From Alphaproteobacteria bacterium (GTDB lineage Bacteria; Pseudomonadota; Alphaproteobacteria; MPNO01; UBA2964): a stretch of 64,000 bases of DNA. A program made the translations under genes and the position numbers. The stretch covers positions 11,869 through 75,868 of the forward strand of contig WLWZ01000011.1 of assembly GCA_012103315.1 (NCBI GenBank), read 5' to 3'. Below are positions 1-64,000 of this stretch, one piece after another; within the stretch, counting starts at the first letter, position 1, and every line of letters starts with the position of its first letter. Below the pieces are notes generated by a model. The model ran no database searches. It was given only the letters and a program-made list of their open reading frames with translations, and had not been told where the DNA came from.

Positions 1-8
1 TCATTTGG

Positions 9-1265
9 TTATTCTCCTATCAACATGTCGATATCCACCGCTGCTGCCATCGCCTGATAGCCAACACGATTAGGATGGAGCTTGTCGCCCGGTCCACCAA
101 TACAGCTGTTCGGCACCATTTCGAGTCTCAATTCGCCGGTCGCGTCGTCATAGGTTGCAGCGTCGAAATCGATAATGCCATCGTAGATATCGGTTGTTCG
201 CACGAACTCGTTGAACGTACGGCGTCGGCTATCGACGGATTCCTTGCCATGGCCGCCGGTGGTCGCGTTTAACGCTGTGGTCAGGGTGGCGCCGATGATG
301 CGTACGCCGGGGATGGCTTTTCGCATTTGCGCCACACCTTGCTGCACCCCTTTGATAACCTCTTCCGCTGATACGTCAGTGAAACCAAAATCATTGATGC
401 CCTCGAGCCAGATAACAGTACTAACACCCGCCATGCTAACGACATCACGTTCCAACCGTTTGAGCGCTGATATGCCACCCAGACTGTCTGCCGGTGGCGT
501 ATCATCCGGTGGGCCGAGCACCTGATTGCCACCGATTCCTTGGTTTACCAGCGAAACAGAATTGCCGAACTTGGCATGCAGCCGTCGCGCGACGACGTCC
601 GGCCATCGGTCGAAGCCGTTAATGGTTGAACCCGACCCATCTGAAATGGAGTCACCAAACGCGACGATGACTTTGGTTGGCGCGACCATGTTCATATCGA
701 GGGCATCGAAAAAGAACCACGACGTGGTCGAGTAGGGGAAGGCGGTTTCCTCTTCGGAGGCACAAACATCCTCTGCACCGGGTTCTGACAGGTAGGAGGT
801 TTGCGACGCCTTGGCGTGATAGGTCATTGGCCCGCTGTCACCGGCAACGCGGAAACTCACAGCGAGGGCTTTACCTGTAAGGAGCGGGTCGTTGGGGTCA
901 GTAATAAAATCGAGATCAACGGCATCACTTGTAGCCGAGGCTCCGGCTTCAATCGTGACATTGTCAGCGCCGTCAAACGTGATTTGTCGGTTGGTGCCGG
1001 TTAGGATTGCGCTGCTCATTGCCTGCATGCCGATGTGAATATTGTCAAACGTAACCGGTTTCGAGCCATGGGCGTTGGAGAGACGGATACGCGCCTGCGA
1101 GCCCCAGACATCGGGCCGTACAATCATGCGGAATGATTGATCACGTGCGCCAAATCCTGGCTCTGGAAATATCGTGGATAGATCAGGCTGTGCGGTTTCC
1201 CGACCATGCGGAAACGGACCTTGCGCCGAAGCGCTCCACGCGGCGGTCCAATGATCGGTCATCAA
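9..1265 (-). CDS. SGNH/GDSL-family hydrolase with an N-terminal ~200 aa domain of unknown function
   Basis: C-terminal half carries the GDSL block I motif 'AFGDSISDG' and a later 'GINDF' block typical of SGNH esterases/lipases. The ORF is complete, with a TAA stop at 9-11. No obvious signal peptide. Confidence 0.7.
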   Translation of the reverse strand: MMTDHWTAAWSASAQGPFPHGRETAQPDLSTIFPEPGFGARDQSFRMIVRPDVWGSQARIRLSNAHGSKPVTFDNIHIGMQAMSSAILTGTNRQITFDGADNVTIEAGASATSDAVDLDFITDPNDPLLTGKALAVSFRVAGDSGPMTYHAKASQTSYLSEPGAEDVCASEEETAFPYSTTSWFFFDALDMNMVAPTKVIVAFGDSISDGSGSTINGFDRWPDVVARRLHAKFGNSVSLVNQGIGGNQVLGPPDDTPPADSLGGISALKRLERDVVSMAGVSTVIWLEGINDFGFTDVSAEEVIKGVQQGVAQMRKAIPGVRIIGATLTTALNATTGGHGKESVDSRRRTFNEFVRTTDIYDGIIDFDAATYDDATGELRLEMVPNSCIGGPGDKLHPNRVGYQAMAAAVDIDMLIGE

Positions 1266-1277
1266 GAGCTCCCAAAT

Positions 1278-2519
1278 TCAATACGCCGTTACGTGCATCT
1301 GCCCACGGCTATCGACCATCGCTCGTTCGGATGTTACGGGCTTTCCGTCCACTCTGTCGCGTAACCAATCATAGACCAGACTATCGCGGGCTTCACCGAG
1401 TTCGCCGGAGGATGCGGTCGCCATGCTGTGATTGGCGTCCTGATAGACGACCAGTCGTTTGGGCGCTTTGATCAGATCAAACAGCTCATAGGTATGTTGG
1501 ATGGGCGAAAGTTGATCCACCTCTCCCGCGACAATCATATAAGGCGCGGTGATATCTTTGGCGATTTTGCGCAGATCAAACTCCTGCCGGAATTCATCAA
1601 ACGCGTCTTCATCTTCATATCCGGCCATAAACATGAAACGGACTTTGAAGGTTGGAGAGGCCTTATTGAAAATTGTGTCGCATGTTGGCTCCTGGCATAC
1701 ACCCGTGCCGCAATAGCCCTTGATTTTGTCTTTCAATCCGGCGGCGGCAACTGTGCCGTAATAGGTTCCAAAGCTGGAGCCGCGAATGACGATGCGGTCG
1801 GAATCGATCTCTGGCCGGTCAGCGAGCCATTGGACTGCCGTTTCGGCGGCTGCGGCGAAATTATCTGAGGATATGGTGACGCCACGATTGCGGGTTTCAC
1901 CCTGGCCAGGACCATCGAGCGCCAGTACGGCCATGCCGCGCGTCAGAGCTGAATCGCCATGTAACGCGACCATGTTCTCCTTACTGCCATCCATACCGCC
2001 GATATGCAGAACACAGGGAAACGGTGCGTCCTCGACGGGTGCGGAAGGTAAATGCAGGAAGGCTGACATGGCGGTGTCCTGAAACGGGATATCAACCCGT
2101 TCAACAGGGTGCGGTGCATGCTCGATAAACTTGTCATAGCAGTCGATCATCCGGCGTTCCCATTCGAGATCTTCATCATTGATATCGAAATAGGGCCATT
2201 GCGCGGAGGCGTAGAGCAGGGAGGCGATGAAATAGTTTTCACCGGCGGAAACCATTCTCCCTTGCTCTTCAAAACCTTTGGCGATGCCTTCCATGCGTTG
2301 GCCTTCGCGCCCTAGCTCCGGCCCGATATCGTCAAATTTCTTCATCTTGGCACCGGCGCGGCGGAAAGAGGAGAGCCCCGCGCTTCCACCTTTGCCGCCT
2401 TTGCTGCCGAGGCGTCCTTGATCCCATTCCGGGCCGACGGTTTTGATAACGGAGTCTAGTAACCAGCGTTGCTCACGCCAGCGTTTGGTCCGGTTTTCCA
2501 TGCGCAGTGTTTTTTCCAT
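1278..2519 (-). CDS. alpha/beta-hydrolase fold protein (dienelactone hydrolase / S9 peptidase-like)
   Basis: Nucleophile elbow 'GSSFG', downstream Asp and His, and a Gly/Lys-rich N-terminus. I trimmed the start to the ATG at 2519 (MEKTLR...), which follows a GGGAGA RBS. The longer ORF to 2561 would overlap the amidase on the other strand. Confidence 0.6.
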   Translation of the reverse strand: MEKTLRMENRTKRWREQRWLLDSVIKTVGPEWDQGRLGSKGGKGGSAGLSSFRRAGAKMKKFDDIGPELGREGQRMEGIAKGFEEQGRMVSAGENYFIASLLYASAQWPYFDINDEDLEWERRMIDCYDKFIEHAPHPVERVDIPFQDTAMSAFLHLPSAPVEDAPFPCVLHIGGMDGSKENMVALHGDSALTRGMAVLALDGPGQGETRNRGVTISSDNFAAAAETAVQWLADRPEIDSDRIVIRGSSFGTYYGTVAAAGLKDKIKGYCGTGVCQEPTCDTIFNKASPTFKVRFMFMAGYEDEDAFDEFRQEFDLRKIAKDITAPYMIVAGEVDQLSPIQHTYELFDLIKAPKRLVVYQDANHSMATASSGELGEARDSLVYDWLRDRVDGKPVTSERAMVDSRGQMHVTAY

Positions 2520-2625
2520 CGAGTTTCTCCCTGATTGGCGTTTTATTAGTGAGCGTGGCACTGAATTGGGTTGTGGTCAACATCCCGACGATCAGCATTT
2601 CCAATTTGCGGAGTTTCCAGAGAGA

Positions 2626-4005
2626 ATGGCATCCCAGATAACACGGGAGAGAAATTCGGTGGCACAAAACAGCCCAGTTAAGAAATCATATCGCGCGGCG
2701 CAGGCTTCATTCAGAAATGGATCGTCTAGCCCTAGCGCTTTCCTGGAGGAATGCTTGGCATCCATTGATGCACAGGAGGGCGATATCGGCGCGTTTGTGG
2801 CGACCGATCTCAAAGGTGCCAAGGCCGCCGCCGGTGAGTCAGATAAACGCTGGCAAGCAGGCGCACCGTTGTCGCTGATTGATGGCATGCCGCTTTGTAT
2901 CAAGGACATCATGGAAACCGCATCGATGCCAACGGAGCAAGGCTCAGACCTATTCGTCGGTTGGCGGGGCAACCGTGACAGTGCTGCCGTTGCAGCGCTT
3001 CGTGAAGCGGGTGCCGTTATCGTTGCCAAGGCAGTGACTACTGAGTTTGCGGCGCAGCCGGCACGAGGAACGCGTAATCCTTGGGATTTGTCGCGAACAC
3101 CGGGTGGTTCGAGCAGTGGTACAGTTGCATCTATTGCTGCTGGAATGCTTCCGGGTGGTCTCGGAACACAAGGGTTGGGGTCAACAATTCGGCCCGCAAG
3201 TTTTTGTGGTGTGTTTGCCTTTAAGCCGAGTTTTGGTGGCATTAATCGTGGCGGTAGCTTTGATACGATTAGCCAAAGCAGTACCAGTACATTCGCGGCG
3301 ACTTTGGAAGAAACCTGGGAGATAGCGCGCGCCATTACGGCCCGTGTTGGTGGCGATCCGGGCTTTATGGGCGTATCGGGACCGCTGGAAGCACCGGAGG
3401 CCGAAATGCCCAAGCGGGTCGCCTTGCTGATGACTGAGGGCTGGGACCGCACGGTTGATGATGCCAAGCAGGCGCTGATAGATGCCCGGAGAAAACTCGA
3501 AGTTGCCGGTGTTGAGGTCGTGGACAAGACTAATGATGACAGCGCTGCGGCCTTGGAGAAATCTCTGGAGGGTTTACTGGAGCTCTCAGGTGGTTTGAAT
3601 AACTGGGATTTCCGTTGGCCGATGAACACCTATGCCTACGATATGGACATTAACAAGATGAGCCCCGAAGCACAGGAACGGTTGGTCGCTGCGGAGGCGA
3701 TGACCCATGAGGATTATCAGGCGTTGGTTTTGAAACGAAAAGGGCTCCGTTCCTCCTACGATGCCCTGCAAAATGAGTTCGGTGTCTGTGTGACCTTGTC
3801 AGCACCCGGGCCGGCACCCGAAGGACTGAAATGGACGGGCGATGCGGTTTATGCCGTGCCGTCGTCTGTATTGGGTAACCCATCCTACTCTCTGCCAGTG
3901 TTGGAGGCCGAAGGTATGCCGCTGGGTCTACAGGTCATGGGCTATGCCGATCAGGATGCGAAGGCTTTTTCTGCGGCGCGTGCGATTTTGGGTCTCTATA
4001 ACTGA
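2626..4005 (+). CDS. amidase-signature family amidase
   Basis: Canonical AS motif 'GGSSSGTVASIAAG' with the Ser-cisSer-Lys context. The start is moved to the ATG at 2626 (MASQITRE...), because the ORF-track start at 2443 overlaps the divergent hydrolase. Confidence 0.8.
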   Translation: MASQITRERNSVAQNSPVKKSYRAAQASFRNGSSSPSAFLEECLASIDAQEGDIGAFVATDLKGAKAAAGESDKRWQAGAPLSLIDGMPLCIKDIMETASMPTEQGSDLFVGWRGNRDSAAVAALREAGAVIVAKAVTTEFAAQPARGTRNPWDLSRTPGGSSSGTVASIAAGMLPGGLGTQGLGSTIRPASFCGVFAFKPSFGGINRGGSFDTISQSSTSTFAATLEETWEIARAITARVGGDPGFMGVSGPLEAPEAEMPKRVALLMTEGWDRTVDDAKQALIDARRKLEVAGVEVVDKTNDDSAAALEKSLEGLLELSGGLNNWDFRWPMNTYAYDMDINKMSPEAQERLVAAEAMTHEDYQALVLKRKGLRSSYDALQNEFGVCVTLSAPGPAPEGLKWTGDAVYAVPSSVLGNPSYSLPVLEAEGMPLGLQVMGYADQDAKAFSAARAILGLYN

Positions 4006-4071
4006 TCGTTGGCTATGTGATGACGACGTTCTGCAATACGCTTTCAGTTGTGGTTACGAATGTAATTAGAC

Positions 4072-4806
4072 ATGGGGTGCATTTTGAATTCGACTGATGA
4101 AGATGTTCGAGGCGCGGCCATTGAGTTAGCCAAACAGCTTTGCACCTCTTGCGCCGGAAGGCTTGGGCCAGAATTTATCGGATTCTATCTACTTGGCAGT
4201 CTGGCGCATGGCGGGTTTAACCGACGCTATAGCGATATCGATATAGCTCTGATATCTGAGAACGGAATTGATGGCGTTTTTCTGGAGGCGTTAAAGGCAG
4301 AAGCTGAAGCCATCGCGCCTGAATTGGCGTCCAAAGTTTCTCTATTCTGGTCGGATAGGGATTTTTCAGTTGGCCGCTTTCCGCCACTCGATCGGTTGGA
4401 TTACATCGAGCACGCGGTTGCGCTGAGGGAAGAGGAAAAGGTTCTTCCGCCGAAGCCTGATCTGGAAGAAATCAGAGACTATCTTCGCGGGGCACCTTTT
4501 GAGCAGTGGGCAGAACGCGGAACAAAGTTCTCAATCCAATCGACGCTCGATCCAAATGACCGAAAATCATTTCTGAAAACGCATCTTTATCCTGCACGCT
4601 TCGCCTATAGCTGGATAACAGGACAGATAGGCTCGAATGATACAGCTATCGCGTATCTCCACGACCATCCTGTCGGAGGACTCGATTTGGCGCTGCTGGA
4701 TCGTGCGTTGGCCTGCCGTCATGAAGCTGCCGATCCGGATATTCTATTTGATGATCGAGCTTCGTTGCCGGCGCAGTATCAAGCGTGTGCCAAATTGATG
4801 GGATAG
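4072..4806 (+). CDS. nucleotidyltransferase-domain protein with AadA/ANT(3'')-like architecture (NTase plus C-terminal DUF4111-like helical domain)
   Basis: 'LLGSLAHGGFNRRYSDIDIAL' matches the pol-beta NTase G[SG]x9-13DxD motif and lines up with AadA's 'LYGSAVDGGLKPHSDIDLLV'. Length and domain order resemble streptomycin/spectinomycin adenylyltransferases. Any resistance function is unproven. Confidence 0.55.
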   Translation: MGCILNSTDEDVRGAAIELAKQLCTSCAGRLGPEFIGFYLLGSLAHGGFNRRYSDIDIALISENGIDGVFLEALKAEAEAIAPELASKVSLFWSDRDFSVGRFPPLDRLDYIEHAVALREEEKVLPPKPDLEEIRDYLRGAPFEQWAERGTKFSIQSTLDPNDRKSFLKTHLYPARFAYSWITGQIGSNDTAIAYLHDHPVGGLDLALLDRALACRHEAADPDILFDDRASLPAQYQACAKLMG

Positions 4807-4808
4807 AA

Positions 4809-4838
4809 AAAAGGCCGATGTTTGAGCACCGGCCTTTT
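4809..4838. terminator. bidirectional rho-independent terminator between convergent genes
   Basis: A 9 bp stem, 'aaaaggccg' ... 'cggcctttt', with a 12 nt loop. It has an A-tract on one side and a T-tract on the other. It lies between the nucleotidyltransferase gene (stop 4806) and the minus-strand TctC gene (stop 4859). Confidence 0.6.
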
Positions 4839-4858
4839 CATTGTGTATTTAACGGCGT

Positions 4859-5917
4859 CTATTTTTTCTTCTTGCCGCCTCTTTTGCGTTTGCCGGTCAG
4901 GCCGAGAAGTTTGCGGGCCTTTTTGATTTTTTCCGGTGACATTTTCATCATGGCGTTCACAAATTTCTGAATCTTCGGTCCCGGAATAGGCGTAATGTGA
5001 AAAGAACGACTCTTTGCCTTGGAAAGGAACTCCTTGTCATGGAGTGTCGCCCAATAGGCTTTGCCGAGCGCGGCGGCACGGTCCTTTGGCACACGCGGTG
5101 CGGCGGCAAAGGCCCGGTCAGACACGCCAGTTTGAATGAACTCAAAGATTTCGCGCTGGTCGGCATTTTGTGCCAAATCTGACAGCAAAGGGACGTTCGG
5201 CAGGTCAGGATGTTTTGACGATCCCATCTGGACCAAAACAGAGATCTTACCGTCGCGAATCCAGTCCGCTTTGCGGAGTGTCCATCCGAGCCAGCCACCT
5301 GCCCAGCCATGGAGTTCGCCGGTTTCAATGGCTTTACGGATTGGTGAGCCACCACGATAGCCGGTAACGATTTTGAATTTCGTTCCGAGCGCATTATTGA
5401 GCAGGCTTGGCAACATATAGGTGTTGTTCGACCGACCGATGGCGCCGACGATGGCTTGTTTCTTCTTGGCCTGTGCGATGCTGTGGACTCCGGCATCTTT
5501 GCGGAGCACCATTGTATTGGTCGCTTCACCCCAGCCACCGAGCCATTGGAATTTAGAAGGATCGTATTTAGCTTTGGTCAGCTTTAAGACCATCCGTTTG
5601 TCGATCCCAGCGTTCGGCGCGATGGCGACTGAGCCATCTTGTGGCGCGACGTTATAGACATAGTTGACGGCCTTGGTACCGCCAGCACCCCGAAGATGCT
5701 TAACGATAATGGTTGGTTTGCCGATCATATGTTTTGCCATATGCCGCGACAAAAGCTGCGCCATGGTTCCGTAAATACCGCCCGGCGATACACCGACATA
5801 GATTGTGAGTGTTTTGCCGTCATAGAATTCAGCGGGGCTTTTTGCTATTGCCGCGTTGGAAATTCCTAAAACAGCCGCCGCGGAAACTGCCGTGAGCAAA
5901 ATGCGAGTAGCTTTCAT
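4859..5917 (-). CDS. tctC: tripartite tricarboxylate transporter substrate-binding protein (TctC/Bug family) with a Lys-rich C-terminal tail
   Basis: Signal peptide 'MKATRILLTAVSAAAVLGISNAAIA', then the Bug-family fold (conserved 'GYRGG', 'PGGxxD'-like segments). It ends in '...GKRKRGGKKKK'. No adjacent tctAB. Confidence 0.75.
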   Translation of the reverse strand: MKATRILLTAVSAAAVLGISNAAIAKSPAEFYDGKTLTIYVGVSPGGIYGTMAQLLSRHMAKHMIGKPTIIVKHLRGAGGTKAVNYVYNVAPQDGSVAIAPNAGIDKRMVLKLTKAKYDPSKFQWLGGWGEATNTMVLRKDAGVHSIAQAKKKQAIVGAIGRSNNTYMLPSLLNNALGTKFKIVTGYRGGSPIRKAIETGELHGWAGGWLGWTLRKADWIRDGKISVLVQMGSSKHPDLPNVPLLSDLAQNADQREIFEFIQTGVSDRAFAAAPRVPKDRAAALGKAYWATLHDKEFLSKAKSRSFHITPIPGPKIQKFVNAMMKMSPEKIKKARKLLGLTGKRKRGGKKKK

Positions 5918-6016
5918 AAATTCCTCCTGTTACACCGTTCGATTGAAATCTGGCAAAAATTTATACATTCTGCCTGACCGGTGGCTAAAGGCTAGACGAA
6001 GAAAGAGAATAAATAA

Positions 6017-7066
6017 ATGCGTCCTTATAAATTCGGTCTGACTGAACACGACCCTTCCCGGGCATATCCCGGTTTTACGATGTTTTCACCGTCAGACGGC
6101 AGTGAGACTTTTTTGCTCGATATGGCGGGCGACGTCGTCCACAAGTGGGATTTACCTCAACAGCTGGGAAATTATGCGCAGCTTCTGCCGACCGGTAATT
6201 TACTGGTAAGTTGTCAGACCGAGGTAGGGCCGAAATTGATGGCGGCGGGCGGCCGTCTCCTTGAGATGGATTGGGATGGAAATATTGTTTGGGAACATAT
6301 TGATCATCTTCAACATCACGATTTTAACCGTTGTCCCAATGGCAATACGGCCTATCTCGCCTGGGAACTTGTCCCGACTGAGGATGCGAAAGCAATTATT
6401 GGCGGGATTGCCGGCTCCGACCATGAAGATGGCGGTATCTATTGCGATGTCGTCCGCGAGGTAAACCCAGCCGGTGAACTCGTTTTTGAATGGCGGATGA
6501 TGGATCATTTTCCTTTCGAGAAATATCCAATTCGTCCTAATCGGCATCGGCATGAATACGCCCATGCCAATACCTGTTTCGTTCAGGAGGATGGAAACTT
6601 TCTGCTGAACTGGCGTGACCTTGATCTCATCGTACTTCTGAATCGAGAGACCAAAGAACTGGTTTGGGAAATGGAAGACCGTAGATGGGGTGGGCAACAT
6701 GATCCCCGACGGCTCGACAATGGTAATATCACGATCTTTGCCAATGGCAGCGAGCAGGTCGGGCCCGAGTTTTCCCGTATCCTCGAGCTAAACCCTGAAA
6801 CAGGGGAGACCGTTTGGGAATATAAGGGCTCACCAGTTGATACTTTCTTCTGGCCACGTGTCAGCGGCGCACAGCGTCTTCCAAACGGCAATACATTTAT
6901 CTGCGAAGGCCGACAGGGACGCTTGTTTGAAGTCACGCAAGAAGGTGACATCGTCTGGGAATATATTTCGCCGCATGAACATGTCCGGACCGAAGGCGTT
7001 ATTCGTCAGATATTTCGGGCTTTCCGCTACGGCGTGGACTCGCCAGAAATTGCTGGCAGGGTTTAA
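6017..7066 (+). CDS. arylsulfotransferase (ASST_2)-like beta-propeller protein, apparently cytoplasmic
   Basis: Repeated 'GN...WE' / 'DG(N)IVWEY' blades characteristic of the ASST/PQQ-like propeller family. There is no N-terminal signal peptide. RBS AAGAGAA precedes the ATG. Confidence 0.4.
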   Translation: MRPYKFGLTEHDPSRAYPGFTMFSPSDGSETFLLDMAGDVVHKWDLPQQLGNYAQLLPTGNLLVSCQTEVGPKLMAAGGRLLEMDWDGNIVWEHIDHLQHHDFNRCPNGNTAYLAWELVPTEDAKAIIGGIAGSDHEDGGIYCDVVREVNPAGELVFEWRMMDHFPFEKYPIRPNRHRHEYAHANTCFVQEDGNFLLNWRDLDLIVLLNRETKELVWEMEDRRWGGQHDPRRLDNGNITIFANGSEQVGPEFSRILELNPETGETVWEYKGSPVDTFFWPRVSGAQRLPNGNTFICEGRQGRLFEVTQEGDIVWEYISPHEHVRTEGVIRQIFRAFRYGVDSPEIAGRV

Positions 7067-7090
7067 CGATAAGGTGTTGAGGAGGGTTTT

Positions 7091-7825
7091 ATGCTGACTT
7101 TGTATCACGGGGTGACATCGACCTGTTCCAAACGCGTGCGAATGACGCTCGCTGAAAAAAATATTGAGTGGGAGAGTGTACATCTCGATCTCTCGAAACG
7201 GGATAACCTCAATCCTGAATATTTAAAAATAAACCCCAATGGGGTGGTGCCCACAATCGTGCATGACGGCAAGGCTCTCTATGAGTCCAATTTCATTATT
7301 GAATATCTTGATGATGTTTTTCCGGAGCCTGCATTGCGACCGGTTGATCCTTACGAGCGAGCGCGGATGCGGATTTTGATGGATCGTATAGAGCATGTTC
7401 TGCATCGCAATATCAATACGGTCTCGTGGATAAGACAGGAGCGATACAAACGGTTCGATGGCATGACACCCGACCAGCTACAACAGGTGCTGGATGACCA
7501 GGCGACCGAAGAAAAACGCGCCATTCTCAAGAAACGTCTCGAAGATGGCGTGTCAGAAAATGATATGGCATTTGCCGAAGCCCGTGTTGCCGAAGTGCTG
7601 GATGAACTGGATGTTGTCCTCCAGGACCGTCCCTGGCTCTGCGGTGACAGCGTTTCGCTGGCCGATATCAGTATCGCGCCGTTTATGGAACGGTTTGAGG
7701 CCAATAAAATGCCGGCTTTAACGGATTGGGTTAAACGCCCCCGGCTCGGTGATTGGTGGGAGCGGACGAAAGAGTTGGAGTCTTTCCAGAAAGCTTTCTC
7801 GTTTCGGCCGCCCGAAGCGGCTTAG
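7091..7825 (+). CDS. glutathione S-transferase
   Basis: N-terminal thioredoxin-like GST domain ('LTLYHGVTSTCSKRVRMTLAEKNIEWESV', 'NPNGVVPTIVHDG') and a C-terminal helical domain ('LCGDSVSLADISIAP'). GGAGGG RBS. Confidence 0.75.
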   Translation: MLTLYHGVTSTCSKRVRMTLAEKNIEWESVHLDLSKRDNLNPEYLKINPNGVVPTIVHDGKALYESNFIIEYLDDVFPEPALRPVDPYERARMRILMDRIEHVLHRNINTVSWIRQERYKRFDGMTPDQLQQVLDDQATEEKRAILKKRLEDGVSENDMAFAEARVAEVLDELDVVLQDRPWLCGDSVSLADISIAPFMERFEANKMPALTDWVKRPRLGDWWERTKELESFQKAFSFRPPEAA

Positions 7826-7829
7826 CTCG

Positions 7830-8996
7830 CTAACCCCAAAGTTCCTTACTGGCGATTTCCGCGCCTTCAACTAGCGCGTCGAACTTGGCCCACATCACCG
7901 ATGGATGCACCCGGCGATAGAATGGTCCTTGTGCGAAACCACAGTCTGTCCCTGCGATGACTCGTTCTTTACCGATTAAGTTCGCGATCCGGACAATACG
8001 CTCGGCAACCAGTTCAGGATGCTCGACGACATTGGTGGTGTGGCTGATGACGCCATGGATGAGAACTTTGTCATTCGGCAATCCGGCATCGCCCCAGACT
8101 TTCCATTCATGCTCATGGCGGGCATTGGCACCTTCGATGACGTAGGCTCCGGCATTCACCTTGAGGATCAAGTCCACGATGTCTTTCAATGCGACGTCAG
8201 TGGTGTGTGGGCCAGGCCAGCTACCCCAGCAAACGTGATAGCGGATTTTTTCAGCCGGAATGCCTTCAAGGGCAAAGTTCAGAACTTCGACATGCTTGGC
8301 AACCCAATCGCGATATTCCTCGAAAGTGCCGGGCGGTACCATACGGTCGTAGGTAACGGTGGCGCGGGCATCATCGAGCTGCAGGAGCAACCCAGAATCC
8401 ACGATGGCGTTGTATTCGACCTTCATGGCGTTGCCGATGGCTTCCAGGCAGTCATCTTCGGTGGCGTAATACTCGTTGATCCGGTCGGGAATAACGCTTG
8501 ATGGTGCTGCGACGGGCAGGAAGCCTTCCCTCACACCGGCCTGATCAAGCGCGGCCTTCATATTTGCGACATCGCGTTCAACTTCTGGCAGGCCGGTATA
8601 TTTAATCGGTCCGGTGCAAACCGCCTGATTAACCGTCGCGTATTTTTGTTTGCCATCTAGCTCTTCATAGAACTCCGCAAAGCGTTCGCGGTCAGCACCC
8701 TGAGCGAAGGTGTCATTGTCGGCTGGCATCTCACGTTTCTCAAAGCCGCTGAGCCGTTCGAGGGCATATTGCGACCAGCTGATTGATTTGCCGAACTCGC
8801 CGTCACTGGGAATGTCGATGCCAGCTGCTTTTTGTTCGGCAACAATTGTTGCGACGCTGCTCTTCAGACAATCAGCATAGGCGGCTTCATCGTATGGCTG
8901 ACCGGCCTGCAACGGCTTAATGTAGGTGAGCAATTCCTCAGGTCGGATAAGGCTGCCGACATGGGTTGTAAGGATTTTGTTTGTACTGCGCTGCAT
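7830..8996 (-). CDS. cobalamin-independent methionine synthase (MetE) C-terminal-domain-like methyltransferase
   Basis: Zn-site motifs of the MetE catalytic domain are present: 'YHVCWGSW' (H-x-C), '...AGTDCGFA' (the Cys ligand) and 'LQLDDA'. The N-terminus 'LTTHVGSLIRP' resembles the MetE 'TTTIGSFP' region. At 388 aa it is the short 'methionine synthase II-like' type. Confidence 0.6.
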   Translation of the reverse strand: MQRSTNKILTTHVGSLIRPEELLTYIKPLQAGQPYDEAAYADCLKSSVATIVAEQKAAGIDIPSDGEFGKSISWSQYALERLSGFEKREMPADNDTFAQGADRERFAEFYEELDGKQKYATVNQAVCTGPIKYTGLPEVERDVANMKAALDQAGVREGFLPVAAPSSVIPDRINEYYATEDDCLEAIGNAMKVEYNAIVDSGLLLQLDDARATVTYDRMVPPGTFEEYRDWVAKHVEVLNFALEGIPAEKIRYHVCWGSWPGPHTTDVALKDIVDLILKVNAGAYVIEGANARHEHEWKVWGDAGLPNDKVLIHGVISHTTNVVEHPELVAERIVRIANLIGKERVIAGTDCGFAQGPFYRRVHPSVMWAKFDALVEGAEIASKELWG

Positions 8997-9070
8997 GCGG
9001 AAAACTTTCTAAGAATAGGAAGCGTGCACAGTAGGGACTTAGGTTGTTTGTGTCACCGGGACGGTGCAAA

Positions 9071-9985
9071 TCATTTCGGTATAATACGTTGTGGCTTTTC
9101 ACCGCGATCCCACTGCCACAGCGAGCCGTCCGTTTTGAGAGCTATGGTGGTGTTCGATGATGCAGCGACAGCCGTGACGCTGTCGAGGATGGGCTTTGGA
9201 TCGGTGCCATATTCGCTACCCCAGGCGACTAGTGTGTTGTCTTTGAGGATGGCGACGGTGTGAGACGAGCCTGTGGCAATGGCCTTGGCATTGCCGACGA
9301 TTTTGCTCCAGCGCACGGCCTTGTCGCCGAGGCCATGTTTGCCCACCGGGCCATAGATATTGCCGCCGGTGCCAAGCACATCGCCATTGCTATTGAGCAA
9401 GATGGCGTGGCCGGTATGGGCAGTGATATAGGAAACGTCGGTAGCCGTGCGAACGAATGTCTTGGTGCGCTCTAGCCGTCCATCGCCATATTGGCCGCGA
9501 TGAGCTTTGCCTTTGACATATAGATCACCGGATGTCGTGACGTAATAATTAGCGCCATCACCGACAGCTACAGTTCTGATATCATTGGCGATCTTTTGGC
9601 CATTGCGGGTACCGGTTTCAATCCACCAAAGCGTATTGGTCTTATCGATTGCCATGACGCCACTATCGCCCGCGGAGAAACGAACTACTCCATTCTTTAG
9701 GAGACGCGGTTTACTAAAATCGTCGTTGTCGAACCGGAGCAGGGCGCCATTCGGCGTCAGGATATAGTTACTGTCGTCGCCGACACCGACTTGAATAGCC
9801 TTGTGGGGGATTGTCTTTGGAGTGTTATCACCCCGCCAGCCATAGGTGGTGCCATTGATAATCGCCATCTGCCGGTCGTAATAGGCCGCCAAAAGCGGGG
9901 ATGAGCTGTCTGCTCGCGCCGATGAAGCAATCAGGCAGATGATAACGTACGATATGAATGTCGATGCGCATGCTTTGCGGGTCAT
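9071..9985 (-). CDS. secreted beta-propeller protein with RCC1-like repeats
   Basis: Signal peptide 'MTRKACASTFISYVIICLIASSARA', then roughly 50 aa repeats with 'G..H..A(I)L.DG.(L/V)..WG'-type spacing. Confidence 0.4.
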   Translation of the reverse strand: MTRKACASTFISYVIICLIASSARADSSSPLLAAYYDRQMAIINGTTYGWRGDNTPKTIPHKAIQVGVGDDSNYILTPNGALLRFDNDDFSKPRLLKNGVVRFSAGDSGVMAIDKTNTLWWIETGTRNGQKIANDIRTVAVGDGANYYVTTSGDLYVKGKAHRGQYGDGRLERTKTFVRTATDVSYITAHTGHAILLNSNGDVLGTGGNIYGPVGKHGLGDKAVRWSKIVGNAKAIATGSSHTVAILKDNTLVAWGSEYGTDPKPILDSVTAVAASSNTTIALKTDGSLWQWDRGEKPQRIIPK

Positions 9986-10887
9986 GGCTCGATGATCCTT
10001 ACAAGTTTCTTCGGGACTGATTGTCGAACGATATCGGAAAGCCCCTCGATGATTGCCGTTCTGGGAAAGGAGGCGCGGTAGGCTAACCGAACGATCCTTC
10101 CCGCAGTCCCCGAGGCTTCTTTCAGAGTAACGATATTGGGCGTATTCGTCGGTTTCGAAAGCGCGGGGACAAGGGTGATGCCGTCGCCAGCTGCGACCAG
10201 TGCCAGCAATGTTCCAAGACTGGTTTCCCTAGTATTGGAATTGGCAGTACCGGTATTCGCGCTGCAAACATCGAGGACCTGATTGCGCAAACAATGACCA
10301 TCTGCCAATAGAAGAAGTTCCTCGTGGGGCAGGTCACAGACGTCGATGGATTGATTGGTGCAGAGGGTATGACCTTTGGGCAGAGCAATCCAAAATGGTT
10401 CATCATAGAGCAGCTTTTCGGTGAGCCGTTGTTCTTCTGGCGCTGTGGCCAGAATGGCGCCATCCAGATCGCCGACGGCTACTGCCTTTTCCAAGTCAGC
10501 AGTGAAACCTTCGACGAGGGTGAGGGATAGATTTGGCAGGTCATCTCGAATTTTTGCGAGGATAAGAGGCGAGAGTGACGGGGCAATGGTGGCGATCATC
10601 CCGAGCCGAAAGGGACCGGATAGCGGGTCTTTGGCAGCTTGCGCTGTCAACACAATCTCATCAGCCATTGTGATGAGTTGTTGCGCCTGGGCAACAATCT
10701 TTTCGCCGACTGGCGTAATTGAAACGGACCGGTTGGTGCGCTCGAACAACGCCACGCCGAGAAAGTCTTCCAGCTTTTGAATTTGTCCGCTCAGGGCAGG
10801 TTGGCTGACATGACAACGATCAGCGGCGCGACCGAAATGTTTCTCTTCGGCGACGGCAACGACGTATTCCATGTCACGTAGATTCAT
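9982..10887 (-). CDS. oxyR: LysR-family peroxide-sensing transcriptional regulator OxyR
   Basis: The N-terminus aligns almost residue for residue with E. coli OxyR (MNLRDMEYVVAVAEEKHFGRAADRCHVSQPALSGQIQKLED versus [41 protein letters not shown]). The redox Cys pair is conserved ('DGHCLRNQVLDVC'). The start is set to the ATG at 10887. It is divergent from a catalase gene. Confidence 0.85.
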   Translation of the reverse strand: MNLRDMEYVVAVAEEKHFGRAADRCHVSQPALSGQIQKLEDFLGVALFERTNRSVSITPVGEKIVAQAQQLITMADEIVLTAQAAKDPLSGPFRLGMIATIAPSLSPLILAKIRDDLPNLSLTLVEGFTADLEKAVAVGDLDGAILATAPEEQRLTEKLLYDEPFWIALPKGHTLCTNQSIDVCDLPHEELLLLADGHCLRNQVLDVCSANTGTANSNTRETSLGTLLALVAAGDGITLVPALSKPTNTPNIVTLKEASGTAGRIVRLAYRASFPRTAIIEGLSDIVRQSVPKKLVRIIEP

Positions 10888-11001
10888 AACGATAAGTGTA
10901 ACCAATCATAATAATAAGAAGAATCGATTTTGTTAATGATTGTTCCTTCGCTATCTCTAAGGACGAGGCAATTAGGCCCGCAAACCAGAGGAGATAGGTC
11001 G
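10888..11001. promoter_or_regulatory. divergent oxyR / catalase promoter region with a probable OxyR operator
   Basis: A 114 bp AT-rich spacer between the oxyR and catalase start codons. It contains ATAA/ATCA/CTAT tetrads at roughly helical-turn spacing. No exact OxyR consensus could be placed by eye. Confidence 0.35.
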
Positions 11002-12438
11002 ATGAGTAAATGTCCCGTTATGACAACCGCAAACGGTAGTCCTGTGCCGGACAACCAAAATAGCCTGACAGCGGGGCCTCGCGGTCCGCTTCTGGCTCAG
11101 GATTGGCAGCTGTTCGAGAAGCATGCTCACTTCAATCGAGAGCGTATTCCCGAACGCGTGGTTCATGCCAAGGGATCTGGAGCCTACGGTACGCTCAAGA
11201 TTACAGACGATATTTCCAAATACACCAAAGCCAAGGTCTTTGAAGTTGGTAAGGAAACAGAATGCTTCCTGCGATTCTCAACGGTGGCCGGTGAGAAGGG
11301 TGCTGCTGATGCAGAGCGGGATGTCCGTGGTTTCGCTGTGAAGTTTTATACGGAAGAAGGCAATTGGGACGTCGTTGGCAATAACACGCCGGTGTTCTTT
11401 GTCCGCGATCCTTACAAGTTCATGGACTTCATCCATAGCCAGAAACGCGACCCGAAAACCAACCTGCGAGATGCAACCATGCAGTGGGATTTCTGGTCGC
11501 ATTCACCGGAAGCGTTGCATCAGATCACGATCTTGATGTCAGATCGCGGTGTGCCGAGCAGTTATCGTCATATCAACGGCTATGGCTCGCATACTTACAG
11601 CTTCATCAATGCCGACAATGAACGGTATTGGGTAAAATTCCATTTCAAAACTCAGCAAGGCCATTCGTTTAATCTTGGTGATGATGAGGCCAATGTGATT
11701 GGTCAGGATCGCGAGAGCCATCAGCGTGACCTGTATGATGCAATCGAACGTGGTGACTTCCCGAAATGGACGGTGAAAGTCCAGATCATGTCGGAAGCAG
11801 AAGCCGAGAAGACATCTTATAACCCGTTTGATTTGACCAAGGTCTGGCCGCACGCGGAGTTTCCGTTGATCGAGGTCGGTACGATGGAGCTTAACCGCAA
11901 TCCTGAGAACTACTTCGCGGAGGTCGAGCAGGCGGCGTTTACCCCGGCGAATGTTGTCCCGGGGATTGGTCACAGTCCGGACAAGATGTTGCAAATGCGG
12001 ATTTTGTCTTACGGTGATGCCCAACGCTATCGGGTCGGGGCCAACCATCAGGCGTTGCCGGTAAACGCGCCGAAATGTCCGGTCCATAATTACCAGCGTG
12101 ATGGTGCGATGCGGTTCGATGGCAACAATGGCGGTGCGGTAAATTATGAACCGAACAGTGTCGGTGGCCCGGTTGAAGATCAATCTGTCAAAGAGCCACC
12201 ACTTGCTGTTGGTGATGTGGCTGATCGGTACGATCATCGTGACGAGAATGATGATTACACCCAGGCCGGAAACCTGTTCCGCTTGATGTCATCAGAGGAG
12301 CAAGGGCGTCTCATGGATACCATTGCCGGTGCGATGGAAGGCGTGCCGGAAGAGATCATCAATCGACAGGTGGGTTACTTCCATCGAGCTGACCCGGATT
12401 ACGGGAACGGCATCATGAAACGTTTGGTAAAGAAGTAG
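11002..12438 (+). CDS. katA: monofunctional haem catalase (small-subunit, clade 3-like)
   Basis: Catalase core motifs are present: '[18 protein letters not shown]' (distal His), 'FDRERIPER', the 'RxxxxY' proximal region, and the NADPH-binding-clade length (479 aa). The start is moved to the ATG at 11002, which follows a GAGGAG RBS. Confidence 0.85.
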
Positions 12439-12452
12439 CAGGAAGAAGGTGA

Positions 12453-12479
12453 TATCCGGGGCCCTTTAGGTCCCGGATA
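12453..12479 (+). terminator. strong GC hairpin downstream of the catalase gene, with no U-tract
   Basis: An ~11 bp stem 'tatccggggcc' / 'ggtcccggata' with a 5 nt loop. It sits 15 nt after the catalase stop and is followed by 'cgcatgcttt', not a T-run. It may be a Rho-dependent or attenuator-type structure. Confidence 0.35.
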
Positions 12480-12760
12480 CGCATGCTTTGAGACCAGGAG
12501 TAATTTGAAATGAAAGCGCTGACTTATTCACTACTAAATGAATTTTGTGACGTTTCAATCTGGGTAACGTTAGGGCTCAGAGAAAGCCTGCCCATCCCGC
12601 GGATTAATGGCACTTATCATGCCAAATCTGTCATTTAGATGAGGTCTTGCTGAATCAGTGATTTGAGTCTTAGAATATTGGGGAATCGGTTTTTGATCGA
12701 CCGCTTCGATACGGCGTCAACGGTATGGCGCGAAGCAATAAATCAACTTCGGGAGGTACT

Positions 12761-13795
12761 ATGATTAAATACACTTTACCAATAGTTCTCGCCGCCTCCG
12801 TGACCGCTCTGCCGGCACTGGCGAATAAAGCGAAGCTAATGGAACTTTACAAAGAGAAAACCGTGACCATTACGATTCCGTATGGTCCTGGCGGAACTTA
12901 TGACAAATATGGTTTGAGTTTCTCTAATCATCTGGGACGTCAACTTCCCGGTAAGCCAAATATGATTCTGCAGTATATGCCAGGTGCCGGTGGTGCTAAG
13001 GCCATGAACTGGTTTGCCAATGTCGCCCCTAGACATGGCCGGAACCTGATTGTGCCGCTCGACAATACGGTTATCAACCAGGTCCTGCGTCCAAAAAAGA
13101 TGCGCTACAATGCAAACGATTTCACATGGCTTGGTTCTTCTAACCAGACTAATTCAGTGATCGTTATTCGTGCTGATAAAGGCATCAAGCACATCAATGA
13201 CATGAAAAAGATTCAGGCGATCGGTTCAACGAGTGGTAAGAACTCAAGCACTTATATCTTTTCTGTCTTAGCGGCAAAATTACTTGGCCTTAAGATGAAG
13301 ATGGTGACAGGTTATAAAGGGTCATCACGGTCTATCTTCGCCATCGAACAGGGTGAAGTCGATTTCACGGCACCGAACTGGCTGGCTTGGAATTCAAAAG
13401 TGCCGCATTGGTTCAAGGGCAAGAAACCTTTTGCTATTCCGATTTTGCAGAATGGGTTCTTTGTTGACCCCAATATTCCAGATGTACCCATGTTCACGGA
13501 ACTTGTGAAACCAGCAGACAGGCCTTTGGCTTCATTTCTGGCGTCAGCTGGTCCGCTTGGTCGCGGTTTGATTTTGCCACCAAAATCGCCGAAATACCTG
13601 ACGAAACCGCTTCGCGCGGCTTATGATGCGATGAACGCTGATCCGAAGTTCAATGCTGAACTGAAGAAACGTAAGCTTCGCTTGATCGCCAGTAAGGGTG
13701 AAGTCATTCAGGGTATTGTTGCTAAAGCGCTTAAAGACACATCACCTGCCGTCATCGCACGGGTAAGGTCATTGGTCTTTGGTAGCGGAAGCTAA
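12761..13795 (+). CDS. TctC/Bug-family periplasmic substrate-binding protein (orphan)
   Basis: Signal peptide 'MIKYTLPIVLAASVTALPALA'. Bug-family motifs 'PGAGGAKA', 'GYKGSS'. The start is moved to the ATG at 12761, which follows a GGGAGG RBS. Confidence 0.75.
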   Translation: MIKYTLPIVLAASVTALPALANKAKLMELYKEKTVTITIPYGPGGTYDKYGLSFSNHLGRQLPGKPNMILQYMPGAGGAKAMNWFANVAPRHGRNLIVPLDNTVINQVLRPKKMRYNANDFTWLGSSNQTNSVIVIRADKGIKHINDMKKIQAIGSTSGKNSSTYIFSVLAAKLLGLKMKMVTGYKGSSRSIFAIEQGEVDFTAPNWLAWNSKVPHWFKGKKPFAIPILQNGFFVDPNIPDVPMFTELVKPADRPLASFLASAGPLGRGLILPPKSPKYLTKPLRAAYDAMNADPKFNAELKKRKLRLIASKGEVIQGIVAKALKDTSPAVIARVRSLVFGSGS

Positions 13796-13821
13796 GTCCT
13801 AGACTTTAAGTTCGACAGAAA

Positions 13822-13854
13822 GGCGGTCCCTGGTTTCCAGGGGCCGCTTTTTTT
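13822..13854. terminator. rho-independent terminator (probably bidirectional)
   Basis: 11 bp stem 'gcggtccctgg' / 'ccaggggccgc' (one G.U pair), 3 nt loop, then a T7 run. It lies between the tctC paralogue stop (13795) and the convergent Rieske gene stop (13857). Confidence 0.7.
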
Positions 13855-13856
13855 AT

Positions 13857-14906
13857 TTAAACAGCATGAAGTTTGGTGTTTTCAGTCTCTTCAGCAATCA
13901 AGCGGTCGACAAGACGTCGTACTTCAAGGGCACCGGCATCTGCACCAACATCTATCTTAGGCGCGCCGTCCCATCGATCCTGTTGGGCCTCGATGATCAC
14001 AATATCTTCGTTAAAGGCAAGGACAGAGGCATCGTAGATGGCATCCTCCTGTTCACTTGATAACCCATCTGCCTTGTTGGCCATTACCCAGAGATAGAGC
14101 GTGGTCTCATCGGTCTCGGGCATTGCAAGATGCAAGGTATGACGATCTAACAACATGTTCTCTGGGGCGGCTTCACGACCGCCAGTTCCGGCCTTGGATG
14201 AGCCGACCTGGAGCCAGACAAATCCCGGTGGGGCGTACTCAATTACTTGCCAGCGATCAACATTATCAGAATAGCCAGTCACAGCGACATGTGCGGGGGC
14301 CGGGGCGATATCTTCCATAAATCGGGTAATACGAACCCGGTCACCATCACGTTCGGTTTTGGCCACGGCTTGTTCCGCCACGCCGGATGCGCCGATGGTG
14401 GATTTGTGGGCGAACGGCAGGTGCGTGACATCCATCAAATTATCGATGAGTAGGCGGTTATCAAAATGCCCATATAGATGCGCATAGCGGACACGCCAAT
14501 CGGCGTTGGAGGCGAAGGGAAAATCATAGGGCACTACGGAATTGCTGAGAGCTGGGTCGCCCATCCAAACGTGGATAAATCCCTGTTGTTCGATACACGG
14601 GTATGAGCGCACGGCGGCACCCGGCGGAATCTGCTTTTGGCTCGGAACGCGAACGCAGGCACCACTGCAGTCATATTCAAGGCCGTGATAGCCGCATTGA
14701 ATATTGTCCCCGACAATCTCTCCGAGCGACAAAGGTGCCTGCCGGTGAACACAGCGATCTTCCAGAACAACAACCTTGCCGGTGGATGGTGTACGAAACA
14801 AAACAAGAGGCTCGTTCAGCATGCGCGATGCAATGGGTTTATCCGTTACCTCTTCGGTGAGGCCTGCGACATACCAACGATTTCTCAATTGGGGGGTATT
14901 GATCAT
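13857..14906 (-). CDS. Rieske non-haem iron oxygenase alpha subunit, VanA-like (O-demethylase/monooxygenase class)
   Basis: Rieske motif 'CVHRQAPLS...CGYHGL'. The N-terminus 'WYVAGLTEEV' and the 349 aa length are typical of the VanA/TsaM class. There is a catalytic mononuclear-iron domain with H/D ligands ('DVTHLPFAH'). No reductase partner is present in the window. Confidence 0.7.
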   Translation of the reverse strand: MINTPQLRNRWYVAGLTEEVTDKPIASRMLNEPLVLFRTPSTGKVVVLEDRCVHRQAPLSLGEIVGDNIQCGYHGLEYDCSGACVRVPSQKQIPPGAAVRSYPCIEQQGFIHVWMGDPALSNSVVPYDFPFASNADWRVRYAHLYGHFDNRLLIDNLMDVTHLPFAHKSTIGASGVAEQAVAKTERDGDRVRITRFMEDIAPAPAHVAVTGYSDNVDRWQVIEYAPPGFVWLQVGSSKAGTGGREAAPENMLLDRHTLHLAMPETDETTLYLWVMANKADGLSSEQEDAIYDASVLAFNEDIVIIEAQQDRWDGAPKIDVGADAGALEVRRLVDRLIAEETENTKLHAV

Positions 14907-14965
14907 CTATCTCGTCCAGACTGTGTGAGGCGACATTCTAGAGCGCCTTCGATCAGAATCAAAAT

Positions 14966-15769
14966 TCAAGGCACGTGGTGTGTGTTTGTTGCGCGGAGCA
15001 TTTGGATAACGATAAAGGCGGCCACGGCGGCGAAAAGATGTTTGAGCGTATGGCCGCTTAGCGCACCCTGTAGAACGCTATAAAGCCAGTGATCGAGTTT
15101 CTCCAGCGCCATGGCACTGCCATACCAGGCGATTACCCAGAGTAGGTATGATGCTTTGGTGTAACGACCATTTGGAAACAGGATTAAAACAATGGGCAAC
15201 AAGGCGATTGGAAAGAATTGGACAAAGCCATAGAACCGTAAATCCCCGGTCCCCTGCGCTTCGGTGATGGACCAGTAGATCAGGCTAGCAGCACCTAGCG
15301 TTACGAGAAGGGGCAAAAGCCAGGGAATGATGTTTGGGCGGTTGATCCGGTCGGTTAGAAAAGCTGTGAAGAAACCCATAAAGGCCATCGTCATTGGCAA
15401 TCGGTCCCAGAACAAACGATCATTATCCGGTGCCCCGTGATAGTAGGCAGAGCCAACACTGACCAAAGCCACGCCGCTAAAGAAAACGATATAGGGCCAT
15501 TTTTCGAGAGATCGTGGAAAAATCGACTGCCCTGTTGGCCCAAGTATGGTCCAAAGCCCCCAGAGGCCGACCAGCGCAAAAGCGGCATTTGACACGGTGT
15601 TCCCAAAATTCACGATGCCGAGACAGGTGCGTACGTCGGCAAACAAGTGAAATGTGGGGTCCTGTGGGATCGGTGAAACTTGAAGCAGGCCAATGAATGC
15701 GGCTATTCCAATGGCGCTCAAAATACTGACGTTTCTGGCATAGTTTGGTCCGTCGGTTTCAGGTCTCAT
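14966..15769 (-). CDS. 7-TM integral membrane hydrolase of the ceramidase/CREST superfamily (alkaline-ceramidase-like)
   Basis: Seven predicted TM helices. It carries a C-terminal 'HTLKH' (HxxxH) motif and an earlier 'YYHGAPDND' His/Asp motif, as in alkaline ceramidase / PAQR-type 7TM hydrolases. Its ATG overlaps the EutA-like stop (TGATG), so the two are translationally coupled. Confidence 0.4.
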   Translation of the reverse strand: MRPETDGPNYARNVSILSAIGIAAFIGLLQVSPIPQDPTFHLFADVRTCLGIVNFGNTVSNAAFALVGLWGLWTILGPTGQSIFPRSLEKWPYIVFFSGVALVSVGSAYYHGAPDNDRLFWDRLPMTMAFMGFFTAFLTDRINRPNIIPWLLPLLVTLGAASLIYWSITEAQGTGDLRFYGFVQFFPIALLPIVLILFPNGRYTKASYLLWVIAWYGSAMALEKLDHWLYSVLQGALSGHTLKHLFAAVAAFIVIQMLRATNTHHVP

Positions 15770-17283
15770 CAACCGTCCACTCCATCTCGTCCCAGCGCAG
15801 CGCTATCCGGAAACAACAATGACTTTATAACGACGGGGACGGCGCCGGAAGCGGCCATCATGTCGCCGATATCGATATAATCGAACTCTTCAAGGGCGAT
15901 GCTGTCGATCGAGATGATCGGGACCTCTAGCTTCAGCTCTTCGGCAGCATGAATGCCAAAGACTTTCCCGATATCGCCTTCGCAGACCATGACCAATGGG
16001 TGTCTATTTTTAAGGTGCCTGGAAAGCCCTTCAGACACACCTGATAGGAAGTCATGAATACGCTGGTAGCTCGCTGAACCCAACCAGTCGAAGCATAGGG
16101 CAATCGGTTGCTCTGCACCAGCTTGGTCGAGGCGCAGTAAGGCATTGGTGACAGCGTCGGTGACATTCGTTTGGTCGATCTCATCCAGTTCCAATGCGAA
16201 GGCGGGTTTGATAACCGGGATATTGCGCAACGGCAGAAGCGTTTCGTCTGACACCATGATCGTGGTGCCAGATAGTTGGATGGTATATTGCGAGGCTCCG
16301 ACGACTGTGGCTCTAATATTCTCGACCGGCGGCATGACGCGATAGCCGGCGCTTTCTATTCGCCGGTGAATAGCCCGCCCGAGATAGTTACCAAGATCGC
16401 CGAACGTGCTTTCCTCATACCCGTAGATGAATTCAGAAACGCCGCCGGAAAAGGTGAGTGCATCGATTTCGCCGCGCCAGCTAATCGGTGCTAGCCGATG
16501 GAGTGCCTCGGTTTCAGTTGAGGGAACGCGCAATGTAATAATTTCTTCCAGCCGATCCGCCATCTTTTCTGCGATGTTCTCACAATCAGCTGCTGTAATG
16601 TGATCGCCCGGTGAAAGCTCAAGCCCCGCTTCATGAATAAAAATCCGCCCAGCTTCTTCAATTCGCGTGATGGTGCCAGCATCGTCAAAGGCGATTAGCC
16701 GCGCGCCAATATCAACAGCAGTCAGCCCAACGATCTCACCTTTGTCGCAAATAGCAACCTTGGTTGTGCCACCGCCGATATCAATGTTCATCACCACGAC
16801 ACCAACGTCTTTAGAATTTATCACTGCGCCAGAACCGTAGGCCGCCATCGCCGCTTCCATCTGATCTCCGGCGGAGACAGAGACAAATTTACCGGTTTCG
16901 ACGGCGAAGAGTTCTCCGATAGCCCGGGCATTTTGTCGTCGAACGGCGAGGCCGGTGAGAATGAGGGCGCCGGTATCAACTTCGTCGGGGCGCAGCTGGG
17001 CTGAGCGATACTGGCCAGCGATATAGTCAGCGAGCTTGTCGGAATCGATGGTTTGCTGGTCGGTGTAGGGCGTCAGGAAGATATCAGAGTCATAGATGAC
17101 CTGGCGTTCGGCCGCGACATAGCGGCCATCGCGCTGTTCCATTCGTAGCCGTGAGAATACGAGATGCGATGTCGAGGAACCAATGTCGACACCGACACTG
17201 ACGAGTGAGGTCTTTTCTGCTCCAGCGAGATTGCGTTGCTCGGCAAAAACAACCCGACCACCTTCTTCTTCCTCGTCATACAC
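15769..17283 (-). CDS. eutA: EutA homologue (ethanolamine ammonia-lyase reactivase family, ASKHA ATPase), orphan
   Basis: It matches E. coli EutA blocks: 'LVSVGVDIGSSTSHLVFSRL' vs 'LLSVGIDIGTTTTQVIFSRL'; 'IDIGGGTT'; 'IRATVVGASQYTIQLSGTTI' vs 'VRATVIGAGAHTLSLSGSTI'; 'LPLRNIPV'; 'DYIDIG'; 'VPVVIKSLLFP'. No eutB/eutC-like ORF is present anywhere in the window. Confidence 0.75.
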   Translation of the reverse strand: MYDEEEEGGRVVFAEQRNLAGAEKTSLVSVGVDIGSSTSHLVFSRLRMEQRDGRYVAAERQVIYDSDIFLTPYTDQQTIDSDKLADYIAGQYRSAQLRPDEVDTGALILTGLAVRRQNARAIGELFAVETGKFVSVSAGDQMEAAMAAYGSGAVINSKDVGVVVMNIDIGGGTTKVAICDKGEIVGLTAVDIGARLIAFDDAGTITRIEEAGRIFIHEAGLELSPGDHITAADCENIAEKMADRLEEIITLRVPSTETEALHRLAPISWRGEIDALTFSGGVSEFIYGYEESTFGDLGNYLGRAIHRRIESAGYRVMPPVENIRATVVGASQYTIQLSGTTIMVSDETLLPLRNIPVIKPAFALELDEIDQTNVTDAVTNALLRLDQAGAEQPIALCFDWLGSASYQRIHDFLSGVSEGLSRHLKNRHPLVMVCEGDIGKVFGIHAAEELKLEVPIISIDSIALEEFDYIDIGDMMAASGAVPVVIKSLLFPDSAALGRDGVDG

Positions 17284-17314
17284 GATCTTTTACGAGGCCT
17301 TCCGTCATTTAGGT

Positions 17315-18541
17315 TTAGCCACCAGCAAAGGAGTAGGTAGTGTTCTTATCATAGAATTTTTCGTCCATCCGGTTCTCTGATCCTTCGGAGGTTAACGCTT
17401 CGGCAAAACTCGACCGTACCTGTGGATCTTCGAGCGAATAGGGAACAGAAGCGCCACCAGCATAGGTTATATCGACCATCCCAGGGTCGACGACCGTATC
17501 ACCTGGGATGCCGGCTTGTTGCGCGAGGTGATTATTGGGACCGTACCAGCCAAGTAATCGAAGCGGTTCATCGCCAGTTGAGAAATGCTGATGAAACCAG
17601 TCACCCTCCATCGGTGCGGCGGAAATCATGCTGAACTGGCCATATTCTTGGCGAAGCACATTGTCACCCTGGCCGTCTTGCCAGGGCGTTGGACCGAGCT
17701 CCTGTGGCCAGGTGTAGGAATACCCCTTTCCGCCAATGCATATGAACGCGGCGGCTGAGCCCGGCGAATAGGCCCGTGAATAACGGCCAGCGGGGTGCTC
17801 GCCGATATATTGGTAAAACACATTTTCCGCCATTTGCGGTTCCATCCGGCGGTAGCCGGGTGTTCGACGATTATCGAGATAAAGCTCTGTTGTGAAGACG
17901 TCGGCGACGACATTGGTCCTGCACATGGCCAAGCCGCGTGCAGGGTCAGGCTGTAACCCGTCTGATGGCTCGAAGCTGCTACCGGTTGGGTCATAGCGCT
18001 TCTTCATTTGTAGGGACGAGGCAAAAATAATGTCTTCATCCCGCATCAGATTGAACATGTTAGGTGCGGTGGTTCCCGCCAACAAAATTGCCGGATTGGC
18101 GGATGAGTTCACGATGCGATGATGGGTATTCATCGGGATTGCAAAAAGTGAACCGCGGCTCCATTCAAAGACTTCAGGACGATCTTGCCCATCTTCCCAA
18201 ATCTCGGTTGTGCCGCGCCCTTCGAGAACCAGATAGACCTCTTCGTAAAGGTGCCGTTCTTCGTTTAGTGCCCCGGCGCCGGGAACCTCAATAAGATAGC
18301 TACCCCATTTGCCTTCGGTGCCAAACAGCTGGATAAAGCAACCGCGTCCACCCATCTGGTCCCAAGGTTGCATTGGCAAATTCAGAACGTTGGCGATCCC
18401 AATTTCCCGGATTACTGGAATATTCTGTGCCTCCATAAAATCATCATAAGGCGTCGCCAATCTCGGCCAGGATGGGGTGCCGGCATACAGGTCGCGTCCG
18501 GGTTCGTGCCAGTGCGGATCACCCGCGACATCATGGGGCAT
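17315..18541 (-). CDS. bicupin-fold protein (gentisate-dioxygenase-like architecture), paralogue of 23052-24254
   Basis: Cupin motif 2 ('...WFHQHFSTGDEP', P-x5-H-x3-N spacing) is retained. The paralogue's 'HRHAAGTHVH' His cluster is replaced here by 'RYSRAYS'. It is the first gene of the minus-strand operon ending with the Rieske oxygenase. Confidence 0.4.
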   Translation of the reverse strand: MPHDVAGDPHWHEPGRDLYAGTPSWPRLATPYDDFMEAQNIPVIREIGIANVLNLPMQPWDQMGGRGCFIQLFGTEGKWGSYLIEVPGAGALNEERHLYEEVYLVLEGRGTTEIWEDGQDRPEVFEWSRGSLFAIPMNTHHRIVNSSANPAILLAGTTAPNMFNLMRDEDIIFASSLQMKKRYDPTGSSFEPSDGLQPDPARGLAMCRTNVVADVFTTELYLDNRRTPGYRRMEPQMAENVFYQYIGEHPAGRYSRAYSPGSAAAFICIGGKGYSYTWPQELGPTPWQDGQGDNVLRQEYGQFSMISAAPMEGDWFHQHFSTGDEPLRLLGWYGPNNHLAQQAGIPGDTVVDPGMVDITYAGGASVPYSLEDPQVRSSFAEALTSEGSENRMDEKFYDKNTTYSFAGG

Positions 18542-18694
18542 AAATCGCTCTTAACTAGTTAGAAAACTGCCAAAAAACTTGATACCGAACATGGTCAAAC
18601 GAAGGACAGCTGTCAAGTTTGGCCCCGGTGTTCCTTAGAATACATATGCGGCGCATAATGGTGGTTAAGCAGGGATCGAACGAGAGGTGTGAAC

Positions 18695-19480
18695 ATGAAT
18701 TGGTTAGAAGACAAGGTCGTTTTTATCACCGGCGCTGGCGAAGGCATCGGCAAGGTCGTTGTAAACCGGTTTTTGAACGAAGGTGTTGCCGGCATCGTGG
18801 CGTTTGACTTGATCGATGACCGGCTAGCGGAGCTGCAATCAACGTATGGCGATCGCATTGAGACTGTTTGCGGTGACGTTCGAAACCTCAAAGATAATGA
18901 GAAAGCAGTCGAACTAGCGGTATCCAAATTCGGCAAGCTCGATGTGTTCGTTGGGAATGCGGGTGTTCGGGATGGTCGCAAACGACTGGAAGATATGGGC
19001 GAAAAGGAACTGCATCAGGGTTTCGACGATGTCTTCGGTATCAATGTGAAGGGCTACATGATTGGAGCCGCCGCGGTACGGGAAGAACTCGTGAAAATCC
19101 GGGGCTGTATCGTCCTTACATTATCGACGTCATCTTTTTATGTTGGCAGTGGACCGATTTATACGGCCTCCAAACATGCAGCTCTTGGTCTTATGCGAGC
19201 GCTTGCGCATGAACTTGCGCCCGATATCAGGGTCAATGGTGTGGCACCTAGCGGAACACCGACGTCTTTTTCAGATGCTGACAGTTTGGTTGAGCCCGAC
19301 TCCGCTCGGACGGCAATCCGTACAGGTGGTCCGAATAGTAATATTCTGCATCGTCAGACAGAGCCAGAAGATCACGCGGCCGCTTATGTGTTGCTGGCAT
19401 CCGATCAATCTGCGGTGATGACGGGATCGGTCATCAATAGCGATGCGGGACGCGGCGTTTCCGTCGCGTCCCAGCGTTAA
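18695..19480 (+). CDS. short-chain dehydrogenase/reductase (classical SDR, BphB / cis-diol dehydrogenase-like)
   Basis: 'VVFITGAGEGIGK' Rossmann motif, 'NAG' and 'YTASKHA' (YxxxK) catalytic motifs. It is divergent from the bicupin-EutA operon. The start is taken at MNWLED. Confidence 0.75.
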   Translation: MNWLEDKVVFITGAGEGIGKVVVNRFLNEGVAGIVAFDLIDDRLAELQSTYGDRIETVCGDVRNLKDNEKAVELAVSKFGKLDVFVGNAGVRDGRKRLEDMGEKELHQGFDDVFGINVKGYMIGAAAVREELVKIRGCIVLTLSTSSFYVGSGPIYTASKHAALGLMRALAHELAPDIRVNGVAPSGTPTSFSDADSLVEPDSARTAIRTGGPNSNILHRQTEPEDHAAAYVLLASDQSAVMTGSVINSDAGRGVSVASQR

Positions 19481-19490
19481 AAGGTCGAAC

Positions 19491-20861
19491 TCAGGCACCC
19501 CAGGGTGTGATGGCTTCTTTCAAGGAAGCATAGCCCTGCAGGAAGCCAGGTCGATCACCGTTATAGACTTCGTCAAACTTGGCGAGCGCATCATCAAGGA
19601 ACGCTTCTAGCTCCTTATTGTCTTTATTAGCATCAAGATAGGCATCGCGGATCAGGACGAAATGAATACGGGAGTCATAAGGCTGTTTCGTACCGCCGAC
19701 CCATTCATCACCATCCAATAAACGCAGCAACATGGCATCCGCTGACCCCAGCGTCTGCTCATGAATGGCAGGACCCGTCATGCGGTGCATAACAGACGTC
19801 ATGTCACGACCGTTGCCGGTGGTGTAACCCATATCAGTCCATATTTTGCGCATGTCGACGTCTTGACCGAGATGCTTGGCAACCTTGCCACCAAAAGCAC
19901 GCAACGGATCGGAAATATCAGCCATCAGATCTGTCAGGCGGTCGCCATCAAGATCGGTGGCGAGAACAATGCAGTCCTGCTGTTCAATTAGATCCCATAC
20001 CAACAAGCCATAGTTCGTGTCAGCAATATGCTGTTCGATCCGGCCACCCCAATTTTCCATGCCGTCCTTAAAGTCGGCTGGGAGGAGGGCAATGATCTTG
20101 TCGATCTCTTCCTTAAACTCATCATACGGGTCAACTGCGTATTTACGTCCTACCTCAAATTTGGTGCCTTGAAGTAACCAGCTGTGAAGACCGGCATTGA
20201 TGCCATCTTCTTGCGCCTGCGTCGGCTTGGTGGCGACGCGGCCCAAGCGGCCCGTTTCGTGGACCATTTGGAGGAATAGGCGGTTGGCGTAGGCAAGCTG
20301 GACGCCGGGGGTGTTCATTTCTGAATGCACGATGCCGGTCTCGGCGTTGACGCCAAAGACGGCCTTGTCCTGCGAATAGGGTAGACATGGCATACAGCGC
20401 ACGGCAGTGATCGGACCATAAGGGCGCACGTTGCAATATACGCCTGCTTGGGTCCGCAGCGGTGCGTTACCGGACTTACCCATCACAACGACTTTGCCGC
20501 CTTTGCCGTCATTAACGTACGCATCACCTGCCGTTGACCATTTGATGGAGATACAGGGCATGTTGCCGAACCAGGTCAGGGGTTCGAGATTATGATCATG
20601 TCGATATTGCGACCACATAGGTACTGCGTAGAAAGGCAGGCCCAACACATCGATCGCGGCCATGGTACCGATCAGCGCAAATGCATCTGTCATTGAATGA
20701 GCAACTGGCTCAACCTTGCCATCATGATTTCCACCCTGCCAGACAGCAGCGTCCGGAAAGCCTGTTGGTCGTACATCGGTGGGCTCATATAAATCGTTGA
20801 GCAGGCCAAACAGGTCTCCGCCATCGGCTTCGGTGCGGGCAATATTCATCAGATCAAGCAT
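19491..20861 (-). CDS. conserved hypothetical protein (456 aa), no recognisable family
   Basis: A long ORF with coding-like composition. It has paired Cys ('CMPCLPY') but no hydrogenase-type RxCGxC/DPCxxC motifs. It lies immediately downstream of the EndoG-like nuclease gene. Confidence 0.3.
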   Translation of the reverse strand: MLDLMNIARTEADGGDLFGLLNDLYEPTDVRPTGFPDAAVWQGGNHDGKVEPVAHSMTDAFALIGTMAAIDVLGLPFYAVPMWSQYRHDHNLEPLTWFGNMPCISIKWSTAGDAYVNDGKGGKVVVMGKSGNAPLRTQAGVYCNVRPYGPITAVRCMPCLPYSQDKAVFGVNAETGIVHSEMNTPGVQLAYANRLFLQMVHETGRLGRVATKPTQAQEDGINAGLHSWLLQGTKFEVGRKYAVDPYDEFKEEIDKIIALLPADFKDGMENWGGRIEQHIADTNYGLLVWDLIEQQDCIVLATDLDGDRLTDLMADISDPLRAFGGKVAKHLGQDVDMRKIWTDMGYTTGNGRDMTSVMHRMTGPAIHEQTLGSADAMLLRLLDGDEWVGGTKQPYDSRIHFVLIRDAYLDANKDNKELEAFLDDALAKFDEVYNGDRPGFLQGYASLKEAITPWGA

Positions 20862-21001
20862 AGGTGCCTCTTCAAATTGGTAAGTCAGTCAGAACACGGG
20901 AGCAAGAAGCACCCGCCCTAAAATTTCGGGCTAAACATGCTGATTTGGAGACCAACTGTAAAGAGCCAGTTGACGATAAAATTTAGGGAGGAACCCTGGT
21001 G

Positions 21002-21754
21002 CTAAATCTTCCACATGGCGCGAACGCGCTTCTTCTCACTAGCGACTTTTCGGCCGCGTAACCGTTCCCAGAGTATGATTCCGGCGTAATTCTCGACCTT
21101 CGTCGCAGGCACGCGAAAATCCGCCAGTTTCTTGTGGGTTTCCTCATTCGGAAGAATGAAGGACCACATGTTCAATGCGCCTCTGTTATTTTCCGTCAGG
21201 ATAGATTTAAAATAGCGATGCGGTATTGGGATGCTAACGCCATTTTTATCCGTAGAGCCAATAACCTTAATCGATTTACCAAAATCGAAAATTGGCCCTG
21301 ATATGACATAGGTTTCAAATATCTTCGGATCGCTATCCAGTTCCCGTACCGCGCTTTCGTGGTCCTTCCAAATTGCCCGGTTAAATTTTGGCTTTTGTGG
21401 AGACATATTGGAAAGCAGGAAAGTTTCGCTGTTCTGCATCTCGCCTTCGCGCTGGTTAGCACTCGATACTAAGTGGCCGCGGTCATGACCCGACCCTTTG
21501 TAATCAACCAGGTCTGCGCGAAAAGCTTGGGGTATACGAAAGTCAGAGCGGAAATTATCAAGCCGCTCGACAGCTTCCTCGCCTTCGTCGATGCGCCCGA
21601 CAATTTCGAGAGCCCATTTAGCCTGTCGAAAATAATAGGAATAACCAATCGTGAAGTAGCGATTGACCATGATCTGGTCGGCGGCCGGGGCTCCGTATCG
21701 AGCTTCCCGGCAATGGCTCAGTAGCTCCGTCATGACAAACGCCCCGTTATTCAA
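21002..21754 (-). CDS. DNA/RNA non-specific endonuclease (EndoG / Serratia nuclease family), apparently cytoplasmic
   Basis: Active-site block 'SGHDRGHLVSSANQ' (the DRGH motif). There is a downstream Asn/Glu metal site region. No signal peptide is visible at either candidate start (MNNGAF... or MTELL...). Confidence 0.7.
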   Translation of the reverse strand: MNNGAFVMTELLSHCREARYGAPAADQIMVNRYFTIGYSYYFRQAKWALEIVGRIDEGEEAVERLDNFRSDFRIPQAFRADLVDYKGSGHDRGHLVSSANQREGEMQNSETFLLSNMSPQKPKFNRAIWKDHESAVRELDSDPKIFETYVISGPIFDFGKSIKVIGSTDKNGVSIPIPHRYFKSILTENNRGALNMWSFILPNEETHKKLADFRVPATKVENYAGIILWERLRGRKVASEKKRVRAMWKI

Positions 21755-21816
21755 TGTGTTGATAGGTATGGTATTCCCGTATTGTTTGCATCATCAAGCG
21801 GCGGGTTAGAAATTTT

Positions 21817-23045
21817 TTATACTTGAAAGCGGTTTGGCTTGAAGGGGGCGTCGTCAACGACTGGCGTTTTGTTTTCAAATAAATCCGCGAGAAGCTCTGC
21901 ACTTGCGGCCGACGTTGAGAGACCGTTGTGCTGGTGGCCAAAATTAAACCATAGCCCTTGATGTTGGGGGGCAGCGCCAATCATTGGAAGGCTATCGACC
22001 AAGGTCGGGCGGCGGCCCATCCAAGGCGTGTCTTCTACCTTGTCGCCAAGCGATGTGGCTTGCCGTGCGGAGCGGATAGATTGTTCAACTTGGCGATCAT
22101 TTAGAGGCGCATCCCGATCAGTGAGCTCTACGCCAGATGTAACCCGGACTCCTTGCTGCTGTGGGGTCATGACATATCCCGCGTCGACATCATGAACGGC
22201 TCTTTGCAGGGCTGGGCCCGTTCCCAGGCCATCGGTATTTTGTAGCCAAGACCCTTGGCAATTTCTGCAGACCAAGGTCCGGCTGCGAGGACAACCGCGT
22301 CGCTTGATATTAGCTCACCGTCTGTTAACTGAACTTCCCAAGTGGCGGATTTCTGTATCTTCTTAGCCGCACCGAGAATGACCTGTCCGCCCGCTTCGAT
22401 GAATATGGAGAGATAGGCATCGCAAAGGGCTGCCGGGCTGGAAACGCTACAGGCATTATGAAGAAGAACACCGTGGCGAAATATTGGGTTTAGCGCGGGC
22501 TCCAGCTGTCTGAGTTCCTCTTCTGAATATTTTGTATGTCCAACGCCGGTCTTCTCAAACACCTTGAGTTCCATACCATAGGCCTGATAGCTCGTGTCAC
22601 TGCGGAAGACCTTAAGCCACCCTGTTTTGCGCAATAATGAGTCGGCTCCGGAATCGGAAATAAGACCCAGATGGAGTTGCAACGAATGAGCTTGCAAGGC
22701 ACGCAATGCCCAGCTGCTATGGTCTAGATGTTGATCAGTGCAATAGCTTAGAAAGCGCGTGACCCAGGGCAACCGCTTGATAACAAACCAAAGGCTGTAG
22801 TTGAGCGCATTGCTCTTTTTCAGAATGAGCTTTGGGAGGCGCTTTCGGAGACCCGGATTATTAGAAATAACCACAGACCCATCCGATAATACGCCGGTAT
22901 TGCCGTAGGACGTCTCACGACCGGGCTGTTTTGGATCAAGCAGCGAGACCTGATAACCGCGCCGCTGGAACTCCAGGGCGGTTGTTATCCCGACGATTCC
23001 GCCGCCAACGACCGTTATGCGTTGAGGCGACGTCACCGATTCCAA
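21817..23045 (-). pseudogene. FAD-dependent oxidoreductase (DadA / D-amino-acid dehydrogenase-like), interrupted by a 1-nt frameshift
   Basis: The N-terminal part (22167-23045) has 'RITVVGGGIVGITTALEF' (GxGxxG). The C-terminal part (21817-22275, a different frame) has the 'RP...D..P.IG...GLWFNFGHQHNGLSTSAASAELLADL' tail of the DAO family. The two frames overlap, and the switch maps to a G/C homopolymer region near 22205-22218. Confidence 0.55.
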
Positions 23046-23051
23046 TGCCGC

Positions 23052-24254
23052 TTAAACTGCGGGGCCAATTGATTGTGGTGTCTTGATTGGGCCAGTAAGC
23101 TCGCTATCAGGCAGAGCTAGAATCGAAGGCTCGTCGAAGACATCGGTCATGTTTGAGCTCACACCATTCTCGGCAATCGCTTCCAGCCATTTGCGATGGA
23201 TGCGAGGATCCTGATCTTCATATTCGACCTGGCGGCCACCTTCCTGAATTGATGTCGCGCCTTTGCCTTCTGCGCTTTTGCGGCGTAGCGCAATAAATGG
23301 ATAGCGACGGCTGCCCATGCTGCACGCCAGATAGCGCGCCGGTTGATCGCAGGTGTTGAAATGTTGATGGAACATCCAGAACGGCGGCGTGTACATAAAG
23401 CCATGTTCCCAGGGAAATTCCTTGAATTCCTGATCGCCTTCATACCACAGAAGGGTATAGCCGGTGCCGCTAACGGCATGAACATGGGTCCCGGCGGCAT
23501 GACGATGGGCCTTTTTGTAGCGGCCCATTGGTATTTCTGACGAATGGGCATGCATTGTGCTGTCGGCCAGAATAAACGAAACGTTCAACGATCCTTTGCC
23601 GCGTGAATCCATCGCGTAAAGTTTGAAGTTGGTCAGGTCATTGACGAAATTCGTTTCCCAAAGATTAGCCTCTGCAACATTGTCGCCGCGATTAACCGTG
23701 AGATGATCACCCTCGCCATCAAAATGCTTGCTGTCGCCAATCCTCTCCGGAAAATCGAAATCATTTTCGAACACAAAGCGTTCGTTATGAAATAGGTTGA
23801 TGACCAGCGGTGCGTCATTCGTGCAAGACAGACGCGCGGGCTCTTGTCCGGAGCCGTTGAATATCTGGTATTCGCAGTTCAGTGGCACTGTGAACAGAGA
23901 TTTGGGTCCCCATTCAAAGGTACGCACTTCGCCGTCGGGGTAGGTGACTGTGGTTGAGCCATAGCCTGACAGGGCATAGAAGAAGGCTTCGTAGATATGT
24001 TTGATGGGGGCAGTCTTTTTACTCGGCGCAACTTCTAAAACATAGTTTGCCATGAAGTCGCCATTGCCGTGGGTGTGCGCAAAACAGCCGCGCGCATCCC
24101 ATCGATCCCAGACATCTGTCTCAAGCGCCAGCAGGTTATGCCCGAAGTCGAGATGCATGGGTATGCCTTCACCCTTCGCCCAGTCCATATAGGGATCAAC
24201 CAGGAATTTCTTGCTTAAATCGATTTCTTCTTCGGGAGTATTTTCGTCAGACAT
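23052..24254 (-). CDS. bicupin-fold protein (gentisate-dioxygenase-like), paralogue of 17315-18541
   Basis: 'KAHRHAAGTHVHAVSGTGYT' (His-rich cupin motif 1) and 'PPFWMFHQHFN' (motif 2). The C-terminal half shares long blocks with the other paralogue. Confidence 0.45.
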   Translation of the reverse strand: MSDENTPEEEIDLSKKFLVDPYMDWAKGEGIPMHLDFGHNLLALETDVWDRWDARGCFAHTHGNGDFMANYVLEVAPSKKTAPIKHIYEAFFYALSGYGSTTVTYPDGEVRTFEWGPKSLFTVPLNCEYQIFNGSGQEPARLSCTNDAPLVINLFHNERFVFENDFDFPERIGDSKHFDGEGDHLTVNRGDNVAEANLWETNFVNDLTNFKLYAMDSRGKGSLNVSFILADSTMHAHSSEIPMGRYKKAHRHAAGTHVHAVSGTGYTLLWYEGDQEFKEFPWEHGFMYTPPFWMFHQHFNTCDQPARYLACSMGSRRYPFIALRRKSAEGKGATSIQEGGRQVEYEDQDPRIHRKWLEAIAENGVSSNMTDVFDEPSILALPDSELTGPIKTPQSIGPAV

Positions 24255-24316
24255 ACGGATCCTCTAATGAGAAGCAGGCTAAAATAATGGTGATCTTTTG
24301 GGCCGCGAAGTGCTTC

Positions 24317-24805
24317 CTAGACCAGACCTGCCCATTCTAGCAGGACGCCCGGTGGGAAGGGAAGATGCAGCAAGTGCCCGAAGACATACCAGGTGGCAAT
24401 TCCGGTCCCGAGTGGTAGGGCTATCGTCATCGCGAGTGTTTCTTTATGGCGCAGCATATAGGCCAGCACCATAACCGGGGCAGCGGTATAGAAACCGATG
24501 AGCCAAAGCAGCAAGGCGAAGCCATACATCCAGGCAAATAATTCCAGCGCACGACGTTTGCCTACTTTCGAGGACTCTTCTTCTGAAAAATCAATGTCGA
24601 CTCCGGTTTCATCCGTCTCAGTCTTGGCCGGAGGCAGGATTTCCCGGATCAGCTGGTAAACCAATAAGGCCAGCGCAATAAGACCAATGGTCCATGGGTA
24701 AAGTTTTGCCTGTAACGGCATGTCTGACGACGAAATGACGACATAGGCAAACAAGGCAATAAAGCAAAGTGTCAGCAAGGACCTGGGTTGAAATCTTAAA
24801 CTCAT
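24317..24805 (-). CDS. tctB: tripartite tricarboxylate transporter small permease TctB
   Basis: A small four-TM protein directly after tctA. The start is set to the ATG at 24805, which follows a GGAGG RBS, and is adjacent to the tctA stop. Confidence 0.65.
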   Translation of the reverse strand: MSLRFQPRSLLTLCFIALFAYVVISSSDMPLQAKLYPWTIGLIALALLVYQLIREILPPAKTETDETGVDIDFSEEESSKVGKRRALELFAWMYGFALLLWLIGFYTAAPVMVLAYMLRHKETLAMTIALPLGTGIATWYVFGHLLHLPFPPGVLLEWAGLV

Positions 24806-24806
24806 G

Positions 24807-26303
24807 TTATGCCTCCGTTTCCTGTGCCCGGAGTTTTGAATTCCGGTCCTGGAACATTGGATAGCATACGCAAACCACGAGGATCGCAAAGATGATCAAC
24901 ACACCGGGTCGTAATAGGAAGTCGGCGCCAAAGAGCTGTACTGATGTCCACATATGACGTTCAGCGATCGGGCCAAGCACAAGCCCGAGCAGAAGTGGCG
25001 GGCGCGGCCAACCCGCGGCCCGCATGAAATAGCCGATGGTTCCGAAAGCGAACATGATTATGACATCTTCGAAACGGCTGGAGGCGGCGAAGCTGCCAAT
25101 TACCGCCATTGCCAGAATGATGGGAATCATCAGGGAGGGGCGTAGCTTGGACGCCATCGCGAGTTGCCGGGTAAAGGCAAGACACAAAATCGATGTAATG
25201 ATTGTTCCGATGATCAGGAGCCAGATCATTGAGAAGGTGAGATGCAAATCTTTGGTCAGCATGTCACGTCCGGGCGTAATCCCGACGATGATCAACCCGC
25301 CAAAAATGAGCGCCAATGTGCTCGACCCTGGAATACCAAAGGCGAGGGTAGGGATTAGGGAGCCACCTTCTTTGGCATTGGTCGCTGCATCGACGGCGAT
25401 AACACCGCGAACATCACCTTTGCCAAATGTCTCGCGAGCACCTTCACAAGTTTGTTTGGCGCTACCATAAGCGAACCAGTCGGCAACCGCTGAACCGAGG
25501 CCCGGGATAATGCCAACCCAAACGCCGATCAGGCTACTGCGGAGGACGAGCCAGCGGTGGGTAAATGCATCCTTGATGCCTTGCCGCCGGCCTTTGCCAA
25601 GATCGCCCAGCGGAAGGTCAGAAATTCCTGTTCCTTTAACGCCCATATAGATCAGCTCGGGAATAGCGAACAATCCAATGGTGACCGGAATTAGTTTTAA
25701 CCCATCCAGCAAGTAAATTTGGTCGAAGGTAAAACGGTGCAGGCCGGTAATCATGTGAACACCGACCATCGAAATAACAAGCCCGAGGCCGCCTGCAATG
25801 ATGCCTTTAACGGGAGCTTTTCCGCTCAGGGCACCGACCATGGCGATACCAACCATTACCAACATAAAGAATTCAGGGGGGCCGAGTAATAGGACAAGAG
25901 GGCGTAGGATCGGGATCGCGACAAGAAGCACCATTGCGCCAATGATGCCGCCTATTGCTGAGGAGGTGAAGGCTGCGGCCAAGGCACGCGCGGCTTCACC
26001 TTTCTTGGCCATTGGATAGCCATCCATGATGGTGGCTTGCGAGCCACCACCACCCGGGACGCTGAACAGAATTGAAGTGATCGAATTGGCGGTATTGCTG
26101 ACCGCCCAGACGCTCATAATGAGGCAGATCGCTTCGAACTGATTGAGAACGAAGGCAATAGGGAGCAGTAATGCGATGGCGGTTTTACTGCCAATGCCGG
26201 GCATAGCGACCAACGTCGAACTAATGACGATACCTACCATCATCAGTAACAACGCTTTCCACTGTAGAATGCCGTAGAGGCCTTCAAGGGCAGCGTCGAT
26301 CAT
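24807..26303 (-). CDS. tctA: tripartite tricarboxylate transporter large permease TctA
   Basis: 498 aa polytopic membrane protein with the duplicated TctA fold and repeated 'G.PG..' / 'GIIPGLG' motifs. Confidence 0.8.
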   Translation of the reverse strand: MIDAALEGLYGILQWKALLLMMVGIVISSTLVAMPGIGSKTAIALLLPIAFVLNQFEAICLIMSVWAVSNTANSITSILFSVPGGGGSQATIMDGYPMAKKGEAARALAAAFTSSAIGGIIGAMVLLVAIPILRPLVLLLGPPEFFMLVMVGIAMVGALSGKAPVKGIIAGGLGLVISMVGVHMITGLHRFTFDQIYLLDGLKLIPVTIGLFAIPELIYMGVKGTGISDLPLGDLGKGRRQGIKDAFTHRWLVLRSSLIGVWVGIIPGLGSAVADWFAYGSAKQTCEGARETFGKGDVRGVIAVDAATNAKEGGSLIPTLAFGIPGSSTLALIFGGLIIVGITPGRDMLTKDLHLTFSMIWLLIIGTIITSILCLAFTRQLAMASKLRPSLMIPIILAMAVIGSFAASSRFEDVIIMFAFGTIGYFMRAAGWPRPPLLLGLVLGPIAERHMWTSVQLFGADFLLRPGVLIIFAILVVCVCYPMFQDRNSKLRAQETEA

Positions 26304-26365
26304 CGCCTTGTCTTTCCGTTAAAGGTAAAAAGGCCGCCCCATCGGGACGGCCCTTTTTGTAACGC

Positions 26366-27625
26366 CTATTTACAGTCGATCTTTGCGGCTTCTTTGCCAG
26401 GCTTTGGATAGGTGAATTTGCAGGTCATACCTACTTTGATCTTTTTACGTTTCACCTTTTTACCATTGAGTGTGACCTTGGTCCGTGAGCCCGAGACCTT
26501 GGCCATCACTTCTTTACCTTTGTAGTCGATCCAAATGCGACGGCCTTTTCTTTTGATCTTGGTGACCTTGCCGCTGTGCTTCGCGAATTTGCTCAGATCT
26601 TTTTTAGGTTTCTTGGCACCAGATTTATAAAGCGCGATGACTTTGTCAGATGCTCCTAGAATTTCAGCATTGATCTTTGTCATCAGAGCCGGTGCTGTCC
26701 AAGCAACGTTGCGCTTGGCGCGTTTGGACTCTCTCAAAAGATCTTTGTCATGCAATGCCGACTTAAAAGCTGCCCTCAATGTTTTTAGGCGGTCGGCGGG
26801 AACCCCACCTGTCGTGAAGAACGGACGACCAGCGGCCAAAGGTGCGCCGAGAAGGGCTGCGAGAGCTTTCCCTTGGCTGGACAGCTCGGTCCCAACATGG
26901 GGAACGCCCTTAAGAGCTGGATGTGGGGCGCCATTATACAAGATTGGAATTAGCCCCAATTCCTTGATCGCCTTGCTGGTGCTCTCATAGCTGTTTGCTG
27001 TGCCCTGAACATCACCGCGTTCGATGGCAAGAAAACGGTTTTGGCCACCGCTGAATCCGGAGATGATTTTGACGTTAAATCCATCTTGTTTCAAAAGGGC
27101 CGGGTATTGATAAGATCCGGAGCCGGGGCCGGTAGCTGCAAACAAAATGGTCTTTTTTGATGCTTTAAGCTGCTTGAGGCTACGGATGGGCTGGTTCTTG
27201 CCCATTACAACCAGGAAGGTTGAAGAAGCGGCACTGCCGATTGCACTCAATTTACTGAGGTCATATTTGACGCCTACGGCTTTGGTGCGCTGTGCCAGGG
27301 CCAGTTCGCGCGTGAGGATCGCGATCTCGGTACCATTCTTCTTGGCGCGGTTGGCCATATAGTTGGCAGCGACGATGCCGCCAGCGCCTGGCATATTAAT
27401 GACAATCATCTTGGGTTTGCCGGGAATAAATTTAGGCATATGGCGTGCTAAAAGACGGCCATAAAAATCGTAACCGCCGCCGGGTGCGGAACGCACGATC
27501 ATCTTAATCGTTTTGCCTTTATAGAACCCTTGAGCATTAACCGTTTGAGTATCGGCGACGCCCCAGGCCGCGATGCCAGCGATGAGGCTGCCAAGCGCGA
27601 GTGATCCTGAAAATTTCTTCATCAA
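26366..27625 (-). CDS. tctC: TctC substrate-binding protein with a ~95 aa Lys/Arg-rich C-terminal extension
   Basis: Residues 1-~320 are a normal Bug/TctC domain with a signal peptide. The remainder, 'KSGAKKPKKDLSKFAKHSGKVTKIKRKGRRIWIDYKGKEVMAKVSGSRTKVTLNGKKVKRKKIKVGMTCKFTYPKPGKEAAKIDCK', is not part of the family fold. It is the first gene of the tctCAB operon. Confidence 0.75.
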   Translation of the reverse strand: MMKKFSGSLALGSLIAGIAAWGVADTQTVNAQGFYKGKTIKMIVRSAPGGGYDFYGRLLARHMPKFIPGKPKMIVINMPGAGGIVAANYMANRAKKNGTEIAILTRELALAQRTKAVGVKYDLSKLSAIGSAASSTFLVVMGKNQPIRSLKQLKASKKTILFAATGPGSGSYQYPALLKQDGFNVKIISGFSGGQNRFLAIERGDVQGTANSYESTSKAIKELGLIPILYNGAPHPALKGVPHVGTELSSQGKALAALLGAPLAAGRPFFTTGGVPADRLKTLRAAFKSALHDKDLLRESKRAKRNVAWTAPALMTKINAEILGASDKVIALYKSGAKKPKKDLSKFAKHSGKVTKIKRKGRRIWIDYKGKEVMAKVSGSRTKVTLNGKKVKRKKIKVGMTCKFTYPKPGKEAAKIDCK

Positions 27626-27699
27626 AATTCCTCCAAGTTAGTGTTTGTATTTTTGTTCTGTAGAGACGCTAACGGAGCTTGTTGAATGTTTCAACAGGA

Positions 27700-29196
27700 T
27701 CAATCCACATTGATGCCGGATTCTTTAGCGGCGTGCCGGCCTGCCCGACGACCTGAGGTGAAGGCCCAGCCAATATGATGGCCATGTCCTTTGAGCATTA
27801 GCCCGCCTTGGCCGGCGGAAGCAGCCGCAAAGACTCCGGGAATGGCAGTGTCGTTTTCGCCCAATAGACGATGATCTTCATCAACGGCAAGACCGCCATC
27901 GGTCAAGACGATATAGCTCTTAGCCGGACCCAACGCATAGAACGGCCCTGATGATAATTTTGTTTCGCTTGTTGCATTATGGGCTTCAACGGATTTCTTG
28001 AACTCCTCGGGTGGCATATCCATGGCACCGGCAAGTGTCATAACGGTCTCAGCCTTATGAAAAATATCAGGTCGAGTTTTTCGAAAGTCATCGAGATAGG
28101 CGTATGAAACGCCCGGTGCGGTAGCGATAAAATCGGGCCACGCTGAATACTTTGCTGCCAATTCGCTATCCAGGATGACATAACCAATCTTGTCCGGTTC
28201 GGAGGCGATGGCGAGACCGAGCTTTGACGGCTCGTCGGTAATACGTTGCCCGTTTTTATTCACGAGCAAGGCACCATTGGTAAAAAGAGCGAGTTCCGGA
28301 GCCATAGAAGTCGTGGTGAAACCCAGTACGAAAGGGCGAAGAATTCGATCTGGTAAATACTTCAAGGCGAACCGCATAAATTTGGTGACGACTGGCCAGG
28401 GCGGTAGCATGCGATCAATTGTTTCTCTCGGCGGAGCGATAAATCTCAGCGTTGGACCGGAAAGAACGTCACCATTCAATACTTTGGCACCAAGCGGAAA
28501 AGCCATTTCATGGCCATCGCCGGTGGCGTTGGGGTTCATGGCATCAACCAAGGCGACTTCTGGTGAAATGTATTGAGCCTTGAGTTTATGGTTGGCGGCG
28601 TAGTCACCACTGGCAAGGACGACGGTCTTGGCGTGAACTTCCGTTATGCCTAACGGCATTTCGCATCGAGCCCCGACAACGCGATCACCGTCGAGCAGGA
28701 ATTTGTTAGCACGGCTATTGCAACGGATTTCGACTCCAATTTTGGCAGCATATTTTCCGAGATGGTGGATATAGGCTCGCGAATTGGGCAGGACGTTATG
28801 CATACGCGGTTTACGATGCGGTGGCTCAGGCATCGGGCCGAAAAACTCGACGCCCATCGACATCAGCCAGCGCAACGTCTCATTGGCATTGTCGACGAAA
28901 ATACGACGTAGTTTGGGATTGTCTCGATCGGCCTGATCACCAGAAAACTTGGGCATATCTTCAAAATGCTCGTCGGGTGTATCGACAATGCCGTCCGAGA
29001 GCTGGTGCGGAGTTTGCGTGGCCGAAAAAGACCCAATTGACCAGGCGGTGGTTCCGCCCAGTTCAGGATTTTTCTCGATGAGCATGACTTTGGCACCATG
29101 AGTTCGGGCTTCGATAGCTGCTGCCAAACCGGCGCCACCCCCGCCGACGACTAATACATCACAACTCAAAGATTGCTCTTCGGACACGTATCCCAC
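27700..29196 (-). CDS. FAD-binding flavoprotein dehydrogenase (fumarate reductase / 3-ketosteroid dehydrogenase-like)
   Basis: N-terminal 'CDVLVVGGGGAGLAAAIE' dinucleotide fold. The C-terminal 'GLYAAGE'-equivalent region is 'GVFAAASAGQGGLMLKGHGHH'. Confidence 0.65.
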   Translation of the reverse strand: MGYVSEEQSLSCDVLVVGGGGAGLAAAIEARTHGAKVMLIEKNPELGGTTAWSIGSFSATQTPHQLSDGIVDTPDEHFEDMPKFSGDQADRDNPKLRRIFVDNANETLRWLMSMGVEFFGPMPEPPHRKPRMHNVLPNSRAYIHHLGKYAAKIGVEIRCNSRANKFLLDGDRVVGARCEMPLGITEVHAKTVVLASGDYAANHKLKAQYISPEVALVDAMNPNATGDGHEMAFPLGAKVLNGDVLSGPTLRFIAPPRETIDRMLPPWPVVTKFMRFALKYLPDRILRPFVLGFTTTSMAPELALFTNGALLVNKNGQRITDEPSKLGLAIASEPDKIGYVILDSELAAKYSAWPDFIATAPGVSYAYLDDFRKTRPDIFHKAETVMTLAGAMDMPPEEFKKSVEAHNATSETKLSSGPFYALGPAKSYIVLTDGGLAVDEDHRLLGENDTAIPGVFAAASAGQGGLMLKGHGHHIGWAFTSGRRAGRHAAKESGINVD

Positions 29197-29340
29197 CCTT
29201 ATTAAACGTTATAGTTGTGTTGAGTTTATGCCAGCGATTGAGCATTGCCAAGTTCGCGAAATTGACCCTACTGCGGTAACCGAGTCTGCGGTAGCGTAGG
29301 GGATAAGCTGTGTTGGTTTGTTTGACTAAAAGGATGCGTA

Positions 29341-30336
29341 ATGAAGATCGACGTTTTTAACCATGTGTTCCCCAATGAGTTCTTTGAAGCCGCTGAAAAG
29401 CTGATGCCAGCGCGCGCTGTAAAGCGTTGGAAGGCGATGGAAGAACTCTACGATATGGATGCCCGAATGAAGGTAATCGATAAGTTTGACGATTATCAGC
29501 AGATCATTTCCATATCTCAGCCACCGTTAGATATCATCGCGGGGCCAAATGATTCGCCTGAGCTCGCCCGCGTCGCGAATGATGGTATGGCGCGCATTTG
29601 TCGGGAATACCCAGATCGCATGCCGTGGTTTATCGCAGCATTACCGATGAATAATACAGATGAAGCTATCCGCGAAGTTGACCGCGTTCTCGATGAACAT
29701 GGTGCCGTGGGTTTTCAGATCCATTCGAATGTTGGCGGCAAACCGCTTGATGCGCCAGAGTTCCGTGACATTTTTGCGAAGATCGCCGAACGAGGGAAAT
29801 GTGTCTGGCTTCACCCAACACGACCAGCAAGCCATGCAGATTATTTGACCGAAGACCAGTCACACTACGAAATGTTTTGGGGCATCGGCTGGGCTTATGA
29901 GACGACAGCCGCGATGTGCCGGATGGTTTGTTCGGGCATGTTTGATGAAATCCCCAACTTCCATGTCATGGCACATCACTGGGGTGCCTATATTCCGCAC
30001 GCGGAAGGTCGTATGCCACTGTGGGAGGCACGGAACGGGACTATGTCGGCGGATGGTAGGTCCTTTGCCGATGATCTTGAAAAGCCGATGCTCGATTATT
30101 TCAAAATGTTTTATGGTGATACGGCGATGTTTGGCGCTAAGGCACAAAGCCAAGCAGGGCTGGATTTCTTTGGGTCTGGCAATTCGTTCTTTGCCACGGA
30201 TGCGCCGTATGACCTCACAGGTGGCGAGGATAATATTCGGGAAACCATCGACGTTATCGAGAGTCTAAATTGTACCGATGAAGACCGCCAGGTGATCTAC
30301 GAGGACAATACGAGAAAGCTCATCCTTGGTGAATAG
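29341..30336 (+). CDS. amidohydrolase-2 family (ACMSD / LigW-type) metal-dependent decarboxylase or hydrolase
   Basis: 'MKIDVFNHVFP' has the HxH metal motif at the start, typical of the PF04909 family. There are later His/Asp ligands ('WLHP', 'HHWG', 'FATDAPY'). Its stop abuts the next start (TAGATG). Confidence 0.65.
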   Translation: MKIDVFNHVFPNEFFEAAEKLMPARAVKRWKAMEELYDMDARMKVIDKFDDYQQIISISQPPLDIIAGPNDSPELARVANDGMARICREYPDRMPWFIAALPMNNTDEAIREVDRVLDEHGAVGFQIHSNVGGKPLDAPEFRDIFAKIAERGKCVWLHPTRPASHADYLTEDQSHYEMFWGIGWAYETTAAMCRMVCSGMFDEIPNFHVMAHHWGAYIPHAEGRMPLWEARNGTMSADGRSFADDLEKPMLDYFKMFYGDTAMFGAKAQSQAGLDFFGSGNSFFATDAPYDLTGGEDNIRETIDVIESLNCTDEDRQVIYEDNTRKLILGE

Positions 30337-31065
30337 ATGACCGAATTCGACGCTATTATTCCACGGGCTCGGTTGGGTTTTATCATTCCGTCATCAAACC
30401 GGATGGTAGAACCGCAATTGCAGCATTACTGCCCGGATGGCGTCGTTCCCCATTTTAACCGGATCGGCATGACCAATCGGCATAAGGCGCCGCTCGATGA
30501 GTTGATGCCGCGGATACTATTGGCCGCTGAATTGCTCGGTGATTCCAAATGCGACGTGACGGTATTGCAATGTACCGGGACGTCGATGTCGGGCGGTGTC
30601 GAGAACGAACGAGAGGTCATCTCGGCGATTGAGGATTTGACCGGAAAGCCGGCAGCCTCGGCGGCTTCTTCGCTGATGGATGCTTTTCAGGCGATAGATG
30701 CACAGCGTTTGGTGTTTGTGTCGGAAACCCCTCAGGCCGGCCATGACAAAAAACTGGCCTTTTTGAGAGAGGCTGGGCTGGACATCATTGCGGACAAGGC
30801 AATGGAACTCGGGGGCAGTGATATCTATTGCAGCACGCCACCTGAATTCTGGTTTGAGAATGTAATGGCCATGCGCAATGACGATGCTGATGCTTACTTC
30901 GTCAGTTGCGCCAATATCCACAGTGTCGATGTTATCGAAGCCCTGGAAGATGAGCTTGGTCGACCCGTGATCACCAGCAATCAGGCGGCGCTTTGGTCAG
31001 CGCTCCGCCTGGCTGGTTTAAACGACAATATCTCCGCTTTGGGCCGGTTATTTAAGACCGGCTAA
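30337..31065 (+). CDS. Asp/Glu/hydantoin racemase superfamily protein (maleate isomerase / arylmalonate decarboxylase-like)
   Basis: 'LGFIIPSSNRMVE' N-terminal motif and the two-Cys architecture of the maleate isomerase / AMDase class ('LQCTGTS', 'VSCANI'). Confidence 0.55.
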   Translation: MTEFDAIIPRARLGFIIPSSNRMVEPQLQHYCPDGVVPHFNRIGMTNRHKAPLDELMPRILLAAELLGDSKCDVTVLQCTGTSMSGGVENEREVISAIEDLTGKPAASAASSLMDAFQAIDAQRLVFVSETPQAGHDKKLAFLREAGLDIIADKAMELGGSDIYCSTPPEFWFENVMAMRNDDADAYFVSCANIHSVDVIEALEDELGRPVITSNQAALWSALRLAGLNDNISALGRLFKTG

Positions 31066-31073
31066 ACGGTTTC

Positions 31074-32039
31074 TTAGTCTGGCGCGTCTTCGCCAGGCAC
31101 AACACCGATAGCCGCAAGCGCATCCGCGACGAAATTCTCGGCAATCACATCTTCCCGCGTCACTTTGGGGAGGGAGGGGTTGAGCTTGTAAAACAACTCC
31201 ATCTCATCCTTCCAGTGACCTGTGGTCAGCTCACCATTGATGGCGAAGCCTGCGGTGTCGTGTTCCTGCTGCCAGATGGTTTGGACGTCTTCTTCAGGAA
31301 CTGGGACGGTAACGTAATGGTCATAGACCTTTTTGAACGTCTCAAAGTCATTGTGGAGTGCCCGCGACGCGTTGATCATACCTCGGGTAAGGCGATTGAG
31401 CTCTTCAACATGACCTTGTTCGTAGGCTTCGAGAGTGCCCAGCACACCATGTGGCTGAACAGGAACCAATTTCTTGAGATCGGCAAAGCCAAGCAATGTG
31501 TGCAAACTATTGCTGGAATCCTGGTTTAAAGAAATCGCTTCCTCGACCCGGATAAGGGAGACGTCAATTGTATCGCCGAGCAATCTATCGATACGTTCTG
31601 GCGGTGGGCCTACGGCTTGCCAGTCGATCTCGCTCTCTTCGATGTCGAGCGCTGCAACCAGCAATCGGGCCATATGATGGCTTAGCGCGCCGAATCCATC
31701 GAGTGCCCAGGAACAACCCTTCAGCTGAGCGGGGTCCGTGATTCGGCTCTGGGTGACAAGGTTTTGCGCGAGCCCACGCGCCATTGAAACGATGACGCGA
31801 ACTGGCTGTCCTTCTGATCGGAATTTAAGAACCGGACCAAGTCCACCATAGGAAACATCGACAACATCGTCGAGGACGGCCTGCATAGCGGCAACGCCGC
31901 CATGAACTGGTGTCCAGGTTACATCGAGGTTTTCGTCTTCCCAGCAACCGAGAAGGGTCGCTGCGGCACAGGCAAGATCATCGACGCCGAAGGTCGGTCC
32001 TGACCCTGCTGCGAGCCGGATAGAAAGTGTGTCACTCAT
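31074..32039 (-). CDS. NMT1/THI5-like (SsuA/TauA-type) domain protein without a signal peptide
   Basis: Type-II periplasmic-binding-protein fold of the NMT1 family. The N-terminus 'MSDTLSIRLAAGSGPT' lacks any secretion signal, so it is probably cytoplasmic. Confidence 0.45.
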   Translation of the reverse strand: MSDTLSIRLAAGSGPTFGVDDLACAAATLLGCWEDENLDVTWTPVHGGVAAMQAVLDDVVDVSYGGLGPVLKFRSEGQPVRVIVSMARGLAQNLVTQSRITDPAQLKGCSWALDGFGALSHHMARLLVAALDIEESEIDWQAVGPPPERIDRLLGDTIDVSLIRVEEAISLNQDSSNSLHTLLGFADLKKLVPVQPHGVLGTLEAYEQGHVEELNRLTRGMINASRALHNDFETFKKVYDHYVTVPVPEEDVQTIWQQEHDTAGFAINGELTTGHWKDEMELFYKLNPSLPKVTREDVIAENFVADALAAIGVVPGEDAPD

Positions 32040-32050
32040 GATTTGTTCCT

Positions 32051-33166
32051 TTAAGGCGCTACGGTTGTATCGAGATGAATATGAATTGGTTCTTCGCTGT
32101 CTTTGATTTCACGACCCAGTAATTGCACGGCCTTCTCTGCTTCACCGAGGGAATAGTTATGGGTGCATAGTTTTCCAAGGTCTTGCCACTTGTCGGTCAG
32201 GATTTCGACGGCGCGGGCGGTGTCCTCCCAATCCGAGGACAGGACACCGAGCATTGAAATTTCGTTGAACAGCAATTTGTCGCTATAGAAATTATTGAGC
32301 GCGTTATGTGTTTTGACACCGGCGACCACCAGCGTGCCACCTTTTCTCAGCATTTCCACGCCTTGGATCAAGGGTTCAACAGCGCCCATCGAGACATCCA
32401 AGACGATATCTGCTTTGCGGCCACCAGTAATCTCATGGACCCGTTCGACAGGATCTTCGGTTTCGACATTGATCGTTGCATCGGCGCCCAGTTCTTTGGC
32501 GACCTGCAAACGGTATTCGTCTGCTGCTGTGCCCGTCACGATAATCTGTCCGGCCCCCATTTCCTTGGCGACAAGGACACTGAGTAACCCTCGTTGGCCG
32601 GGGCCTTCGATAACGATGGTTTGACCTTCCCGCAAATTGGGGCGCGCCCAGGCCCAACGCACCGCATTTGAGAGCGGGTTGTTAAGGCTCATGATATCGG
32701 TCGGTATGTGATCAGGGATCTTATGCATCCGCGCCTTAGGGTGTAGATAAAGATGTGATGCGTAACCACCCCAAAGGTGCGGCTCGTTGTCGAACCCCAT
32801 TCGAATGCCATACCCCATATTGGCATCACAGAAGATAGGACGGCCGTCGTGACAGGCGAGACATTCGCCGCACGGGATCGAGGTTTCGACGATGACGCGG
32901 TCACCCTCTTTTACGTTCCATTTCTTGGCGGCGTTGGCGCCAACCTTATCGATCCAACCGAAAATCTCGTGTCCTGGTGTAATGGGCAGAGTTCCGTGCG
33001 GGGTGCCAATAAAGTGCCCGTCATATTGTTCGTAGTCAGTGCCGCACAGTCCGGCCGCTTCGATACGAAGGATGCCTTCGTCCGCGCCGATATTGGGAAT
33101 CGGAACCTCGCGGGTCTCAAATTTACGTTTCTCAACAAGTACGGCGGCGTATGCGGTCTCGGTCAT
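32051..33166 (-). CDS. Zn-dependent alcohol dehydrogenase (MDR superfamily)
   Basis: Catalytic-Zn ligands 'GLCGTDYE...GHE', structural-Zn Cys cluster 'CGECLACHDGRPIFC', and a Rossmann segment. Confidence 0.8.
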   Translation of the reverse strand: MTETAYAAVLVEKRKFETREVPIPNIGADEGILRIEAAGLCGTDYEQYDGHFIGTPHGTLPITPGHEIFGWIDKVGANAAKKWNVKEGDRVIVETSIPCGECLACHDGRPIFCDANMGYGIRMGFDNEPHLWGGYASHLYLHPKARMHKIPDHIPTDIMSLNNPLSNAVRWAWARPNLREGQTIVIEGPGQRGLLSVLVAKEMGAGQIIVTGTAADEYRLQVAKELGADATINVETEDPVERVHEITGGRKADIVLDVSMGAVEPLIQGVEMLRKGGTLVVAGVKTHNALNNFYSDKLLFNEISMLGVLSSDWEDTARAVEILTDKWQDLGKLCTHNYSLGEAEKAVQLLGREIKDSEEPIHIHLDTTVAP

Positions 33167-33169
33167 TAA

Positions 33170-34000
33170 TTAGCTCCGTCCACCAACAGCGATTTTATCT
33201 GCCGTGGTGTTTGTAAATTTTGCGCGGGTGTTCTCCATGAACTTAATGCAGTCAGGATCGTAGTCGTGCTGGGGCTGAGGGTCGATCCCCCAATTGTCAC
33301 CGACGTTTTCACCGCGCACCAGCATTGCGGTGGCGCCGTCGAAACGCGTCTCTTTAACGTGTGGCGCGACATAATGGATCGAGAACCCAACGCGGGGGTG
33401 ATTGGCATTATTGGGTCCTGACCCATGCACAACGCTTTCATGATGTAACACAACTTGGCCTGCATTGACCTCTGCGAAGATGGCTTTGTCCTCAGGAACA
33501 TCGATAACGGTTTGACCTTGCTGAACCAGGTTATGTTCGTGCTTCTTAATCTCATGAATAGCGGGCGGACCTTTATGGGTGCCCGGAATATACTGCACGC
33601 AACCGGACTCGACCGTTGCGTCGTTGAACGCCAGCCAAGCTGTCACTGTTTCTGCCGGTTCAAGCCCGTAATAGAAGCTGTCGGTGTGCCAGGACACAAA
33701 CCTCGGGTCGTTGGCTTTCTTGGTAAAAAACGAGGCGCCCCAACACAGGATATTCGGCCCGAGAATGTCTTCGATTGCGTCCAACAGGTTTTCGTTGCGT
33801 ACGACATCGCATAGCCAGGGAAATGGTAGGTGCGCTTTGATTCGAAATTTCTTTTGCGGTTCGTGGCCGAGCCGTTTCTCCATTGCTGCAAAATTTTCAT
33901 GTAAGCTCGCAGCCTCGTCGGGAGTGTACGCTTCTACGGGAAACAGGAATCCGTTTTCATCAAATTCCCTGACCTGTTCCTCTGTCAAAACATTTGGCAT
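33170..34000 (-). CDS. phytanoyl-CoA dioxygenase (PhyH) family Fe(II)/2-oxoglutarate oxygenase
   Basis: 'WHTDSFYY' (HxD) plus a distal 'HHESVVHGSGPN'. The start is moved to the ATG at 34000 (MPNVLTEEQ), which follows GGAGTG. Confidence 0.65.
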   Translation of the reverse strand: MPNVLTEEQVREFDENGFLFPVEAYTPDEAASLHENFAAMEKRLGHEPQKKFRIKAHLPFPWLCDVVRNENLLDAIEDILGPNILCWGASFFTKKANDPRFVSWHTDSFYYGLEPAETVTAWLAFNDATVESGCVQYIPGTHKGPPAIHEIKKHEHNLVQQGQTVIDVPEDKAIFAEVNAGQVVLHHESVVHGSGPNNANHPRVGFSIHYVAPHVKETRFDGATAMLVRGENVGDNWGIDPQPQHDYDPDCIKFMENTRAKFTNTTADKIAVGGRS

Positions 34001-34119
34001 GTGCAACACTCCACAATCGATCTTTGCTTTCCCATTTTGGCGCGAATTGCTTCCGATTACCAATATCGGCACCATCGATAGGGAATTCCGTTATAATGAT
34101 CAAAATATGGGAGGATGAA

Positions 34120-34563
34120 ATGGCAGACAAGAAAGCAAAGGCACTCGGGATCAATCACATCGTGCTTGAAGTTGGTGATCTCGATGATGCGCTGGAATTC
34201 TATGGGAAACTATTTGATTTCAGCCTACGTGGCCGGAACGACAAAAATGCGTTTATTGATCTTGGTGATCAATTTATCCAGCTTCGTCTTGGTAGAACGC
34301 AGGAAGCAGATGGAGCCCGGCATTTTGGATTTGTGGTGGATGATCGAGCACCGGTAGAGCAAGCACTAAAAGAAATGGGTGTTGAGTTGCTTGAGCGGGG
34401 CATGAATTTTCGTGATCCCTGGGGCAATCGTGTTGAGATCGTTCCTTATGATGACATTCAGTTTAGTAAGGCACCGAATGTTCTTCGGGGTATGGGATTA
34501 GAGGGGCTAAAGAAAACACCTGCGGCCATCGAAGAGCTGACAAAAAAGGATATGGCGCCTTAG
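34120..34563 (+). CDS. VOC (glyoxalase/bleomycin-resistance/extradiol dioxygenase) family protein
   Basis: 'INHIVLEVGDLDDALEFY' beta-alpha-beta-beta-beta module and 'DPWGNRVEIV'. The start is the ATG at 34120, which follows GGGAGG. Confidence 0.7.
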   Translation: MADKKAKALGINHIVLEVGDLDDALEFYGKLFDFSLRGRNDKNAFIDLGDQFIQLRLGRTQEADGARHFGFVVDDRAPVEQALKEMGVELLERGMNFRDPWGNRVEIVPYDDIQFSKAPNVLRGMGLEGLKKTPAAIEELTKKDMAP

Positions 34564-34657
34564 GAGCCCAATCCGGTAACGAAACCGTTATTGGCGGATT
34601 GCCAGGCGGGGCACATATTGGGATCAAGAAAACAGGCGGGGCAAAGGAGACAGCATC

Positions 34658-36199
34658 ATGAATGACATGAGCATGGAAAAGACGTTTGATTTTATCCAGA
34701 CAGCGAATGACATCCTGATTTCGCTGGTCGTGTTTGCGCTCGGAGTCGGCATCGTTGTTGTAGCAGTTCTCTATGTCATCGACGTAACCCAAACAAAACA
34801 GGCGGTACGTCGGAACTTTCCGGTTGTTGGACGTTTCCGATATTTGTTTGAACATATGGGGGAGTTTTTTCGTCAGTATTTTTTCGCGATGGATCGTGAA
34901 GAAATGCCTTTCAATCGGGCGCAACGCTCGTGGGTTTATCGAGCGGCCAAGAACGTCAGTACGCAGCTCGCCTTTGGGTCAACGCGTGACATCACGCCGC
35001 CTGGGACAATTTTTTTCGTTAACTGCCCGTTTCCAACGTTAGAAGTAGATGCGGCTGAACCGGGTCAGGTTACAGTCGGGCCTTACTGTGAAAACCCTTA
35101 TACGACGACCTCGTTCTTTAATGTCTCCGGTATGAGCTATGGCGCTATTTCGGAACCTGCAGTACGCGCGCTTTCCAACGGTGCCAAGGCAGCGGGAAGT
35201 TGGATGAATACTGGTGAAGGCGGGCTGTCGCCATTCCACCTAGAAGGTGGGTGCGATATCGTCTTTCAGATGGGCACGGCCAAGTACGGTGTTCGCGACC
35301 AAAATGGTGAATTATCAGACGAAAAGTTGAGGGGCATCGCCGCTCACGAGCAGGTTCGGATGTTCGAGATCAAATTAAGCCAGGGCGCGAAACCAGGTAA
35401 AGGTGGCATTCTGCCAGGCGGTAAAGTGTCAGCAGAAATCGCCACAATTCGCGGAATACCCGAAGGTCAGGATTCTATTAGCCCAAACCGGCACCCTGAT
35501 ATCGATAATGTTGAAGACATGATCAATATGATTGATCGTATCCGGAAGGTGACCGGTAAACCGGTTGGCATAAAATGTGTCATTGGTGCCTATGGCTGGC
35601 TTGATAGCCTGTTCAAAGCGATTACCGAGCGCGGTATTGAAAGTGCGCCGGACTTTATCACCGTCGATTCTGGTGATGGCGGAACCGGGGCTGCGCCCAT
35701 GGCATTGCTCGACTATGTCGGCCTACCGGTAAAGGAAAGCCTGCCAATGGTTGTCGATACACTGACACGACACGGTCTTAAGGATCGCGTGAAAGTGATT
35801 TCATCCGGCAAGTTGGTGACGCCAGAGGAAGTGGCCTGGGCGCTTTGTGCAGGCGCTGATTTTGTTGTCTCCGCGCGCGGATTTATGTTCGCGCTCGGCT
35901 GTATCCAGGCTTTGCAATGCGACAAAAATACCTGTCCAACCGGGATCACGACGCATAACAAGCGCTTGCAAAAAGGCCTCGATCCAACCGACAAAGCTGA
36001 GCGGGTCATGAACTACATTAAGACGATGCGAAAAGAGGTCGGCATAATTGCTCATTCCTGTGGCGTGAAAGAGGCCCGACATTTGCGTCGCTACCATTGT
36101 CGTGTCGTCATGGCAGATGGCAAATCCAAGGCACTTGATGAGGTTTTTCCTGAACATCGGTCTCCCGGTTCAAAACAGGAAAGTGAAGCCGCGGCTTGA
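34658..36199 (+). CDS. FMN-binding glutamate-synthase-family protein (GltB domain-2-like) with an N-terminal TM helix
   Basis: PF01645-type blocks 'GMSYGAIS', 'NTGEGG', 'KLSQGAKPGKGGILPG', and the [4Fe-4S]/FMN region 'DFITVDSGDGGTGAAP'. There is one N-terminal TM segment. Confidence 0.7.
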   Translation: MNDMSMEKTFDFIQTANDILISLVVFALGVGIVVVAVLYVIDVTQTKQAVRRNFPVVGRFRYLFEHMGEFFRQYFFAMDREEMPFNRAQRSWVYRAAKNVSTQLAFGSTRDITPPGTIFFVNCPFPTLEVDAAEPGQVTVGPYCENPYTTTSFFNVSGMSYGAISEPAVRALSNGAKAAGSWMNTGEGGLSPFHLEGGCDIVFQMGTAKYGVRDQNGELSDEKLRGIAAHEQVRMFEIKLSQGAKPGKGGILPGGKVSAEIATIRGIPEGQDSISPNRHPDIDNVEDMINMIDRIRKVTGKPVGIKCVIGAYGWLDSLFKAITERGIESAPDFITVDSGDGGTGAAPMALLDYVGLPVKESLPMVVDTLTRHGLKDRVKVISSGKLVTPEEVAWALCAGADFVVSARGFMFALGCIQALQCDKNTCPTGITTHNKRLQKGLDPTDKAERVMNYIKTMRKEVGIIAHSCGVKEARHLRRYHCRVVMADGKSKALDEVFPEHRSPGSKQESEAAA

Positions 36200-36242
36200 A
36201 GGCTGGCGCCAGAACGCCTGATCGATCATTATTAAGTATCGA

Positions 36243-36782
36243 TTGAGTGCTTACACAGGTGACATCATGTCCGGTTTTAAGAGCGACGCTTTCAAAGGTG
36301 CCGATACTATAAAATATGAGGAACCGCGCAGAGTCGCTGCGACAGGTATTCTTCATTTTACAATTGGCGTAACCGACCTTGAGGTGTCACGGAAATTCTA
36401 CGAAGAGGTCGTTGGCTGTACCTATTGGCGGCAGAATGACACCACGGTGTTTATGAAGGCCGGTGAGGACTATTTCGTTTTGTCGCGGACGGGGTATCAT
36501 CAACCACCCAATAAGCCTCAGGATTCGCTTATCCATCACGCCTTCATGGTTGATGGAGCTGATTTCGATGCAGCAATGTCTCACTTGGAGGACCAAGACG
36601 TTGAGATCTTGCTTTATGAAGATACAGGACATCGTAGTTTTTCAGGTCGCCACGCGTACTTTCATGACCCCGATGGCAACGGCATTGAGATTATTGATTT
36701 TCAGGGTGTGGGCGACATCTCTGCTGAAGCTTATCAGGGGCGTCAACGGCGTCTTCCCAAATCACATCTGTCCGGGGAGTAA
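36243..36782 (+). CDS. VOC family protein
   Basis: 'ILHFTIGVTDLEVSRKFYEEVVG' and 'HAYFHDPDGNGIEI'. Confidence 0.65.
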   Translation: MSAYTGDIMSGFKSDAFKGADTIKYEEPRRVAATGILHFTIGVTDLEVSRKFYEEVVGCTYWRQNDTTVFMKAGEDYFVLSRTGYHQPPNKPQDSLIHHAFMVDGADFDAAMSHLEDQDVEILLYEDTGHRSFSGRHAYFHDPDGNGIEIIDFQGVGDISAEAYQGRQRRLPKSHLSGE

Positions 36783-36791
36783 CGAGTCGTT

Positions 36792-37982
36792 ATGGAGGGA
36801 AGTGTTTCGGGATCTACGACGGTCACGCATAAAGAAATTGTCGCGTGGGCAACTGCTCTTGTCCCTTTCTTGCGCGAGAAAGCAGCCGAGACCGAAAATC
36901 GTCGCTCGATGTTGCCGGAAGTTTATGATCGTTTAAATGAGGCTGGTCTTCTTGGCATAACGTTGGCGCCGGGTCTTGGGGGGCTTGGTATGGGCTTACC
37001 CACACATCTTGAAGCCGTCATGGAAACGGCGCGTGGATGCGGTTCCACTGCCTGGCTACACAGTCTGATCGGCAATCAAAACTATCTCGTTGGTTGGTAT
37101 CCGCCGCAGGCGCAAAATGAAGTCCGGGCAGCAGGTGGATCACTGTTTACGTGTCTGGTTATGGGCGCAACCATCACGGCGGATAAAGCCGAAGGCGGCG
37201 TACGGCTTACCGGAAGTTGGCCATATGTATCTGGTGTAGACCAGGCGAATTGGTTGATGCTTAGTGCGCATGACCCTGACAACCCGAAACGCAACCTGAC
37301 ATGTCTCATTCCGAAATCTTCAGTCTCGGTAAAAGATGACTGGTATTGCTTTGGTATGAAGGGAACGGGCAGTAAAACGGTCTCGTTAGATGACGAATTT
37401 GTGCCTGATCATCGCGTTTTGTGCTTCCGCGAGGCCGAACAAAACGGAATCCCCGGTTCTGCGATAAACGATGGGCTGCTCTACAAAACGAGCCCCAATT
37501 CTACGGTGTTTGCATTTGTCGTTGCCGCTCCGGCCGTGGGGCTGGCGCAGTGTGCTATTGAAGCTTATCGGGATCGTTTAAAAAGTCGGACCAATGCGCG
37601 GATGCCATCAGCGCAATCAGAGTGGGCGTCTTCGCAGCAACGTCTGGGGCGCGCTAGAACGCAATGTGATATCGCGAAGGCGACAGTGCTTGAGAGTGCC
37701 CACAAACTGATGAAACAGCTGGAGGCGGGACAACGTATTTCGGCTGAAGATCGGATTCGCTATCGCATGGCGATGGTCGAAATCGTGCGTCTCTGTAGTG
37801 AGCTCGTCTATGACCTCTTCTGTGATGCTGGAACAGGCGTCATGATGGACGACAGCGGCTTACAACGTGCTTTCCGTGATATACATGTCTTGAGGAGCCA
37901 CTTCGTGATCCTGCCTGAATTTGCGACCGAGAATGCTGGACGAATACAGCTTGGACTCGATCCAACAGGGCCATTTGTGTAA
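36792..37982 (+). CDS. acyl-CoA-dehydrogenase-fold flavin-dependent monooxygenase (HsaA/DszC/C2-hydroxylase class), paralogue 1
   Basis: ACAD-like N-terminal helical domain, middle beta domain and C-terminal domain, with no CoA-binding Glu base. Similar to group-D two-component monooxygenases. Confidence 0.55.
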   Translation: MEGSVSGSTTVTHKEIVAWATALVPFLREKAAETENRRSMLPEVYDRLNEAGLLGITLAPGLGGLGMGLPTHLEAVMETARGCGSTAWLHSLIGNQNYLVGWYPPQAQNEVRAAGGSLFTCLVMGATITADKAEGGVRLTGSWPYVSGVDQANWLMLSAHDPDNPKRNLTCLIPKSSVSVKDDWYCFGMKGTGSKTVSLDDEFVPDHRVLCFREAEQNGIPGSAINDGLLYKTSPNSTVFAFVVAAPAVGLAQCAIEAYRDRLKSRTNARMPSAQSEWASSQQRLGRARTQCDIAKATVLESAHKLMKQLEAGQRISAEDRIRYRMAMVEIVRLCSELVYDLFCDAGTGVMMDDSGLQRAFRDIHVLRSHFVILPEFATENAGRIQLGLDPTGPFV

Positions 37983-38099
37983 AGCGCTCTCGACTTCGGG
38001 TTTATTTGCCGATGAGGTTGTTAATCCGCTCGTTTTCCTTTCCTATATTTGTAAAGAATAACAAACGGCTTCACCTAAACGTTCAAGAGTGGATTGATT

Positions 38100-39314
38100 A
38101 TGCCTGATGCTGGACACAGCGCGGACGTTTCGCGCGAAGAATTGGCAGAACGTGCCCGTGCGATGGTCCCTGTTTTACAGAATCGTGCGCCCGAGGCGGA
38201 AAAGAACCGGCGGGTGCCGGATATCACGCACAAAGAATTTGTCGAAGCAGGATTTTACAGAATGTTCCAGCCGCGCCGCTATGGTGGCTATGAAATGGAC
38301 TGGGATTGTATTCTGGACGTGGCTTCCGAGCTTGGACGCGGTTGTGGTTCGAGCTGTTGGGTGTTTACGAACTTGACCGGTCAAACTTGGATTAATGGGA
38401 TGAAGGGGGAGCAGGCTCAGGATGACGTTTGGAAGGACAATCCTGACGCCGTCATTGCATCATCTTTCCCAGGCAAAGGCGCATCCGTCAAAGTCGTCGA
38501 TGGTGGTTGGATCGCCGATGGTATGTGGGGATTTTCGAGCGGTATCGATTTTGCCGACTGGAGCAACGTCCAGCTTTTCGTGCCACAGGAAAATGGTCCG
38601 CCGCAGCATCAGTTTGCGCTTGTTCCGAAAACCGATTTCACTGAGATGGTGGATGATTGGAACCCGAGCGGGTTGGCAGCGACGGGTAGCCGGTCTTTTG
38701 TTCTGAAAGAAGTGTTCATCCCTGAACATCGGGCAATATCGGCCGGGCAAGTTCAAGGCGGTCCGACCCCGGGGAGCGATGTTAATCCAATCTCGCTCTA
38801 CAAGATTCCACTATTTGCCATGGGGACCAAACAATTTGCTTCGACAGCGGTTGGTATCGCGTTGGGTGCACTGGATGCCATGTGGGCGGATTTAGCAACG
38901 CGCAAATCGGTGGCCGGGGTAAAACTCAGTGAGCAAGGGACGGTTCAGTCTCGCGTTGCTGAGTCGAGCGCTGAGATTGAAGCAGCGCGGGCACTTTTGC
39001 TGGAAGACTTCCGCGAGAGCAATCTGGTTGCGGCGAGCGATGATCCGCCGACCCAAGAGCAACGGGCCCGCTGGCGCCGGAATAATTCTTTTGCTGGTAA
39101 ACTGTGCGTTCAGGCTGTCGAAAGGCTATTTCCGCTGGCAGGCGGGCGAGGACTAGGGTTTGATAGCCCGTATCAACGCGCAGTCCGCGATGTTCATGCC
39201 GCAACCTCACAAAATAGTATGGCGTGGGATGTCGCGGCGACCACCTATGCCCAGCAGCAGTTTGGTGCGGTGATATCAGATCCGAGATATTTTCCCGACA
39301 CCAAAAAGAATTGA
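38100..39314 (+). CDS. acyl-CoA-dehydrogenase-fold flavin-dependent monooxygenase, paralogue 2
   Basis: Same architecture as 36792-37982, with conserved 'GG.EMDW', 'GMWGFSSG' and C-terminal 'ARWRRNNSF' regions. The start is at the ATG at 38100. Confidence 0.55.
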   Translation: MPDAGHSADVSREELAERARAMVPVLQNRAPEAEKNRRVPDITHKEFVEAGFYRMFQPRRYGGYEMDWDCILDVASELGRGCGSSCWVFTNLTGQTWINGMKGEQAQDDVWKDNPDAVIASSFPGKGASVKVVDGGWIADGMWGFSSGIDFADWSNVQLFVPQENGPPQHQFALVPKTDFTEMVDDWNPSGLAATGSRSFVLKEVFIPEHRAISAGQVQGGPTPGSDVNPISLYKIPLFAMGTKQFASTAVGIALGALDAMWADLATRKSVAGVKLSEQGTVQSRVAESSAEIEAARALLLEDFRESNLVAASDDPPTQEQRARWRRNNSFAGKLCVQAVERLFPLAGGRGLGFDSPYQRAVRDVHAATSQNSMAWDVAATTYAQQQFGAVISDPRYFPDTKKN

Positions 39315-39352
39315 TCAGGTATAATCCTCTTATCGCATTTCAGGAGAACGTT

Positions 39353-39832
39353 ATGGCTAAGCTAAGACACATTGCAATGTCGGTTGATGATCCCGAGAAA
39401 ACCGCGGATTTCTATTGTGAAGCGTTTGATATGGAGCGCGTTGGGACAACAGATTCACCGCTGGCCAAAGGTTGCTATGTGTCTGACGGCGTTATTACCG
39501 TTGCGTTGTTAAAATACAAATCCGACCATTGGGCAGGGTATGTTGATGGCGAGGATGAGCGTGGCAAAGATTATGTCGGGCTTCATCATATTGGCTTTTG
39601 GGTCGACGATGCGGAAGAGGCTGATAAAAAGATCGAGAAGGCCGGCGGTAAATACTTCATGGGTCGTCCGGACAAGAAAGCCCCGACAACATTTTATGAA
39701 ATAAAATACCGCGACCCCAATGGCGTCATCTTTGACGTGACCCATCTGGGCTGGGGCGGTGCCACCAAGGACGTCATTCCCGCACCTGGAACACCAGAAC
39801 CACCTGGCCGGGGCCATCCCAAAGATAACTGA
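39353..39832 (+). CDS. VOC family protein
   Basis: 'LRHIAMSVDDPEKTADFY' and 'LHHIGFWVDD'. The start is the ATG at 39353, which follows AGGAGAA. Confidence 0.65.
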   Translation: MAKLRHIAMSVDDPEKTADFYCEAFDMERVGTTDSPLAKGCYVSDGVITVALLKYKSDHWAGYVDGEDERGKDYVGLHHIGFWVDDAEEADKKIEKAGGKYFMGRPDKKAPTTFYEIKYRDPNGVIFDVTHLGWGGATKDVIPAPGTPEPPGRGHPKDN

Positions 39833-41740
39833 TTAGAGAGCTGCCGTTGCTTCGGCGGTTTCCAACTCTTCCTGAAGTTCGAGCCAGGCTTCTTCGGCAT
39901 CCGCTAACGTTTTAGCGGCATATCCAGCTTCAACCTGCAGGGATTTAACCGCTTCGTTATCGCCTTTTTCATATAATTTAGGATCGGCAAGGGCGGTCTG
40001 CAATCTCTCCGTCTCGGTCGTTAATTTTGTTACCTTGTCTTCGGCACGCTTTACGCGTTTACGAAGCGGTGCGAGCTCGTTGCGTTTTTCAGCCGCTAGC
40101 TTGCGTTGTTTTTTCTTTGTAACTTCTGGCATGACAGCTGCAGCAGGCTCGTCGGCCCTTTTTGGCTTCTCGCTATTTTTAGCTGGTTTCGATAAGAGCT
40201 TGCGGTAGTCATCGAGGTCACCGTCATAGGGCGTAACGGTGCCCTGATCGACGAGCCATAGGCGGTCTGCGGTAAGTTCAATGACATGTGGATCATGGCT
40301 GACGATAACAACAGCGCCTTCGAATGCGTTGATCGCCTGAACCAATGCTTCGCGGGCAATAACATCGAGATGGTTGGTCGGTTCGTCGAGGAGCAGGATA
40401 TGGGGTTCGTCACTGCTCATCATCGCAAATAATAATCGTGCCTTTTCACCACCGGATAGGTTACCGGTTCGGGTGTCAGCACGCTGCTGCGAGAAACCAA
40501 ACCGCCCTAAATGATTCCGCAGTTTTACTTCGAGATCTTTTGGTCTTCGACGCGAGAGCTCTATAAGCGGCGTGGCATTGAAATCGAGCTCGTCAGTTTG
40601 GTGTTGGGCGAAATAGCCGACGCGCAATTTCCTGGATTTAACGACATGGCCCGACATCTCTGTCAAACGTCCGGCAAGTAATTTAATCAGGGTTGATTTA
40701 CCGTTACCGTTGGCACCGAGTAGTGCCACGCGGTCATCGAGATCTAATCGGAACGAGACCTTGTTCAGGACAGCTTTGCCATCATAGCCGATTGACGCGT
40801 TGTCGATGCTGTAGAGAGGTGGCGCCAGAGGTTTGGGGTCAGGGAATGTGAAAGCCACCGAGCCGTCTTCGCTGCGTTCTGGAAGTGGTTCCATCCGTTC
40901 CAACATCTTGAGACGGGATTGCGCCTGTCGAGCCTTGGTTGCCTTGTAACGGAACCGGTCGACGAACTTTTGGATGTGAGCCCGCTGTGCTTCCTGTCGA
41001 GCCCGTTCGGAAGCGATGCGCTCGAGCTTTGCGCGGAAACTGATCTCAAATCGATCATAGCCGCCGGTATAAAGCTTGAGGCGCGTGTCATCTAAATGGA
41101 GAATTTGATTTACCACGCGGTTCAACAGCCCGCGATCATGACTAACAATCAGGATCGTTCCCTGATAGCGCTTCAGGTAGTCCTCCAGCCAAAGACAGGC
41201 TTCTAGATCGAGATGGTTTGTTGGCTCATCGAGCAACAGAAGGTCTGGCTGGGTAAACAGTAACCCTGCGAGGGCAACACGCATGCGCCAACCTCCGGAA
41301 AACTCATCACAGGGTCGTTGCATTTCGGCTTCGGAGAACCCCAGCCCGGCAAGGAGGCGAGACGCTCGAGACCGTGCTCGATGAGCTTCCTTTTCATGCA
41401 GCCTCGTATGTATCTCGGCAATGCGGTTGGGGTCCGTCGCGGTTTCAGCTTCTTCGTTAAGCTTCACTAATTCGCGATCGGAAGACATGACGGTTTCGAC
41501 AAGGCTTTGTGAGCCGCTAGGAGCCTCCTGTCGTGTAATCCCGATACGCCAGCGAGATGGGTAATCAATGACACCAGTATCGGGGATTATCGATCCCATG
41601 ATCATATTGAGCAGGGTCGTCTTTCCGGCGCCGTTACGTCCAACGAAACCGACGCGATGGCCTTCATTGATCGCAGTATCGGCGTTGTCAAAAAGGGTCC
41701 GGGGGCCGATCCGGTATGTCAGCCCTTCAATGCGCAACAT
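39833..41740 (-). CDS. uup: ABC-F family ATPase (Uup/YheS-like), two ABC domains plus a C-terminal coiled coil
   Basis: Two Walker A motifs ('GRNGAGKTT', 'GANGNGKST'), two ABC signatures ('LSGGWRMR', 'LSGGEKAR'), no TM domain, and a Lys/Glu-rich coiled-coil tail. Confidence 0.8.
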   Translation of the reverse strand: MLRIEGLTYRIGPRTLFDNADTAINEGHRVGFVGRNGAGKTTLLNMIMGSIIPDTGVIDYPSRWRIGITRQEAPSGSQSLVETVMSSDRELVKLNEEAETATDPNRIAEIHTRLHEKEAHRARSRASRLLAGLGFSEAEMQRPCDEFSGGWRMRVALAGLLFTQPDLLLLDEPTNHLDLEACLWLEDYLKRYQGTILIVSHDRGLLNRVVNQILHLDDTRLKLYTGGYDRFEISFRAKLERIASERARQEAQRAHIQKFVDRFRYKATKARQAQSRLKMLERMEPLPERSEDGSVAFTFPDPKPLAPPLYSIDNASIGYDGKAVLNKVSFRLDLDDRVALLGANGNGKSTLIKLLAGRLTEMSGHVVKSRKLRVGYFAQHQTDELDFNATPLIELSRRRPKDLEVKLRNHLGRFGFSQQRADTRTGNLSGGEKARLLFAMMSSDEPHILLLDEPTNHLDVIAREALVQAINAFEGAVVIVSHDPHVIELTADRLWLVDQGTVTPYDGDLDDYRKLLSKPAKNSEKPKRADEPAAAVMPEVTKKKQRKLAAEKRNELAPLRKRVKRAEDKVTKLTTETERLQTALADPKLYEKGDNEAVKSLQVEAGYAAKTLADAEEAWLELQEELETAEATAAL

Positions 41741-41785
41741 GGTGTTTTGTAATTCGGTTCTTTGAAACGGGTAGCGGCCAGCGGT

Positions 41786-42094
41786 TTACTGTTCCGGTGG
41801 CAAGATTTCAACCGTGCAAATTTCTGCTGTTAGGTGACCTCGACCTATATCCTCCAGATGCATGCGCTTTTGCTCGTTGGAAAGAACTTGTCCTAAGCCC
41901 TGCGTCATCATGAGAATGATTGAACGATCTGCCATATCGAGCCAGTAACCGCGTCTGGCCAATTTGCCATCTGCATCGCGTGCAAAAGGATTGTTGGGAT
42001 CTTGTCCCATGTCGGGTTCGTAGAACTTGGCCATGATCTCTATTCGCTCAATTAAACGGAGCGCTAAACTGCCCAGCTTTTCGACTATTCGCAA
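41786..42094 (-). CDS. small hypothetical protein upstream of uup
   Basis: A 102 aa ORF (or 82 aa from an internal ATG). No recognisable motif. Weak call. Confidence 0.2.
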   Translation of the reverse strand: MRIVEKLGSLALRLIERIEIMAKFYEPDMGQDPNNPFARDADGKLARRGYWLDMADRSIILMMTQGLGQVLSNEQKRMHLEDIGRGHLTAEICTVEILPPEQ

Positions 42095-42163
42095 GAGCTC
42101 AGTTTCCCTGAAGCAGTGTTATGCGTTAGCGTGCGAAAAATTTCATTATTGAAAGGTTTGATC

Positions 42164-43045
42164 ATGCATTGGGCAGATAGACGCGAACGGTTTCGGACCC
42201 TTATTGAAGGAGATCGTTGCGTTCATCCTGGGTCGGTGTTTGATCCGATTTCCGCGCGAATTGCCGAGGAGTTGGGCTTTGAAGTTGGTATGTTTGCTGG
42301 TTCAGTCGCGTCCCAAACAGTTTTGGGGTCTCCGGATCTCATCGTGCTCAGCCTGTCAGAATTTGCGGAGCAGGCTTACCGGATTTGTCGCGCCGGTAAT
42401 CTTTCGCTCTTGGTTGATGCCGATCACGGCTATGGCAATGCTCTGAATGTCCGGCGGACGGTTGAGGAGTTAGAAACCGCTGGCGTTGCAGCGCTGACTA
42501 TTGAAGACACTGAGTTGCCGCAAAGTTATGGCAGCGTCGGCGGTACAAGACTTATTTCGATTGAAGAAGGCGTTGGTAAGATGAAGGCAGCGCTTGACGG
42601 TCGTCAGGACCCCAGTCTCGTCATCGCAGGTCGCACGAGCGCCATGGGAATCACTGGGCCCGAAGACACCGTTGCGCGCATAAAGGCCTATGAAGCTGTT
42701 GGTGTGGACGCTGTGTTTTTGTCCGGCGTCACAAACACAGATCAGCTCGCGGTCGTTTCAGATGCGGTAAACATTCCGATTTTTCTTGGTGGGGCAGCCT
42801 CGGCGCTCGGCGATTTGGATTCACTGAGTGCCGCCGGCGTCCGCATTTGTTTACAGGGGCATCACCCATTCCAGGCCGCGGTAAAGGCGACTTATGACAC
42901 GCTGAAAGCGTTACGGGATGGCACGCCGCCCTCAGAGATAGATACGATTGCGCCGAAAGATATGATGAAACGCCTTACTCACGAAGATGATCATCGTAAA
43001 TGGATGCAGGATTGGTTGGGCGGCGAATTAGCCGAGCGGGATTAA
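42164..43045 (+). CDS. isocitrate lyase / PEP mutase superfamily enzyme (methylisocitrate lyase / carboxyPEP mutase / oxaloacetate decarboxylase-like)
   Basis: 'LLVDADHGYGNALNVRRTVEELETAGVAALTIEDT' is the superfamily hallmark. The start is the ATG at 42164 (MHWADRR...). Confidence 0.65.
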   Translation: MHWADRRERFRTLIEGDRCVHPGSVFDPISARIAEELGFEVGMFAGSVASQTVLGSPDLIVLSLSEFAEQAYRICRAGNLSLLVDADHGYGNALNVRRTVEELETAGVAALTIEDTELPQSYGSVGGTRLISIEEGVGKMKAALDGRQDPSLVIAGRTSAMGITGPEDTVARIKAYEAVGVDAVFLSGVTNTDQLAVVSDAVNIPIFLGGAASALGDLDSLSAAGVRICLQGHHPFQAAVKATYDTLKALRDGTPPSEIDTIAPKDMMKRLTHEDDHRKWMQDWLGGELAERD

Positions 43046-43175
43046 TTCTGCGACGGAATTTCAATTCCGAATCGTTGTATTCAACATGCAACGGTTTTAG
43101 TCATTTATTGCAGCCGTCTTTCTGACGGTTATTTTTATAAACTCTTCGCAAGCAGCTTCGGCGGATTGTAAGCCC

Positions 43176-43838
43176 GTGGAGACGGCTTTCGCAGGTACGA
43201 TAGTTTTGTCTGATGAGGAACAGTCAAGTTTCCAGGCAGACTTTCAATCAGCGTACGTCAAGGTCTGTAATTGGTGGGGGCAGAGTTTCACCGGACCGTT
43301 CAAGGTTATTATTGTTTATCGTGGTCCCTCCCGTGCACTGACGCCAGCCTGGAGAGGCAATCGCGGGACAATGTTTTTCCGCAAAAACACCTTGTTGTTT
43401 CGGAACGCCGCGATCACACATGAACTAACGCATGTGTTGGCACCAAACGGAAATCGTTTTCTCGCAGAAGGCTTGGCTGTATACGCTCAAGAGCATTTGA
43501 AAGGCCTCTCTGCATATCCTAATGATGGAGAGGATATTCATACGCTGGCTAAGGAATTTTCTGAACAGGCAAATTTGTCCGATCTTGATGAGCAGGCGAC
43601 GCCGAGTTCTCTCTCCGTCGATGGTCTCAGCGTGAGAGAGGCCTATTTGGTGTCTGGGTCCTTCGTCCGATATCTGATCGAGCGTTATGGAATGAAGAAA
43701 TTCCGCGAACTATATGCCCTTTCGCCCTTCCAGTCATATCGCAGAAATGCTGGCTCTTCGGGAAGGTGGAAAGATGTTTACAAGAAATCACTAAAATCAC
43801 TGGAAGCTGATTGGCGTGCTATGCTGGGAAAACTTTAG
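43176..43838 (+). CDS. putative zinc metallopeptidase-like protein (HExxH), start uncertain
   Basis: 'AAITHELTHVL' is an HExxH motif. The listed start is a GTG. A hydrophobic signal-peptide-like segment is encoded in frame upstream but is separated from an ATG by a stop codon (see findings). Confidence 0.4.
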   Translation: METAFAGTIVLSDEEQSSFQADFQSAYVKVCNWWGQSFTGPFKVIIVYRGPSRALTPAWRGNRGTMFFRKNTLLFRNAAITHELTHVLAPNGNRFLAEGLAVYAQEHLKGLSAYPNDGEDIHTLAKEFSEQANLSDLDEQATPSSLSVDGLSVREAYLVSGSFVRYLIERYGMKKFRELYALSPFQSYRRNAGSSGRWKDVYKKSLKSLEADWRAMLGKL

Positions 43839-44440
43839 CTAACTTTTTGCCGCTGTTTTCGCCATTTGTACCAGGTGAGGAGGGCGAAAGCGGGGGCGCC
43901 AACTGAAGCGCCGACCACAAACGGCATTTGCCAGCCAAGCCAGACAATGGGTGCGAACAAATAAAGCACGTCATCGAAATCAAACCCCCAGATGCCGGGG
44001 TAGGCTTTGTCGCCGGTGTCAGTGTTCATCTGGTCGATCTTTTCGGCATAGATTTCGGCAGCGAAGACACCGGCCGTGCCCAGGGCACCCATCAAGATCA
44101 TCCAGTTTCCAAAATGTCCGTCACGTAGCCCGATGCCGGCGCCGATGAAGAACAGAGAGGTCACGGTAATATCGCAGAACATGTCATAACGATGACCGCC
44201 AGGAGTAATCTTGCCGGTTAACCGAGCTAGTTCGCCATCAGCGCGGTCCATAAAGGCGGAGAACAACCAGAGCCAGCCGCCCCAGATATCCCACTGGCGA
44301 TCACCGATTGCGAAGGCGGAGCAGGCGGCGACGCCTGTAATTAGCCGCAACGTCGTCAAATGGTTCGGTGTGACGGCCGTGTTGGCCAGCGGGGCGATAC
44401 ATATTTTTGCAATTTTATGGGTCCAGGAGTCGCCGACCAT
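43835..44440 (-). CDS. CDP-alcohol phosphatidyltransferase family protein, translationally coupled to hpnK
   Basis: Signature 'DRADGELARLTGKITPGGHRYDMFCD' (D-x2-D-G-x2-A-R...G...D-x3-D). It is a six-TM protein. Its ATG overlaps the hpnK stop. Confidence 0.7.
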   Translation of the reverse strand: MVGDSWTHKIAKICIAPLANTAVTPNHLTTLRLITGVAACSAFAIGDRQWDIWGGWLWLFSAFMDRADGELARLTGKITPGGHRYDMFCDITVTSLFFIGAGIGLRDGHFGNWMILMGALGTAGVFAAEIYAEKIDQMNTDTGDKAYPGIWGFDFDDVLYLFAPIVWLGWQMPFVVGASVGAPAFALLTWYKWRKQRQKVS

Positions 44441-45270
44441 TATATATCCCTGTATGTCGATAGTTTGATATCAGAATTAGCGATTGCCGCCGCAACATCA
44501 GGCGAGATCAAGGCATCGAATTCCTCTTTAAACTTAAAGTCAGACGCCGCAGGGTCCATACCCTCCCAATCTCCCGTAGCGGGATGAGAGAAAATTTCCG
44601 TGACCCCATCACGCAATTTTGTGATGGCGGACAGGAGCTGGGTTTGATTGAGCGTTCCAGTCTCAGTGATGCCAATAATTTGGTCGTTATACCGGATGCC
44701 CGCCCGCCGCAAACGCCAACGCATCAAACTGATCCATGGTGAAAGTAACACCGCTCCCAAGCCACCATTCTTTTCAGCAGGCAGCCGAACCGCTTTGATG
44801 CCAAATTCCGCTGCATTCTCGAGAATGCAGCTGAGCACGATCGGGTGAAGATGCATATGGTTGTGGGCATTCACATGATCGAGCGCCAAGCCGGTATCTC
44901 GAAAGGCTCTGAACTGCGCTCGAATCTCTGCACTGAGTTGGCGCCGTGCCCTAGGTGAAAAGAAGTAGCGAAACCCTGCGCGAACAAGGTTGTCCTCCAA
45001 GAACCCATTTGGCGCAATGGAGGAAAGCTGGTCCGGTGGTAGCGTAGATCTGCCTCGTGCAACGACGATGTGAAGCCCAACACCAAGATCAGGGTGCCGT
45101 TTAGCGCGCGCGATAGCGTCTCGTACTTCAGGCTCGCCGACCATCAGGCAGGTCGCTGTCAAGATTCCGTTGGAATGTGCTGCTTCGATCGCTTCGTTTA
45201 CCGGAATCGATATGCCGAAATCATCACCCGTGACGATTAAGCGTTTCAGACTGCGTTCTCCCGGCCCCAC
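44440..45270 (-). CDS. hpnK: YdjC-like carbohydrate deacetylase, hopanoid-associated HpnK
   Basis: 'LIVTGDDFGIS' N-terminal ChbG/YdjC motif and 'HVNAHNHMHLHP'. It sits directly after a B12-radical-SAM gene and a GT2 gene, in the hpnIJK order. Confidence 0.65.
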   Translation of the reverse strand: MGPGERSLKRLIVTGDDFGISIPVNEAIEAAHSNGILTATCLMVGEPEVRDAIARAKRHPDLGVGLHIVVARGRSTLPPDQLSSIAPNGFLEDNLVRAGFRYFFSPRARRQLSAEIRAQFRAFRDTGLALDHVNAHNHMHLHPIVLSCILENAAEFGIKAVRLPAEKNGGLGAVLLSPWISLMRWRLRRAGIRYNDQIIGITETGTLNQTQLLSAITKLRDGVTEIFSHPATGDWEGMDPAASDFKFKEEFDALISPDVAAAIANSDIKLSTYRDI

Positions 45271-46673
45271 AGGAAGCGGAAGAACTCGACGCCTTCACGG
45301 GCCTGACGCTTCATGACATTCCAGTCTTTGCACATATCGAAAAATAGCGACGCCATCTTCCGCGGCCGGAAGTAGAAGCGTTTGTAAAACACATCAACCG
45401 CTTCGAAGATCTCTTCTTTGCTAAGATGGTCGTAATGCAGAACGCTATTCTGCACGCCGTTCTCCGCAACCAGCTCGTTGCCATCTTCAGCGATGAGCCA
45501 GCCATTCTCGGTTGCTTGCTTGTACAAGAAAGTCCCTGGATAGGCGGCAGGTAGAGAGACCTGAATAGTCTTTGGGTCGATCTCTTGTGCGTATTGGATG
45601 GTCTCTTCGATTGTATCGCGGGTCTCGCCAGGAAGTCCGACAATGAAAGTCCCGTGGATTAGGATGCCGAGCTCGTGACAGTCACGTGTGAACTGCTTGG
45701 CTTTCGTGACCAATATACCTTTTTTGATATTGTTCAGGACTTTTTGATTTCCTGACTCATAGCCCACGAGAAGCAGGCGTAAGCCGTTTTCTTTCATGAT
45801 CATCAAGGTTTCATACGGGACGTTGGCTTTGGCATTACAAGACCATGTGATGCCCAGTTTTCCGAGTTCACGGGCCAACGCTTCGACGTTCTCACGATTA
45901 TCGGTAAGGGTATCGTCGTCGAAGAAGAACTCCTTGATCTCGGGGAAATTATCGCGTGCATATTTAATTTCGGCGGCGACATTATCAACCGAGCGCGTTC
46001 GGTAATTATGACCAGCAATCGTTTGTGGCCAGAGACAAAACGTACAGCGGGATTTGCAGCCACGGCCGGTATAAAGCGACATATATGGATGCAGCATATA
46101 GCCGTTGTAATAATCGCTGGGGACCAAATGTTCTTTGTAGATTGGTGTGACCCAGGGAAGAGTGTCCATATCTTCGATGAGTGGTCGTTTACCGGTAAAA
46201 TGCGGTTTGCCGTCTTTCAGAATAGTAATCCCAGGGACGTCTTCAAGGGGCTTACCCTCAGCAATTTCCTGAATTGTGAAATCGAATTCATTGTCGCAAA
46301 CAAAATCAATTGCCGGCGACGCGATAATTGTCGCCTCGTTATTGATGGCCACGTGGGCGCCACAAAACCCGATCAATAATTCGGGGTTCAGCTCTTTGAA
46401 AAGTTCAGCGACCTTAGTGTCATTCGCAAAAGACGGCGTTGAAGTGTACAGGACCAAGAACTCGTAGTCCTTCGCGTCCTTTAAGACATCGTCCACCGAT
46501 AACCCTCGTGCCGGCGCATCGACCAGCTTGCTGCCGGGGACTAATGCGGCAAGTTGTGCCAGCCATGTTGGGTACCAGAAGGATTTAACTTCCCGTTTGC
46601 ATTGATATCGTGAACCGGCACCGCCGTCATATCCGGCATAAGTCGGTGGGCTCAAAAAGAGAGTCTTCTTCAT
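45246..46673 (-). CDS. hpnJ: B12-binding radical SAM protein, hopanoid-associated HpnJ
   Basis: N-terminal B12-binding-like domain and a radical SAM core 'CKSRCTFC' (CxxxCxxC). At ~475 aa it matches the HpnJ class. Confidence 0.65.
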   Translation of the reverse strand: MKKTLFLSPPTYAGYDGGAGSRYQCKREVKSFWYPTWLAQLAALVPGSKLVDAPARGLSVDDVLKDAKDYEFLVLYTSTPSFANDTKVAELFKELNPELLIGFCGAHVAINNEATIIASPAIDFVCDNEFDFTIQEIAEGKPLEDVPGITILKDGKPHFTGKRPLIEDMDTLPWVTPIYKEHLVPSDYYNGYMLHPYMSLYTGRGCKSRCTFCLWPQTIAGHNYRTRSVDNVAAEIKYARDNFPEIKEFFFDDDTLTDNRENVEALARELGKLGITWSCNAKANVPYETLMIMKENGLRLLLVGYESGNQKVLNNIKKGILVTKAKQFTRDCHELGILIHGTFIVGLPGETRDTIEETIQYAQEIDPKTIQVSLPAAYPGTFLYKQATENGWLIAEDGNELVAENGVQNSVLHYDHLSKEEIFEAVDVFYKRFYFRPRKMASLFFDMCKDWNVMKRQAREGVEFFRFLWGRENAV

Positions 46674-46709
46674 CCTGTATTCCGTATCCCCTGGATCTTG
46701 ATTTCTGGC

Positions 46710-47876
46710 CTACTTGGCAACCTTTAGCCTGTTGTCAGCCAAGACAACGAATTCCCGCTCCCGCCACAGAACTTTCGTTCCACAAAAACTATAAATTCGT
46801 ACCGCGAAGGATAGCATATCCCGCACCGGAATTAACCACGCGCCGCAGGATTTACCATTGGTGAGCCCGCGGCACACTGCATAATGCAAGATTGTCCGCA
46901 TGCCCAGTGCAATCGTCACCGGCATTAAAGACATAGAGATGGAAGCGCCTAAAGTGAAGGCACCAAAGGCGGCGAAAATTGAAAGTGGAAAAATTTCAGT
47001 CGTTATTGAGGCAGCATAGCCACCGGGTTGAACGGAACGAATTGTCCGCGCCCATCTGATTTCGTGGAAAAATACACCTTTAAGGTCTTCTTCCAATATG
47101 ACGTTTTCAACAATGTATGGCACCAAGGCGACATCATAACCCTGGTCGACGACAAACTTTCCAAGCATGTAATCGTCCGCGAGAAAGTCGGCCAAAGCAG
47201 GGAATCCTCCGAAATCCTCTAGCACATTCCGCCGAACAGCCATTGTTGCACCGAAGCAGAATTTTAACTTACCAAACATCGTTGGGATCAGAGCTGACGG
47301 TAAAAACCAGTCATTGACGAACATGGCGCCGAGCCGTGACGCCAGACCTTTCGCAGCAGTGCCGGAATACAGGCACGTGGTGGCACCGACCTTGCTGTCA
47401 CCAAAGGGGGCGGTCACACGTTGTAGATAGTCGGGACTTACCCGCATGTCGCTATCAGAGATAACGAAAATGCCGTGTTTCGCAGTTTTGGCCATATTGG
47501 CAAGGTTGCTGATCTTATAGTTGGATCCGATGATCTGATCATCGACGACCAGAGAGATATCCCGGTCGGGAAATTCCTTTATGACTGCTTCGATAACGGG
47601 AATGGCCGGGTCGGTTTTTTCTCGAACACCGAATATTACCTGGTGTTCAGCGTATTCCTGACGGCAAAAAGAGCGCAAATTTTCGGCCAGTTCGAATTCC
47701 ATGCCACAAATGGGCTTCAAAACTGTCACAGGAAGATTATTTGACGAAGAGACGGGATGTCGTGTCTTCTGACGAAAGACCAAAACGCGACCGGTCGCCA
47801 CGATCATGTACCCCATTGCGAACACGAATAGCGATAGCGCGAGAACAGATAGAACTGTGGGTATGGTGAAAACCAA
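46710..47876 (-). CDS. hpnI: GT2 glycosyltransferase, ceramide-glucosyltransferase-like, hopanoid-associated HpnI
   Basis: N-terminal TM, 'VLKPICGME' then 'ISNLANM' and 'DSDM' (D-x-D). A C-terminal multi-TM region, as in HpnI / ceramide glucosyltransferases. Confidence 0.6.
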   Translation of the reverse strand: MVFTIPTVLSVLALSLFVFAMGYMIVATGRVLVFRQKTRHPVSSSNNLPVTVLKPICGMEFELAENLRSFCRQEYAEHQVIFGVREKTDPAIPVIEAVIKEFPDRDISLVVDDQIIGSNYKISNLANMAKTAKHGIFVISDSDMRVSPDYLQRVTAPFGDSKVGATTCLYSGTAAKGLASRLGAMFVNDWFLPSALIPTMFGKLKFCFGATMAVRRNVLEDFGGFPALADFLADDYMLGKFVVDQGYDVALVPYIVENVILEEDLKGVFFHEIRWARTIRSVQPGGYAASITTEIFPLSIFAAFGAFTLGASISMSLMPVTIALGMRTILHYAVCRGLTNGKSCGAWLIPVRDMLSFAVRIYSFCGTKVLWREREFVVLADNRLKVAK

Positions 47877-47965
47877 ACCGGTAACCTCAACCTTCCGTAT
47901 TAATGCGGGCGCTATGTCTAGCCTGTAACCGCTTCACACACAATCTTTCTAAGGCATTCTGGCGA

Positions 47966-48985
47966 TCAATTCTTATCATTTGATCCAGTCTGCATATTCT
48001 GTGATTCGGCGGAATGACGCTTACGGAGCAACGCTTTTCCTTCAGCATGCTGCCAAAATACCAGGCCGGGAACATCAATTAAGAATTCCCGTATTCGGAT
48101 CGCCAACGAAACAGCGATGGCAACATCGGGCGTCATGCCGACCAGCGCGCCGAGTACGACGAAGGCGCCTTCTTGGACGCCATAGCTGTTGGGCACGATA
48201 AAGGCGGCATCGCTAAGCGTTGAACTCAGACTTTTGAGCATTAGGGCTTCGAGAACGCCAATTGGAAATCCGAGCAACCAAGCGGCTAGCCAAACTTCTC
48301 CGGTTTGTAAAATGAGAGCGCCAAATCGCCACGCAGTAGCGGCGATCAGGGTACGTCGTTCGCGGTAGACCTGAAGAACAATGTCGTCGATCTGATCTGC
48401 CGTATCGATCAAGTCGTTGAGGAATTCCGCTTTTGTCACCTTGTGGGCAGACTTAACGGCGATTCCAAAGATTCCTGCCTTTTGAACTACTAGAAATCCT
48501 GCGACGCCAGCACCAAGGAGAGCCAGCCCAACGGCACCTGCAGCGACCAATTCATTATCCAAAGCCATCATGGAGAGTAGGATCACACCAAGAACGCCCC
48601 AAAAGATGAGGGTAATAACCTGTACAGTTTTGTCGACGATGGTCGACGCACTGGCGTGACGGGCATCAGTTCCCCAAAGCGTCAAAACCCGCGCCTTTAC
48701 GACCTCCCCACCGATGGAGGCGACGGGAAGCAAAGTATTGACGGCACGGCCCATCCATTGAGCGTAGAATGCTTTCCCGAAACTGGGCCGGTGTTCCATT
48801 AGGAATAGTAACTGCCAGCAGCGGGCATTCATCAATACTGTTGGAAACCAGATCGCGGGTACCAGAAGAAGGGCCCAACCTGACGCGGCGAGAAGACCCC
48901 AAATATCGCCTAACCCTTGCCAGGCAATTAAGCCTGTCAGGATTACGAGGCCGATAACCAAGCCAATGTATGACGCGATTTTCAT
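47966..48985 (-). CDS. hpnL: lysylphosphatidylglycerol-synthase-TM-domain-like integral membrane protein (HpnL-like)
   Basis: An ~8-TM protein with the flippase-like LPG_synthase_TM arrangement and a Gly-rich helix 'GAGVAGFLVVQKAG'. It lies 89 bp upstream of hpnI on the same strand. Confidence 0.45.
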   Translation of the reverse strand: MKIASYIGLVIGLVILTGLIAWQGLGDIWGLLAASGWALLLVPAIWFPTVLMNARCWQLLFLMEHRPSFGKAFYAQWMGRAVNTLLPVASIGGEVVKARVLTLWGTDARHASASTIVDKTVQVITLIFWGVLGVILLSMMALDNELVAAGAVGLALLGAGVAGFLVVQKAGIFGIAVKSAHKVTKAEFLNDLIDTADQIDDIVLQVYRERRTLIAATAWRFGALILQTGEVWLAAWLLGFPIGVLEALMLKSLSSTLSDAAFIVPNSYGVQEGAFVVLGALVGMTPDVAIAVSLAIRIREFLIDVPGLVFWQHAEGKALLRKRHSAESQNMQTGSNDKN

Positions 48986-49134
48986 AAGACGCTTTGTTGA
49001 TTTCTCCGACCTCGTGGTTGTAAGCGGAGAGGACAGCCTTGGCCAGAATCTTTGTAACGTTGAGAGACCTATGACCTTGCGTCGATTATGTAGCCCTATT
49101 AGACAGAGCTGGACTCAAAAGTAGTTCGGCGAAT

Positions 49135-49851
49135 GTGACGCATATGACAAACTCAGAAATGCCCCAGGAGGACAGACCCGCCCTTACAAAACCGGAACAG
49201 TTATTTCCGTTGATTAGGCAGTTCTCGTATCGTTTGACCAAGCTACTGATTTTACTGCCATTGACACCTAACCATGTGACGGCTTTGTCAATGCTATCTG
49301 GTTTGGCGGCCTCTTGGTTTTTTGCTCAGGGAACCTATCAGGATGCCGTCATAGGAGGTGCACTGTTTGTACTTGGTTATACCTTTGACAATTGTGATGG
49401 GGAGATCGCACGCTTGAAGAACCTGTCGTCGGAATTTGGCGCTAAGTTCGATGATGTCGTTGATTGGCTGGTGGATAGTGTTTTTTTTACCGCGCTGGGC
49501 TTTGGCACGTGGGTTGCTACCGACAATATGATTTGGTTTTGGTGCGGGGTTGCTGCGACCGCAGGCGCAACGATCGACTATGTTGTTGACTTATTCTATT
49601 ACGCGAAGAAGAGCGCGGCAGAAGATGCCGAGAGCCGGGAAGAACAGGCGGTTGTCCAAAAGACGCCAGAAAACTTAATCGACTGGCTGATTTTGATTTT
49701 TCACAAATTCAGCCGTGCTGATTTCTGCTTTATCGTCTTTGCGCTCGCGATATTCGATATTCTCTGGCTTTTACTGCCTGCCGCAGCAATCGGCGCACAA
49801 GCGTACTGGATCACAGATTTGTTTAATCGCGCCCGAGGCTGGCGAATATAA
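49135..49851 (+). CDS. CDP-alcohol phosphatidyltransferase family protein (second copy)
   Basis: 'DNCDGEIARLKNLSSEFGAKFDDVVD' signature, six TM segments. It is divergent from the hpnL-like gene. Confidence 0.65.
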   Translation: MTHMTNSEMPQEDRPALTKPEQLFPLIRQFSYRLTKLLILLPLTPNHVTALSMLSGLAASWFFAQGTYQDAVIGGALFVLGYTFDNCDGEIARLKNLSSEFGAKFDDVVDWLVDSVFFTALGFGTWVATDNMIWFWCGVAATAGATIDYVVDLFYYAKKSAAEDAESREEQAVVQKTPENLIDWLILIFHKFSRADFCFIVFALAIFDILWLLLPAAAIGAQAYWITDLFNRARGWRI

Positions 49852-49862
49852 AAGCGTTGCTT

Positions 49863-51344
49863 TTAGAGCTTCACGCAGACGTTGCTCATCTCGGTATAGA
49901 ATTCCATCGAATAGGTACCGCCTTCGCGGCCAATCTCTGATTGTTTTGAACCGCCAAAGGGTGTCCGTAAATCGCGCAAAAACCAGCTATTGATCCAGCA
50001 AATACCGACTTCCATCTGTGGCCCCACGCGATGGGCACGGGTAAGGTCTTCTGTCCAGATAGAGCAGGCGAGGCCATAAGGTGTATCGTTTGCCATTGAA
50101 ACGGCTTCTTCTTCCGTATCAAAAGGCGTTATATGGCAGCAGGGACCAAAGATTTCTTCCTGTACTACCGCAGAGTTTTCCGGAAGACCCGTCCAGATCG
50201 TCGGTTCGATCCACGCACCATCGCTCATACCATTCATTTCAGGCACACCACCGCCAGTAACGATAGTTGCGCCTTCTTCAGCGGCCTTATTGTAGTAGCC
50301 GAGGACTTTTTCCTGATGTTCTTTGCTGATGAGCGGGCCAAGCGACGTTGAATCGTCTTCGGGCGCACCGCAAACCAGCCCTTCTGCGCCCTCTTTAAGG
50401 CGGCTAACAAACTCGTCAAAGACCGGTCGTTCGACATAGACCCGCTCCGTACCGAGACAAACCTGGCCACAATTGGCAAATGCGGAGCGCATGGTGCCTT
50501 CGATTGCTTTATCGAGATCGCAATCGGCAAAGACAATAGCGGGGTTTTTACCACCGAGCTCAAAGGACACATCGCGCACGCCAATGGCCGCATTTTGGAG
50601 GATAGCCTCGCCAGTACGGGTTTCACCGGTGAAGGTAATGGCGTCAACATCGGGATGTTTGGTCAGAAATTCACCTGCGGAACCCGGTCCCATACCTTGC
50701 ACAACGTTGTAAACGCCGGGTGGGACGCCGACATCGTTCATGACTTCGCCCAGTAAAGCAGCGGTAGACGGGGTTTCTTCTGAAGGCTTAACGACAACGG
50801 TGTTGCCACAAGCGAGAGCAGGGCCGGCTTTCCATGTCATCAACAACAAAGGCAAGTTCCACGGGCAGATGATCCCGATTACCCCTTTGGGCTTGGTGAC
50901 CGTGTAGTTTAGCGCGCCAGTGCCGTCGGGCGTCGGCATCCGGAAGCACTCGTCATGATGGTTTTTCATCATGTCCGCAAAGACTTCAAAGTTCGCTGCG
51001 CCACGCGGAATGTCGAGGTGGGAAGCCAAACTCACCGGTTTACCAGTATCGGCAACCTCGGCATCTAGAAAGTCATCAAAACGTGCCTGAATGCCACCAA
51101 CGATGGCGGTCACCAGCTTTAGCCGTTCCGGTAGGGGCATTGTGCCCCAAGGACCCTTCAACGCCGCCTTGGCAGCCTTCACCGCATCATCGACATCTGC
51201 TTCGCTCGCTTCATGAACTATTGATAAAAGAGAGCCGTTTACAGGACTGATATTATTGAATTTCTTTCCAGAACCACCAGTACGATATTCACCATTGATG
51301 AAGTTCATTGCTTGGTGATTGTCAGACTTGTCAGGCGTGGCCAC
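49863..51344 (-). CDS. NAD(P)+ aldehyde dehydrogenase (hydroxymuconic-semialdehyde / HpaE-like)
   Basis: 'ELGGKNP', catalytic Cys in 'FANCGQVC', and the Glu in 'LELGGK'. 493 aa. Confidence 0.8.
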   Translation of the reverse strand: MATPDKSDNHQAMNFINGEYRTGGSGKKFNNISPVNGSLLSIVHEASEADVDDAVKAAKAALKGPWGTMPLPERLKLVTAIVGGIQARFDDFLDAEVADTGKPVSLASHLDIPRGAANFEVFADMMKNHHDECFRMPTPDGTGALNYTVTKPKGVIGIICPWNLPLLLMTWKAGPALACGNTVVVKPSEETPSTAALLGEVMNDVGVPPGVYNVVQGMGPGSAGEFLTKHPDVDAITFTGETRTGEAILQNAAIGVRDVSFELGGKNPAIVFADCDLDKAIEGTMRSAFANCGQVCLGTERVYVERPVFDEFVSRLKEGAEGLVCGAPEDDSTSLGPLISKEHQEKVLGYYNKAAEEGATIVTGGGVPEMNGMSDGAWIEPTIWTGLPENSAVVQEEIFGPCCHITPFDTEEEAVSMANDTPYGLACSIWTEDLTRAHRVGPQMEVGICWINSWFLRDLRTPFGGSKQSEIGREGGTYSMEFYTEMSNVCVKL

Positions 51345-51421
51345 TCTACGTCTCCATCATGAATTTATGTGTGCGCAACATGCGTCGATCGTGCCGTTAA
51401 ATCAACTAGCGGCAACGAGAT

Positions 51422-51604
51422 TTAAATTTTCTCGATATAGTAAGCGCCTTCATCGTCGCGCTTGAGAATATCGATCTCCCGCAGTTCGCCCCAGGCGCGC
51501 AGGAAATCTGGCCAGGGGACATCCATATGGTGGTCAACCACGTCGTGGAATTGTTTGGCTTCCGCTTCGAGGTTTGTTTTTAAAGTTGTTGCCAGCGGGC
51601 TCAT
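51422..51604 (-). CDS. 60 aa protein translationally coupled to the UbiD-family decarboxylase
   Basis: Its ATG overlaps the UbiD-like stop (ATGA). It is acidic, with no Cys, so it is not the Zn-ribbon BsdD/VdcD type. Confidence 0.35.
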   Translation of the reverse strand: MSPLATTLKTNLEAEAKQFHDVVDHHMDVPWPDFLRAWGELREIDILKRDDEGAYYIEKI

Positions 51605-52953
51605 TCGAAATCCTCCAGCTTGATGCGGTCGCGGCCGTAATTCTTGATCCGGCGGTACAAAATCTTTGGCACACCTTCGGGGATTGTCGCATCAATCCCC
51701 AGTTTGGCCGTCGTGGGCAGGCCACCTTTGCCAAGAAGCCAAGATTTTACACTCGGATCGATGTGTTTGGCACGCGCCCCTTTGAGGATAACCGCGTCTT
51801 GATCAGCCTGAACCCGAAATGCAATGGCCCAATCCAGCTCATCCGGGTCGTGGATATCGATATCGTCATCCGTAACGATGACATATTTAACCTCCGCCAC
51901 TGACAGTAGCGCTGCGACGGCATTTTTACCCTCGCCGGGACGTTTTTTGATCGAAGCAATAAGCGACCAGTAGCCGCAACTACCCACAGGTGCTCGGATA
52001 TCGACAGGCTGAACACTGGCGATCCGCAAGGCCTGCAAACCTGCGGCTTCCGTGACCGGGGCGGCGAGCCAATCATTCTCCCATGGCATTTGCAGCATAT
52101 AAAAGATCGGGTTTTTCCGGTGCGTAATGCATTTAATCCGAAAAATTGGGTTCCATTTTACATCACCGGAAATCTGGCTGAACTCCCCAAAAGGCCCTTC
52201 ATCAGCTGTCCAGCCAATAGGGAGCAGCTCCCCTTCGAGAACGAGTTCTGCGTCAGCAGGGACACTAAGATCCAAGGTCTTGCATTTAACCATTTCAAGT
52301 GGTTCGCCGCGTAGACCGCCGGCTAGCGCTAATTCGCTGGTATCAATTGGTGCTTTATAGGACGCCGCCAGCATATCCAGCGGATGGACGCCAACCGCGA
52401 TCGCAATTGGCAGTGGTTCGCCCTTATCGAGGGCACGCTGATAGTAAAATCGCATATCCGACGGCGAAACCAGATCAATGCCGGTTTCCTTTGGCGTTCG
52501 ATACATCAGCCGGTAACAGCCAACATTGGGGCCATGCTCAGGGTCTTCGGAAACCGCAAATGTCCCGGAAATATAGGGGCCACCGTCAAATAGATGCATC
52601 AGGGGCAGGGGAATGGACGTCAAATCGACATCATCGCCTTCCATCACGACTTCCTGACAGGGAGCAGTATCGACTGTGATGGGATCAATCGGCCTCGCTG
52701 ATTTTGCCTCAAATTCAAAGGCGATACGGTTCTCGGTACAGCCCATGGCAACGGCGAGGCGTTTGCGCGTGGAGACCAAGGCTGTTGCAACGCGCCAGCC
52801 GGGGTAGCCCTCAATGTTTTCAAACATCGTGGCTTCGTCAGCCTGTTCGCCGAGCGCTGATAATTGGCGGCAATCAACCGGTTTGGTCACTCGTTTTAAC
52901 TCTCCCGCGGCATCGAGATCGTCCAGAAAACTCCGAAACCCTTTATCGGCCAT
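51601..52953 (-). CDS. UbiD-family (prenylated-FMN-dependent) non-oxidative decarboxylase
   Basis: UbiD blocks 'FENIEGYPGWRVA', 'GGPYISGTFAVS', 'NVGCYR', 'PFGEFSQ'. 450 aa. No UbiX-like flavin prenyltransferase is present in the window. Confidence 0.75.
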   Translation of the reverse strand: MADKGFRSFLDDLDAAGELKRVTKPVDCRQLSALGEQADEATMFENIEGYPGWRVATALVSTRKRLAVAMGCTENRIAFEFEAKSARPIDPITVDTAPCQEVVMEGDDVDLTSIPLPLMHLFDGGPYISGTFAVSEDPEHGPNVGCYRLMYRTPKETGIDLVSPSDMRFYYQRALDKGEPLPIAIAVGVHPLDMLAASYKAPIDTSELALAGGLRGEPLEMVKCKTLDLSVPADAELVLEGELLPIGWTADEGPFGEFSQISGDVKWNPIFRIKCITHRKNPIFYMLQMPWENDWLAAPVTEAAGLQALRIASVQPVDIRAPVGSCGYWSLIASIKKRPGEGKNAVAALLSVAEVKYVIVTDDDIDIHDPDELDWAIAFRVQADQDAVILKGARAKHIDPSVKSWLLGKGGLPTTAKLGIDATIPEGVPKILYRRIKNYGRDRIKLEDFE

Positions 52954-53067
52954 AATTTTTCCCTGCTGAGTTCAGCCATAAAACTATCGCAGGGCACTCA
53001 TTGGAGTCTAGCGGGCCGGCCTGAAAATCCCTATCTTGAGGGAACAGGTTAGCCGGAAAGGTGTGCA

Positions 53068-53718
53068 ATGTGGTTTTCATCGAACAAGTTGGAAGTTCCA
53101 AAAGCTGAAGATGCTCTGCCGGGGCGCGATACGCCGTTGCGGGTCTCTGAAAAGCACTTTGCCAATGGTAACCCCCTTAAACCACCGTTTCCCGATGGCA
53201 TGGAGCAGATTGTTTTTGCGCTTGGCTGTTTCTGGGGGGCGGAGCGTATCTTTTGGCAAACGCCAGGGGTTTACACGACGGCAGTTGGCTATATCGCCGG
53301 TCACACCAATAATCCGACCTATGATGAGGTTTGTTCCGGGCGCACGGGCCATACTGAAGCTGTACTCGTGGTTTACGATCCATCCGAAGTCAGCCTCGAC
53401 GCACTGCTTAAGCTTTTCTGGGAGGGCCATGACCCGACGCAGGGGATGCGGCAGGGCAACGACGTTGGTACGCAATATCGGTCAGGCATTTACACTTATT
53501 CAGAAGCTCAGAGAGAGACCGTGATCGCATCCTATGAACAGTTTGGTGAAGCATTGGCGGCCGCAGGACATAGCGGCATAACCTCCCAAGTCATCGAGGC
53601 GCCAGAGTTTTTCTACGCTGAGGATTATCATCAGCAATATCTCGCCAAGAACCCGGGCGGCTATTGCGGTTTGGGTGGGACGGGTGTGACTTGTCCGATG
53701 CCAGCCGCTGCGGAGTAA
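53068..53718 (+). CDS. msrA: peptide methionine-S-sulfoxide reductase MsrA
   Basis: '[10 protein letters not shown]' active-site motif with the catalytic Cys. Confidence 0.85.
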
Positions 53719-53727
53719 AATTTTCGC

Positions 53728-54471
53728 TTAAGTCGCGACGGCCTGTAGGATCAGTTTGATCCACATGACGATGATCACGGCGATGATCAGCCGGTTAAAC
53801 CATTTGGCGCTTATATAGGGCGTTGTCCACATTCCGAACTGTGTAAACAGGACTGTTGGAATGACCGCCAGTAGCCCCTGATATATGCGTTCCTCGGTAT
53901 AAAGTCCGAGCCCACCGACCGCAAATACATGCGTACCTGAAATCGCCAGAAACATAAGCGAAGCTGCAAAGACGTAGGTTTTACTGTGCAGTCGGTAGGA
54001 GTGAATCCAGGTTGCGATCATCGGCCCAGCGATTCCGGTCGCCCCCTGACAGGCACCGCCAACAAAGGCGAGAATGGGCGCGCCACGTTTGGCGGCTTTG
54101 CCCTTGAGTTGGAAGTCAGGTTTAAAGGCGAGCACAACCAAATACAGCCCGAGCCAGATGATGATGAGCCAAAGCAGGGCGATGTCAGTGAGGGCGGCCA
54201 GCACAAAGGCGCCTGATGCCGTCCCGACAGCAGCACAAATAAGCGAGATATTGAGATGCGGGACATCGCTGGTCATTTTCCGGTAACGCCAGCAAATCCA
54301 GATATTACTGGCGGCAACCGGAATTGTCAGGACGACAATGGCGTGTTCCGCGCCGATAAAGGCAGCAAGTGTTGGCACCGCGATAGTCGGTAACCCAATA
54401 CCAACGGCACCTTTAAAGTATGACCCAACCGCGATGGCGGTCAGGACGATGGCCAGCTCTTCGAAACCCAT
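53728..54471 (-). CDS. TSUP-family (TauE/SafE) sulfite/anion exporter
   Basis: A duplicated 4-TM repeat, ~250 aa. The 'GAVGIG.P' and 'GGACQGATGIAGP' glycine motifs are typical of TauE. Confidence 0.65.
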   Translation of the reverse strand: MGFEELAIVLTAIAVGSYFKGAVGIGLPTIAVPTLAAFIGAEHAIVVLTIPVAASNIWICWRYRKMTSDVPHLNISLICAAVGTASGAFVLAALTDIALLWLIIIWLGLYLVVLAFKPDFQLKGKAAKRGAPILAFVGGACQGATGIAGPMIATWIHSYRLHSKTYVFAASLMFLAISGTHVFAVGGLGLYTEERIYQGLLAVIPTVLFTQFGMWTTPYISAKWFNRLIIAVIIVMWIKLILQAVAT

Positions 54472-54558
54472 TAATTTATACGTTGGTTGTTATGGTGGGG
54501 CGTCACAGTCCCGACGACATAGCCTGCTATGTCAGATCAAGCAACAGCGGCACCAATG

Positions 54559-55581
54559 CTATTTGGCGAAAATGATCGAACGGAGGCGGGCTTTGTGACC
54601 GGCACTGATAGTTTTGACTGCGTCACCGACGATTTTTTGAACCTTTAGCCCAGACGTCGGTAAAAGGCGGAGCCGTTGTTTGCGAATGTCGCCGATGAAC
54701 TGCTTGTCTTTAATCATCTTGTCAAAAGCGCTACGCAGAGCTTTGAGGGCCCCTTTTGGTGCTCTTGGCGGGAGCAAGAGGCTGTAGCCGATGGCGCCGG
54801 GCGTTGAAACCAGCTTTACCAGGCTGTGGTCTTGTTTGTTGGTTATTTCATGCAGCATTGGTAGTTTCTTGAGCAATGGATCGCGAAAATACCCAACCTG
54901 TACCAGTGGGATCGCGAAATTGCCGGTCTTCTTGAACCAGTGCGGAACGATGGTGTTCCAGGTCAGCCAGTCAAACGCTGCACCGACATGCGTTTTCTTC
55001 TCCATTTCGCTGATTGTCTTGCGAGCGGTCTTCAGCTCGGCGACCAGTTTGATTTCGGTTTTAACGATATATCGCATGAGCTTCGGGATGATGTAAGACA
55101 TCGATCCGCGATTGGTATAGCCGATGACCAGTTTTTTGCCGATAATATCCTTTGCGGTTTTCAGGTTGGTATCCTCGCGCAGCGCGAAAACCCGGTTTGC
55201 GGCACTAACTGATCCGATCCAGGAAAAATGGCTGGGATTATATTTTACTGCTTTGGGCCATAGCGCCCGTGACAGAACGAGTGTGTCGGGTGGCAAGAGA
55301 ATGTTCAGCCCATTTCTGGGCATGGCATTGTAGGCAAAGTTCGTCGCCTTTATGCCGCCGGCGCCAACGATAGATTGCACCGTTATCTTTGGCTTTCCGG
55401 GGATGAACCGATAAAGGTGTCGGGCGATTGTGCGTGAGTATTTCTCACTTGCGCTGCCAATCATCCCGGTATTAACCAGCTTGATTTGTGGAGATTTCCC
55501 TTTGGCAGCATTTGTGGTGCCTGCGGTCAGGCTAACCGCAATCAAAGCTGTCATCAGAAATGTTCTATTCAAAATGTTCAT
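54559..55581 (-). CDS. TctC/Bug-family periplasmic substrate-binding protein (orphan)
   Basis: Signal peptide 'MNILNRTFLMTALIAVSLTAGTTNA' and Bug-family motifs 'GAGGIKA', 'GYTNRGS'. Confidence 0.7.
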   Translation of the reverse strand: MNILNRTFLMTALIAVSLTAGTTNAAKGKSPQIKLVNTGMIGSASEKYSRTIARHLYRFIPGKPKITVQSIVGAGGIKATNFAYNAMPRNGLNILLPPDTLVLSRALWPKAVKYNPSHFSWIGSVSAANRVFALREDTNLKTAKDIIGKKLVIGYTNRGSMSYIIPKLMRYIVKTEIKLVAELKTARKTISEMEKKTHVGAAFDWLTWNTIVPHWFKKTGNFAIPLVQVGYFRDPLLKKLPMLHEITNKQDHSLVKLVSTPGAIGYSLLLPPRAPKGALKALRSAFDKMIKDKQFIGDIRKQRLRLLPTSGLKVQKIVGDAVKTISAGHKARLRSIIFAK

Positions 55582-55682
55582 CCGGTGCCGGCGTCGTTAG
55601 CAAGTGGGGATACCTTTGTATGGTATCATCTGCAAGCTAGCGGGTTCCATAATATCGTCGCAAGCGGCAAAAATGAGCCATT

Positions 55683-57062
55683 TTGCGTACCTTGTTAGAA
55701 TATGGGGGCGCTGATACCTTTTTTCACCAGAAAACTCTAAAACTCGTTAATGAGGGGTTTTATCGCGTGCCAGCCACATACGAACTCTTTACCGAAGAAG
55801 AAAATGAAATTCTGACCCGCACTGGGCCAGGCACCCCGATGGGTGATCTCCTTCGGCGTTATTGGCTACCGGCGGTGCGCTGCGACGAAATTCCCGACGC
55901 CGGCGGCGATCAGCTGCGTTTGAAGTTGATGGGTGAGGATTTGATCGTCTTTCGTGCCAGCGATGGCCGTGTCGGCGTGCTGGATCAGTTTTGTCCGCAT
56001 CGGCGATCCAACTTGTTTTTCGCCCGAAACGAAGAGTGCGGGTTGCGATGTTCCTATCACGGCTGGAAATTCGATCTGGATGGCAATGTTGTTGATATTC
56101 CGTCAGAGCCTGATTTTGAACAGTGGGATGATAAACCCCGGATTAAAGCCTACCCTGCGGTGGAAGCGGGTGGCATCGTTTGGACCTATATGGGGCCGCC
56201 TAGCAAACAACCGCCGCCACCGGAGTATGAATATTGTCTGGTGTCAGATGCGCACCGTTTTGCAACAAGGCGTTGGGAGGAATGCAACTGGTTGCAGGGG
56301 CTGGAAGGGGGCATCGATCCGGTCCATGTACCGTTTTTACATAAATATGAGCTAAGCACCGATCCGTTGCACAAAGACACTGCGGGAGCCGACATGACGT
56401 CGGCAACGGACATCCATTACGACAGCATCGACCAACCTTATGGCACCAACGTCATTGCCCGCCGCAAGGCAGATGAGGACAGCTATTACTGGCGGATCGG
56501 TCAGTGGGTGTTGCCCTGTTTCACCATAGCGCCGCCCTATGGTGATTTCGCGATGGGGTCTAATGCCTGGATACCGCGTGATGATGAAAGCTTTTGGCGT
56601 TGGATTATCAGCTGTCACCCGACCCGACCGCTCACCAATACGGAGCGTTCGGCGATGGAGGAGGGAAAGGGCACCCACGTCAAGCTGGACTCTGACCTCC
56701 GGGCATTGGCTAACCGCGATAATGACTATTTTATAGACCGTGAAGGTCAGCGCGCCGAAAAGACTTTCAACGGTGTTTACACGGTTGGCCTGCAAGACAA
56801 GGCGATGCAGGAGAGCCAGGGTAAGATTCACCAGCGCCAACACGAGTATCTCGTGAACAGTGATAAATCGATTATCATGATGCGCCGCCGTTTGCTGGAT
56901 GCTGTAGCCAAGAATGAACGCGGCGAAGATCCGCCAGGACTAACGCCGGAGGATCAACGCATTCGGGCAGCATCGCTCGTTGAATCAAAAGACGTATCGT
57001 ATGAGCAGCTGAGTAAAGACATCTTGCGGACGCGCGAAGGCGTTCCAGTCACCTCTATCTGA
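55683..57062 (+). CDS. Rieske non-haem iron oxygenase alpha subunit (CntA/GbcA/Stc2-like, quaternary-amine or N-methyl demethylase class)
   Basis: N-terminal 'TRTGPGTPMGDLLRRYWLP', Rieske 'CPHRRSN...CSYHGW', and a catalytic 'D...H....H' region. The real start may be the GTG at 55767, which follows GAGGGG. Confidence 0.7.
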   Translation: MRTLLEYGGADTFFHQKTLKLVNEGFYRVPATYELFTEEENEILTRTGPGTPMGDLLRRYWLPAVRCDEIPDAGGDQLRLKLMGEDLIVFRASDGRVGVLDQFCPHRRSNLFFARNEECGLRCSYHGWKFDLDGNVVDIPSEPDFEQWDDKPRIKAYPAVEAGGIVWTYMGPPSKQPPPPEYEYCLVSDAHRFATRRWEECNWLQGLEGGIDPVHVPFLHKYELSTDPLHKDTAGADMTSATDIHYDSIDQPYGTNVIARRKADEDSYYWRIGQWVLPCFTIAPPYGDFAMGSNAWIPRDDESFWRWIISCHPTRPLTNTERSAMEEGKGTHVKLDSDLRALANRDNDYFIDREGQRAEKTFNGVYTVGLQDKAMQESQGKIHQRQHEYLVNSDKSIIMMRRRLLDAVAKNERGEDPPGLTPEDQRIRAASLVESKDVSYEQLSKDILRTREGVPVTSI

Positions 57063-57106
57063 ATATCTCAATCTAAAACAAAAGACCTGCAGGAAGGCAA
57101 AGACCC

Positions 57107-58186
57107 ATGACACTCATTTTGTCCAATGACGACATCGAACAAGTCCTCGAGATGAACGAACTCGTGCCGGTGCTTGAAGAAGCTTATATCGAGCTTGTCG
57201 AAGGGCGTGGCGGTAATCGACGGCGCTCCGATATTGTAACGCCGACGACCCTACGCGACGACGGGCTCTATGCTCTTAAATCGATGGATGGTGTGATCCC
57301 GAAACTTGGTGTCGGGGCGGTTCGCCTCAACTCGGATATTCTGACTTTCCCAACCACCGGGAATGAGATGCGCCGGGTCAAAGTACCGGCAGCCCCTAAC
57401 AACCGCTATGTCGGGTTAGTGTTGTTATTTAGCACCCATAACGGTGAGCCGTTAATGATTTGTCCTGATGGCGTCATGCAGCGCATGAGGGTCGGCGCCA
57501 CCAACGGCATCGCGGCGAAATATATGGCGCGCGAGGATGCCGACACTTTGGCGGTGCTGGGGTCTGGCTGGCAAGCTGGCGCGCAGGTTTTAGCGCATGC
57601 GGCGGTGCGCGACCTCAAAGACGTTCGCGTCTATAGCCCCAACCCGGATAACCGTAGGGCGTTTGCGGCGGAGATGTCCGAGGCATTGGATTTAGACGTT
57701 CGGACCTGTGAGACCGGTGAGGAAGCCTGCAAAGGAGCACAGATGATTTCCTGCGCGACCAACGCGGTGATGCCGGTATTCTTCCATGATTGGTTGGAAC
57801 CGGGCATGCATATTGGCACGGTGCGTCCCGGCGCTACGGAAGTTGAAAAGGCGGCGTGGTCGGATATCGAACTCTTTGCGCTGCTCGATCACGACGATAA
57901 TGCCGAGATGATCTATACCCACGGTGTTTTGGTCGGCGAGGATAAGGTCGGTTCCTACGGGGTGGAACAAGATGACTGGCACAATGGTTTGCCATCGCTG
58001 CCACAGATCATCAATGGCGACCGCGAAGGCCGTATTAATGACGAACAGTGCTCATGTTTTTTGAATAATCTCGGAATGGGCTACCAGTTCGCGGCCACTG
58101 GCTACGTGGTTTACAACAAGGCGAAAGAGCTCGGCCTTGGGACGGAACTACCGACCGACATGTTCACCGAAACGGTGCATCCTTAA
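57107..58186 (+). CDS. ornithine cyclodeaminase / mu-crystallin family NAD(P) enzyme
   Basis: OCD-family Rossmann block 'LAVLGSGWQAGAQV' plus the family-length N- and C-terminal domains. Confidence 0.7.
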   Translation: MTLILSNDDIEQVLEMNELVPVLEEAYIELVEGRGGNRRRSDIVTPTTLRDDGLYALKSMDGVIPKLGVGAVRLNSDILTFPTTGNEMRRVKVPAAPNNRYVGLVLLFSTHNGEPLMICPDGVMQRMRVGATNGIAAKYMAREDADTLAVLGSGWQAGAQVLAHAAVRDLKDVRVYSPNPDNRRAFAAEMSEALDLDVRTCETGEEACKGAQMISCATNAVMPVFFHDWLEPGMHIGTVRPGATEVEKAAWSDIELFALLDHDDNAEMIYTHGVLVGEDKVGSYGVEQDDWHNGLPSLPQIINGDREGRINDEQCSCFLNNLGMGYQFAATGYVVYNKAKELGLGTELPTDMFTETVHP

Positions 58187-58626
58187 TCGTCGGTCGATAC
58201 CAAAGCCTCTTTCAGGATCTCTCGGATTTCATCTGGCATGTCGGTTGATTTGCGGGCCTCAAGGTCAAAGAAAACCTCCACTGCATCCTGAGTAGCGATC
58301 AGCGTGCCGTTTTCGGCATTGGTCATGCGTTGCGTATAGGTCAGGCTTTTATTGCCGAGCCGGGTGAAGCCGCTTTTGACGACAAGGAGTTCTCCGGCGT
58401 TAGCTTCGTGAACGAAATCGTTGGTAGTGCGCGCGACGACGACGCCGACGCCATGTTTTTTCATCGCAGCATGGGCGCCATCAATCATGTTCCAGATGTG
58501 AAACCCGGCATCATCGAAAAAATGTCCGTAAAAGCGGACATTCATATGTCCGATATGATCGCAATACCAAGGATGCACGACGGCACGATGGGTTTCCATC
58601 CAGTCAGCCATGATCGGGTCTCCCAA
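58183..58626 (-). CDS. hotdog-fold acyl-CoA thioesterase (4HBT/YbgC-like)
   Basis: 'HIGHMNVRFYGHFFDDA' contains the 4HBT catalytic region. Confidence 0.6.
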   Translation of the reverse strand: MGDPIMADWMETHRAVVHPWYCDHIGHMNVRFYGHFFDDAGFHIWNMIDGAHAAMKKHGVGVVVARTTNDFVHEANAGELLVVKSGFTRLGNKSLTYTQRMTNAENGTLIATQDAVEVFFDLEARKSTDMPDEIREILKEALVSTDD

Positions 58627-58690
58627 AAATTATTCTCAGCACAGCATAGGACGGTGTGACAATCGATGGAATGCCGCTAACATCGACATC

Positions 58691-59668
58691 ATGAAAGCGG
58701 CAGTCATTGAACAGCAGGGCGGTGTCGAGAACATCGTCTATCGCGATTGGGAAGATCCGGAGCCGGGTCCTGATGATGTCGTTGTCCGCGTGAAGGCCTG
58801 CGGGCTCAACCATCTCGACATTTTTGTGCGACGCGGGATGCCCGGTTTTCCGGTGCCGATGCCGTTTATTTCCGGCGGTGACATTGCAGGCGAAATCTGT
58901 GCCTTGGGGAACAATGTTCCCGGCTGGTCGGTCGGCGATCGGGTAACACTCAATCCTGATACACATGAAGGAATGATTGGAGAGCAGCTGATTGGTGGTC
59001 TGGCGGAGAAAGTCCGTGTTCCTGCCCAGAATCTCGTGGCGTTACCCGACAGTCTTTCTTATGAGCAAGGCGCGGCTATTCCAATCAATTATGGTACGGC
59101 ACATAGGATGCTATTTCATCGCGGCAGGTTGGCGGCAGGGGAAACAATCCTGGTGCTCGGCGCGAGTGGCGGCGTTGGTATTGCCTGTGTTCAATTTGCT
59201 CAGATGGTCGGTGCGACGGTGATTGCAGCGGCTGGCTCGGCGGAGAAATGTGAAAAGCTCTCCGCGCTGGGGGCTGATCACACGATCAATTATGCCGATG
59301 AAGACTTTAGCGCGGCGACTTGGAAACTGTCAGAAAAGAAAGGTGTCGATGTTGTCGTCAATTTTACCGGTGGCGATACCTGGGCACCATGTTTGCGGAC
59401 GGCGAAGCCAGGCGGTCGAATCCTGACATGTGGGGCGACGGCAGGGCATTCGCCAGAAACGGATCTGCGTTATATCTGGGTGAGAGAACTCGATGTCCTG
59501 GGGTCGAATAGCTATAGCCAGGAAGACGTCGCGAAGTCTGTTGCCTATGCGGCGGAAGGTAAGATTGCGCCGGTGATCAGTGATGTGTTGCCGCTGGAGA
59601 AAACCGGTGAGGCAGAAATGCTGATGGAAGATCGGAACTTCTTTGGCAAGATTGTCGTCTGCCCCTAA
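58691..59668 (+). CDS. MDR-superfamily Zn-dependent oxidoreductase (quinone oxidoreductase / ADH-like)
   Basis: 'GLNHLD', 'GGDIAGEI', Rossmann 'VLGASGGVGIACVQFA'. The start is the ATG at 58691 (MKAAVIE...). Confidence 0.75.
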   Translation: MKAAVIEQQGGVENIVYRDWEDPEPGPDDVVVRVKACGLNHLDIFVRRGMPGFPVPMPFISGGDIAGEICALGNNVPGWSVGDRVTLNPDTHEGMIGEQLIGGLAEKVRVPAQNLVALPDSLSYEQGAAIPINYGTAHRMLFHRGRLAAGETILVLGASGGVGIACVQFAQMVGATVIAAAGSAEKCEKLSALGADHTINYADEDFSAATWKLSEKKGVDVVVNFTGGDTWAPCLRTAKPGGRILTCGATAGHSPETDLRYIWVRELDVLGSNSYSQEDVAKSVAYAAEGKIAPVISDVLPLEKTGEAEMLMEDRNFFGKIVVCP

Positions 59669-61287
59669 GACGTGTCGGTGGAAATCGAGTCCTCGATGAT
59701 TTTTCGGGCGGCCGGCCGGTCGACTTTTCCTGTGCCGCCAATAGGTAGGGCCTCAACAATAAAGACACGCCGCGGATGCGCGTAGGCTGCGCCATGCTCC
59801 AGCGTAAATGCTTTGATCGAGTTCTCGTCGCTGCGTGATCCCGACCGCACTGTCACGAGAGCAGCCGGAGCGAGACCTTTGACGTCATGTGTTATCGGCA
59901 TCATGACGGCATCTATAATGTCAGGATGCTGTACGAGAAGAAGCTCGACCTCTTTGGGGTAGATGTTTTCGCCGCCACAGGAAAACTGGTCGTCTATGCG
60001 ACCCATAAAGAAGTAGAAGCCGTCTTCGTCTTTACGGAAGATATCTCCGGTATGGAGCCAGCCGTCGGTCAGCCGTTCTTTGTTCAGGTCCGGACGATTG
60101 TTATAACCCGCGAGCACAGCAGGGGACTTAACCCAGAACTCTCCGTGACTATCGTTTGCCTCTCCGTCTTCTCCGACCATCTTGACCGCGACCTCCGGAG
60201 CGGGGACACCGCAACTTCCCCGAGGGACAGGACGCCCATCAAGGGGATTGCGAAGCGGGCCGCCGCCTTCAGTGAGGCCGTAAGCTTCCTCGACATCGGC
60301 GCTAAAAGCTTTTTCGACGGCATTTAATAATTCAGCGCCTACGACGGCAGATCCCATTTCAAGACATTCCAGTCTTGGAAATTTTAGGTCTCGCAGTAAT
60401 TCTTCTTCGGCGAGCATCATGCGATACATCGCGGGTACGCCGCCGGTATCGGTGCATTCGTAATCCGCGAGAGCTTGCAGCATAGTGCGTGGTTCAAATC
60501 GTGGAAGTATAACGGCAGATGCTCCGGCATAGAGTTTAGGCTTAATCGATACCCGCATTGCATTCTTGTGAAACAGCGGTCCAGCCACCAGAGTTCGATC
60601 TGTTGGTTTGCAAGGCCAGTGCTGTTGGGCCGCTCTGATGCCCCACAACATTCCTTCGTGAGTTAGTAGGACGCCCTTGGGACGCCCGGTTGAACCCGAT
60701 GTATATGGAAGGAAGGCGATTTGGCCCGGTTCTACGGGCGAAGGGATAAATGAGTCTGGCGTCGATGCGGCGAGCGCCTCTTCATAATCTGTCCAGCCAG
60801 GGGGAACGGGCTCAACGGCAATCAAAGTCTGGAAGTTATGCCGTTCGACGACTTCAACGAGCTGAGGGTGACAGTTGGGTTCGATGATCGCACCGCGACA
60901 CCCAGAGTCCCTAATAATAAAATCAATAGTCTCCGCACCGAGCTTGATGTTGAGTGGAATAGGAATGATTCCAGCGCGCATTGCCCCAAAAAAGATCTCG
61001 ATGAATTCGAAACGGTTGCCCATCGCAAGCAGTAATCGATCCCCCCGGGCCATGCCGATGTTTGAAACCATCGTTGCGACGGAGTCCATTCTCCTGTCCA
61101 GCTCACTATGAGAAAGTAGATGATCGGGGTTGCGCGACAAATCGATCAAAGCTGTTTTGTCGGGATAGGTTGATGCTGCGGCGCGGTTAAAGTAGCCGAG
61201 ATTCAAGTTTTCAGTGTCCATGGTCATTGAGCTTATATCCGGAAATATCGGGTGCCTACGTCTAGATTGGGGTGTGATTTTGATCAC
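59665..61287 (-). CDS. AMP-dependent synthetase/ligase (acyl- or aryl-CoA ligase)
   Basis: 'LPYTSGSTGRPKGV' AMP-binding motif, then 'GYGLTE'-like and 'GWLHTGD' blocks. The longest ORF starts at a GTG; ATG alternatives lie at 61227 and 61221. Confidence 0.8.
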   Translation of the reverse strand: MIKITPQSRRRHPIFPDISSMTMDTENLNLGYFNRAAASTYPDKTALIDLSRNPDHLLSHSELDRRMDSVATMVSNIGMARGDRLLLAMGNRFEFIEIFFGAMRAGIIPIPLNIKLGAETIDFIIRDSGCRGAIIEPNCHPQLVEVVERHNFQTLIAVEPVPPGWTDYEEALAASTPDSFIPSPVEPGQIAFLPYTSGSTGRPKGVLLTHEGMLWGIRAAQQHWPCKPTDRTLVAGPLFHKNAMRVSIKPKLYAGASAVILPRFEPRTMLQALADYECTDTGGVPAMYRMMLAEEELLRDLKFPRLECLEMGSAVVGAELLNAVEKAFSADVEEAYGLTEGGGPLRNPLDGRPVPRGSCGVPAPEVAVKMVGEDGEANDSHGEFWVKSPAVLAGYNNRPDLNKERLTDGWLHTGDIFRKDEDGFYFFMGRIDDQFSCGGENIYPKEVELLLVQHPDIIDAVMMPITHDVKGLAPAALVTVRSGSRSDENSIKAFTLEHGAAYAHPRRVFIVEALPIGGTGKVDRPAARKIIEDSISTDTS

Positions 61288-61365
61288 AAGAACAACACCC
61301 GCACGTTAAGCGGGTTTTAATGGATATGATTGTACAACGTGTCGTTGGTAAAACGAATTTCTTGA

Positions 61366-64000
61366 ATGAGTTGTACTGTGTTCGAAGAAGAGATCAATCA
61401 GGCAAAAGAAAAACCGTGGTGGCGAACTGCCGATGGCCGCGTCGGCGGTGCGCTTCTCGCTATACTTTTATTTTGCCTCACAACGCTCTATTTCAGTCTG
61501 GAACATGCCGAAAAATATTTGTTTCGATCGGAGGCAAGTGAAGTTGGTTCAACAGTTGTTACAAATCTTCTGAACGGACTTCCTAACCTTGGAAGTGTTC
61601 TCAAAGATCGCGATCCGAGAGATAAAGAAGTAGAAAAAATCGAGGAGATCATCGGCATCACCGGAGTCATGGGACTTCGGCTTATCGATCCACAGGGATC
61701 TGTTGTATTCGAACCGCTCGACCTACCCGTTTATGGTCAAAAAGACAGCAAGGTTTATGCCCGTGAAATTAAAGGGCGCAAAGTGCTGGTTCAAATTACA
61801 CACCGTAAGATCCAGGGCGTTGTTATCGGGACAGCGCTAGTGCCGGTTTTTGATAATGGTGTTGTGGCGGGAGGTGCAGAGATCTTTTTGAACATGACGC
61901 GCCGTCACCAAGAGATGCAACAGCTCGAGGCGATTGCCTTTATCGGGATCGGCTCCTTCATGATCCTGATTGCATTTGCTATCGGCGTTATTTTTCGGCG
62001 GCACGCGCAGGCGAATAAGAATTTTGTTACTGCGTTGCGTGAAGGTGAAGAACGCTACCGTAAATTAATTGAATTCTCACCGGATGCCATTCGCGTCATC
62101 GTTGGTGAACGGATTGGCTTTGTAAATCCGGCGGCCGTCGAACTGTTCGGCGCCAAAGATGAAGCGGAATTGATCGGAATGGAAGGTAGTTCATTTGTTC
62201 CTAATGATATTCAAGAGAACCGAGACGATCCTAGGCAGATAATCAGGCGTCAGAGCCTTACCGACAAGGCGATGCCTTGGACCGAGACAAGACGTGCGAA
62301 GCTCGACGGTACAGTGATCGATGTTGAGGCTTGCGCTATTCATTTTACTTGGGACGGGAAGCCTGCACGGCTGGCAATGGCGCGAGACATTAGTGAACGA
62401 AAACGCGCGGAACGGGCGATGGCTGAGTTGTCGAAGCGTAACGAATATCTTCTGGCTTCTGTTGCAGAGGGTATTTTTGGCCTTGATCTGGCTGGTCATA
62501 TTACATTTGCGAATCCAGCGGCAGCTCGAATGCTAGGTTGGCGTATCACTGATATTGTTGGCAGAGAATTTACCGATATTGATCCGGTAATGAGAAACAA
62601 AGATGAGTCAACATCTGAATCTCTTATTTTGTCCGCGCTTAGGAGAGGAGAAGAGCTCCGCGTCGCGAGCGAGACGATGTGGCATACTGACGGGGTGTCA
62701 TTTCCCGCCGCTTACAATGTAAATCCCATTCGGAATAGCGATGGCGATGTTGAAGGTGCTGTTGTTACGTTCCGCGATATCGCCAAACGAAAAAGAGATG
62801 AAGAAAATTTGCGGCAGAGCGAAGCGCGTGCCTCTTTGGCTCGCCAGCAACTGCTTGATGCCGTCGAGGCCACAAGCGATGCCTTTGCGTTGTTTGGTCC
62901 TGATGACAGGTTTGTACTCGGAAACTCGACGTTCCGTTCGATGTTGCCAATGTCGATTGACCTCATGCAGGCTCATGCATCGTTCGAGGAAATCGTTCGA
63001 TTTACTGTTGAGAGTCGTAAAAAAGAAGCACCCGAGGGTGAGCTACTAAAGGGGCAAATCGGCGTTGATGAAGTCCTTGATATTCACGCTAATCCCGGCA
63101 AAATTCTCGAACGCCAACTTCCTGACGGTCGTTGGGTTCGGATGATGGATCACCGTACGAGTGATGGCAGCACGGTCTGTATTCGGACAGATATTACCGA
63201 GCTAAAGAAACGTGAGGATGTTCTAAAACAAAGCGAAGCGGAAGCTTCCCGCGCGCAGCGCCTGCTGATCGATGCTATCGAGGCCGTGAATGATGGGTTT
63301 GTCTTGTTTGATTCCGATGAACGCATCGTAATGGCCAACTCAAAATATAAGGCTATGTATCCAGCGGCGGTCGATGGCCAGTTCGAAGGAATGCGTTTAG
63401 AGGAAATGGTTCGGCGTACTGCAATGGCGACGCTTGGAACCGACGTCTTTCCAACTGCAAAGGATGTCGAGGCATACGTGACGGAACGTATGGAGGCGCA
63501 TCGTCAATCGGGGACCATTGCAGAGCGGCAACTGGAATCCGGACGTTGGCTTAGGATTACGGACCAGAAGACCTCCGATGGTGGGGTTGTCGGCATCAGA
63601 ACCGATATCACTGATCTAAAAACGCGGGAGGCAAAGCTTAAAGAGCAGGCTGCTATTACCGCACTCCTAAATAAAGTTGCGGTAAATGCAAACAAATCCC
63701 CGACTTTCCGCGAAGCTTTGCAGCAAACCATCGATGATATTTGTGAAGCCATCGATTGGCCTTTGGGACATGTGCTTGTCCCATCAGCCGGCGGGAATGG
63801 AAAATTTGAATCGCTCCGGTTATGGCATTTGGACGACCCGGAAGGATTTGAAGAGTTCAAGGTTTGGATGGAACAGGCAAGTCTAACCGGTGATCGCGGT
63901 TTAATTGGACTTGCGTCGCTCCGACGTGGCCCTATTTGGGCAACAAAAATTGAGCGTGAAAATTCACCCATTTATATGCCCGCAGCGGCTAAAGAAGGTA
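61366..64000 (+). CDS. membrane-bound multi-PAS signal-transduction sensor, 3'-truncated by the window end (absent from the ORF track)
   Basis: An open frame runs from the ATG at 61366, preceded by an in-frame TGA, to the window end. It has two TM helices flanking a ~170 aa periplasmic domain. Then come at least four PAS-like modules: 'RYRKLIEFSPDAIR...', 'LLASVAEGIFGLD...', and two 'W.R..D..TSDG..V.IRTDIT(E/D)LK' modules separated by coiled-coil linkers. A GAF/PAS-like segment follows. The output domain lies beyond the window. Confidence 0.7.
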   Translation, partial: MSCTVFEEEINQAKEKPWWRTADGRVGGALLAILLFCLTTLYFSLEHAEKYLFRSEASEVGSTVVTNLLNGLPNLGSVLKDRDPRDKEVEKIEEIIGITGVMGLRLIDPQGSVVFEPLDLPVYGQKDSKVYAREIKGRKVLVQITHRKIQGVVIGTALVPVFDNGVVAGGAEIFLNMTRRHQEMQQLEAIAFIGIGSFMILIAFAIGVIFRRHAQANKNFVTALREGEERYRKLIEFSPDAIRVIVGERIGFVNPAAVELFGAKDEAELIGMEGSSFVPNDIQENRDDPRQIIRRQSLTDKAMPWTETRRAKLDGTVIDVEACAIHFTWDGKPARLAMARDISERKRAERAMAELSKRNEYLLASVAEGIFGLDLAGHITFANPAAARMLGWRITDIVGREFTDIDPVMRNKDESTSESLILSALRRGEELRVASETMWHTDGVSFPAAYNVNPIRNSDGDVEGAVVTFRDIAKRKRDEENLRQSEARASLARQQLLDAVEATSDAFALFGPDDRFVLGNSTFRSMLPMSIDLMQAHASFEEIVRFTVESRKKEAPEGELLKGQIGVDEVLDIHANPGKILERQLPDGRWVRMMDHRTSDGSTVCIRTDITELKKREDVLKQSEAEASRAQRLLIDAIEAVNDGFVLFDSDERIVMANSKYKAMYPAAVDGQFEGMRLEEMVRRTAMATLGTDVFPTAKDVEAYVTERMEAHRQSGTIAERQLESGRWLRITDQKTSDGGVVGIRTDITDLKTREAKLKEQAAITALLNKVAVNANKSPTFREALQQTIDDICEAIDWPLGHVLVPSAGGNGKFESLRLWHLDDPEGFEEFKVWMEQASLTGDRGLIGLASLRRGPIWATKIERENSPIYMPAAAKEG

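Follow-up and report, generated by a model that had tools for sequence, protein, structure and literature searches.

The activating and reactivating proteins that come closest to the one described here are EutA of E. coli and Salmonella (Pfam PF06277), the diol and glycerol dehydratase reactivases DdrAB/GdrAB, RACo, which is the reductive activator of a corrinoid Fe-S protein, and the HgdC/BcrAD-type activators. DdrAB/GdrAB, RACo and HgdC/BcrAD serve B12, corrinoid or Fe-S radical enzymes, unlike the present ATPase, for which the candidate client is a cupin protein. Among Fe(II) bicupins, the gentisate, salicylate, 1-hydroxy-2-naphthoate and 5-aminosalicylate 1,2-dioxygenases have been described, and we know of no member of the gentisate/salicylate-type families that needs an ATPase. 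A dedicated helper encoded next to the ring-cleaving enzyme that it serves is known for extradiol dioxygenases, whose inactivated metal centre is restored by a XylT-type ferredoxin; the parallel is an analogy only, and XylT, a small [2Fe-2S] ferredoxin, works by reduction, uses no ATP and is unrelated to the ATPase in sequence and fold. The metallochaperones HypB, UreE/UreG, CooJ/CooC and COG0523 combine a His-rich disordered terminal segment with a nucleotide hydrolase beside a metalloenzyme client, much as the present pair appears to do, but they rely on P-loop GTPases or ATPases and not on an ASKHA fold, and the likeness is one of sequence pattern and of its complementary distribution between the partners. 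A search of the published literature for an EutA-family ATPase with a cupin or dioxygenase module found nothing relevant.

We analysed a 64-kb stretch of DNA (the window). Positions 13857-18541 are occupied by a cassette of four minus-strand genes, for a bicupin, an ATPase of the EutA family, a 7-TM protein resembling ceramidases and a Rieske oxygenase of the VanA type. The features of the locus are as follows:

12725..13795, plus strand, TctC-family solute-binding protein, convergent with the cassette
13817..13847, minus strand, GC-rich hairpin GCGGCCCCTGG-AAA-CCAGGGACCGC followed by CTTTCT, read from the sequence after the Rieske stop codon
13857..14906, minus strand, VanA/phthalate-family Rieske oxygenase, 349 aa (Rieske plus VanA_C domains)
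14966..15772, minus strand, ceramidase/CREST-like 7-TM protein, 268 aa (PF05875, 39.2 bits, cutoff 32.5)
15769..17283, minus strand, EutA-family ASKHA ATPase, 504 aa, GTG start (Pfam EutA, PF06277)
17315..18541, minus strand, type A bicupin of 408 aa (Cupin_2), the ATPase's conserved partner and its candidate client
18689..19480, plus strand, divergent SDR, cis-dihydrodiol dehydrogenase-like, HcaB/BphB type (adh_short)
23052..24254, minus strand, Bicupin2, 400 aa, 28% identical to the 408-aa bicupin

The positions and strand originally given for the four cassette genes match the ORF listing, and the intergenic gaps of 31, -4 and 59 nt agree with the junctions read from the sequence: the TAA stop codon of the bicupin gene is followed after 31 nt by the GTG start of the ATPase gene, the TGA stop of the latter overlaps the start of the ceramidase-like gene in TTGATGA, and a gap of 59 nt precedes the ATG of the Rieske gene. 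The hairpin at 13817..13847 is, from its sequence, likely to be the terminator that closes the cassette, and may possibly act bidirectionally with the convergent TctC gene. It was not called by a consensus terminator scan, and the number of sites returned by the promoter and terminator scan was no higher than in shuffled sequence. In the 268-aa protein the ACER-type Zn-ligand motifs SAYYH, WDR and HTLKH are legible, consistent with membership of the alkaline ceramidase/CREST family. The divergent SDR scored 274 bits against NF004849 (cutoff 330); in the closest loci it accompanies the cassette as well.

The ATPase had been described as matching E. coli EutA along its whole length, and BLASTP with the K-12 protein indeed gave 33% identity from end to end over 478 aligned positions (E 3e-75). 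The EutA profile HMM matched at 413.6 bits (cutoff 27) over model positions 2-474 of 475, which places the protein in the EutA family and not with the hydantoinase or BadF type; other ASKHA families (BadF, hydantoinase, MutL) were ruled out, as the only secondary Pfam matches, to MreB, FtsA and Ppx, were below threshold. The intact ATP-binding motifs DIGSST (residues 33-38), DIGGGT (168-173) and SGGVSE (279-284) are invariant across its relatives, and the phosphate-1 DxGxT, phosphate-2 DxGGGT and adenosine GG motifs, together with the fold, identify it as a member of the ASKHA superfamily. It has these motifs, as well as a C-terminal acidic D..D..D motif, in common with EutA, but differs by a clade-specific N-terminal 'EEGGRVxF' extension that is missing from the E. 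coli protein, and it scored under all four NCBIfam EutA equivalog cutoffs (358.9 bits against 598 for NF007992, the best of the four, 267.9 against 769 for NF007993, 244.2 against 952 for NF007994 and 219.5 against 799 for NF007991). Measured by these NCBI curated sequence thresholds the protein is not an EutA equivalog, and E. coli EutA was absent among its 150 nearest family representatives. The predicted structure is of moderate confidence (pLDDT 74) with a fold that matches generic ASKHA proteins; DdrA-type reactivases, which thereby differ, were not among its top 60 fold matches, and a search of solved structures by sequence returned no EutA structure and only weak FtsA matches. The family also differs from Fe-S-type ASKHA activators in that no conserved Cys cluster of the Fe-S type was found in it. 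Weak matches to FtsA, MreB and PilM were seen in sequence as well as in fold.

A canonical eut context was considered and rejected, as tblastn of the window and of all related loci gave EutA only. Thirteen E. coli Eut proteins (EutB, C, K, L, M, N, H and others) were searched against the 64-kb window and EutA alone matched, while Pfam detected no ethanolamine ammonia-lyase (EAL), diol dehydratase, mutase or B12-binding domain in ~48/55 large ORFs of the window, in line with the original prediction that eutB, eutC, shell proteins and recognisable AdoCbl enzymes are missing here. The ATPase is similarly orphaned from B12 enzymes in its relatives: eutBC genes were found neither in the 84 reference-genome and closest loci nor in 80 more distant metagenome loci, giving 0 of ~160 related loci with eutBC within 10 kb, and this includes the closest relative, where eutBC was not found within 10 kb on either side in a 4.1-Mb chromosome. 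Near the ATPase there is thus no eutBC, microcompartment or B12 gene, and it is accompanied instead by a bicupin gene that is absent from the E. coli eut locus. We conclude that the bicupin-ATPase module is neither an ethanolamine nor a B12 system, and that the names 'EutA' and 'EAL reactivating factor' are almost certainly wrong for the bicupin-linked branch. On the basis of homology, thousands of genes in public databases carry the name "ethanolamine utilization protein EutA" or "EAL reactivating factor", and relatives of the 504-aa ATPase are among those annotated as EutA.

The unit that is conserved is the bicupin-ATPase pair only, which is smaller and far more widely spread than the four-gene cassette. 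A bicupin gene lies directly upstream of the ATPase gene on the same strand in 45/69 reference-genome loci, with six more having it farther upstream, and in metagenome clades with 37-45% identity to the ATPase 49 of the 61 loci that could be judged have it as an immediate neighbour on one side or the other. This leaves ~20-35% of loci without an adjacent bicupin in the two sets. Pair-bearing taxa include Alphaproteobacteria, Chloroflexota, Gemmatimonas, Binatia and Burkholderiales, and Terripilifer ovatus and Methylocella sp. CPCC 101449 are among the carriers in culture. In contrast, the ceramidase-like gene is restricted to ~5 loci among the closest (including L002, L008, L011 and L012) and the Rieske gene to ~7 close loci, and relatives with 56-69% identity have kept the bicupin-ATPase pair and have neither of these genes, which are lineage-specific add-ons. 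The four-gene 'oxygenase operon' can therefore not be maintained as the conserved context, and the membrane-associated substrate suggested along with it has no comparative support, since both genes occur in close loci only. The ATPase does not accompany every bicupin. Bicupins are more numerous than ATPases, and unpaired paralogues are present in the same genome (Bicupin2 here, and L169 as against L078 from a single assembly), which is more readily explained by a shared helper than by an obligate subunit. Viewed from the other side, an ATPase gene is missing next to 3/4 of the bicupin homologues sampled, so that the ATPase may not be a strict requirement of the bicupin. Natural fusions of bicupin and ATPase were looked for and none turned up; the 892-aa representative P0367, followed up as a possible clue to the partner, is an EutA-MFS fusion without a cupin. 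The representatives P0242 and P0245 (45-49% identity) lie on short contigs, and the partial ORF upstream of P0242 is not a bicupin.

The 408-aa partner has the bicupin fold, but falls outside the gentisate-type sequence families and does not have their three-His Fe(II) site. It shares only 12% identity with the Fe(II) bicupin dioxygenases (NCBIfam scores of 19-30 bits, where 650 is required), the sole curated-model match being the 5-aminosalicylate dioxygenase model at 18.9 bits (cutoff 650), and a PDB sequence search returned weak single-cupin matches only. In the N-terminal cupin E95-x-H97-x3-E101 together with H141 may form a metal site, whose conserved ligands are E95, H97, E100/E101 and H141, a Glu/His/Glu/His set in place of the three His of the known dioxygenases; H317 and H319 are kept in the C-terminal cupin. 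A further difference from these dioxygenases is an additional, invariant N-terminal His motif (H3 D4 ... H10 W11 H12 E13).

Comparison of the pairs separated two types, in which a His-rich N-terminal element sits on either the bicupin or the ATPase in a complementary manner. In type A pairs (n = 41) the bicupin has an H[WYF]HE tail and the ATPase tail contains at least three His in 0/41, while the type B bicupins (n = 44) have no tail motif and the ATPase tail contains at least three His in 43/44. The ATPase motif GGRxxF follows the same division (40/41 of type A and 0/44 of type B), and the N-cupin ligands differ as well, with E95 and H141 of type A replaced by Q and Y, respectively, in type B. 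At least three His are present in the tail of 60/142 ATPase family representatives, and extreme tails such as HEHEHGHEHGHGHGHEHGHDHD resemble those of the metallochaperones HypB, UreE and CooJ, which is suggestive of metal binding. The complementary pattern also offers a direct handle for experiment.

We propose, at roughly even confidence, that a gentisate-dioxygenase-like bicupin and a non-canonical EutA-family ATPase form a two-gene module, in which the bicupin is served by the ATPase as an ATP-dependent accessory factor (activase or reactivase). The two proteins would interact physically, and an ATP-driven conformational change in the ATPase, acting together with the His-rich, presumed metal-binding segment of one partner, would load, exchange or restore the catalytic metal centre of the bicupin, by analogy with canonical EutA, which swaps damaged cobalamin in ethanolamine ammonia-lyase. 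In the window the module is joined to the phthalate/VanA-type Rieske oxygenase, the cis-diol-dehydrogenase-like SDR and the TctC binding protein, which suggests that an aromatic or cyclic carboxylate is broken down, with the bicupin as candidate for the ring-cleaving step. TctA is encoded at 24807-26303, and TctC and TctA were again found near the bicupin-ATPase module in unrelated loci. The original prediction of an EutA-family ATPase recruited for another enzyme remains the most plausible reading, although the client is likely to be the bicupin and not the Rieske oxygenase.

A Rieske or ceramidase-like client, which we consider very improbable, would agree with the overlap of the ATPase stop and ceramidase-like start codons and with four genes on one strand, separated by short gaps and ending in a hairpin, but not with the few close loci (~7 and ~5, respectively) that have these genes, nor with their absence from relatives at 56-69% identity that retain the bicupin. 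Even less credible is an ordinary ethanolamine ammonia-lyase reactivase with eutBC elsewhere in the genome, since Pfam membership and the EutA names in public annotations are opposed by scores under every equivalog cutoff, by eutBC being within 10 kb in 0 of ~160 loci when a bicupin is adjacent in 65-80%, by partner-specific covariation tying the ATPase to the bicupin, and by a canonical E. coli locus that has no bicupin.

The weak likenesses to FtsA, MreB and PilM at the sequence and fold level would agree with a non-enzymatic role, for example as a scaffold of the actin/FtsA kind or in regulation, through sensing of the bicupin's substrate or product. We regard this as improbable, since these likenesses are generic to ASKHA proteins, the C-terminal domain and acidic motif common to E. 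coli EutA point to the reactivase lineage, and the His-tail covariation points to chemistry in common with the bicupin. A less remote, but still unlikely, alternative is a two-component ATP-dependent enzyme with the ATPase as a catalytic subunit that would activate the substrate (e.g. by phosphorylation, following kinase or hydantoinase/acetone-carboxylase logic) for conversion of the intermediate by the bicupin. To our knowledge, however, the sole characterised EutA-family member acts on protein, as a reactivase; moreover, bicupin paralogues without an ATPase exist in one genome and in the window, and a kinase would offer no ready explanation for His-rich tails that swap between partners.

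Should the accessory factor we favour indeed service the metal centre of the bicupin, the bicupin would be a new class of client for ASKHA (re)activases. The catabolism of environmental organic acids by cupin dioxygenases would then carry an ATP cost or maintenance step that had not been suspected, and metal-centre chaperones would be linked to B12 reactivases in evolution, in a way open to testing. More tentatively, and with somewhat less confidence than in the module itself, the large, hitherto unrecognised multi-phylum EutA branch, always without eutBC, may constitute the first ATP-dependent ASKHA metallochaperone/reactivase for cupin dioxygenases, as a two-component system with the His-rich metal-handling arm on either partner, and the B12 reactivase EutA may be a specialised offshoot of a wider group of ATPases that repair cofactor centres.

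Two further proteins were examined. A PDB sequence search with a 456-aa protein of unknown function gave no match. Bicupin2 does not have the N-terminal His motif and has no ATPase of its own in the window; it gave a weak match to gentisate 1,2-dioxygenase 3bu7 (E 3.5e-4), and its closest relatives elsewhere are the partners of His-tailed EutA-family ATPases.

The four minus-strand ORFs of the cassette are present at 13857-18541 exactly as originally predicted, with a divergent SDR beside them:

17315-18541, minus strand: bicupin, 408 aa (Pfam Cupin_2 match)
15769-17283, minus strand: EutA-family ATPase, 504 aa, GTG start (Pfam EutA, 413.6 bits, full length)
14966-15772, minus strand: ceramidase-like protein, 268 aa (Pfam Ceramidase, 39.2 bits vs 32.5)
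13857-14906, minus strand: Rieske oxygenase, 349 aa (Pfam Rieske and VanA_C)
18689-19480, plus strand: SDR, divergent from the cassette (Pfam), resembling cis-dihydrodiol dehydrogenases (NCBIfam 274 bits, cutoff 330)

Reading of the sequence also bore out the predicted junctions, with 31 nt separating the bicupin stop from the GTG start of the ATPase, a TTGATGA sequence holding both the ATPase stop and the start of the ceramidase-like gene, and a 59-nt gap before the Rieske ATG. A GC-rich hairpin with CTTTCT lies 3′ of the Rieske stop, the last in the cassette, and was not called by a consensus terminator scan.

The proposed EutA homology of the 504-aa protein was confirmed by the full-length Pfam match and by 33% identity to E. 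coli K-12 EutA, aligned end to end. The protein scored far under the curated cutoffs of all four NCBIfam EutA equivalog models (best 358.9 vs 598), and these scores place it in the EutA family as a non-canonical member, not an EutA equivalog. When 1.84 billion representatives were searched exhaustively with phmmer, 794 clusters (50% identity) matched with E below 1e-30. E. coli EutA fell outside the nearest 150 family representatives and formed its own group, so the diversity of the family far exceeds that of the characterised reactivase. Its phosphate-binding (phosphate-1 and phosphate-2) and adenosine motifs being invariant, the 504-aa protein is probably a working ATPase.

The absence of eutB, eutC or another B12 enzyme from the window was likewise supported. 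Searching the window by tblastn with E. coli EutB, C, K, L, M, N, H, G, J, E, D and T returned nothing besides EutA, and Pfam scans of about 48 of its 55 large ORFs found no ethanolamine ammonia-lyase, diol dehydratase, mutase or B12-binding domain. The ORF at 30337-31065 (plus strand), an arylmalonate-decarboxylase/Asp-Glu-racemase-like protein, has a sub-threshold match (93.7 bits vs 318) to TIGR02990, 'ectoine utilization protein EutA', which is unrelated to the ammonia-lyase reactivase of the same gene name and could cause annotation confusion.

A one-genome-per-species scan found relatives of the ATPase in at least 545 genomes, from which 80 loci were fetched, mostly from Alphaproteobacteria, with some from Chloroflexota/Dehalococcoidia, Gemmatimonas, Binatia, Comamonadaceae and Burkholderiales; two carriers are cultured (Terripilifer ovatus and Methylocella sp.). 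None of these loci contained eutB, eutC, eutL, eutM or eutH. In the closest relative, which is 85% identical and lies on a 4.1-Mb MAG chromosome, the cassette recurs together with the SDR, an unknown 456-aa gene and TctC, and relatives at 69% and 56% identity kept only the bicupin (408–411 aa), immediately upstream. Among 69 loci with enough upstream sequence, a bicupin orthologue (≥45% identity) was located on the same strand within 400 nt upstream in 45, farther upstream in 6 and absent in 18. The bicupin also ranked first in unbiased clustering of neighbouring ORFs, in which 5 loci had the ceramidase-like cluster and 7 the Rieske cluster. The comparison thus reduces the predicted four-gene oxygenase unit to a two-gene bicupin-ATPase core, of which the four-gene operon is a recent, lineage-specific elaboration.

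The 456-aa protein (19491-20861, minus strand) has no Pfam, NCBIfam or PDB match and accompanies the cassette in the closest relatives, where its conservation is unusually high (88–96% identity, against 67–86% for the ATPase). In some genomes two EutA-family paralogues are immediate neighbours with divergent transcription (Beijerinckiaceae MAG loci L038, 8082-9803, and L081, 1756-3492), and one of the two adjoins an ABC-transporter permease. Loci of this kind have no adjacent bicupin, but a proline-iminopeptidase-like alpha/beta-hydrolase gene directly follows that of the ATPase, in 18 loci. Beijerinckiaceae loci repeatedly have an MFS_3 gene close to the ATPase as well, and one family representative (P0367, 892 aa) is an apparent fusion of the ATPase with an MFS_3 transporter, which could be a gene-calling artefact.

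Strikingly His-rich N-terminal tails are common among the 142 nearest family representatives, 60 of which have ≥3 His there, whereas the E. coli protein lacks such a tail altogether. A metagenome scan seeded with the His-tailed clades (alignment A4) returned 80 loci with approximately 37–45% identity to the window ATPase, none with eutBC. A bicupin was adjacent on the same strand in 49/61 judgeable loci (31 upstream, 18 downstream), mostly closest to the second window bicupin (Bicupin2, 23052-24254; 28% identity with the first); the bicupin-ATPase pairing is thus ancient. Six metagenome loci (L115, L116, L117, L119, L120 and L129) have neither bicupin nor eutBC adjacent to the EutA-family gene, which neighbours DUF4175 (about 1087 aa), TPR and Peptidase_MA-TPR proteins and encodes a tail in which the motif HPMWRSERI is conserved; such loci may represent a third setting for EutA-family genes.

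Pooling the reference-genome and metagenome loci gave two clean classes of pairs. In type A, that of the cassette (n = 41), the bicupin carries an N-terminal H[WYF]HE motif, no ATPase tail has ≥3 His (0/41) and 40/41 tails carry GGRxxF; in type B, that of Bicupin2 (n = 44), the bicupin motif is absent, the ATPase tail has ≥3 His in 43/44 and never GGRxxF (0/44). The His element is therefore kept in the pair, on either protein. Of the computational evidence, this covariation points most strongly to a single working unit of two proteins, with a metal-binding-like arm as part of its mechanism. Across 36 sequences, the type A motif keeps H3, D4, H10, W11, H12 and E13 without exception; it lies in a segment left disordered by AF2 in an otherwise good bicupin model (pLDDT 82.6, pTM 0.84). 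Foldseek matched this model only to generic bicupins (TM about 0.44), no curated family claims the protein, and its public annotation is only 'cupin domain-containing protein'. Conserved residues suggest a putative metal site in the type A N-terminal cupin (E95-x-H97-x3-E101 and H141), the C-terminal cupin conserves H317 and H319, and H97, E100/E101, Y254, H317 and H319 persist across both types.

The protein is a non-canonical EutA-family ATPase with no B12 client nearby and a conserved, covarying bicupin partner. By analogy with the ASKHA activases EutA, DdrA, RACo and HgdC, and with His-tailed NTPase metallochaperones, it would serve to mature or reactivate the bicupin metal centre at the expense of ATP. 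Less probably, the pair could form a catalytic ATP-dependent two-component enzyme. In a search starting from bicupins on long contigs, only 1 of 4 homologues had an adjacent EutA-family gene; unpaired bicupins keep the His motif, an unpaired bicupin (L169) and a paired locus (L078) occur in the same assembly, and the window holds one ATPase and two bicupins. These numbers fit an accessory factor common to several bicupins somewhat better than an obligate catalytic subunit.

A canonical ammonia-lyase reactivase with eutBC distant in the genome is a very unlikely reading in view of the equivalog scores and the eut-free neighbourhoods. The Rieske oxygenase or the ceramidase-like protein, both cassette members, is an unlikely client, both being far less constant neighbours than the bicupin; a role of the ATPase as a scaffold or regulator is also unlikely. 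We rate the finding as an accessory ATPase of the ASKHA type that serves a new class of client; that it represents a metallochaperone system of a new type is less likely, though with an appreciable probability. A full-text literature search, of incomplete coverage and hence giving absence of evidence, found no description of EutA-family proteins paired with cupins.

The Pfam scans of its ORFs showed the window to be a catabolic island, with TctA and TctC, the second bicupin, PhyH, a second Rieske oxygenase (LigXa_C type, 55683-57062, plus strand), FAD enzymes, acyl-CoA dehydrogenases, Zn-ADHs, Amidohydro_2, the arylmalonate-decarboxylase-like protein, a UbiD-family decarboxylase (51601-52953, minus strand), aldehyde dehydrogenase, GST and amidase. 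No VanB-type reductase for either Rieske protein was found among the ORFs scanned. The cassette bicupin may perform the ring-cleavage step in the breakdown of an aromatic or cyclic carboxylate, a pathway that would be fed by the TctC/TctA transporter, the phthalate/VanA-family Rieske oxygenase and the cis-diol-dehydrogenase-like SDR.

A DAO-family FAD-dependent oxidoreductase gene (21817-23045, minus strand) appears as two overlapping ORFs (22167-23045 and 21817-22275), with 5 stops when the whole span is translated; it is either frameshifted, a pseudogene or the product of misassembly of the MAG. Genes for YdjC-like, radical SAM (475 aa), GT21 glycosyltransferase and LPG_synthase_TM proteins lie in series at 44440-48985 (minus strand), a row that resembles an hpnK/J/I/L-type hopanoid side-chain cluster; the 200-aa N-terminal region of the radical SAM protein has no Pfam match at E below 1e-5. 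Short MetE-like proteins (Meth_synt_2, cobalamin-independent) are encoded near bicupin genes in the window (7830-8996, minus strand) and in two other loci (L169, 8839-9849; L170, 7803-8249), and Amidohydro_2, Amdase-like, GST and TctC genes accompany them in unrelated loci, which suggests a common catabolic gene repertoire.

Follow-up and report, generated by a model that had tools for sequence, protein, structure and literature searches.

A predicted small beta-barrel at the C-terminus of a TctC-type substrate-binding protein from an alphaproteobacterium

Introduction

Marine heterotrophs take up nutrients predominantly through binding-protein-dependent transporters. To our knowledge, no class of these is understood less well than the TTT systems, in which it is a puzzle how orphan TctC proteins, in their dozens to hundreds, share a few TctAB carriers. 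The window analyzed here, a 64,000-nucleotide stretch of alphaproteobacterial DNA (contig WLWZ01000011.1), carries four TctC paralogues, one of which continues beyond its family fold into a highly basic C-terminal extension. What is this extension, and is its charge or its structure the feature that matters?

The tailed tctC gene and its product

The gene that bears the extension occupies positions 26366..27622 on the minus strand and codes for a protein of 418 amino acids, followed by a stop codon. This protein is 100% identical to the database protein P0001. An ORF finder placed the reading frame at 26366..27625(-), with a TTG start codon and 419 amino acids, where the TTG is one codon 5' of the ATG at 27622. 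The ATG is the likely translation start, as judged from a GGAGGA ribosome-binding site (27629..27634) located 6 nucleotides upstream. The Sec-type signal peptide MKKFSGSLALGSLIAGIAAWGVADTQTVNAQ (27530..27622, minus strand), whose cleavage site is predicted from sequence, carries no lipobox Cys, and the product is thus expected to be a soluble periplasmic protein. Residues 1-30 have low pLDDT values in the full-length AlphaFold2 model, whose overall pLDDT is 91.3.

The signal peptide is followed by a TctC/Bug-type two-lobe substrate-binding core (26615..27529, minus strand; about residues 32-336). A family profile matches BugD, BugE, Bug27, TphC, AdpC, and MatC over positions 24-331, and 11 solved TTT binding proteins are matched with E values from 6e-21 to 2e-12. 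The best 17 Foldseek matches to the tailed protein are all TTT binding proteins, with TM-scores (normalized to target length) of 0.63-0.83. The Pfam TctC model (PF03401) is annotated on many close homologues and reaches 19.2 bits on the tailed protein, which is below its gathering cut-off of 27. By sequence profile and by modeled fold, the core belongs with the TTT binding proteins, and carboxylate binding itself is predicted.

The likeness to known Bug/TctC proteins (BugD 2f5x, BugE 2dvz, Bug27 2qpq, TphC 7ndr, AdpC 5oei, MatC 6hke) includes the signal peptide and the two-lobe type II fold, the location of tctC beside tctA and tctB, and an expansion within the lineage that includes orphan genes and tandem arrays. 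In Bordetella and Rhodoplanes, TctC genes are reported to have expanded in a similar way (PMC5994714, PMC5812351). However, the solved chains match only the core and carry no C-terminal domain, and the tailed protein also differs by falling under the Pfam TctC threshold and by being unusually basic (pI about 10.5). The TTT papers that we searched make no mention of a C-terminal domain on binding proteins.

The tail is not the product of a lost stop codon. Homologues that span it were drawn from NCBI, ENA, JGI, Logan, and Tara, and approximately 100 independent metagenome and MAG homologues of 407-423 amino acids cover 92-100% of the query at 45-100% identity with the tail in frame. The frame is therefore continuous, and the loss of a stop codon is excluded.

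The extension consists of a linker and a predicted barrel

The extension beyond the TctC fold measures 82-84 amino acids, somewhat less than the approximately 95 estimated by a sequence-only reading of this DNA. It includes the 14-residue Lys-rich linker KKPKKDLSKFAKHS (26573..26614, minus strand; 6 K in 14 residues) and a 68-residue module (26369..26572, minus strand). The linker is the segment with the lowest conservation (mean identity 0.43), and its pLDDT is 63 when the tail is modeled alone and 85-90 in the full-length model. The sequence-only reading had suspected a small beta-rich module in the tail, and structure prediction agrees: the 68 residues are modeled by AlphaFold2 (pLDDT 91.3) as a six-strand beta-barrel that is DUF5666-like, with a putative OB/CusF-like fold.

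The barrel has the signature G..(x)..SGSRT..G...R...K.GM.C...EA...C(K). Across 352 domain instances, signature residues are 94-100% conserved, with K62 at 90% and E77/A78 at 80-87%; M65, C67, C83, S43, R46, and R58 of the tail are among the conserved positions. The first conserved Cys codon (26420..26422, minus strand) specifies C67 of the tail, which lies in strand 5 and corresponds to C401 of the 418-residue protein or C402 in the 419-residue numbering. It is present in 350 of the 352 instances. The second (26372..26374, minus strand) specifies the penultimate residue, C83, which is invariant (352/352); in nearly all cases the chain stops 0-2 residues beyond it. We infer that C67 and C83 form a disulfide between neighboring C-terminal strands.

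The barrel is more strongly conserved than the core, with a mean identity of 0.65 versus 0.59, and in comparisons of distant paralogues its identity is 0.40-0.59 versus 0.27-0.35 for the core. This difference might be no more than a consequence of tight packing in so small a domain.

A comparison by hhalign with DUF5666-type repeats, taken from the proteins P0132, P0165, P0222, and P0264, gave a probability of 97.6% and an E value of 4.7e-12 over 71 columns. In a Pfam scan that covered three of these proteins, P0165 and P0264 were assigned to DUF5666 and P0132 to CusF_Ec. On the strength of these sequence comparisons, the barrel forms a two-Cys subfamily of its own within the DUF5666-like small barrels and is remotely homologous to DUF5666-type repeats. 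It shares with DUF5666 (PF18914), a family for which we know of no function, its length, the strand pattern G.I..VD...T.I..NG......L..GM, and a secreted context. What sets the tail subfamily apart from DUF5666 is a pair of near-invariant Cys residues together with an SGSRT loop and one conserved Arg, as well as its occurrence in one or two copies at the C-terminal end of binding proteins, where DUF5666 forms long arrays. Since several residues of the signature (R-T, G, GM) are also found in the DUF5666-type repeats, they may determine the fold rather than form a binding site.

The Pfam DUF5666 model itself, with E values up to 1 allowed, matched neither the tail nor any of 24 tails, and it gave no match to 10 stand-alone forms of the barrel. 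Searches of Pfam, NCBIfam, and PDB sequences with the tail, the 24 tails, and the stand-alone forms found no family, and returned only scattered sub-threshold matches (GldM_2nd 0.03, Sso7d 0.05, ExtJ 27.8 vs 52.5 bits). Likewise, the full-text literature search turned up no account of a comparable domain on binding proteins, whether of TTT systems or others. The sequence-only reading had named as grounds for refutation that the tail might turn out to be a widespread and already annotated feature. Widespread it is, but Pfam-A and NCBIfam have no model that covers it. In existing annotation, stand-alone barrels are named 'hypothetical protein', and the fusions are either 'hypothetical' or plain TctC.

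Distribution of the barrel

A profile search with the barrel recovered 470 clusters at 50% identity in a representative library. At minimum, the barrel thus defines a domain family of this size that has no matching curated model. Its carriers are uncultured Alphaproteobacteria, most of whose named relatives are marine. The clusters comprise many TctC clades, ABC-type binding proteins, and secreted stand-alone proteins of approximately 90 amino acids. The barrel is found on TctC clades that lie closest to three paralogue types of the window, plus nine non-TctC proteins. The latter include ABC-type binding proteins, one of which is encoded within an ABC operon that has genes for an ATPase and a permease. 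Forms with two barrels exist beside those with a single copy, and in nearly all of 148 representatives examined the barrel ends 0-2 residues from the C-terminus.

A scan of genomes found 100 tail-bearing ORFs in 68 loci, nearly all with a TctC-like core, by use of a narrow tail alignment that biases these loci towards close relatives. Genomes have many copies of barrel carriers, with as many as six in one tandem array. In two such arrays, L019 and L030, ORFs that consist of a tail only were rejected as genes because they are decayed fragments.

Stand-alone barrels with a signal peptide exist, which answers the suggestion that the tail be sought as an independent domain in other periplasmic proteins. 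Some of their genes separate tctC from tctA or form tandem copies within TTT loci. The neighborhoods are mixed, with TTT loci in two of the four contexts that could be judged. We also considered whether a tail-less homologue might have a separate barrel gene adjoining it, and found none in the one case checked (P0101). Judged by its sequence distribution, the barrel behaves as a mobile and autonomous module of binding proteins that is always located at the extreme C-terminus.

Charge of the extension and of its host proteins

The sequence-only reading was right that the ORF continues into a basic extension: K and R make up 36.6% of it compared to 14.8% of the core (binomial p = 9e-7), and its net charge is +25. 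That reading suggested that a polycationic tail could tether the binder to anionic envelope components or to a partner protein. In a scheme that makes charge the functional principle, the linker and tail would stick non-specifically to anionic phospholipid, LPS, or peptidoglycan. Consistent with this scheme are the concentration of the +25 net charge within 82-84 residues, the KKPKK of the linker, and a charge density of the tail that is approximately threefold that of the core across homologues.

The other TctC paralogues in the window also bear on this proposal. The orphan paralogue at 4859..5917(-) had been described as unrelated and as carrying a shorter version of the tail. It is in fact 33% identical to the tailed protein (E 1e-32) and has no barrel, and its end, the 12-residue C-terminal segment TGKRKRGGKKKK (4862..4897, minus strand), is a short and variable oligo-Lys tag rather than a cut-down module. 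The paralogue subfamily to which the orphan belongs bears such tags, an observation that also fits an electrostatic tether. The remaining two paralogues, at 12725..13795(+) with a pI of 10.2 and at 54559..55581(-) with a pI of 10.55, are tail-less, as had been noted. The tail had been considered not to be a compositional artefact of the family, and the existence of tail-less paralogues agrees with that view. However, all four proteins, tailed or tail-less, are equally basic, with pI values of 10.2-10.55 and net charges of +28 to +54. That the binding proteins of the window are all strongly cationic favors a role for charge in this lineage, but the basic character of the tail-less members argues against the tail as its special bearer.

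Among homologous barrels, charge follows the host. Barrel charge correlates with the charge of the attached core (Spearman 0.77, n=121), and neutral and acidic barrels exist on other binding proteins, such as P0143 (-7/-4), and stand-alone forms range from about 0 to +6. The fold and signature are retained in these neutral and acidic homologues, so charge cannot be the conserved function of the barrel. Only the 14-residue linker and the 12-residue tag of the orphan have the characteristics of disordered polybasic tails, whereas the 68-residue module is folded and conserved rather than a low-complexity polycation. In addition, the high ionic strength of seawater screens simple electrostatics. 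Electrostatic association with anionic envelope surfaces is possible for this lineage, but as an explanation of the tail in which charge is the working principle we consider it unlikely. The extreme Lys and Arg content appears instead to reflect a lineage-wide supercharging of binding proteins that affects core and barrel alike. As a separate and simple observation, the pI above 10 of all TctC binding proteins in the window merits a proteome-wide look.

Possible roles of the barrel

The explanation that we tentatively prefer, though it falls short of an even chance, is that the tailed protein is a two-domain periplasmic binding protein whose autonomous barrel serves as a docking or retention module common to binding proteins and supercharged in this lineage. 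The TctC/Bug core would hand an organic acid to the adjoining TctA/TctB carrier. The barrel, with a putative disulfide joining its last two strands, would bind a common and conserved periplasmic or envelope partner (a surface, polymer, or protein) and not the membrane subunit of the transporter. Binding proteins of different specificity, by the dozen, might thereby gain an identical docking or retention handle, and supercharging may strengthen the hold on anionic envelope surfaces in seawater. Docking specific to TctAB was rejected because a barrel-bearing ABC binding protein lies within a normal ABC operon. A barrel that changes more slowly than the core, is common to TTT and ABC binding proteins, and also exists free offers a lead to a possible partner or organizing principle.

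There might be a functional analogy with tethered substrate-binding domains, which include lipoprotein binding proteins and fusions to membrane subunits as in GlnPQ and OpuA. In both cases an added element would hold the binding protein in place. However, the tailed TctC has no lipobox and is not fused to a membrane subunit, what it carries in addition is a soluble barrel, and its tethering is hypothetical.

A bolder version of the docking proposal, to which we give only a modest chance, holds that the barrel retains dozens of paralogous binding proteins from two unrelated transporter classes, TTT and ABC, on one conserved envelope receptor or scaffold, with free barrels acting as competitors or adaptors, and that this is coupled to the lineage-wide cationic supercharging. 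If true, this would represent a previously unrecognized spatial organization of binding-protein-dependent uptake in uncultured Alphaproteobacteria.

The barrel might instead act, like CusF, as an accessory ligand-binding domain, with a metal ion or small anion as its ligand, and so pre-concentrate or hand over a substrate or co-substrate. CusF (PF11604), a periplasmic Cu(I)/Ag(I) metallochaperone, is a small five- or six-strand OB-like periplasmic barrel that the modeled domain may resemble, and it is known both in free form and as part of fusion proteins. CusF structures are among the best structural matches (3e6z, 2vb2; TM about 0.55, E 6e-3 to 2e-2), the related multi-repeat proteins match Pfam CusF_Ec, the residues M65, C67, C83, S43, R46, and R58 are conserved, and free periplasmic forms occur in TTT loci. 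However, the Foldseek likeness to CusF is weak over all four structures (3e6z, 2vb2, 2qcp, 1zeq; TM 0.54-0.56, E 6e-3 to 6e-2) and generic to OB folds, since LysRS, RPA, IF1, and CspA score alike. Family and PDB sequence searches gave no significant match between CusF and the tail. The metal site of CusF consists of a His, two Met residues, and a capping Trp, whereas the barrel has one conserved Met (M65) and no conserved His or Trp in the 352 instances. Moreover, a Cys pair on neighboring strands in the periplasm would more simply be a disulfide. These considerations make a ligand-binding role rather improbable.

We are similarly skeptical of an oligomerization or scaffold module, in which barrels would associate with each other and with free barrels and thereby cluster binding proteins. 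Double-barrel forms, multi-repeat relatives, free barrels encoded adjoining barrel-bearing tctC genes, a weak resemblance in fold to 9fs9, an S-layer self-assembly domain, and the conservation of the barrel above that of the core are all compatible with this proposal. However, the barrels of this lineage, at +20 each, would tend to repel one another.

Less probable still is a C-terminal sorting or attachment signal for export beyond the periplasm or for a covalent link, such as an Lpp-like bond through a terminal Lys. As with T9SS CTD-type signals, the barrel is at the extreme C-terminus of many proteins per genome, and its paralogous carriers belong to a restricted lineage. The C-terminal residues are Cys-Lys in 197 of 345 proteins (57%). 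However, 21 of the 345 end at the Cys and the rest end in CN, CQ, CM, CE, CKS, or similar, so the Lys is not obligatory and an Lpp-like attachment was rejected. Barrels also occur on their own, without a passenger, and as tandem doubles, the carriers whose N-terminal domain could be identified (stand-alone barrels aside) are binding proteins, and none of 12 neighborhoods showed a sorting enzyme or machinery.

Finally, no support was found for an artefact in which an ordinary tctC became joined to downstream DNA through loss of a stop codon, a frameshift, or chimeric assembly. Canonical TTT binding proteins measure about 300-335 amino acids, and the solved chains about 290-334. The artefact is refuted by the independent full-length homologues, the tail-bearing ORFs in 68 loci, and a constraint on the barrel that is stronger than that on the core.

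Organization of the tctCAB locus

The genes for the large membrane subunit, tctA (24807..26303, minus strand; Pfam TctA, E 8e-118), and for the small one, tctB (24317..24805, minus strand; Pfam TctB, E 1e-13), lie directly downstream of the tailed tctC, and the gene order is the same in the orthologous loci L001-L006 and L053. An acidic loop of TctB was considered as a counter-charge for the tail and rejected, given that the positive-inside rule makes the loop probably cytoplasmic.

Between the stop codon of tctC and the start of tctA is a GC-rich stem-loop with A5/U5 flanks (26327..26357, minus strand; dG -26.1, z -2.8), which a simple terminator scan did not flag. Hairpins of differing sequence are found at the matching position in the orthologous loci. 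The structure is probably an intercistronic attenuator or mRNA stabilizer that gives a surplus of the binding protein.

The tctC gene and its operon

The tctC-like ORF proposed at 26366..27625(-) is genuine. We assign it a product of 418 aa because an ATG at 27622 is preceded, at a distance of 6 nt, by the ribosome-binding site GGAGGA, and because the resulting protein is identical to the 418 aa database protein P0001 ('MAG: hypothetical protein GKS01_14970 [Alphaproteobacteria bacterium]'), which is encoded on a 195 kb contig. From the N-terminus, the protein has a signal peptide of the Sec type that lacks a lipobox, then a ~305 aa core, a linker of 14 aa (KKPKKDLSKFAKHS), and a 68 aa C-terminal module that terminates in ...IDCK. 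Lys and Arg account for 36.6% of the linker and module, versus 14.8% of the core (p = 9e-7).

The gene begins an operon (24317..27622(-)) ordered tctC-tctA-tctB, whereas the classical order is tctC-tctB-tctA, and orthologous loci are ordered alike. A GC-rich hairpin (dG -26, z -2.8) follows the tctC stop and precedes tctA (Pfam E 8e-118) and tctB (E 1e-13). This stem-loop (26327..26357(-)) has equivalents right after the tctC stop in loci L001, L002, L004, L006 and L053 of relatives, such that its location is conserved and its sequence varies. It probably fixes how much binding protein is made relative to the membrane subunits, either by intercistronic attenuation or by stabilising the mRNA. 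The longest tctB ORF starts at an upstream TTG and overlaps the tctA 3' end; the start adopted is the ATG at 24805, just past the tctA stop.

Neighboring genes code for an arylmalonate-decarboxylase-like protein (30337..31065(+); Pfam Amdase, E 4e-23), an Amidohydro_2 protein (29341..30336(+)), an FAD oxidoreductase (FAD_binding_2; 27700..29196(-)), and a bicupin (23052..24254(-)). The locus is a catabolic tripartite tricarboxylate transporter (TTT) locus for some organic acid, perhaps one of the aryl- or alkyl-malonate type. A DNA/RNA non-specific endonuclease gene (21002..21754(-); Endonuclease_NS, E 1e-37) is located a few kb from the transporter.

A divergent TctC/Bug core joined to a conserved barrel

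It is nearly certain that the product is a two-domain protein that carries a C-terminal beta barrel. Its core is that of a divergent TctC/Bug protein, which the Pfam TctC model scores at 19.2 bits (cut-off 27). A profile of 93 homologues matched BugD, BugE, Bug27, TphC, AdpC and MatC in the PDB (E 6e-21 to 2e-12), with all matches confined to profile positions 24-331. The 17 PDB structures that best match an AlphaFold2 model of the full-length protein (pLDDT 91.3, pTM 0.78) are all TTT binding proteins (TM-score normalised to target length, 0.63-0.83). The solved chains matched here are all ~290-334 aa long and lack any counterpart to the tail.

The tail is a genuine, conserved, folded and mobile C-terminal module. 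An initial search recovered 398 homologues; among the best 120, about 100, drawn from NCBI, ENA, JGI, Logan and Tara, are 407-423 aa long, and these align throughout the tail with 92-100% query coverage at identities down to 45%. Compared with the window protein, 85 homologues average an identity of 0.59 in the core, 0.43 in the linker and 0.65 in the barrel. In distant paralogues core identity drops to 0.27-0.35 and barrel identity remains at 0.40-0.59. Cores diversify, presumably to serve different substrates, but the barrel does not.

The small beta-rich module suspected by the sequence-only reading is borne out by an AlphaFold2 model of the tail (24-tail alignment; pLDDT 91.3, pTM 0.76), which has six strands and scores low only in the first ten residues. 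Across 352 aligned barrel instances, the conserved positions, numbered within the tail, are S43 (99%), R46 (94%), T47 (95%), R58 (99%), K62 (90%), G64 (100%), M65 (94%), C67 (99%) and C83 (100%). Both Cys residues are situated on the hairpin made by the last two strands, and the final Cys is 0-2 residues from the protein end in nearly all fetched instances. We infer that this pair forms a disulfide that staples the C-terminal strand of a periplasmic protein.

Distribution of the barrel

The barrel belongs specifically to the periplasmic binding proteins of two transporter classes unrelated to each other, and it is capable of existing alone. The window gene encodes a TTT binding protein whose accessory domain is widespread, which is more than a 'basic tail'. 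A barrel profile recovered 470 clusters at 50% identity (226 with E 1e-10 or better), and the organisms carrying the barrel are all uncultured. Single-barrel TctC proteins aside, there are four other kinds of carrier, among them TctC proteins with two tandem barrels (P0121, P0125, P0143) and ABC-type binding proteins of the SBP_bac_1/6/8 families (P0210, P0228, P0252, P0265); the P0228 gene is flanked by ABC ATPase and BPD_transp_1 permease genes. The TctC clades nearest to three of the four paralogue types in the window bear barrels.

The proposed search for the tail as a stand-alone domain was also successful, yielding proteins of 84-104 aa composed of a signal peptide and a barrel. These form at least 200 clusters at 90% identity, and almost all of the few with a source name are labelled 'hypothetical protein'. 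Some of their genes lie within TTT loci and others have no transporter neighbors. Loci L077 and L078 are ordered tctC::barrel, free barrel, tctA, tctB, and in L079 three free barrels in tandem separate tctA/tctB-like pairs from a 415 aa tctC::barrel. In L077 (2433..5312), an insertion sequence (DDE_Tnp_1) is directly upstream of a tctC::barrel whose N-terminus is missing, presumably because of the insertion, and Phe replaces the first conserved Cys of the downstream free barrel. Two further proteins, P0122 (114 aa) and P0218 (141 aa), fuse a signal peptide and the first few core residues, of TctC and ABC type respectively, directly to the barrel. These are apparent internal-deletion derivatives, which suggests one route by which stand-alone barrels could originate.

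A genome scan used one genome per species and patterns drawn from close relatives, and therefore under-samples distant carriers. It identified 68 loci, all in MAGs of uncultured Alphaproteobacteria, Rhodospirillales or Rhodospirillaceae, and Hyphomicrobiaceae, with 100 tail-bearing ORFs, nearly all of which have a TctC-like core. Only direct orthologues of the window gene are followed by tctA and tctB. Tandem arrays comprise up to six of these ORFs per 12 kb. In related MAGs, L030 (1864..12211), L031 (250..10821), L028 and L038 have four to six barrel-bearing tctC genes in tandem within 12 kb, and decayed barrel fragments are present in L019 (3029..3202) and L030 (4562..4783). Orphan TTT binding proteins are known to have expanded in a comparable, lineage-specific way in Bordetella and Rhodoplanes (PMC5812351, PMC5994714), and neither report mentions an extra C-terminal domain.

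Possible functions of the barrel

The barrel is an autonomous module whose conservation extends across paralogues and which is not restricted to a single kind of membrane subunit. For these reasons its most likely target would be a component common to the periplasm or envelope, with the barrel serving as a docking or retention handle. Tandem barrels would add avidity. The handle mechanism itself is doubtful, and we give the overall explanation, anatomy and handle together, somewhat less than an even chance.

The sequence-only reading suggested that a poly-Lys/Arg tail could tether the binder to anionic envelope components or to a partner protein, and the charge-tether idea is only partly supported. 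All four TctC-like paralogues in the window (4859..5917(-), 12725..13795(+), 26366..27622(-), 54559..55581(-)), tailed or not, have a pI of 10.2-10.55 and a net charge of +28 to +54, whereas neighboring cytoplasmic enzymes have a pI of 4.5-5.5. It appears that periplasmic binding proteins are cationically supercharged throughout this lineage, which may add electrostatic attraction to anionic surfaces. Among 121 full-length proteins the barrel is about three times as charge-dense as the core, and net charge per residue correlates between the two (Spearman 0.77), a value that is only descriptive because the sequences share phylogeny. Stand-alone barrels are near neutral, and acidic ones occur on P0143, P0127 and P0128. 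The barrel does not conserve its charge, and a purely electrostatic tether is rather unlikely.

Neither the tail, the 24 tails nor the free-standing versions had a significant match in Pfam-A or NCBIfam, no PDB chain matched the tail sequence, and the literature searched contains no description of the domain. Fold matches are to generic OB barrels only (E 3e-3 or worse), including the LysRS anticodon-binding domain, CusF (TM ~0.55), RPA, IF1, CspA and an S-layer self-assembly domain. The profile search also brought in long multi-repeat secreted proteins; among three scanned by Pfam, two are assigned DUF5666 together with CusF_Ec and the third just CusF_Ec. Because hhalign aligned the tail with the repeats of these proteins (97.6% probability, E 4.7e-12, 71 columns), we place it, by profile similarity, as a distinct two-Cys subfamily of DUF5666-like barrels. 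We know of no function for this superfamily. The R-T, NG and GM elements of the signature are also present in DUF5666-type repeats, and this common part may be structural.

A CusF-like ligand or metal domain is improbable, and to the same degree so is an oligomerisation module. That the module is a sorting or attachment signal is very improbable. An artefactual tail, which is ruled out by the ~100 of the 120 best homologues that keep full length and tail alignment, has a negligible chance.

The orphan TctC tag

The orphan TctC (4859..5917(-)), previously called unrelated, is a paralogue of the window protein (33% identity), and its supposed shorter tail is a low-complexity tag rather than a short barrel. 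Its relatives terminate in ...MGL plus 0-12 residues, mostly Lys. The tag (4862..4897(-)) corresponds in homologues P0270-P0323 to variable oligo-Lys after ...MGL, such as KKK, NKKKKK and TGKRKRGGKKKK. It is common in closer relatives (~56% identity or more) and, with few exceptions, missing farther out.

Follow-up and report, generated by a model that had tools for sequence, protein, structure and literature searches.

A variable neighbourhood of oxygenase genes in uncultured marine Alphaproteobacteria, with a probable role in aromatic-compound breakdown

Genes of the locus and their surroundings

The window (the whole stretch of DNA analysed, 64,000 nucleotides) contains seven co-linear genes of oxidative enzymes, separated by short gaps (Table 1). 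Pfam searches confirmed every one of the genes and domain assignments given in the initial annotation: PhyH (103 bits), Glyoxalase PF00903 (43 bits for VOC1, 45 bits for VOC2 and 49 bits for VOC3), Glu_synthase in the GltS-type protein (303 bits) and Acyl-CoA_dh_2 (88 bits for ACAD1 and 101 bits for ACAD2). Purifying selection is clear across the orthologues of all seven, which shows them to be genuine genes rather than chance ORFs; the description of the set as oxidative and catabolic-looking is supported.

Table 1. Features of the locus, in positions of the window; the starts of the seven cluster genes (PhyH to VOC3) were refined from orthologues
Feature	Positions	Strand	Length	Remarks
NMT1/SsuA-like solute-binding protein (SBP)	31074-32039	-		Pfam NMT1
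Zn-dependent alcohol dehydrogenase (Zn-ADH)	32051-33166	-		Pfam ADH_N/ADH_zinc_N
PhyH	33170-34000	-	276 aa	
PhyH-VOC1 divergent intergenic region	34001-34119		119 nt	-10-like box and VOC1 ribosome-binding site
VOC1	34120-34563	+	147 aa	
GltS-type	34658-36199	+	513 aa	
VOC2	36267-36782	+	171 aa	
ACAD1	36792-37982	+	396 aa	
ACAD2	38094-39314	+	about 405 aa	
VOC3	39353-39832	+	159 aa	

The PhyH gene is transcribed divergently from VOC1 and starts the minus-strand run PhyH-Zn-ADH-SBP. An alignment of 11 orthologous PhyH-VOC1 spacers revealed a conserved TATAAT/TATAGT about 25 nt 5' of the VOC1 start and a conserved GGAG, the VOC1 ribosome-binding site; a generic promoter scan made no call at the -10-like box.

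The Pfam scan covered 58 of the 60 non-overlapping window ORFs of at least 100 aa. VOC1, VOC2 and VOC3 are the only VOC genes among them, and the flavin-reductase families Flavin_Reduct, FMN_red, Nitroreductase and Fre-type were not found; phmmer searches with two genuine HpaC/GraD-type reductases as queries gave no match in the window, and none of 79 related loci has a flavin reductase within 10 kb. The single regulator in the scanned ORFs, a LysR gene (9982-10905), lies 23 kb off, and Pfam found none inside the cluster, so that the lack of both a visible reductase and a cluster regulator was correctly noted at the outset. Enzymes following up a ring cleavage (meta-cleavage hydrolase, hydratase, aldolase) were not found in the cluster. 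The window has an aromatic context, comprising TctABC, Amidohydro_2, an Amdase/maleate-isomerase-like gene, aldehyde dehydrogenase, cupins, VanA-type and LigXa-type Rieske oxygenases and UbiD.

The encoded proteins and their closest known relatives

HsaA is the best curated and the best solved match of both ACAD proteins. It belongs to the HsaAB/HsaC system of actinobacterial steroid catabolism (3-HSA hydroxylase and extradiol dioxygenase), where, as here, an ACAD-fold oxygenase using reduced flavin is followed by a VOC-superfamily enzyme. The HsaA model scored 212 bits for ACAD1 and 272 bits for ACAD2, about half the cut-off of 450; the best solved match of ACAD1 was 2rfq (E 6.5e-43), and ACAD2 matched 2rfq (E 3.6e-61) and 2jbr (E 9.5e-55). 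The second-best match, the C2 oxygenase of p-hydroxyphenylacetate 3-hydroxylase (Acinetobacter baumannii, PDB 2JBR-2JBT), has the same fold, and XiaF is also among the solved relatives. Unlike the Hsa and C2 systems, the cluster lacks the HsaB reductase, the HsaD hydrolase and a C1-type reductase; HsaC is a two-domain protein of roughly 300 aa, whereas the cluster VOCs have one domain each and measure 147-171 aa.

The initial description of ACAD1 and ACAD2 as side-by-side paralogous flavin monooxygenases holds as to fold and type, with the qualification that they are only 28% identical and must therefore be old paralogues, not a recent duplication. ACAD1 is a predicted HsaA/C2-type ACAD-fold flavin monooxygenase oxygenase component with the canonical His, since its RDIHVLRSH holds the equivalent of C2 His396, kept in all 15 orthologues. 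ACAD2 is an HsaA/C2-like protein of a distinct subfamily, where Gln replaces the oxygen-activating His. In C2, Ser171 stabilises the C4a-hydroperoxyflavin (PMC10696468), His120 and Arg263 are substrate-binding and His396 is the proton donor (PMC10537072); Ser171 is retained in ACAD2 as Ser149, but Gln97, Phe241 and Gln373 replace the other three residues, respectively. Gln occupies the Gln373 position in all 81 family ORFs examined, and the His absent from ACAD2 is common to C2, both HsaA structures and Rv3094c (2or0 is unaligned at the position of C2 His396). Because this His is missing and no reductase lies near the family members, ACAD2 may not act as a standard two-component hydroxylase.

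Plasmid-borne homologues with 38-40% identity, among them one annotated as graA, are encoded in clusters resembling the Gra-type resorcinol hydroxylase clusters (GraA/GraD, gamma-resorcylate decarboxylase, ring-cleavage dioxygenase), where the function of GraA is presumed from the Rhizobium sp. MTP-10005 system. These gra-like loci contain amidohydrolase, intradiol dioxygenase and flavin reductase genes, and in the window, too, an Amidohydro_2 gene lies 3 kb upstream of the cluster; however, the plasmid loci have the reductase adjacent and keep the His, and for ring cleavage they encode intradiol- or homogentisate-type enzymes instead of small VOCs. Distant ACAD2 homologues neighbour UbiD, UbiX, FAA hydrolase, amidase or Rieske dioxygenases.

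The three VOC genes are separate, as first described, and encode three different subfamilies, since the proteins are 24-28% identical in pairs or not detectably alike. All retain the 2-His-1-carboxylate set. Classification by curated HMMs, the check initially suggested for a ring-cleaving role, did not identify a dioxygenase: none of the three VOCs reached the dioxygenase, glyoxalase, epimerase or Fos thresholds, VOC1 and VOC2 being closest to the Fos resistance enzymes and VOC3 to glyoxalase I and methylmalonyl-CoA epimerase, all far under the cut-offs. Extradiol-like catalytic spacing is present in VOC2 only; VOC1 and VOC3 are entirely without an extradiol signature. VOC1, a small single-domain VOC metalloenzyme with invariant His13, His68 and Glu106 (14 orthologues), has FosA/FosB as its nearest solved proteins (E about 1e-6) and scores 34-38 bits against the NCBIfam Fos models (cut-offs 180-280). 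VOC3 is small and highly conserved, with invariant His6, His78/79 and Asp128 and with Ala in the fourth ligand position; the folds nearest its structure model (pLDDT 80) are methylmalonyl-CoA epimerases, BH1468 and C-As lyase, and it scores 28 bits against glyox_I (cut-off 120) and 24 bits against the MMCE model (cut-off 115).

In VOC2, His30, His90 and a Glu align with the metal ligands of FosA, and TGHRSFSGRHAYFHDPDGNGIE has the His-x8-Tyr-x9-Glu spacing; these 2-His-1-Glu and spacing features constitute its likeness to the single-domain VOC dioxygenases (one-domain BphC-type extradiol enzymes and ChaP of chartreusin biosynthesis). The segment fits what we take to be the extradiol signature except for Ala replacing [LIVMF], and one VOC2 orthologue fits this presumed pattern strictly. 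The matches to the BphC-III-related protein 3ey8 and ChaP-H1 6a52 are weak (E 1e-6 to 2e-4), however, and FosA/FosB outscore them. Among the cluster VOCs, VOC2 is the best candidate for an extradiol-type ring-cleavage dioxygenase.

The GltS-type gene encodes a putative membrane-anchored stand-alone protein of the glutamate-synthase FMN/[3Fe-4S] domain type, which aligns with GltS large subunits solely in the region of about residues 850-1165. It shares with GltB the synthase domain and the C-x5-C-x4-C Fe-S motif (CIQALQCDKNTC, residues 415-426), but lacks the amidotransferase, central and GXGXG domains and has an extra N-terminal transmembrane helix, predicted, in agreement with the initial annotation, from one strongly hydrophobic segment (about residues 19-45), where the Kyte-Doolittle mean over 19 residues reaches 3.1. 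Homologues 70-75% identical occur across proteobacterial classes. The only literature use found for the NCBI family name of this protein is the MgsC-type subunit of N-methylglutamate synthase, which this protein is not.

The PhyH protein is, as described at first, a PhyH-family Fe(II)/2-oxoglutarate oxygenase encoded divergently; its HxD...H motif (WHTD, with His105/Asp107, and HHESVVHG) rules out an HxA/G halogenase and indicates the hydroxylase type. Its best solved relative is 6zyk (E 4.9e-33).

Distribution and variable gene content

The cluster is confined to one clade of uncultured marine Alphaproteobacteria, with MAGs labelled Rhodospirillaceae, Alphaproteobacteria or UBA2964, and always occupies the same chromosomal site, upstream of ABC-F and PEP_mutase-family genes. 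The complete seven-gene set was found in 5 of 13 related species genomes (L008-L011, L015). VOC2 is missing from L013 and L014, the GltS-type gene and VOC2 from L012, and these two and ACAD1 from L016; the GltS-type gene is also absent from the cluster in L019, L020 and L021, with a bicupin gene in its slot in L019 and L021 and two PhyH genes in L020 and L021. In L072/L103, it has decayed to a 106-aa remnant with a broken Cys motif, and an ELFV (Glu/Leu/Phe/Val) dehydrogenase gene replaces it.

The stable core consists of SBP-Zn-ADH-PhyH on one strand and VOC1 ... ACAD2-VOC3 on the other. PhyH was found in 12 of 13 clade genomes; Zn-ADH and SBP, co-directional with it, stay with the core in the clade and adjoin PhyH in L002, L003, L005, L008-L014 and L072, and VOC3 always adjoins ACAD2 within the clade. 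The inserts between VOC1 and ACAD2 are interchangeable: the GltS-type gene, the ELFV dehydrogenase, a CMD-like and bicupin pair, the VOC2-ACAD1 pair, or nothing. The GltS-type gene is thus accessory and falls outside the core, as does the tight VOC2-ACAD1 module, whose 9-nt junction is conserved, like the ACAD2-VOC3 adjacency, wherever both partners are present.

Outside the clade, each cluster family has different, unrelated neighbours, and homologues of VOC3 and PhyH at 70-80% identity sit in quite different neighbourhoods; some of the adjacency in the cluster could be historical rather than functional. A small VOC beside an HsaA-like gene nevertheless recurs in independent lineages and with four VOC subfamilies, VOC2 being the immediate upstream neighbour of an ACAD2 homologue in L017 and a fourth subfamily that of ACAD2 homologues in L022, L026 and L029, and this recurrence argues for a functional pairing of hydroxylase and VOC. 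Only three contexts tie the GltS-type protein to amino/oxo-acid chemistry: the ELFV dehydrogenase in its slot, a co-directional, partly overlapping run with aldehyde dehydrogenase and a TPP enzyme in Pelagibius, and an adjoining Rieske-TPP fusion in L004.

A modular reading and its alternatives

The locus is a patchwork of separable modules, most likely serving aromatic-compound breakdown, rather than one fixed new pathway. On balance, we favour a lineage-restricted, modular oxygenase neighbourhood at a fixed site inside a larger (hetero)aromatic-acid catabolic island, with a mechanism as follows. ACAD1 and ACAD2 would be HsaA/C2/GraA-type oxygenase components that use reduced flavin from a reductase encoded elsewhere and ortho-hydroxylate a phenolic or heteroaromatic substrate. 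Each would pass its product to a partner VOC, a small Fe(II)/Mn(II) enzyme with a 2-His-1-carboxylate site; VOC2 would most likely be a single-domain extradiol ring-cleaving dioxygenase, whereas VOC1 and VOC3 could act as ring-cleaving enzymes, isomerases or lyases. PhyH may hydroxylate an aliphatic position, the resulting alcohol being oxidised by the ADH, and the GltS-type protein, as an optional membrane-bound FMN/[3Fe-4S] oxidoreductase, would probably interconvert an amino acid and its 2-oxo acid, feeding the pathway. This reading is weighed down by the failure of all three VOCs to reach a dioxygenase cut-off, by the structural proximity of VOC3 to epimerases, by the lack of follow-up enzymes for ring cleavage in the cluster and by the missing His of ACAD2.

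The initial annotation suggested a dedicated pathway for an unusual substrate, possibly a series of hydroxylation and ring cleavage; in its full form, this would have all seven members act in series on a single substrate. In the window, L002, L003/L015 and L008-L011, the genes do stay together and share their flanks, and co-linearity, short gaps and selection on every gene accord with it; the co-occurrence check, however, upheld a unit in very close relatives only. The proposal is already weakened by the presence/absence pattern, with sister genomes keeping the core without the GltS-type gene, VOC2 or ACAD1 or with other genes in the slot, and the GltS-type, VOC3 and PhyH families are all common in other settings where the rest of the set is missing; we consider it unlikely. 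Of the combination named beforehand as speaking against it, non-dioxygenase VOCs in a cluster not conserved as a unit, half was observed. The oxidative, catabolic-looking set stands; the single dedicated pathway is not supported.

It is similarly doubtful that there is no common pathway and that a variable chromosomal hot spot has gathered unrelated oxidoreductase genes, such as detoxification-type VOCs and orphan oxygenases. Gene content at the site does differ between close relatives, some genomes but not others have hpn genes inserted close by, and every family has unrelated neighbours elsewhere; yet the recurrent VOC-ACAD adjacency, the conserved tight junctions (9 nt, 38 nt) and divergent promoter region, and a core stable across ACAD2 identities of 67% to 93% argue against mere accumulation.

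Natural-product tailoring, with a SyrB2-like PhyH acting on a tethered amino acid, XiaF/nitrososynthase-like ACADs and a ChaP-like VOC using flavin-activated oxygen, is very improbable. Among curated families, the chlorinating enzymes match PhyH best, its N-terminal half can be aligned with SyrB2/CytC3, and XiaF and ChaP-H1 are among the solved relatives, but PhyH carries HxD, the 58 scanned ORFs include no PKS, NRPS, terpene synthase or carrier protein, at least 19 kb separate the cluster from an AMP-binding enzyme and a thioesterase, and the neighbouring genes are transporters and catabolic enzymes. Least credible is organosulfur scavenging, with sulfonate or sulfone import by an SsuA-like SBP, attack by SfnB/DszC-like ACADs and sulfite export by TauE: the SBP matches the SsuA family, both ACADs match SfnB and DszC models, TauE and methionine sulfoxide reductase are encoded at 53068-54471 and the L005 core adjoins TauD and an NMT1-type ABC transporter, but the cluster lacks SsuD/SsuE-type or luciferase-like genes, the SsuA match is 36 bits (cut-off 164), the SfnB matches of 55-60 bits (cut-off 431) are far under those to HsaA, and TauE is 14 kb from the cluster.

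Gene content and variability of the cluster

The segment from PhyH to VOC3 is a flavin-monooxygenase and VOC catabolic cluster that includes two uncharacterised subfamilies. Pfam searches, which covered 58 of the window's 60 non-overlapping ORFs with a length of 100 aa or more, upheld all seven genes and every domain call of the initial annotation. In the same 58 ORFs, no flavin-reductase family was found, as had been noted from the sequence, and a phmmer probe of the window with two genuine reductases from annotated plasmid loci gave no match. The cluster also lacks a regulator, as annotated, the LysR gene being the sole regulator among these ORFs; the only VOC genes among them are VOC1, VOC2 and VOC3, which represent three different subfamilies. 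A promoter and terminator scan yielded fewer sites than shuffled sequence did, and gave no information on regulation.

Features of the window, with the basis of the assignment or a remark
Feature	Position	Strand	Basis or remark
LysR regulator	9982-10905		Pfam
Aromatic-acid catabolic island, first part	12725-30336		
VanA-type Rieske oxygenase	13857-14906		
DAO-family FAD oxidoreductase	21817-23045	-	two overlapping ORFs
DAO, ORF with model residues 248-353	21817-22275	-	Pfam
DAO, ORF with model residues 1-220	22167-23045	-	Pfam
PhyH	33170-34000	-	ORF listing and orthologue-guided start; Pfam
VOC1	34120-34563	+	ORF listing and orthologue-guided start; Pfam
GltS-type protein	34658-36199	+	ORF listing and orthologue-guided start; Pfam
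VOC2	36267-36782	+	ORF listing and orthologue-guided start; Pfam
ACAD1	36792-37982	+	ORF listing and orthologue-guided start; Pfam
ACAD2	38094-39314	+	ORF listing and orthologue-guided start; Pfam
VOC3	39353-39832	+	ORF listing and orthologue-guided start; Pfam
Small ORF (about 82 aa in relatives)	41786-42094	-	no Pfam match
Hopanoid side-chain gene set	43835-49851		
HpnK	44440-45270		above NCBIfam cut-off
HpnJ	45246-46673		above NCBIfam cut-off
HpnI	46710-47876		above NCBIfam cut-off
HpnL	47966-48985		above NCBIfam cut-off
Aromatic-acid catabolic island, second part	49863-57062		
LigXa-type Rieske oxygenase	55683-57062		

A scan based on the ACAD2 alignment, with one genome per species, gave 79 loci, whose six-frame ORFs were searched with all window proteins (L-numbers designate related loci from other genomes or metagenome contigs). 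ACAD2 was linked with PhyH, VOC1 and VOC3 only where its identity was at least 67%, and all these loci belong to uncultured marine Alphaproteobacteria MAGs (the clade), in which one and the same PEP_mutase-family gene is always found downstream of the cluster, as is the same ABC-F gene except in L016. The full seven-gene set is present in L008-L011 and L015; L013 and L014 are without VOC2, L012 is without both VOC2 and the GltS-type gene, and L016 has only PhyH, VOC1, ACAD2 and VOC3. Two copies of PhyH and one or two of VOC2 are found in L020 and L021, which lack the GltS-type gene; in L019, PhyH and VOC1 do not occur nearby, VOC3 is inverted, and ACAD1 comes after ACAD2. The same architectures recurred in a PhyH-based metagenome scan. 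The GltS slot is occupied by a Glu/Leu/Phe/Val (ELFV) dehydrogenase gene in L072 (6868-8670) and L103, apparently as a non-orthologous replacement; beside it lies a 106-aa remnant of the GltS 3' end, in which the Cys motif is disrupted. L019 and L021 have a bicupin gene and a weakly CMD-like gene in this slot. This varying gene content separates a stable core, composed of SBP, ADH and PhyH on one strand (SBP and ADH being the minus-strand genes beyond PhyH) and of VOC1 ... ACAD2 and VOC3 on the other, from two optional modules, VOC2-ACAD1 and the GltS-type gene.

The initial annotation had proposed one compact, dedicated pathway for an unusual substrate, possibly with hydroxylation and ring cleavage in series. 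Co-occurrence across genomes agrees with it in part, since some clade loci keep the full set; the set is not constant within the clade, however, and is absent outside it. A single seven-gene pathway is therefore unlikely, being weakened by this pattern of absent and replaced members; the observation behind the proposal stands, and its interpretation holds only in part.

Outside the clade, the VOC and ACAD families have varied neighbours. VOC3 homologues (72-82% identity) have beside them either genes for Amidohydro_2, TctC, cupins and an ornithine-cyclodeaminase-like protein, or those for a molybdenum hydroxylase and an aldolase; ACAD2 homologues (45-62% identity) are found with amidase and hydantoinase genes or with Rieske dioxygenases, and others in this identity range stand as two copies in tandem, accompanied by EamA, UbiD, UbiX, FAA hydrolase and amidase genes. 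In L017, an HsaA-like gene is immediately preceded by a VOC2-type gene, and in L022, L026 and L029 by a small VOC gene of a fourth subfamily; this recurrence supports a functional hydroxylase-VOC pairing. The recurrent VOC-ACAD pairing, together with the conserved junctions and promoter elements, weakens the explanation of the site as a hot spot of unrelated genes, which we consider improbable. The reading preferred here, for which the chances seem slightly better than even, takes the cluster to be a modular neighbourhood for the oxidation of aromatic or heteroaromatic compounds.

Two small ORFs with PAS_5 domains lie between ACAD1 and ACAD2 in L006 (8955-9973) and could serve some lineages as a local sensor or regulator. 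The corresponding gap is 111 nt long in the window, and L002 has a 78-aa ORF there.

The putative flavin monooxygenases ACAD1 and ACAD2

The annotated paralogy of the two monooxygenases was confirmed, but at 28% identity ACAD1 and ACAD2 are ancient paralogues, and a recent duplication is ruled out. The proteins nearest to both are HsaA, C2 (p-hydroxyphenylacetate hydroxylase), XiaF and Rv3094c, and all strong solved relatives are HsaA, C2, XiaF, Rv3094c or DszC; the PF08028 model (Acyl-CoA_dh_2-type C-terminal domain) scored 88 and 101 bits. Judged by the predicted fold and by these oxygenase-component relatives, ACAD1 and ACAD2 appear to be group D (ACAD-fold) two-component flavin monooxygenases. 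Neither reached an equivalog cut-off: the ACADs attained about half of the curated HsaA score (NF045629, cut-off 450 bits; ACAD1 211.7 and ACAD2 272.1 bits) and 175 and 226 bits with the C2-type model NF045920 (cut-off 650 bits). The HsaB reductase, the two-domain extradiol dioxygenase HsaC and the hydrolase HsaD were found neither in the cluster nor among the 58 window ORFs.

Ser171 of C2 stabilises the flavin hydroperoxide (PMC10696468). In the alignment of ACAD2 with C2, the equivalents of Ser146 and Ser171 are retained, and Gln97, Phe241 and Gln373 stand in the places of His120, Arg263 and His396, respectively; ACAD2 thus differs from C2 at His120 and Arg263, which bind the substrate in C2. 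The Gln at the C2-His396 position was found in all 81 ACAD2-family ORFs of the examined loci (the window and L002-L086). The same position is occupied by His in 15 of 15 ACAD1 orthologues, as well as in C2, both HsaA structures, Rv3094c and two plasmid GraA-like homologues, each of the latter with an adjoining flavin reductase gene. ACAD2 is, by its residue pattern, a distinct subfamily marked by the Gln state.

No HpaC/GraD-type flavin reductase was detected within 10 kb of ACAD2 in any of the 79 loci. The flavin reductase of two-component monooxygenases can be encoded elsewhere in the genome. The invariant Gln at the site of the oxygen-activating His of C2, HsaA and Rv3094c, the lack of a reductase within 10 kb in these loci and the repeated small-VOC partners might suggest that the ACAD2 subfamily is a distinct oxygenating system, unlike a textbook two-component monooxygenase, though we regard this as decidedly unlikely. 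One possibility is that the VOC partner of ACAD2 may use flavin-derived peroxide, by analogy with ChaP; another is that ACAD2 keeps its flavin tightly bound and is reduced by a different partner.

The VOC proteins, PhyH and the GltS-type protein

The metal-binding sets of VOC1 (His13/His68/Glu106), VOC2 (His30/His90/Glu) and VOC3 (His6/His79/Asp128) are invariant among orthologues. In all three proteins, they form a 2-His-1-carboxylate arrangement at canonical strand positions, as in type I extradiol dioxygenases, but this set is shared with FosA and does not discriminate the extradiol type. VOC2 alone also has the His-x8-Tyr-x9-Glu spacing of the extradiol arrangement and agrees with the extradiol signature pattern in all residues but one; the pattern fits one of 12 sequences (an orthologue) strictly, and six of the 12 if any residue is allowed before Tyr. 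VOC1 and VOC3 do not match this pattern.

Classification of each VOC by HMMs, as the initial annotation had suggested, did not identify them as dioxygenases (TIGR03211, TIGR02295 and TIGR03213, 21-31 bits against cut-offs above 320), and no VOC reached any curated cut-off, whether of dioxygenase or of glyoxalase type. VOC1 and VOC2 are nearest to FosA/FosB (NF000496 and NF003152, cut-offs 171-310 bits; VOC2 at most 54 and VOC1 at most 38 bits), and VOC3 to glyoxalase I (TIGR00068, cut-off 120 bits; VOC3 27.7 and VOC1 20 bits) and methylmalonyl-CoA epimerase (TIGR03081, cut-off 115 bits; VOC3 24 bits). The second ligand position of VOC3 is non-acidic: the alignment with 1jc4 places Ala51 there, and that with 1f9z a Leu or Lys of 'ALLKYK'. 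The last Glu of the glyoxalase I site (His/Glu/His/Glu) is Asp in VOC3, and Ala is found at the Gln65 position of the epimerase (His/Gln/His/Glu ligands). The predicted VOC3 model (pLDDT 80) confirmed the VOC fold without discriminating function, the closest folds being epimerases (TM about 0.55-0.6), an uncharacterised Bacillus protein and a C-As lyase. The three VOCs, with their invariant 2-His-1-carboxylate sets and with Ala or another non-acidic residue in VOC3 where epimerases have Gln and glyoxalase I has Glu, are, judged from sequence, metalloenzymes other than glyoxalase I, epimerase or Fos enzymes.

PhyH showed the features of a PhyH-type Fe(II)/2-oxoglutarate enzyme (PF05721, 103 bits; gathering score 22), with His105-x-Asp107 and an HHESVVHG stretch with the downstream His invariant among orthologues. 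The HxD motif and the downstream His indicate a hydroxylase type; a halogenase was rejected, as the motif is HTD and not HxA/G, and the SyrB2-type model TIGR01762 (cut-off 226 bits) gave 90 bits, in the N-terminal part only. PhyH homologues below about 73% identity are without all the cluster partners and often stand in tandem arrays. Arrays of two to four PhyH paralogues (50-60% identity to the window PhyH) were seen in marine metagenome contigs (L141, 1593-4636; L143, L145, L161-L169).

The annotated N-terminal membrane anchor of the GltS-type protein was recovered as one strongly hydrophobic stretch (residues about 19-45). A C-x5-C-x4-C motif corresponds to the glutamate-synthase [3Fe-4S] site, and the match to the GltS large subunit (NF008730, cut-off 1047 bits) was limited to 139.5 bits at model positions 860-1164; the protein comprises the FMN/synthase domain alone and not the four-domain glutamate synthase architecture. 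The family is highly conserved, with 70-75% identity across proteobacterial classes; no characterised member was found, and literature on the family name, PDB 6zyk and GraA offered nothing usable for the subfamily. Outside the clade (L004, L089), the gene adjoins TPP-dependent enzymes, aldehyde dehydrogenase and DM13 proteins, with no adjoining VOC or ACAD gene. It is conceivable that the family represents a hitherto undescribed FMN/[3Fe-4S] dehydrogenase of the amino-acid:quinone type. A role as the missing flavin reductase was rejected, because sister genomes without the gene retain both monooxygenases.

The GltS-type gene accompanies genes for a TPP-dependent enzyme and a DM13-domain protein in L089 (8001-13148) and L004 (7188-11590), the TPP-dependent enzyme of L004 being fused to a Rieske domain. 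In Pelagibius, the start of the aldehyde dehydrogenase gene overlaps the end of the GltS-type gene.

Proposed function and genomic surroundings

The surroundings of the cluster are rich in aromatic-acid catabolic genes. Among them are genes for TctABC transporters, for Rieske oxygenases of the VanA and LigXa types, for Amidohydro_2, UbiD, aldehyde dehydrogenase and cupins, and for a protein like maleate isomerase or arylmalonate decarboxylase. Beyond domain identities, conservation pattern and residue states, we infer from sequence a model of the modular oxidation neighbourhood in which the ACADs, as HsaA/C2/GraA-type oxygenases, would receive reduced flavin from a reductase with its gene elsewhere and use it to hydroxylate a phenolic ring. 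The product of each would then go to a small, metal-dependent partner VOC, and the ring-cleaving enzyme would probably be VOC2. PhyH and ADH would hydroxylate and then oxidise an aliphatic position, and the optional GltS-type protein, or the ELFV dehydrogenase in its place, would interconvert an amino acid and a 2-oxo acid.

Natural-product tailoring by these genes is very improbable, as no scaffold genes were found among the 58 window ORFs. Phosphonate metabolism, prompted by the Fos-like VOCs, PhyH, the weak similarity of ADH to phosphonate-associated ADH and the PEP_mutase-family gene, was rejected, since the last is nearest to methylisocitrate lyase (161 bits; PEP mutase model, 81 bits) and the Fos scores are far under the cut-offs. 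Organosulfur scavenging is hardly credible, the matches to SsuA, SfnB and DszC being very weak.

If the modular model is true, abundant uncultured marine Alphaproteobacteria possess a plug-and-play oxygenase site, with hydroxylase/VOC pairs and an amino-acid-oxidising step as interchangeable parts, which bears on the dissolved aromatic compounds that the clade removes from seawater. In other respects the cluster is an ordinary uncharacterised catabolic neighbourhood. Two families without a characterised member come to attention, the Gln-variant HsaA-like oxygenases with no linked reductase and the stand-alone GltS-domain proteins with a membrane anchor.

A wider aromatic-acid catabolic island extends over two parts of the window, and also contains two TctC-like binding proteins, TctA/TctB, two cupin proteins of about 400 aa and an EutA-like protein. 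The split of the DAO gene comes either from a frameshift, which would make it a pseudogene, or from an error in the assembly. The hopanoid side-chain gene set, in which two CDP-alcohol phosphatidyltransferase genes flank the hpn genes, is present in L006 and missing in L002 and L003, where aldehyde dehydrogenase and UbiD closely follow the PEP_mutase-family gene; the block thus represents an insertion or deletion between close relatives. The small ORF between the ABC-F and PEP_mutase-family genes is conserved in L002, L003, L005 and L006.
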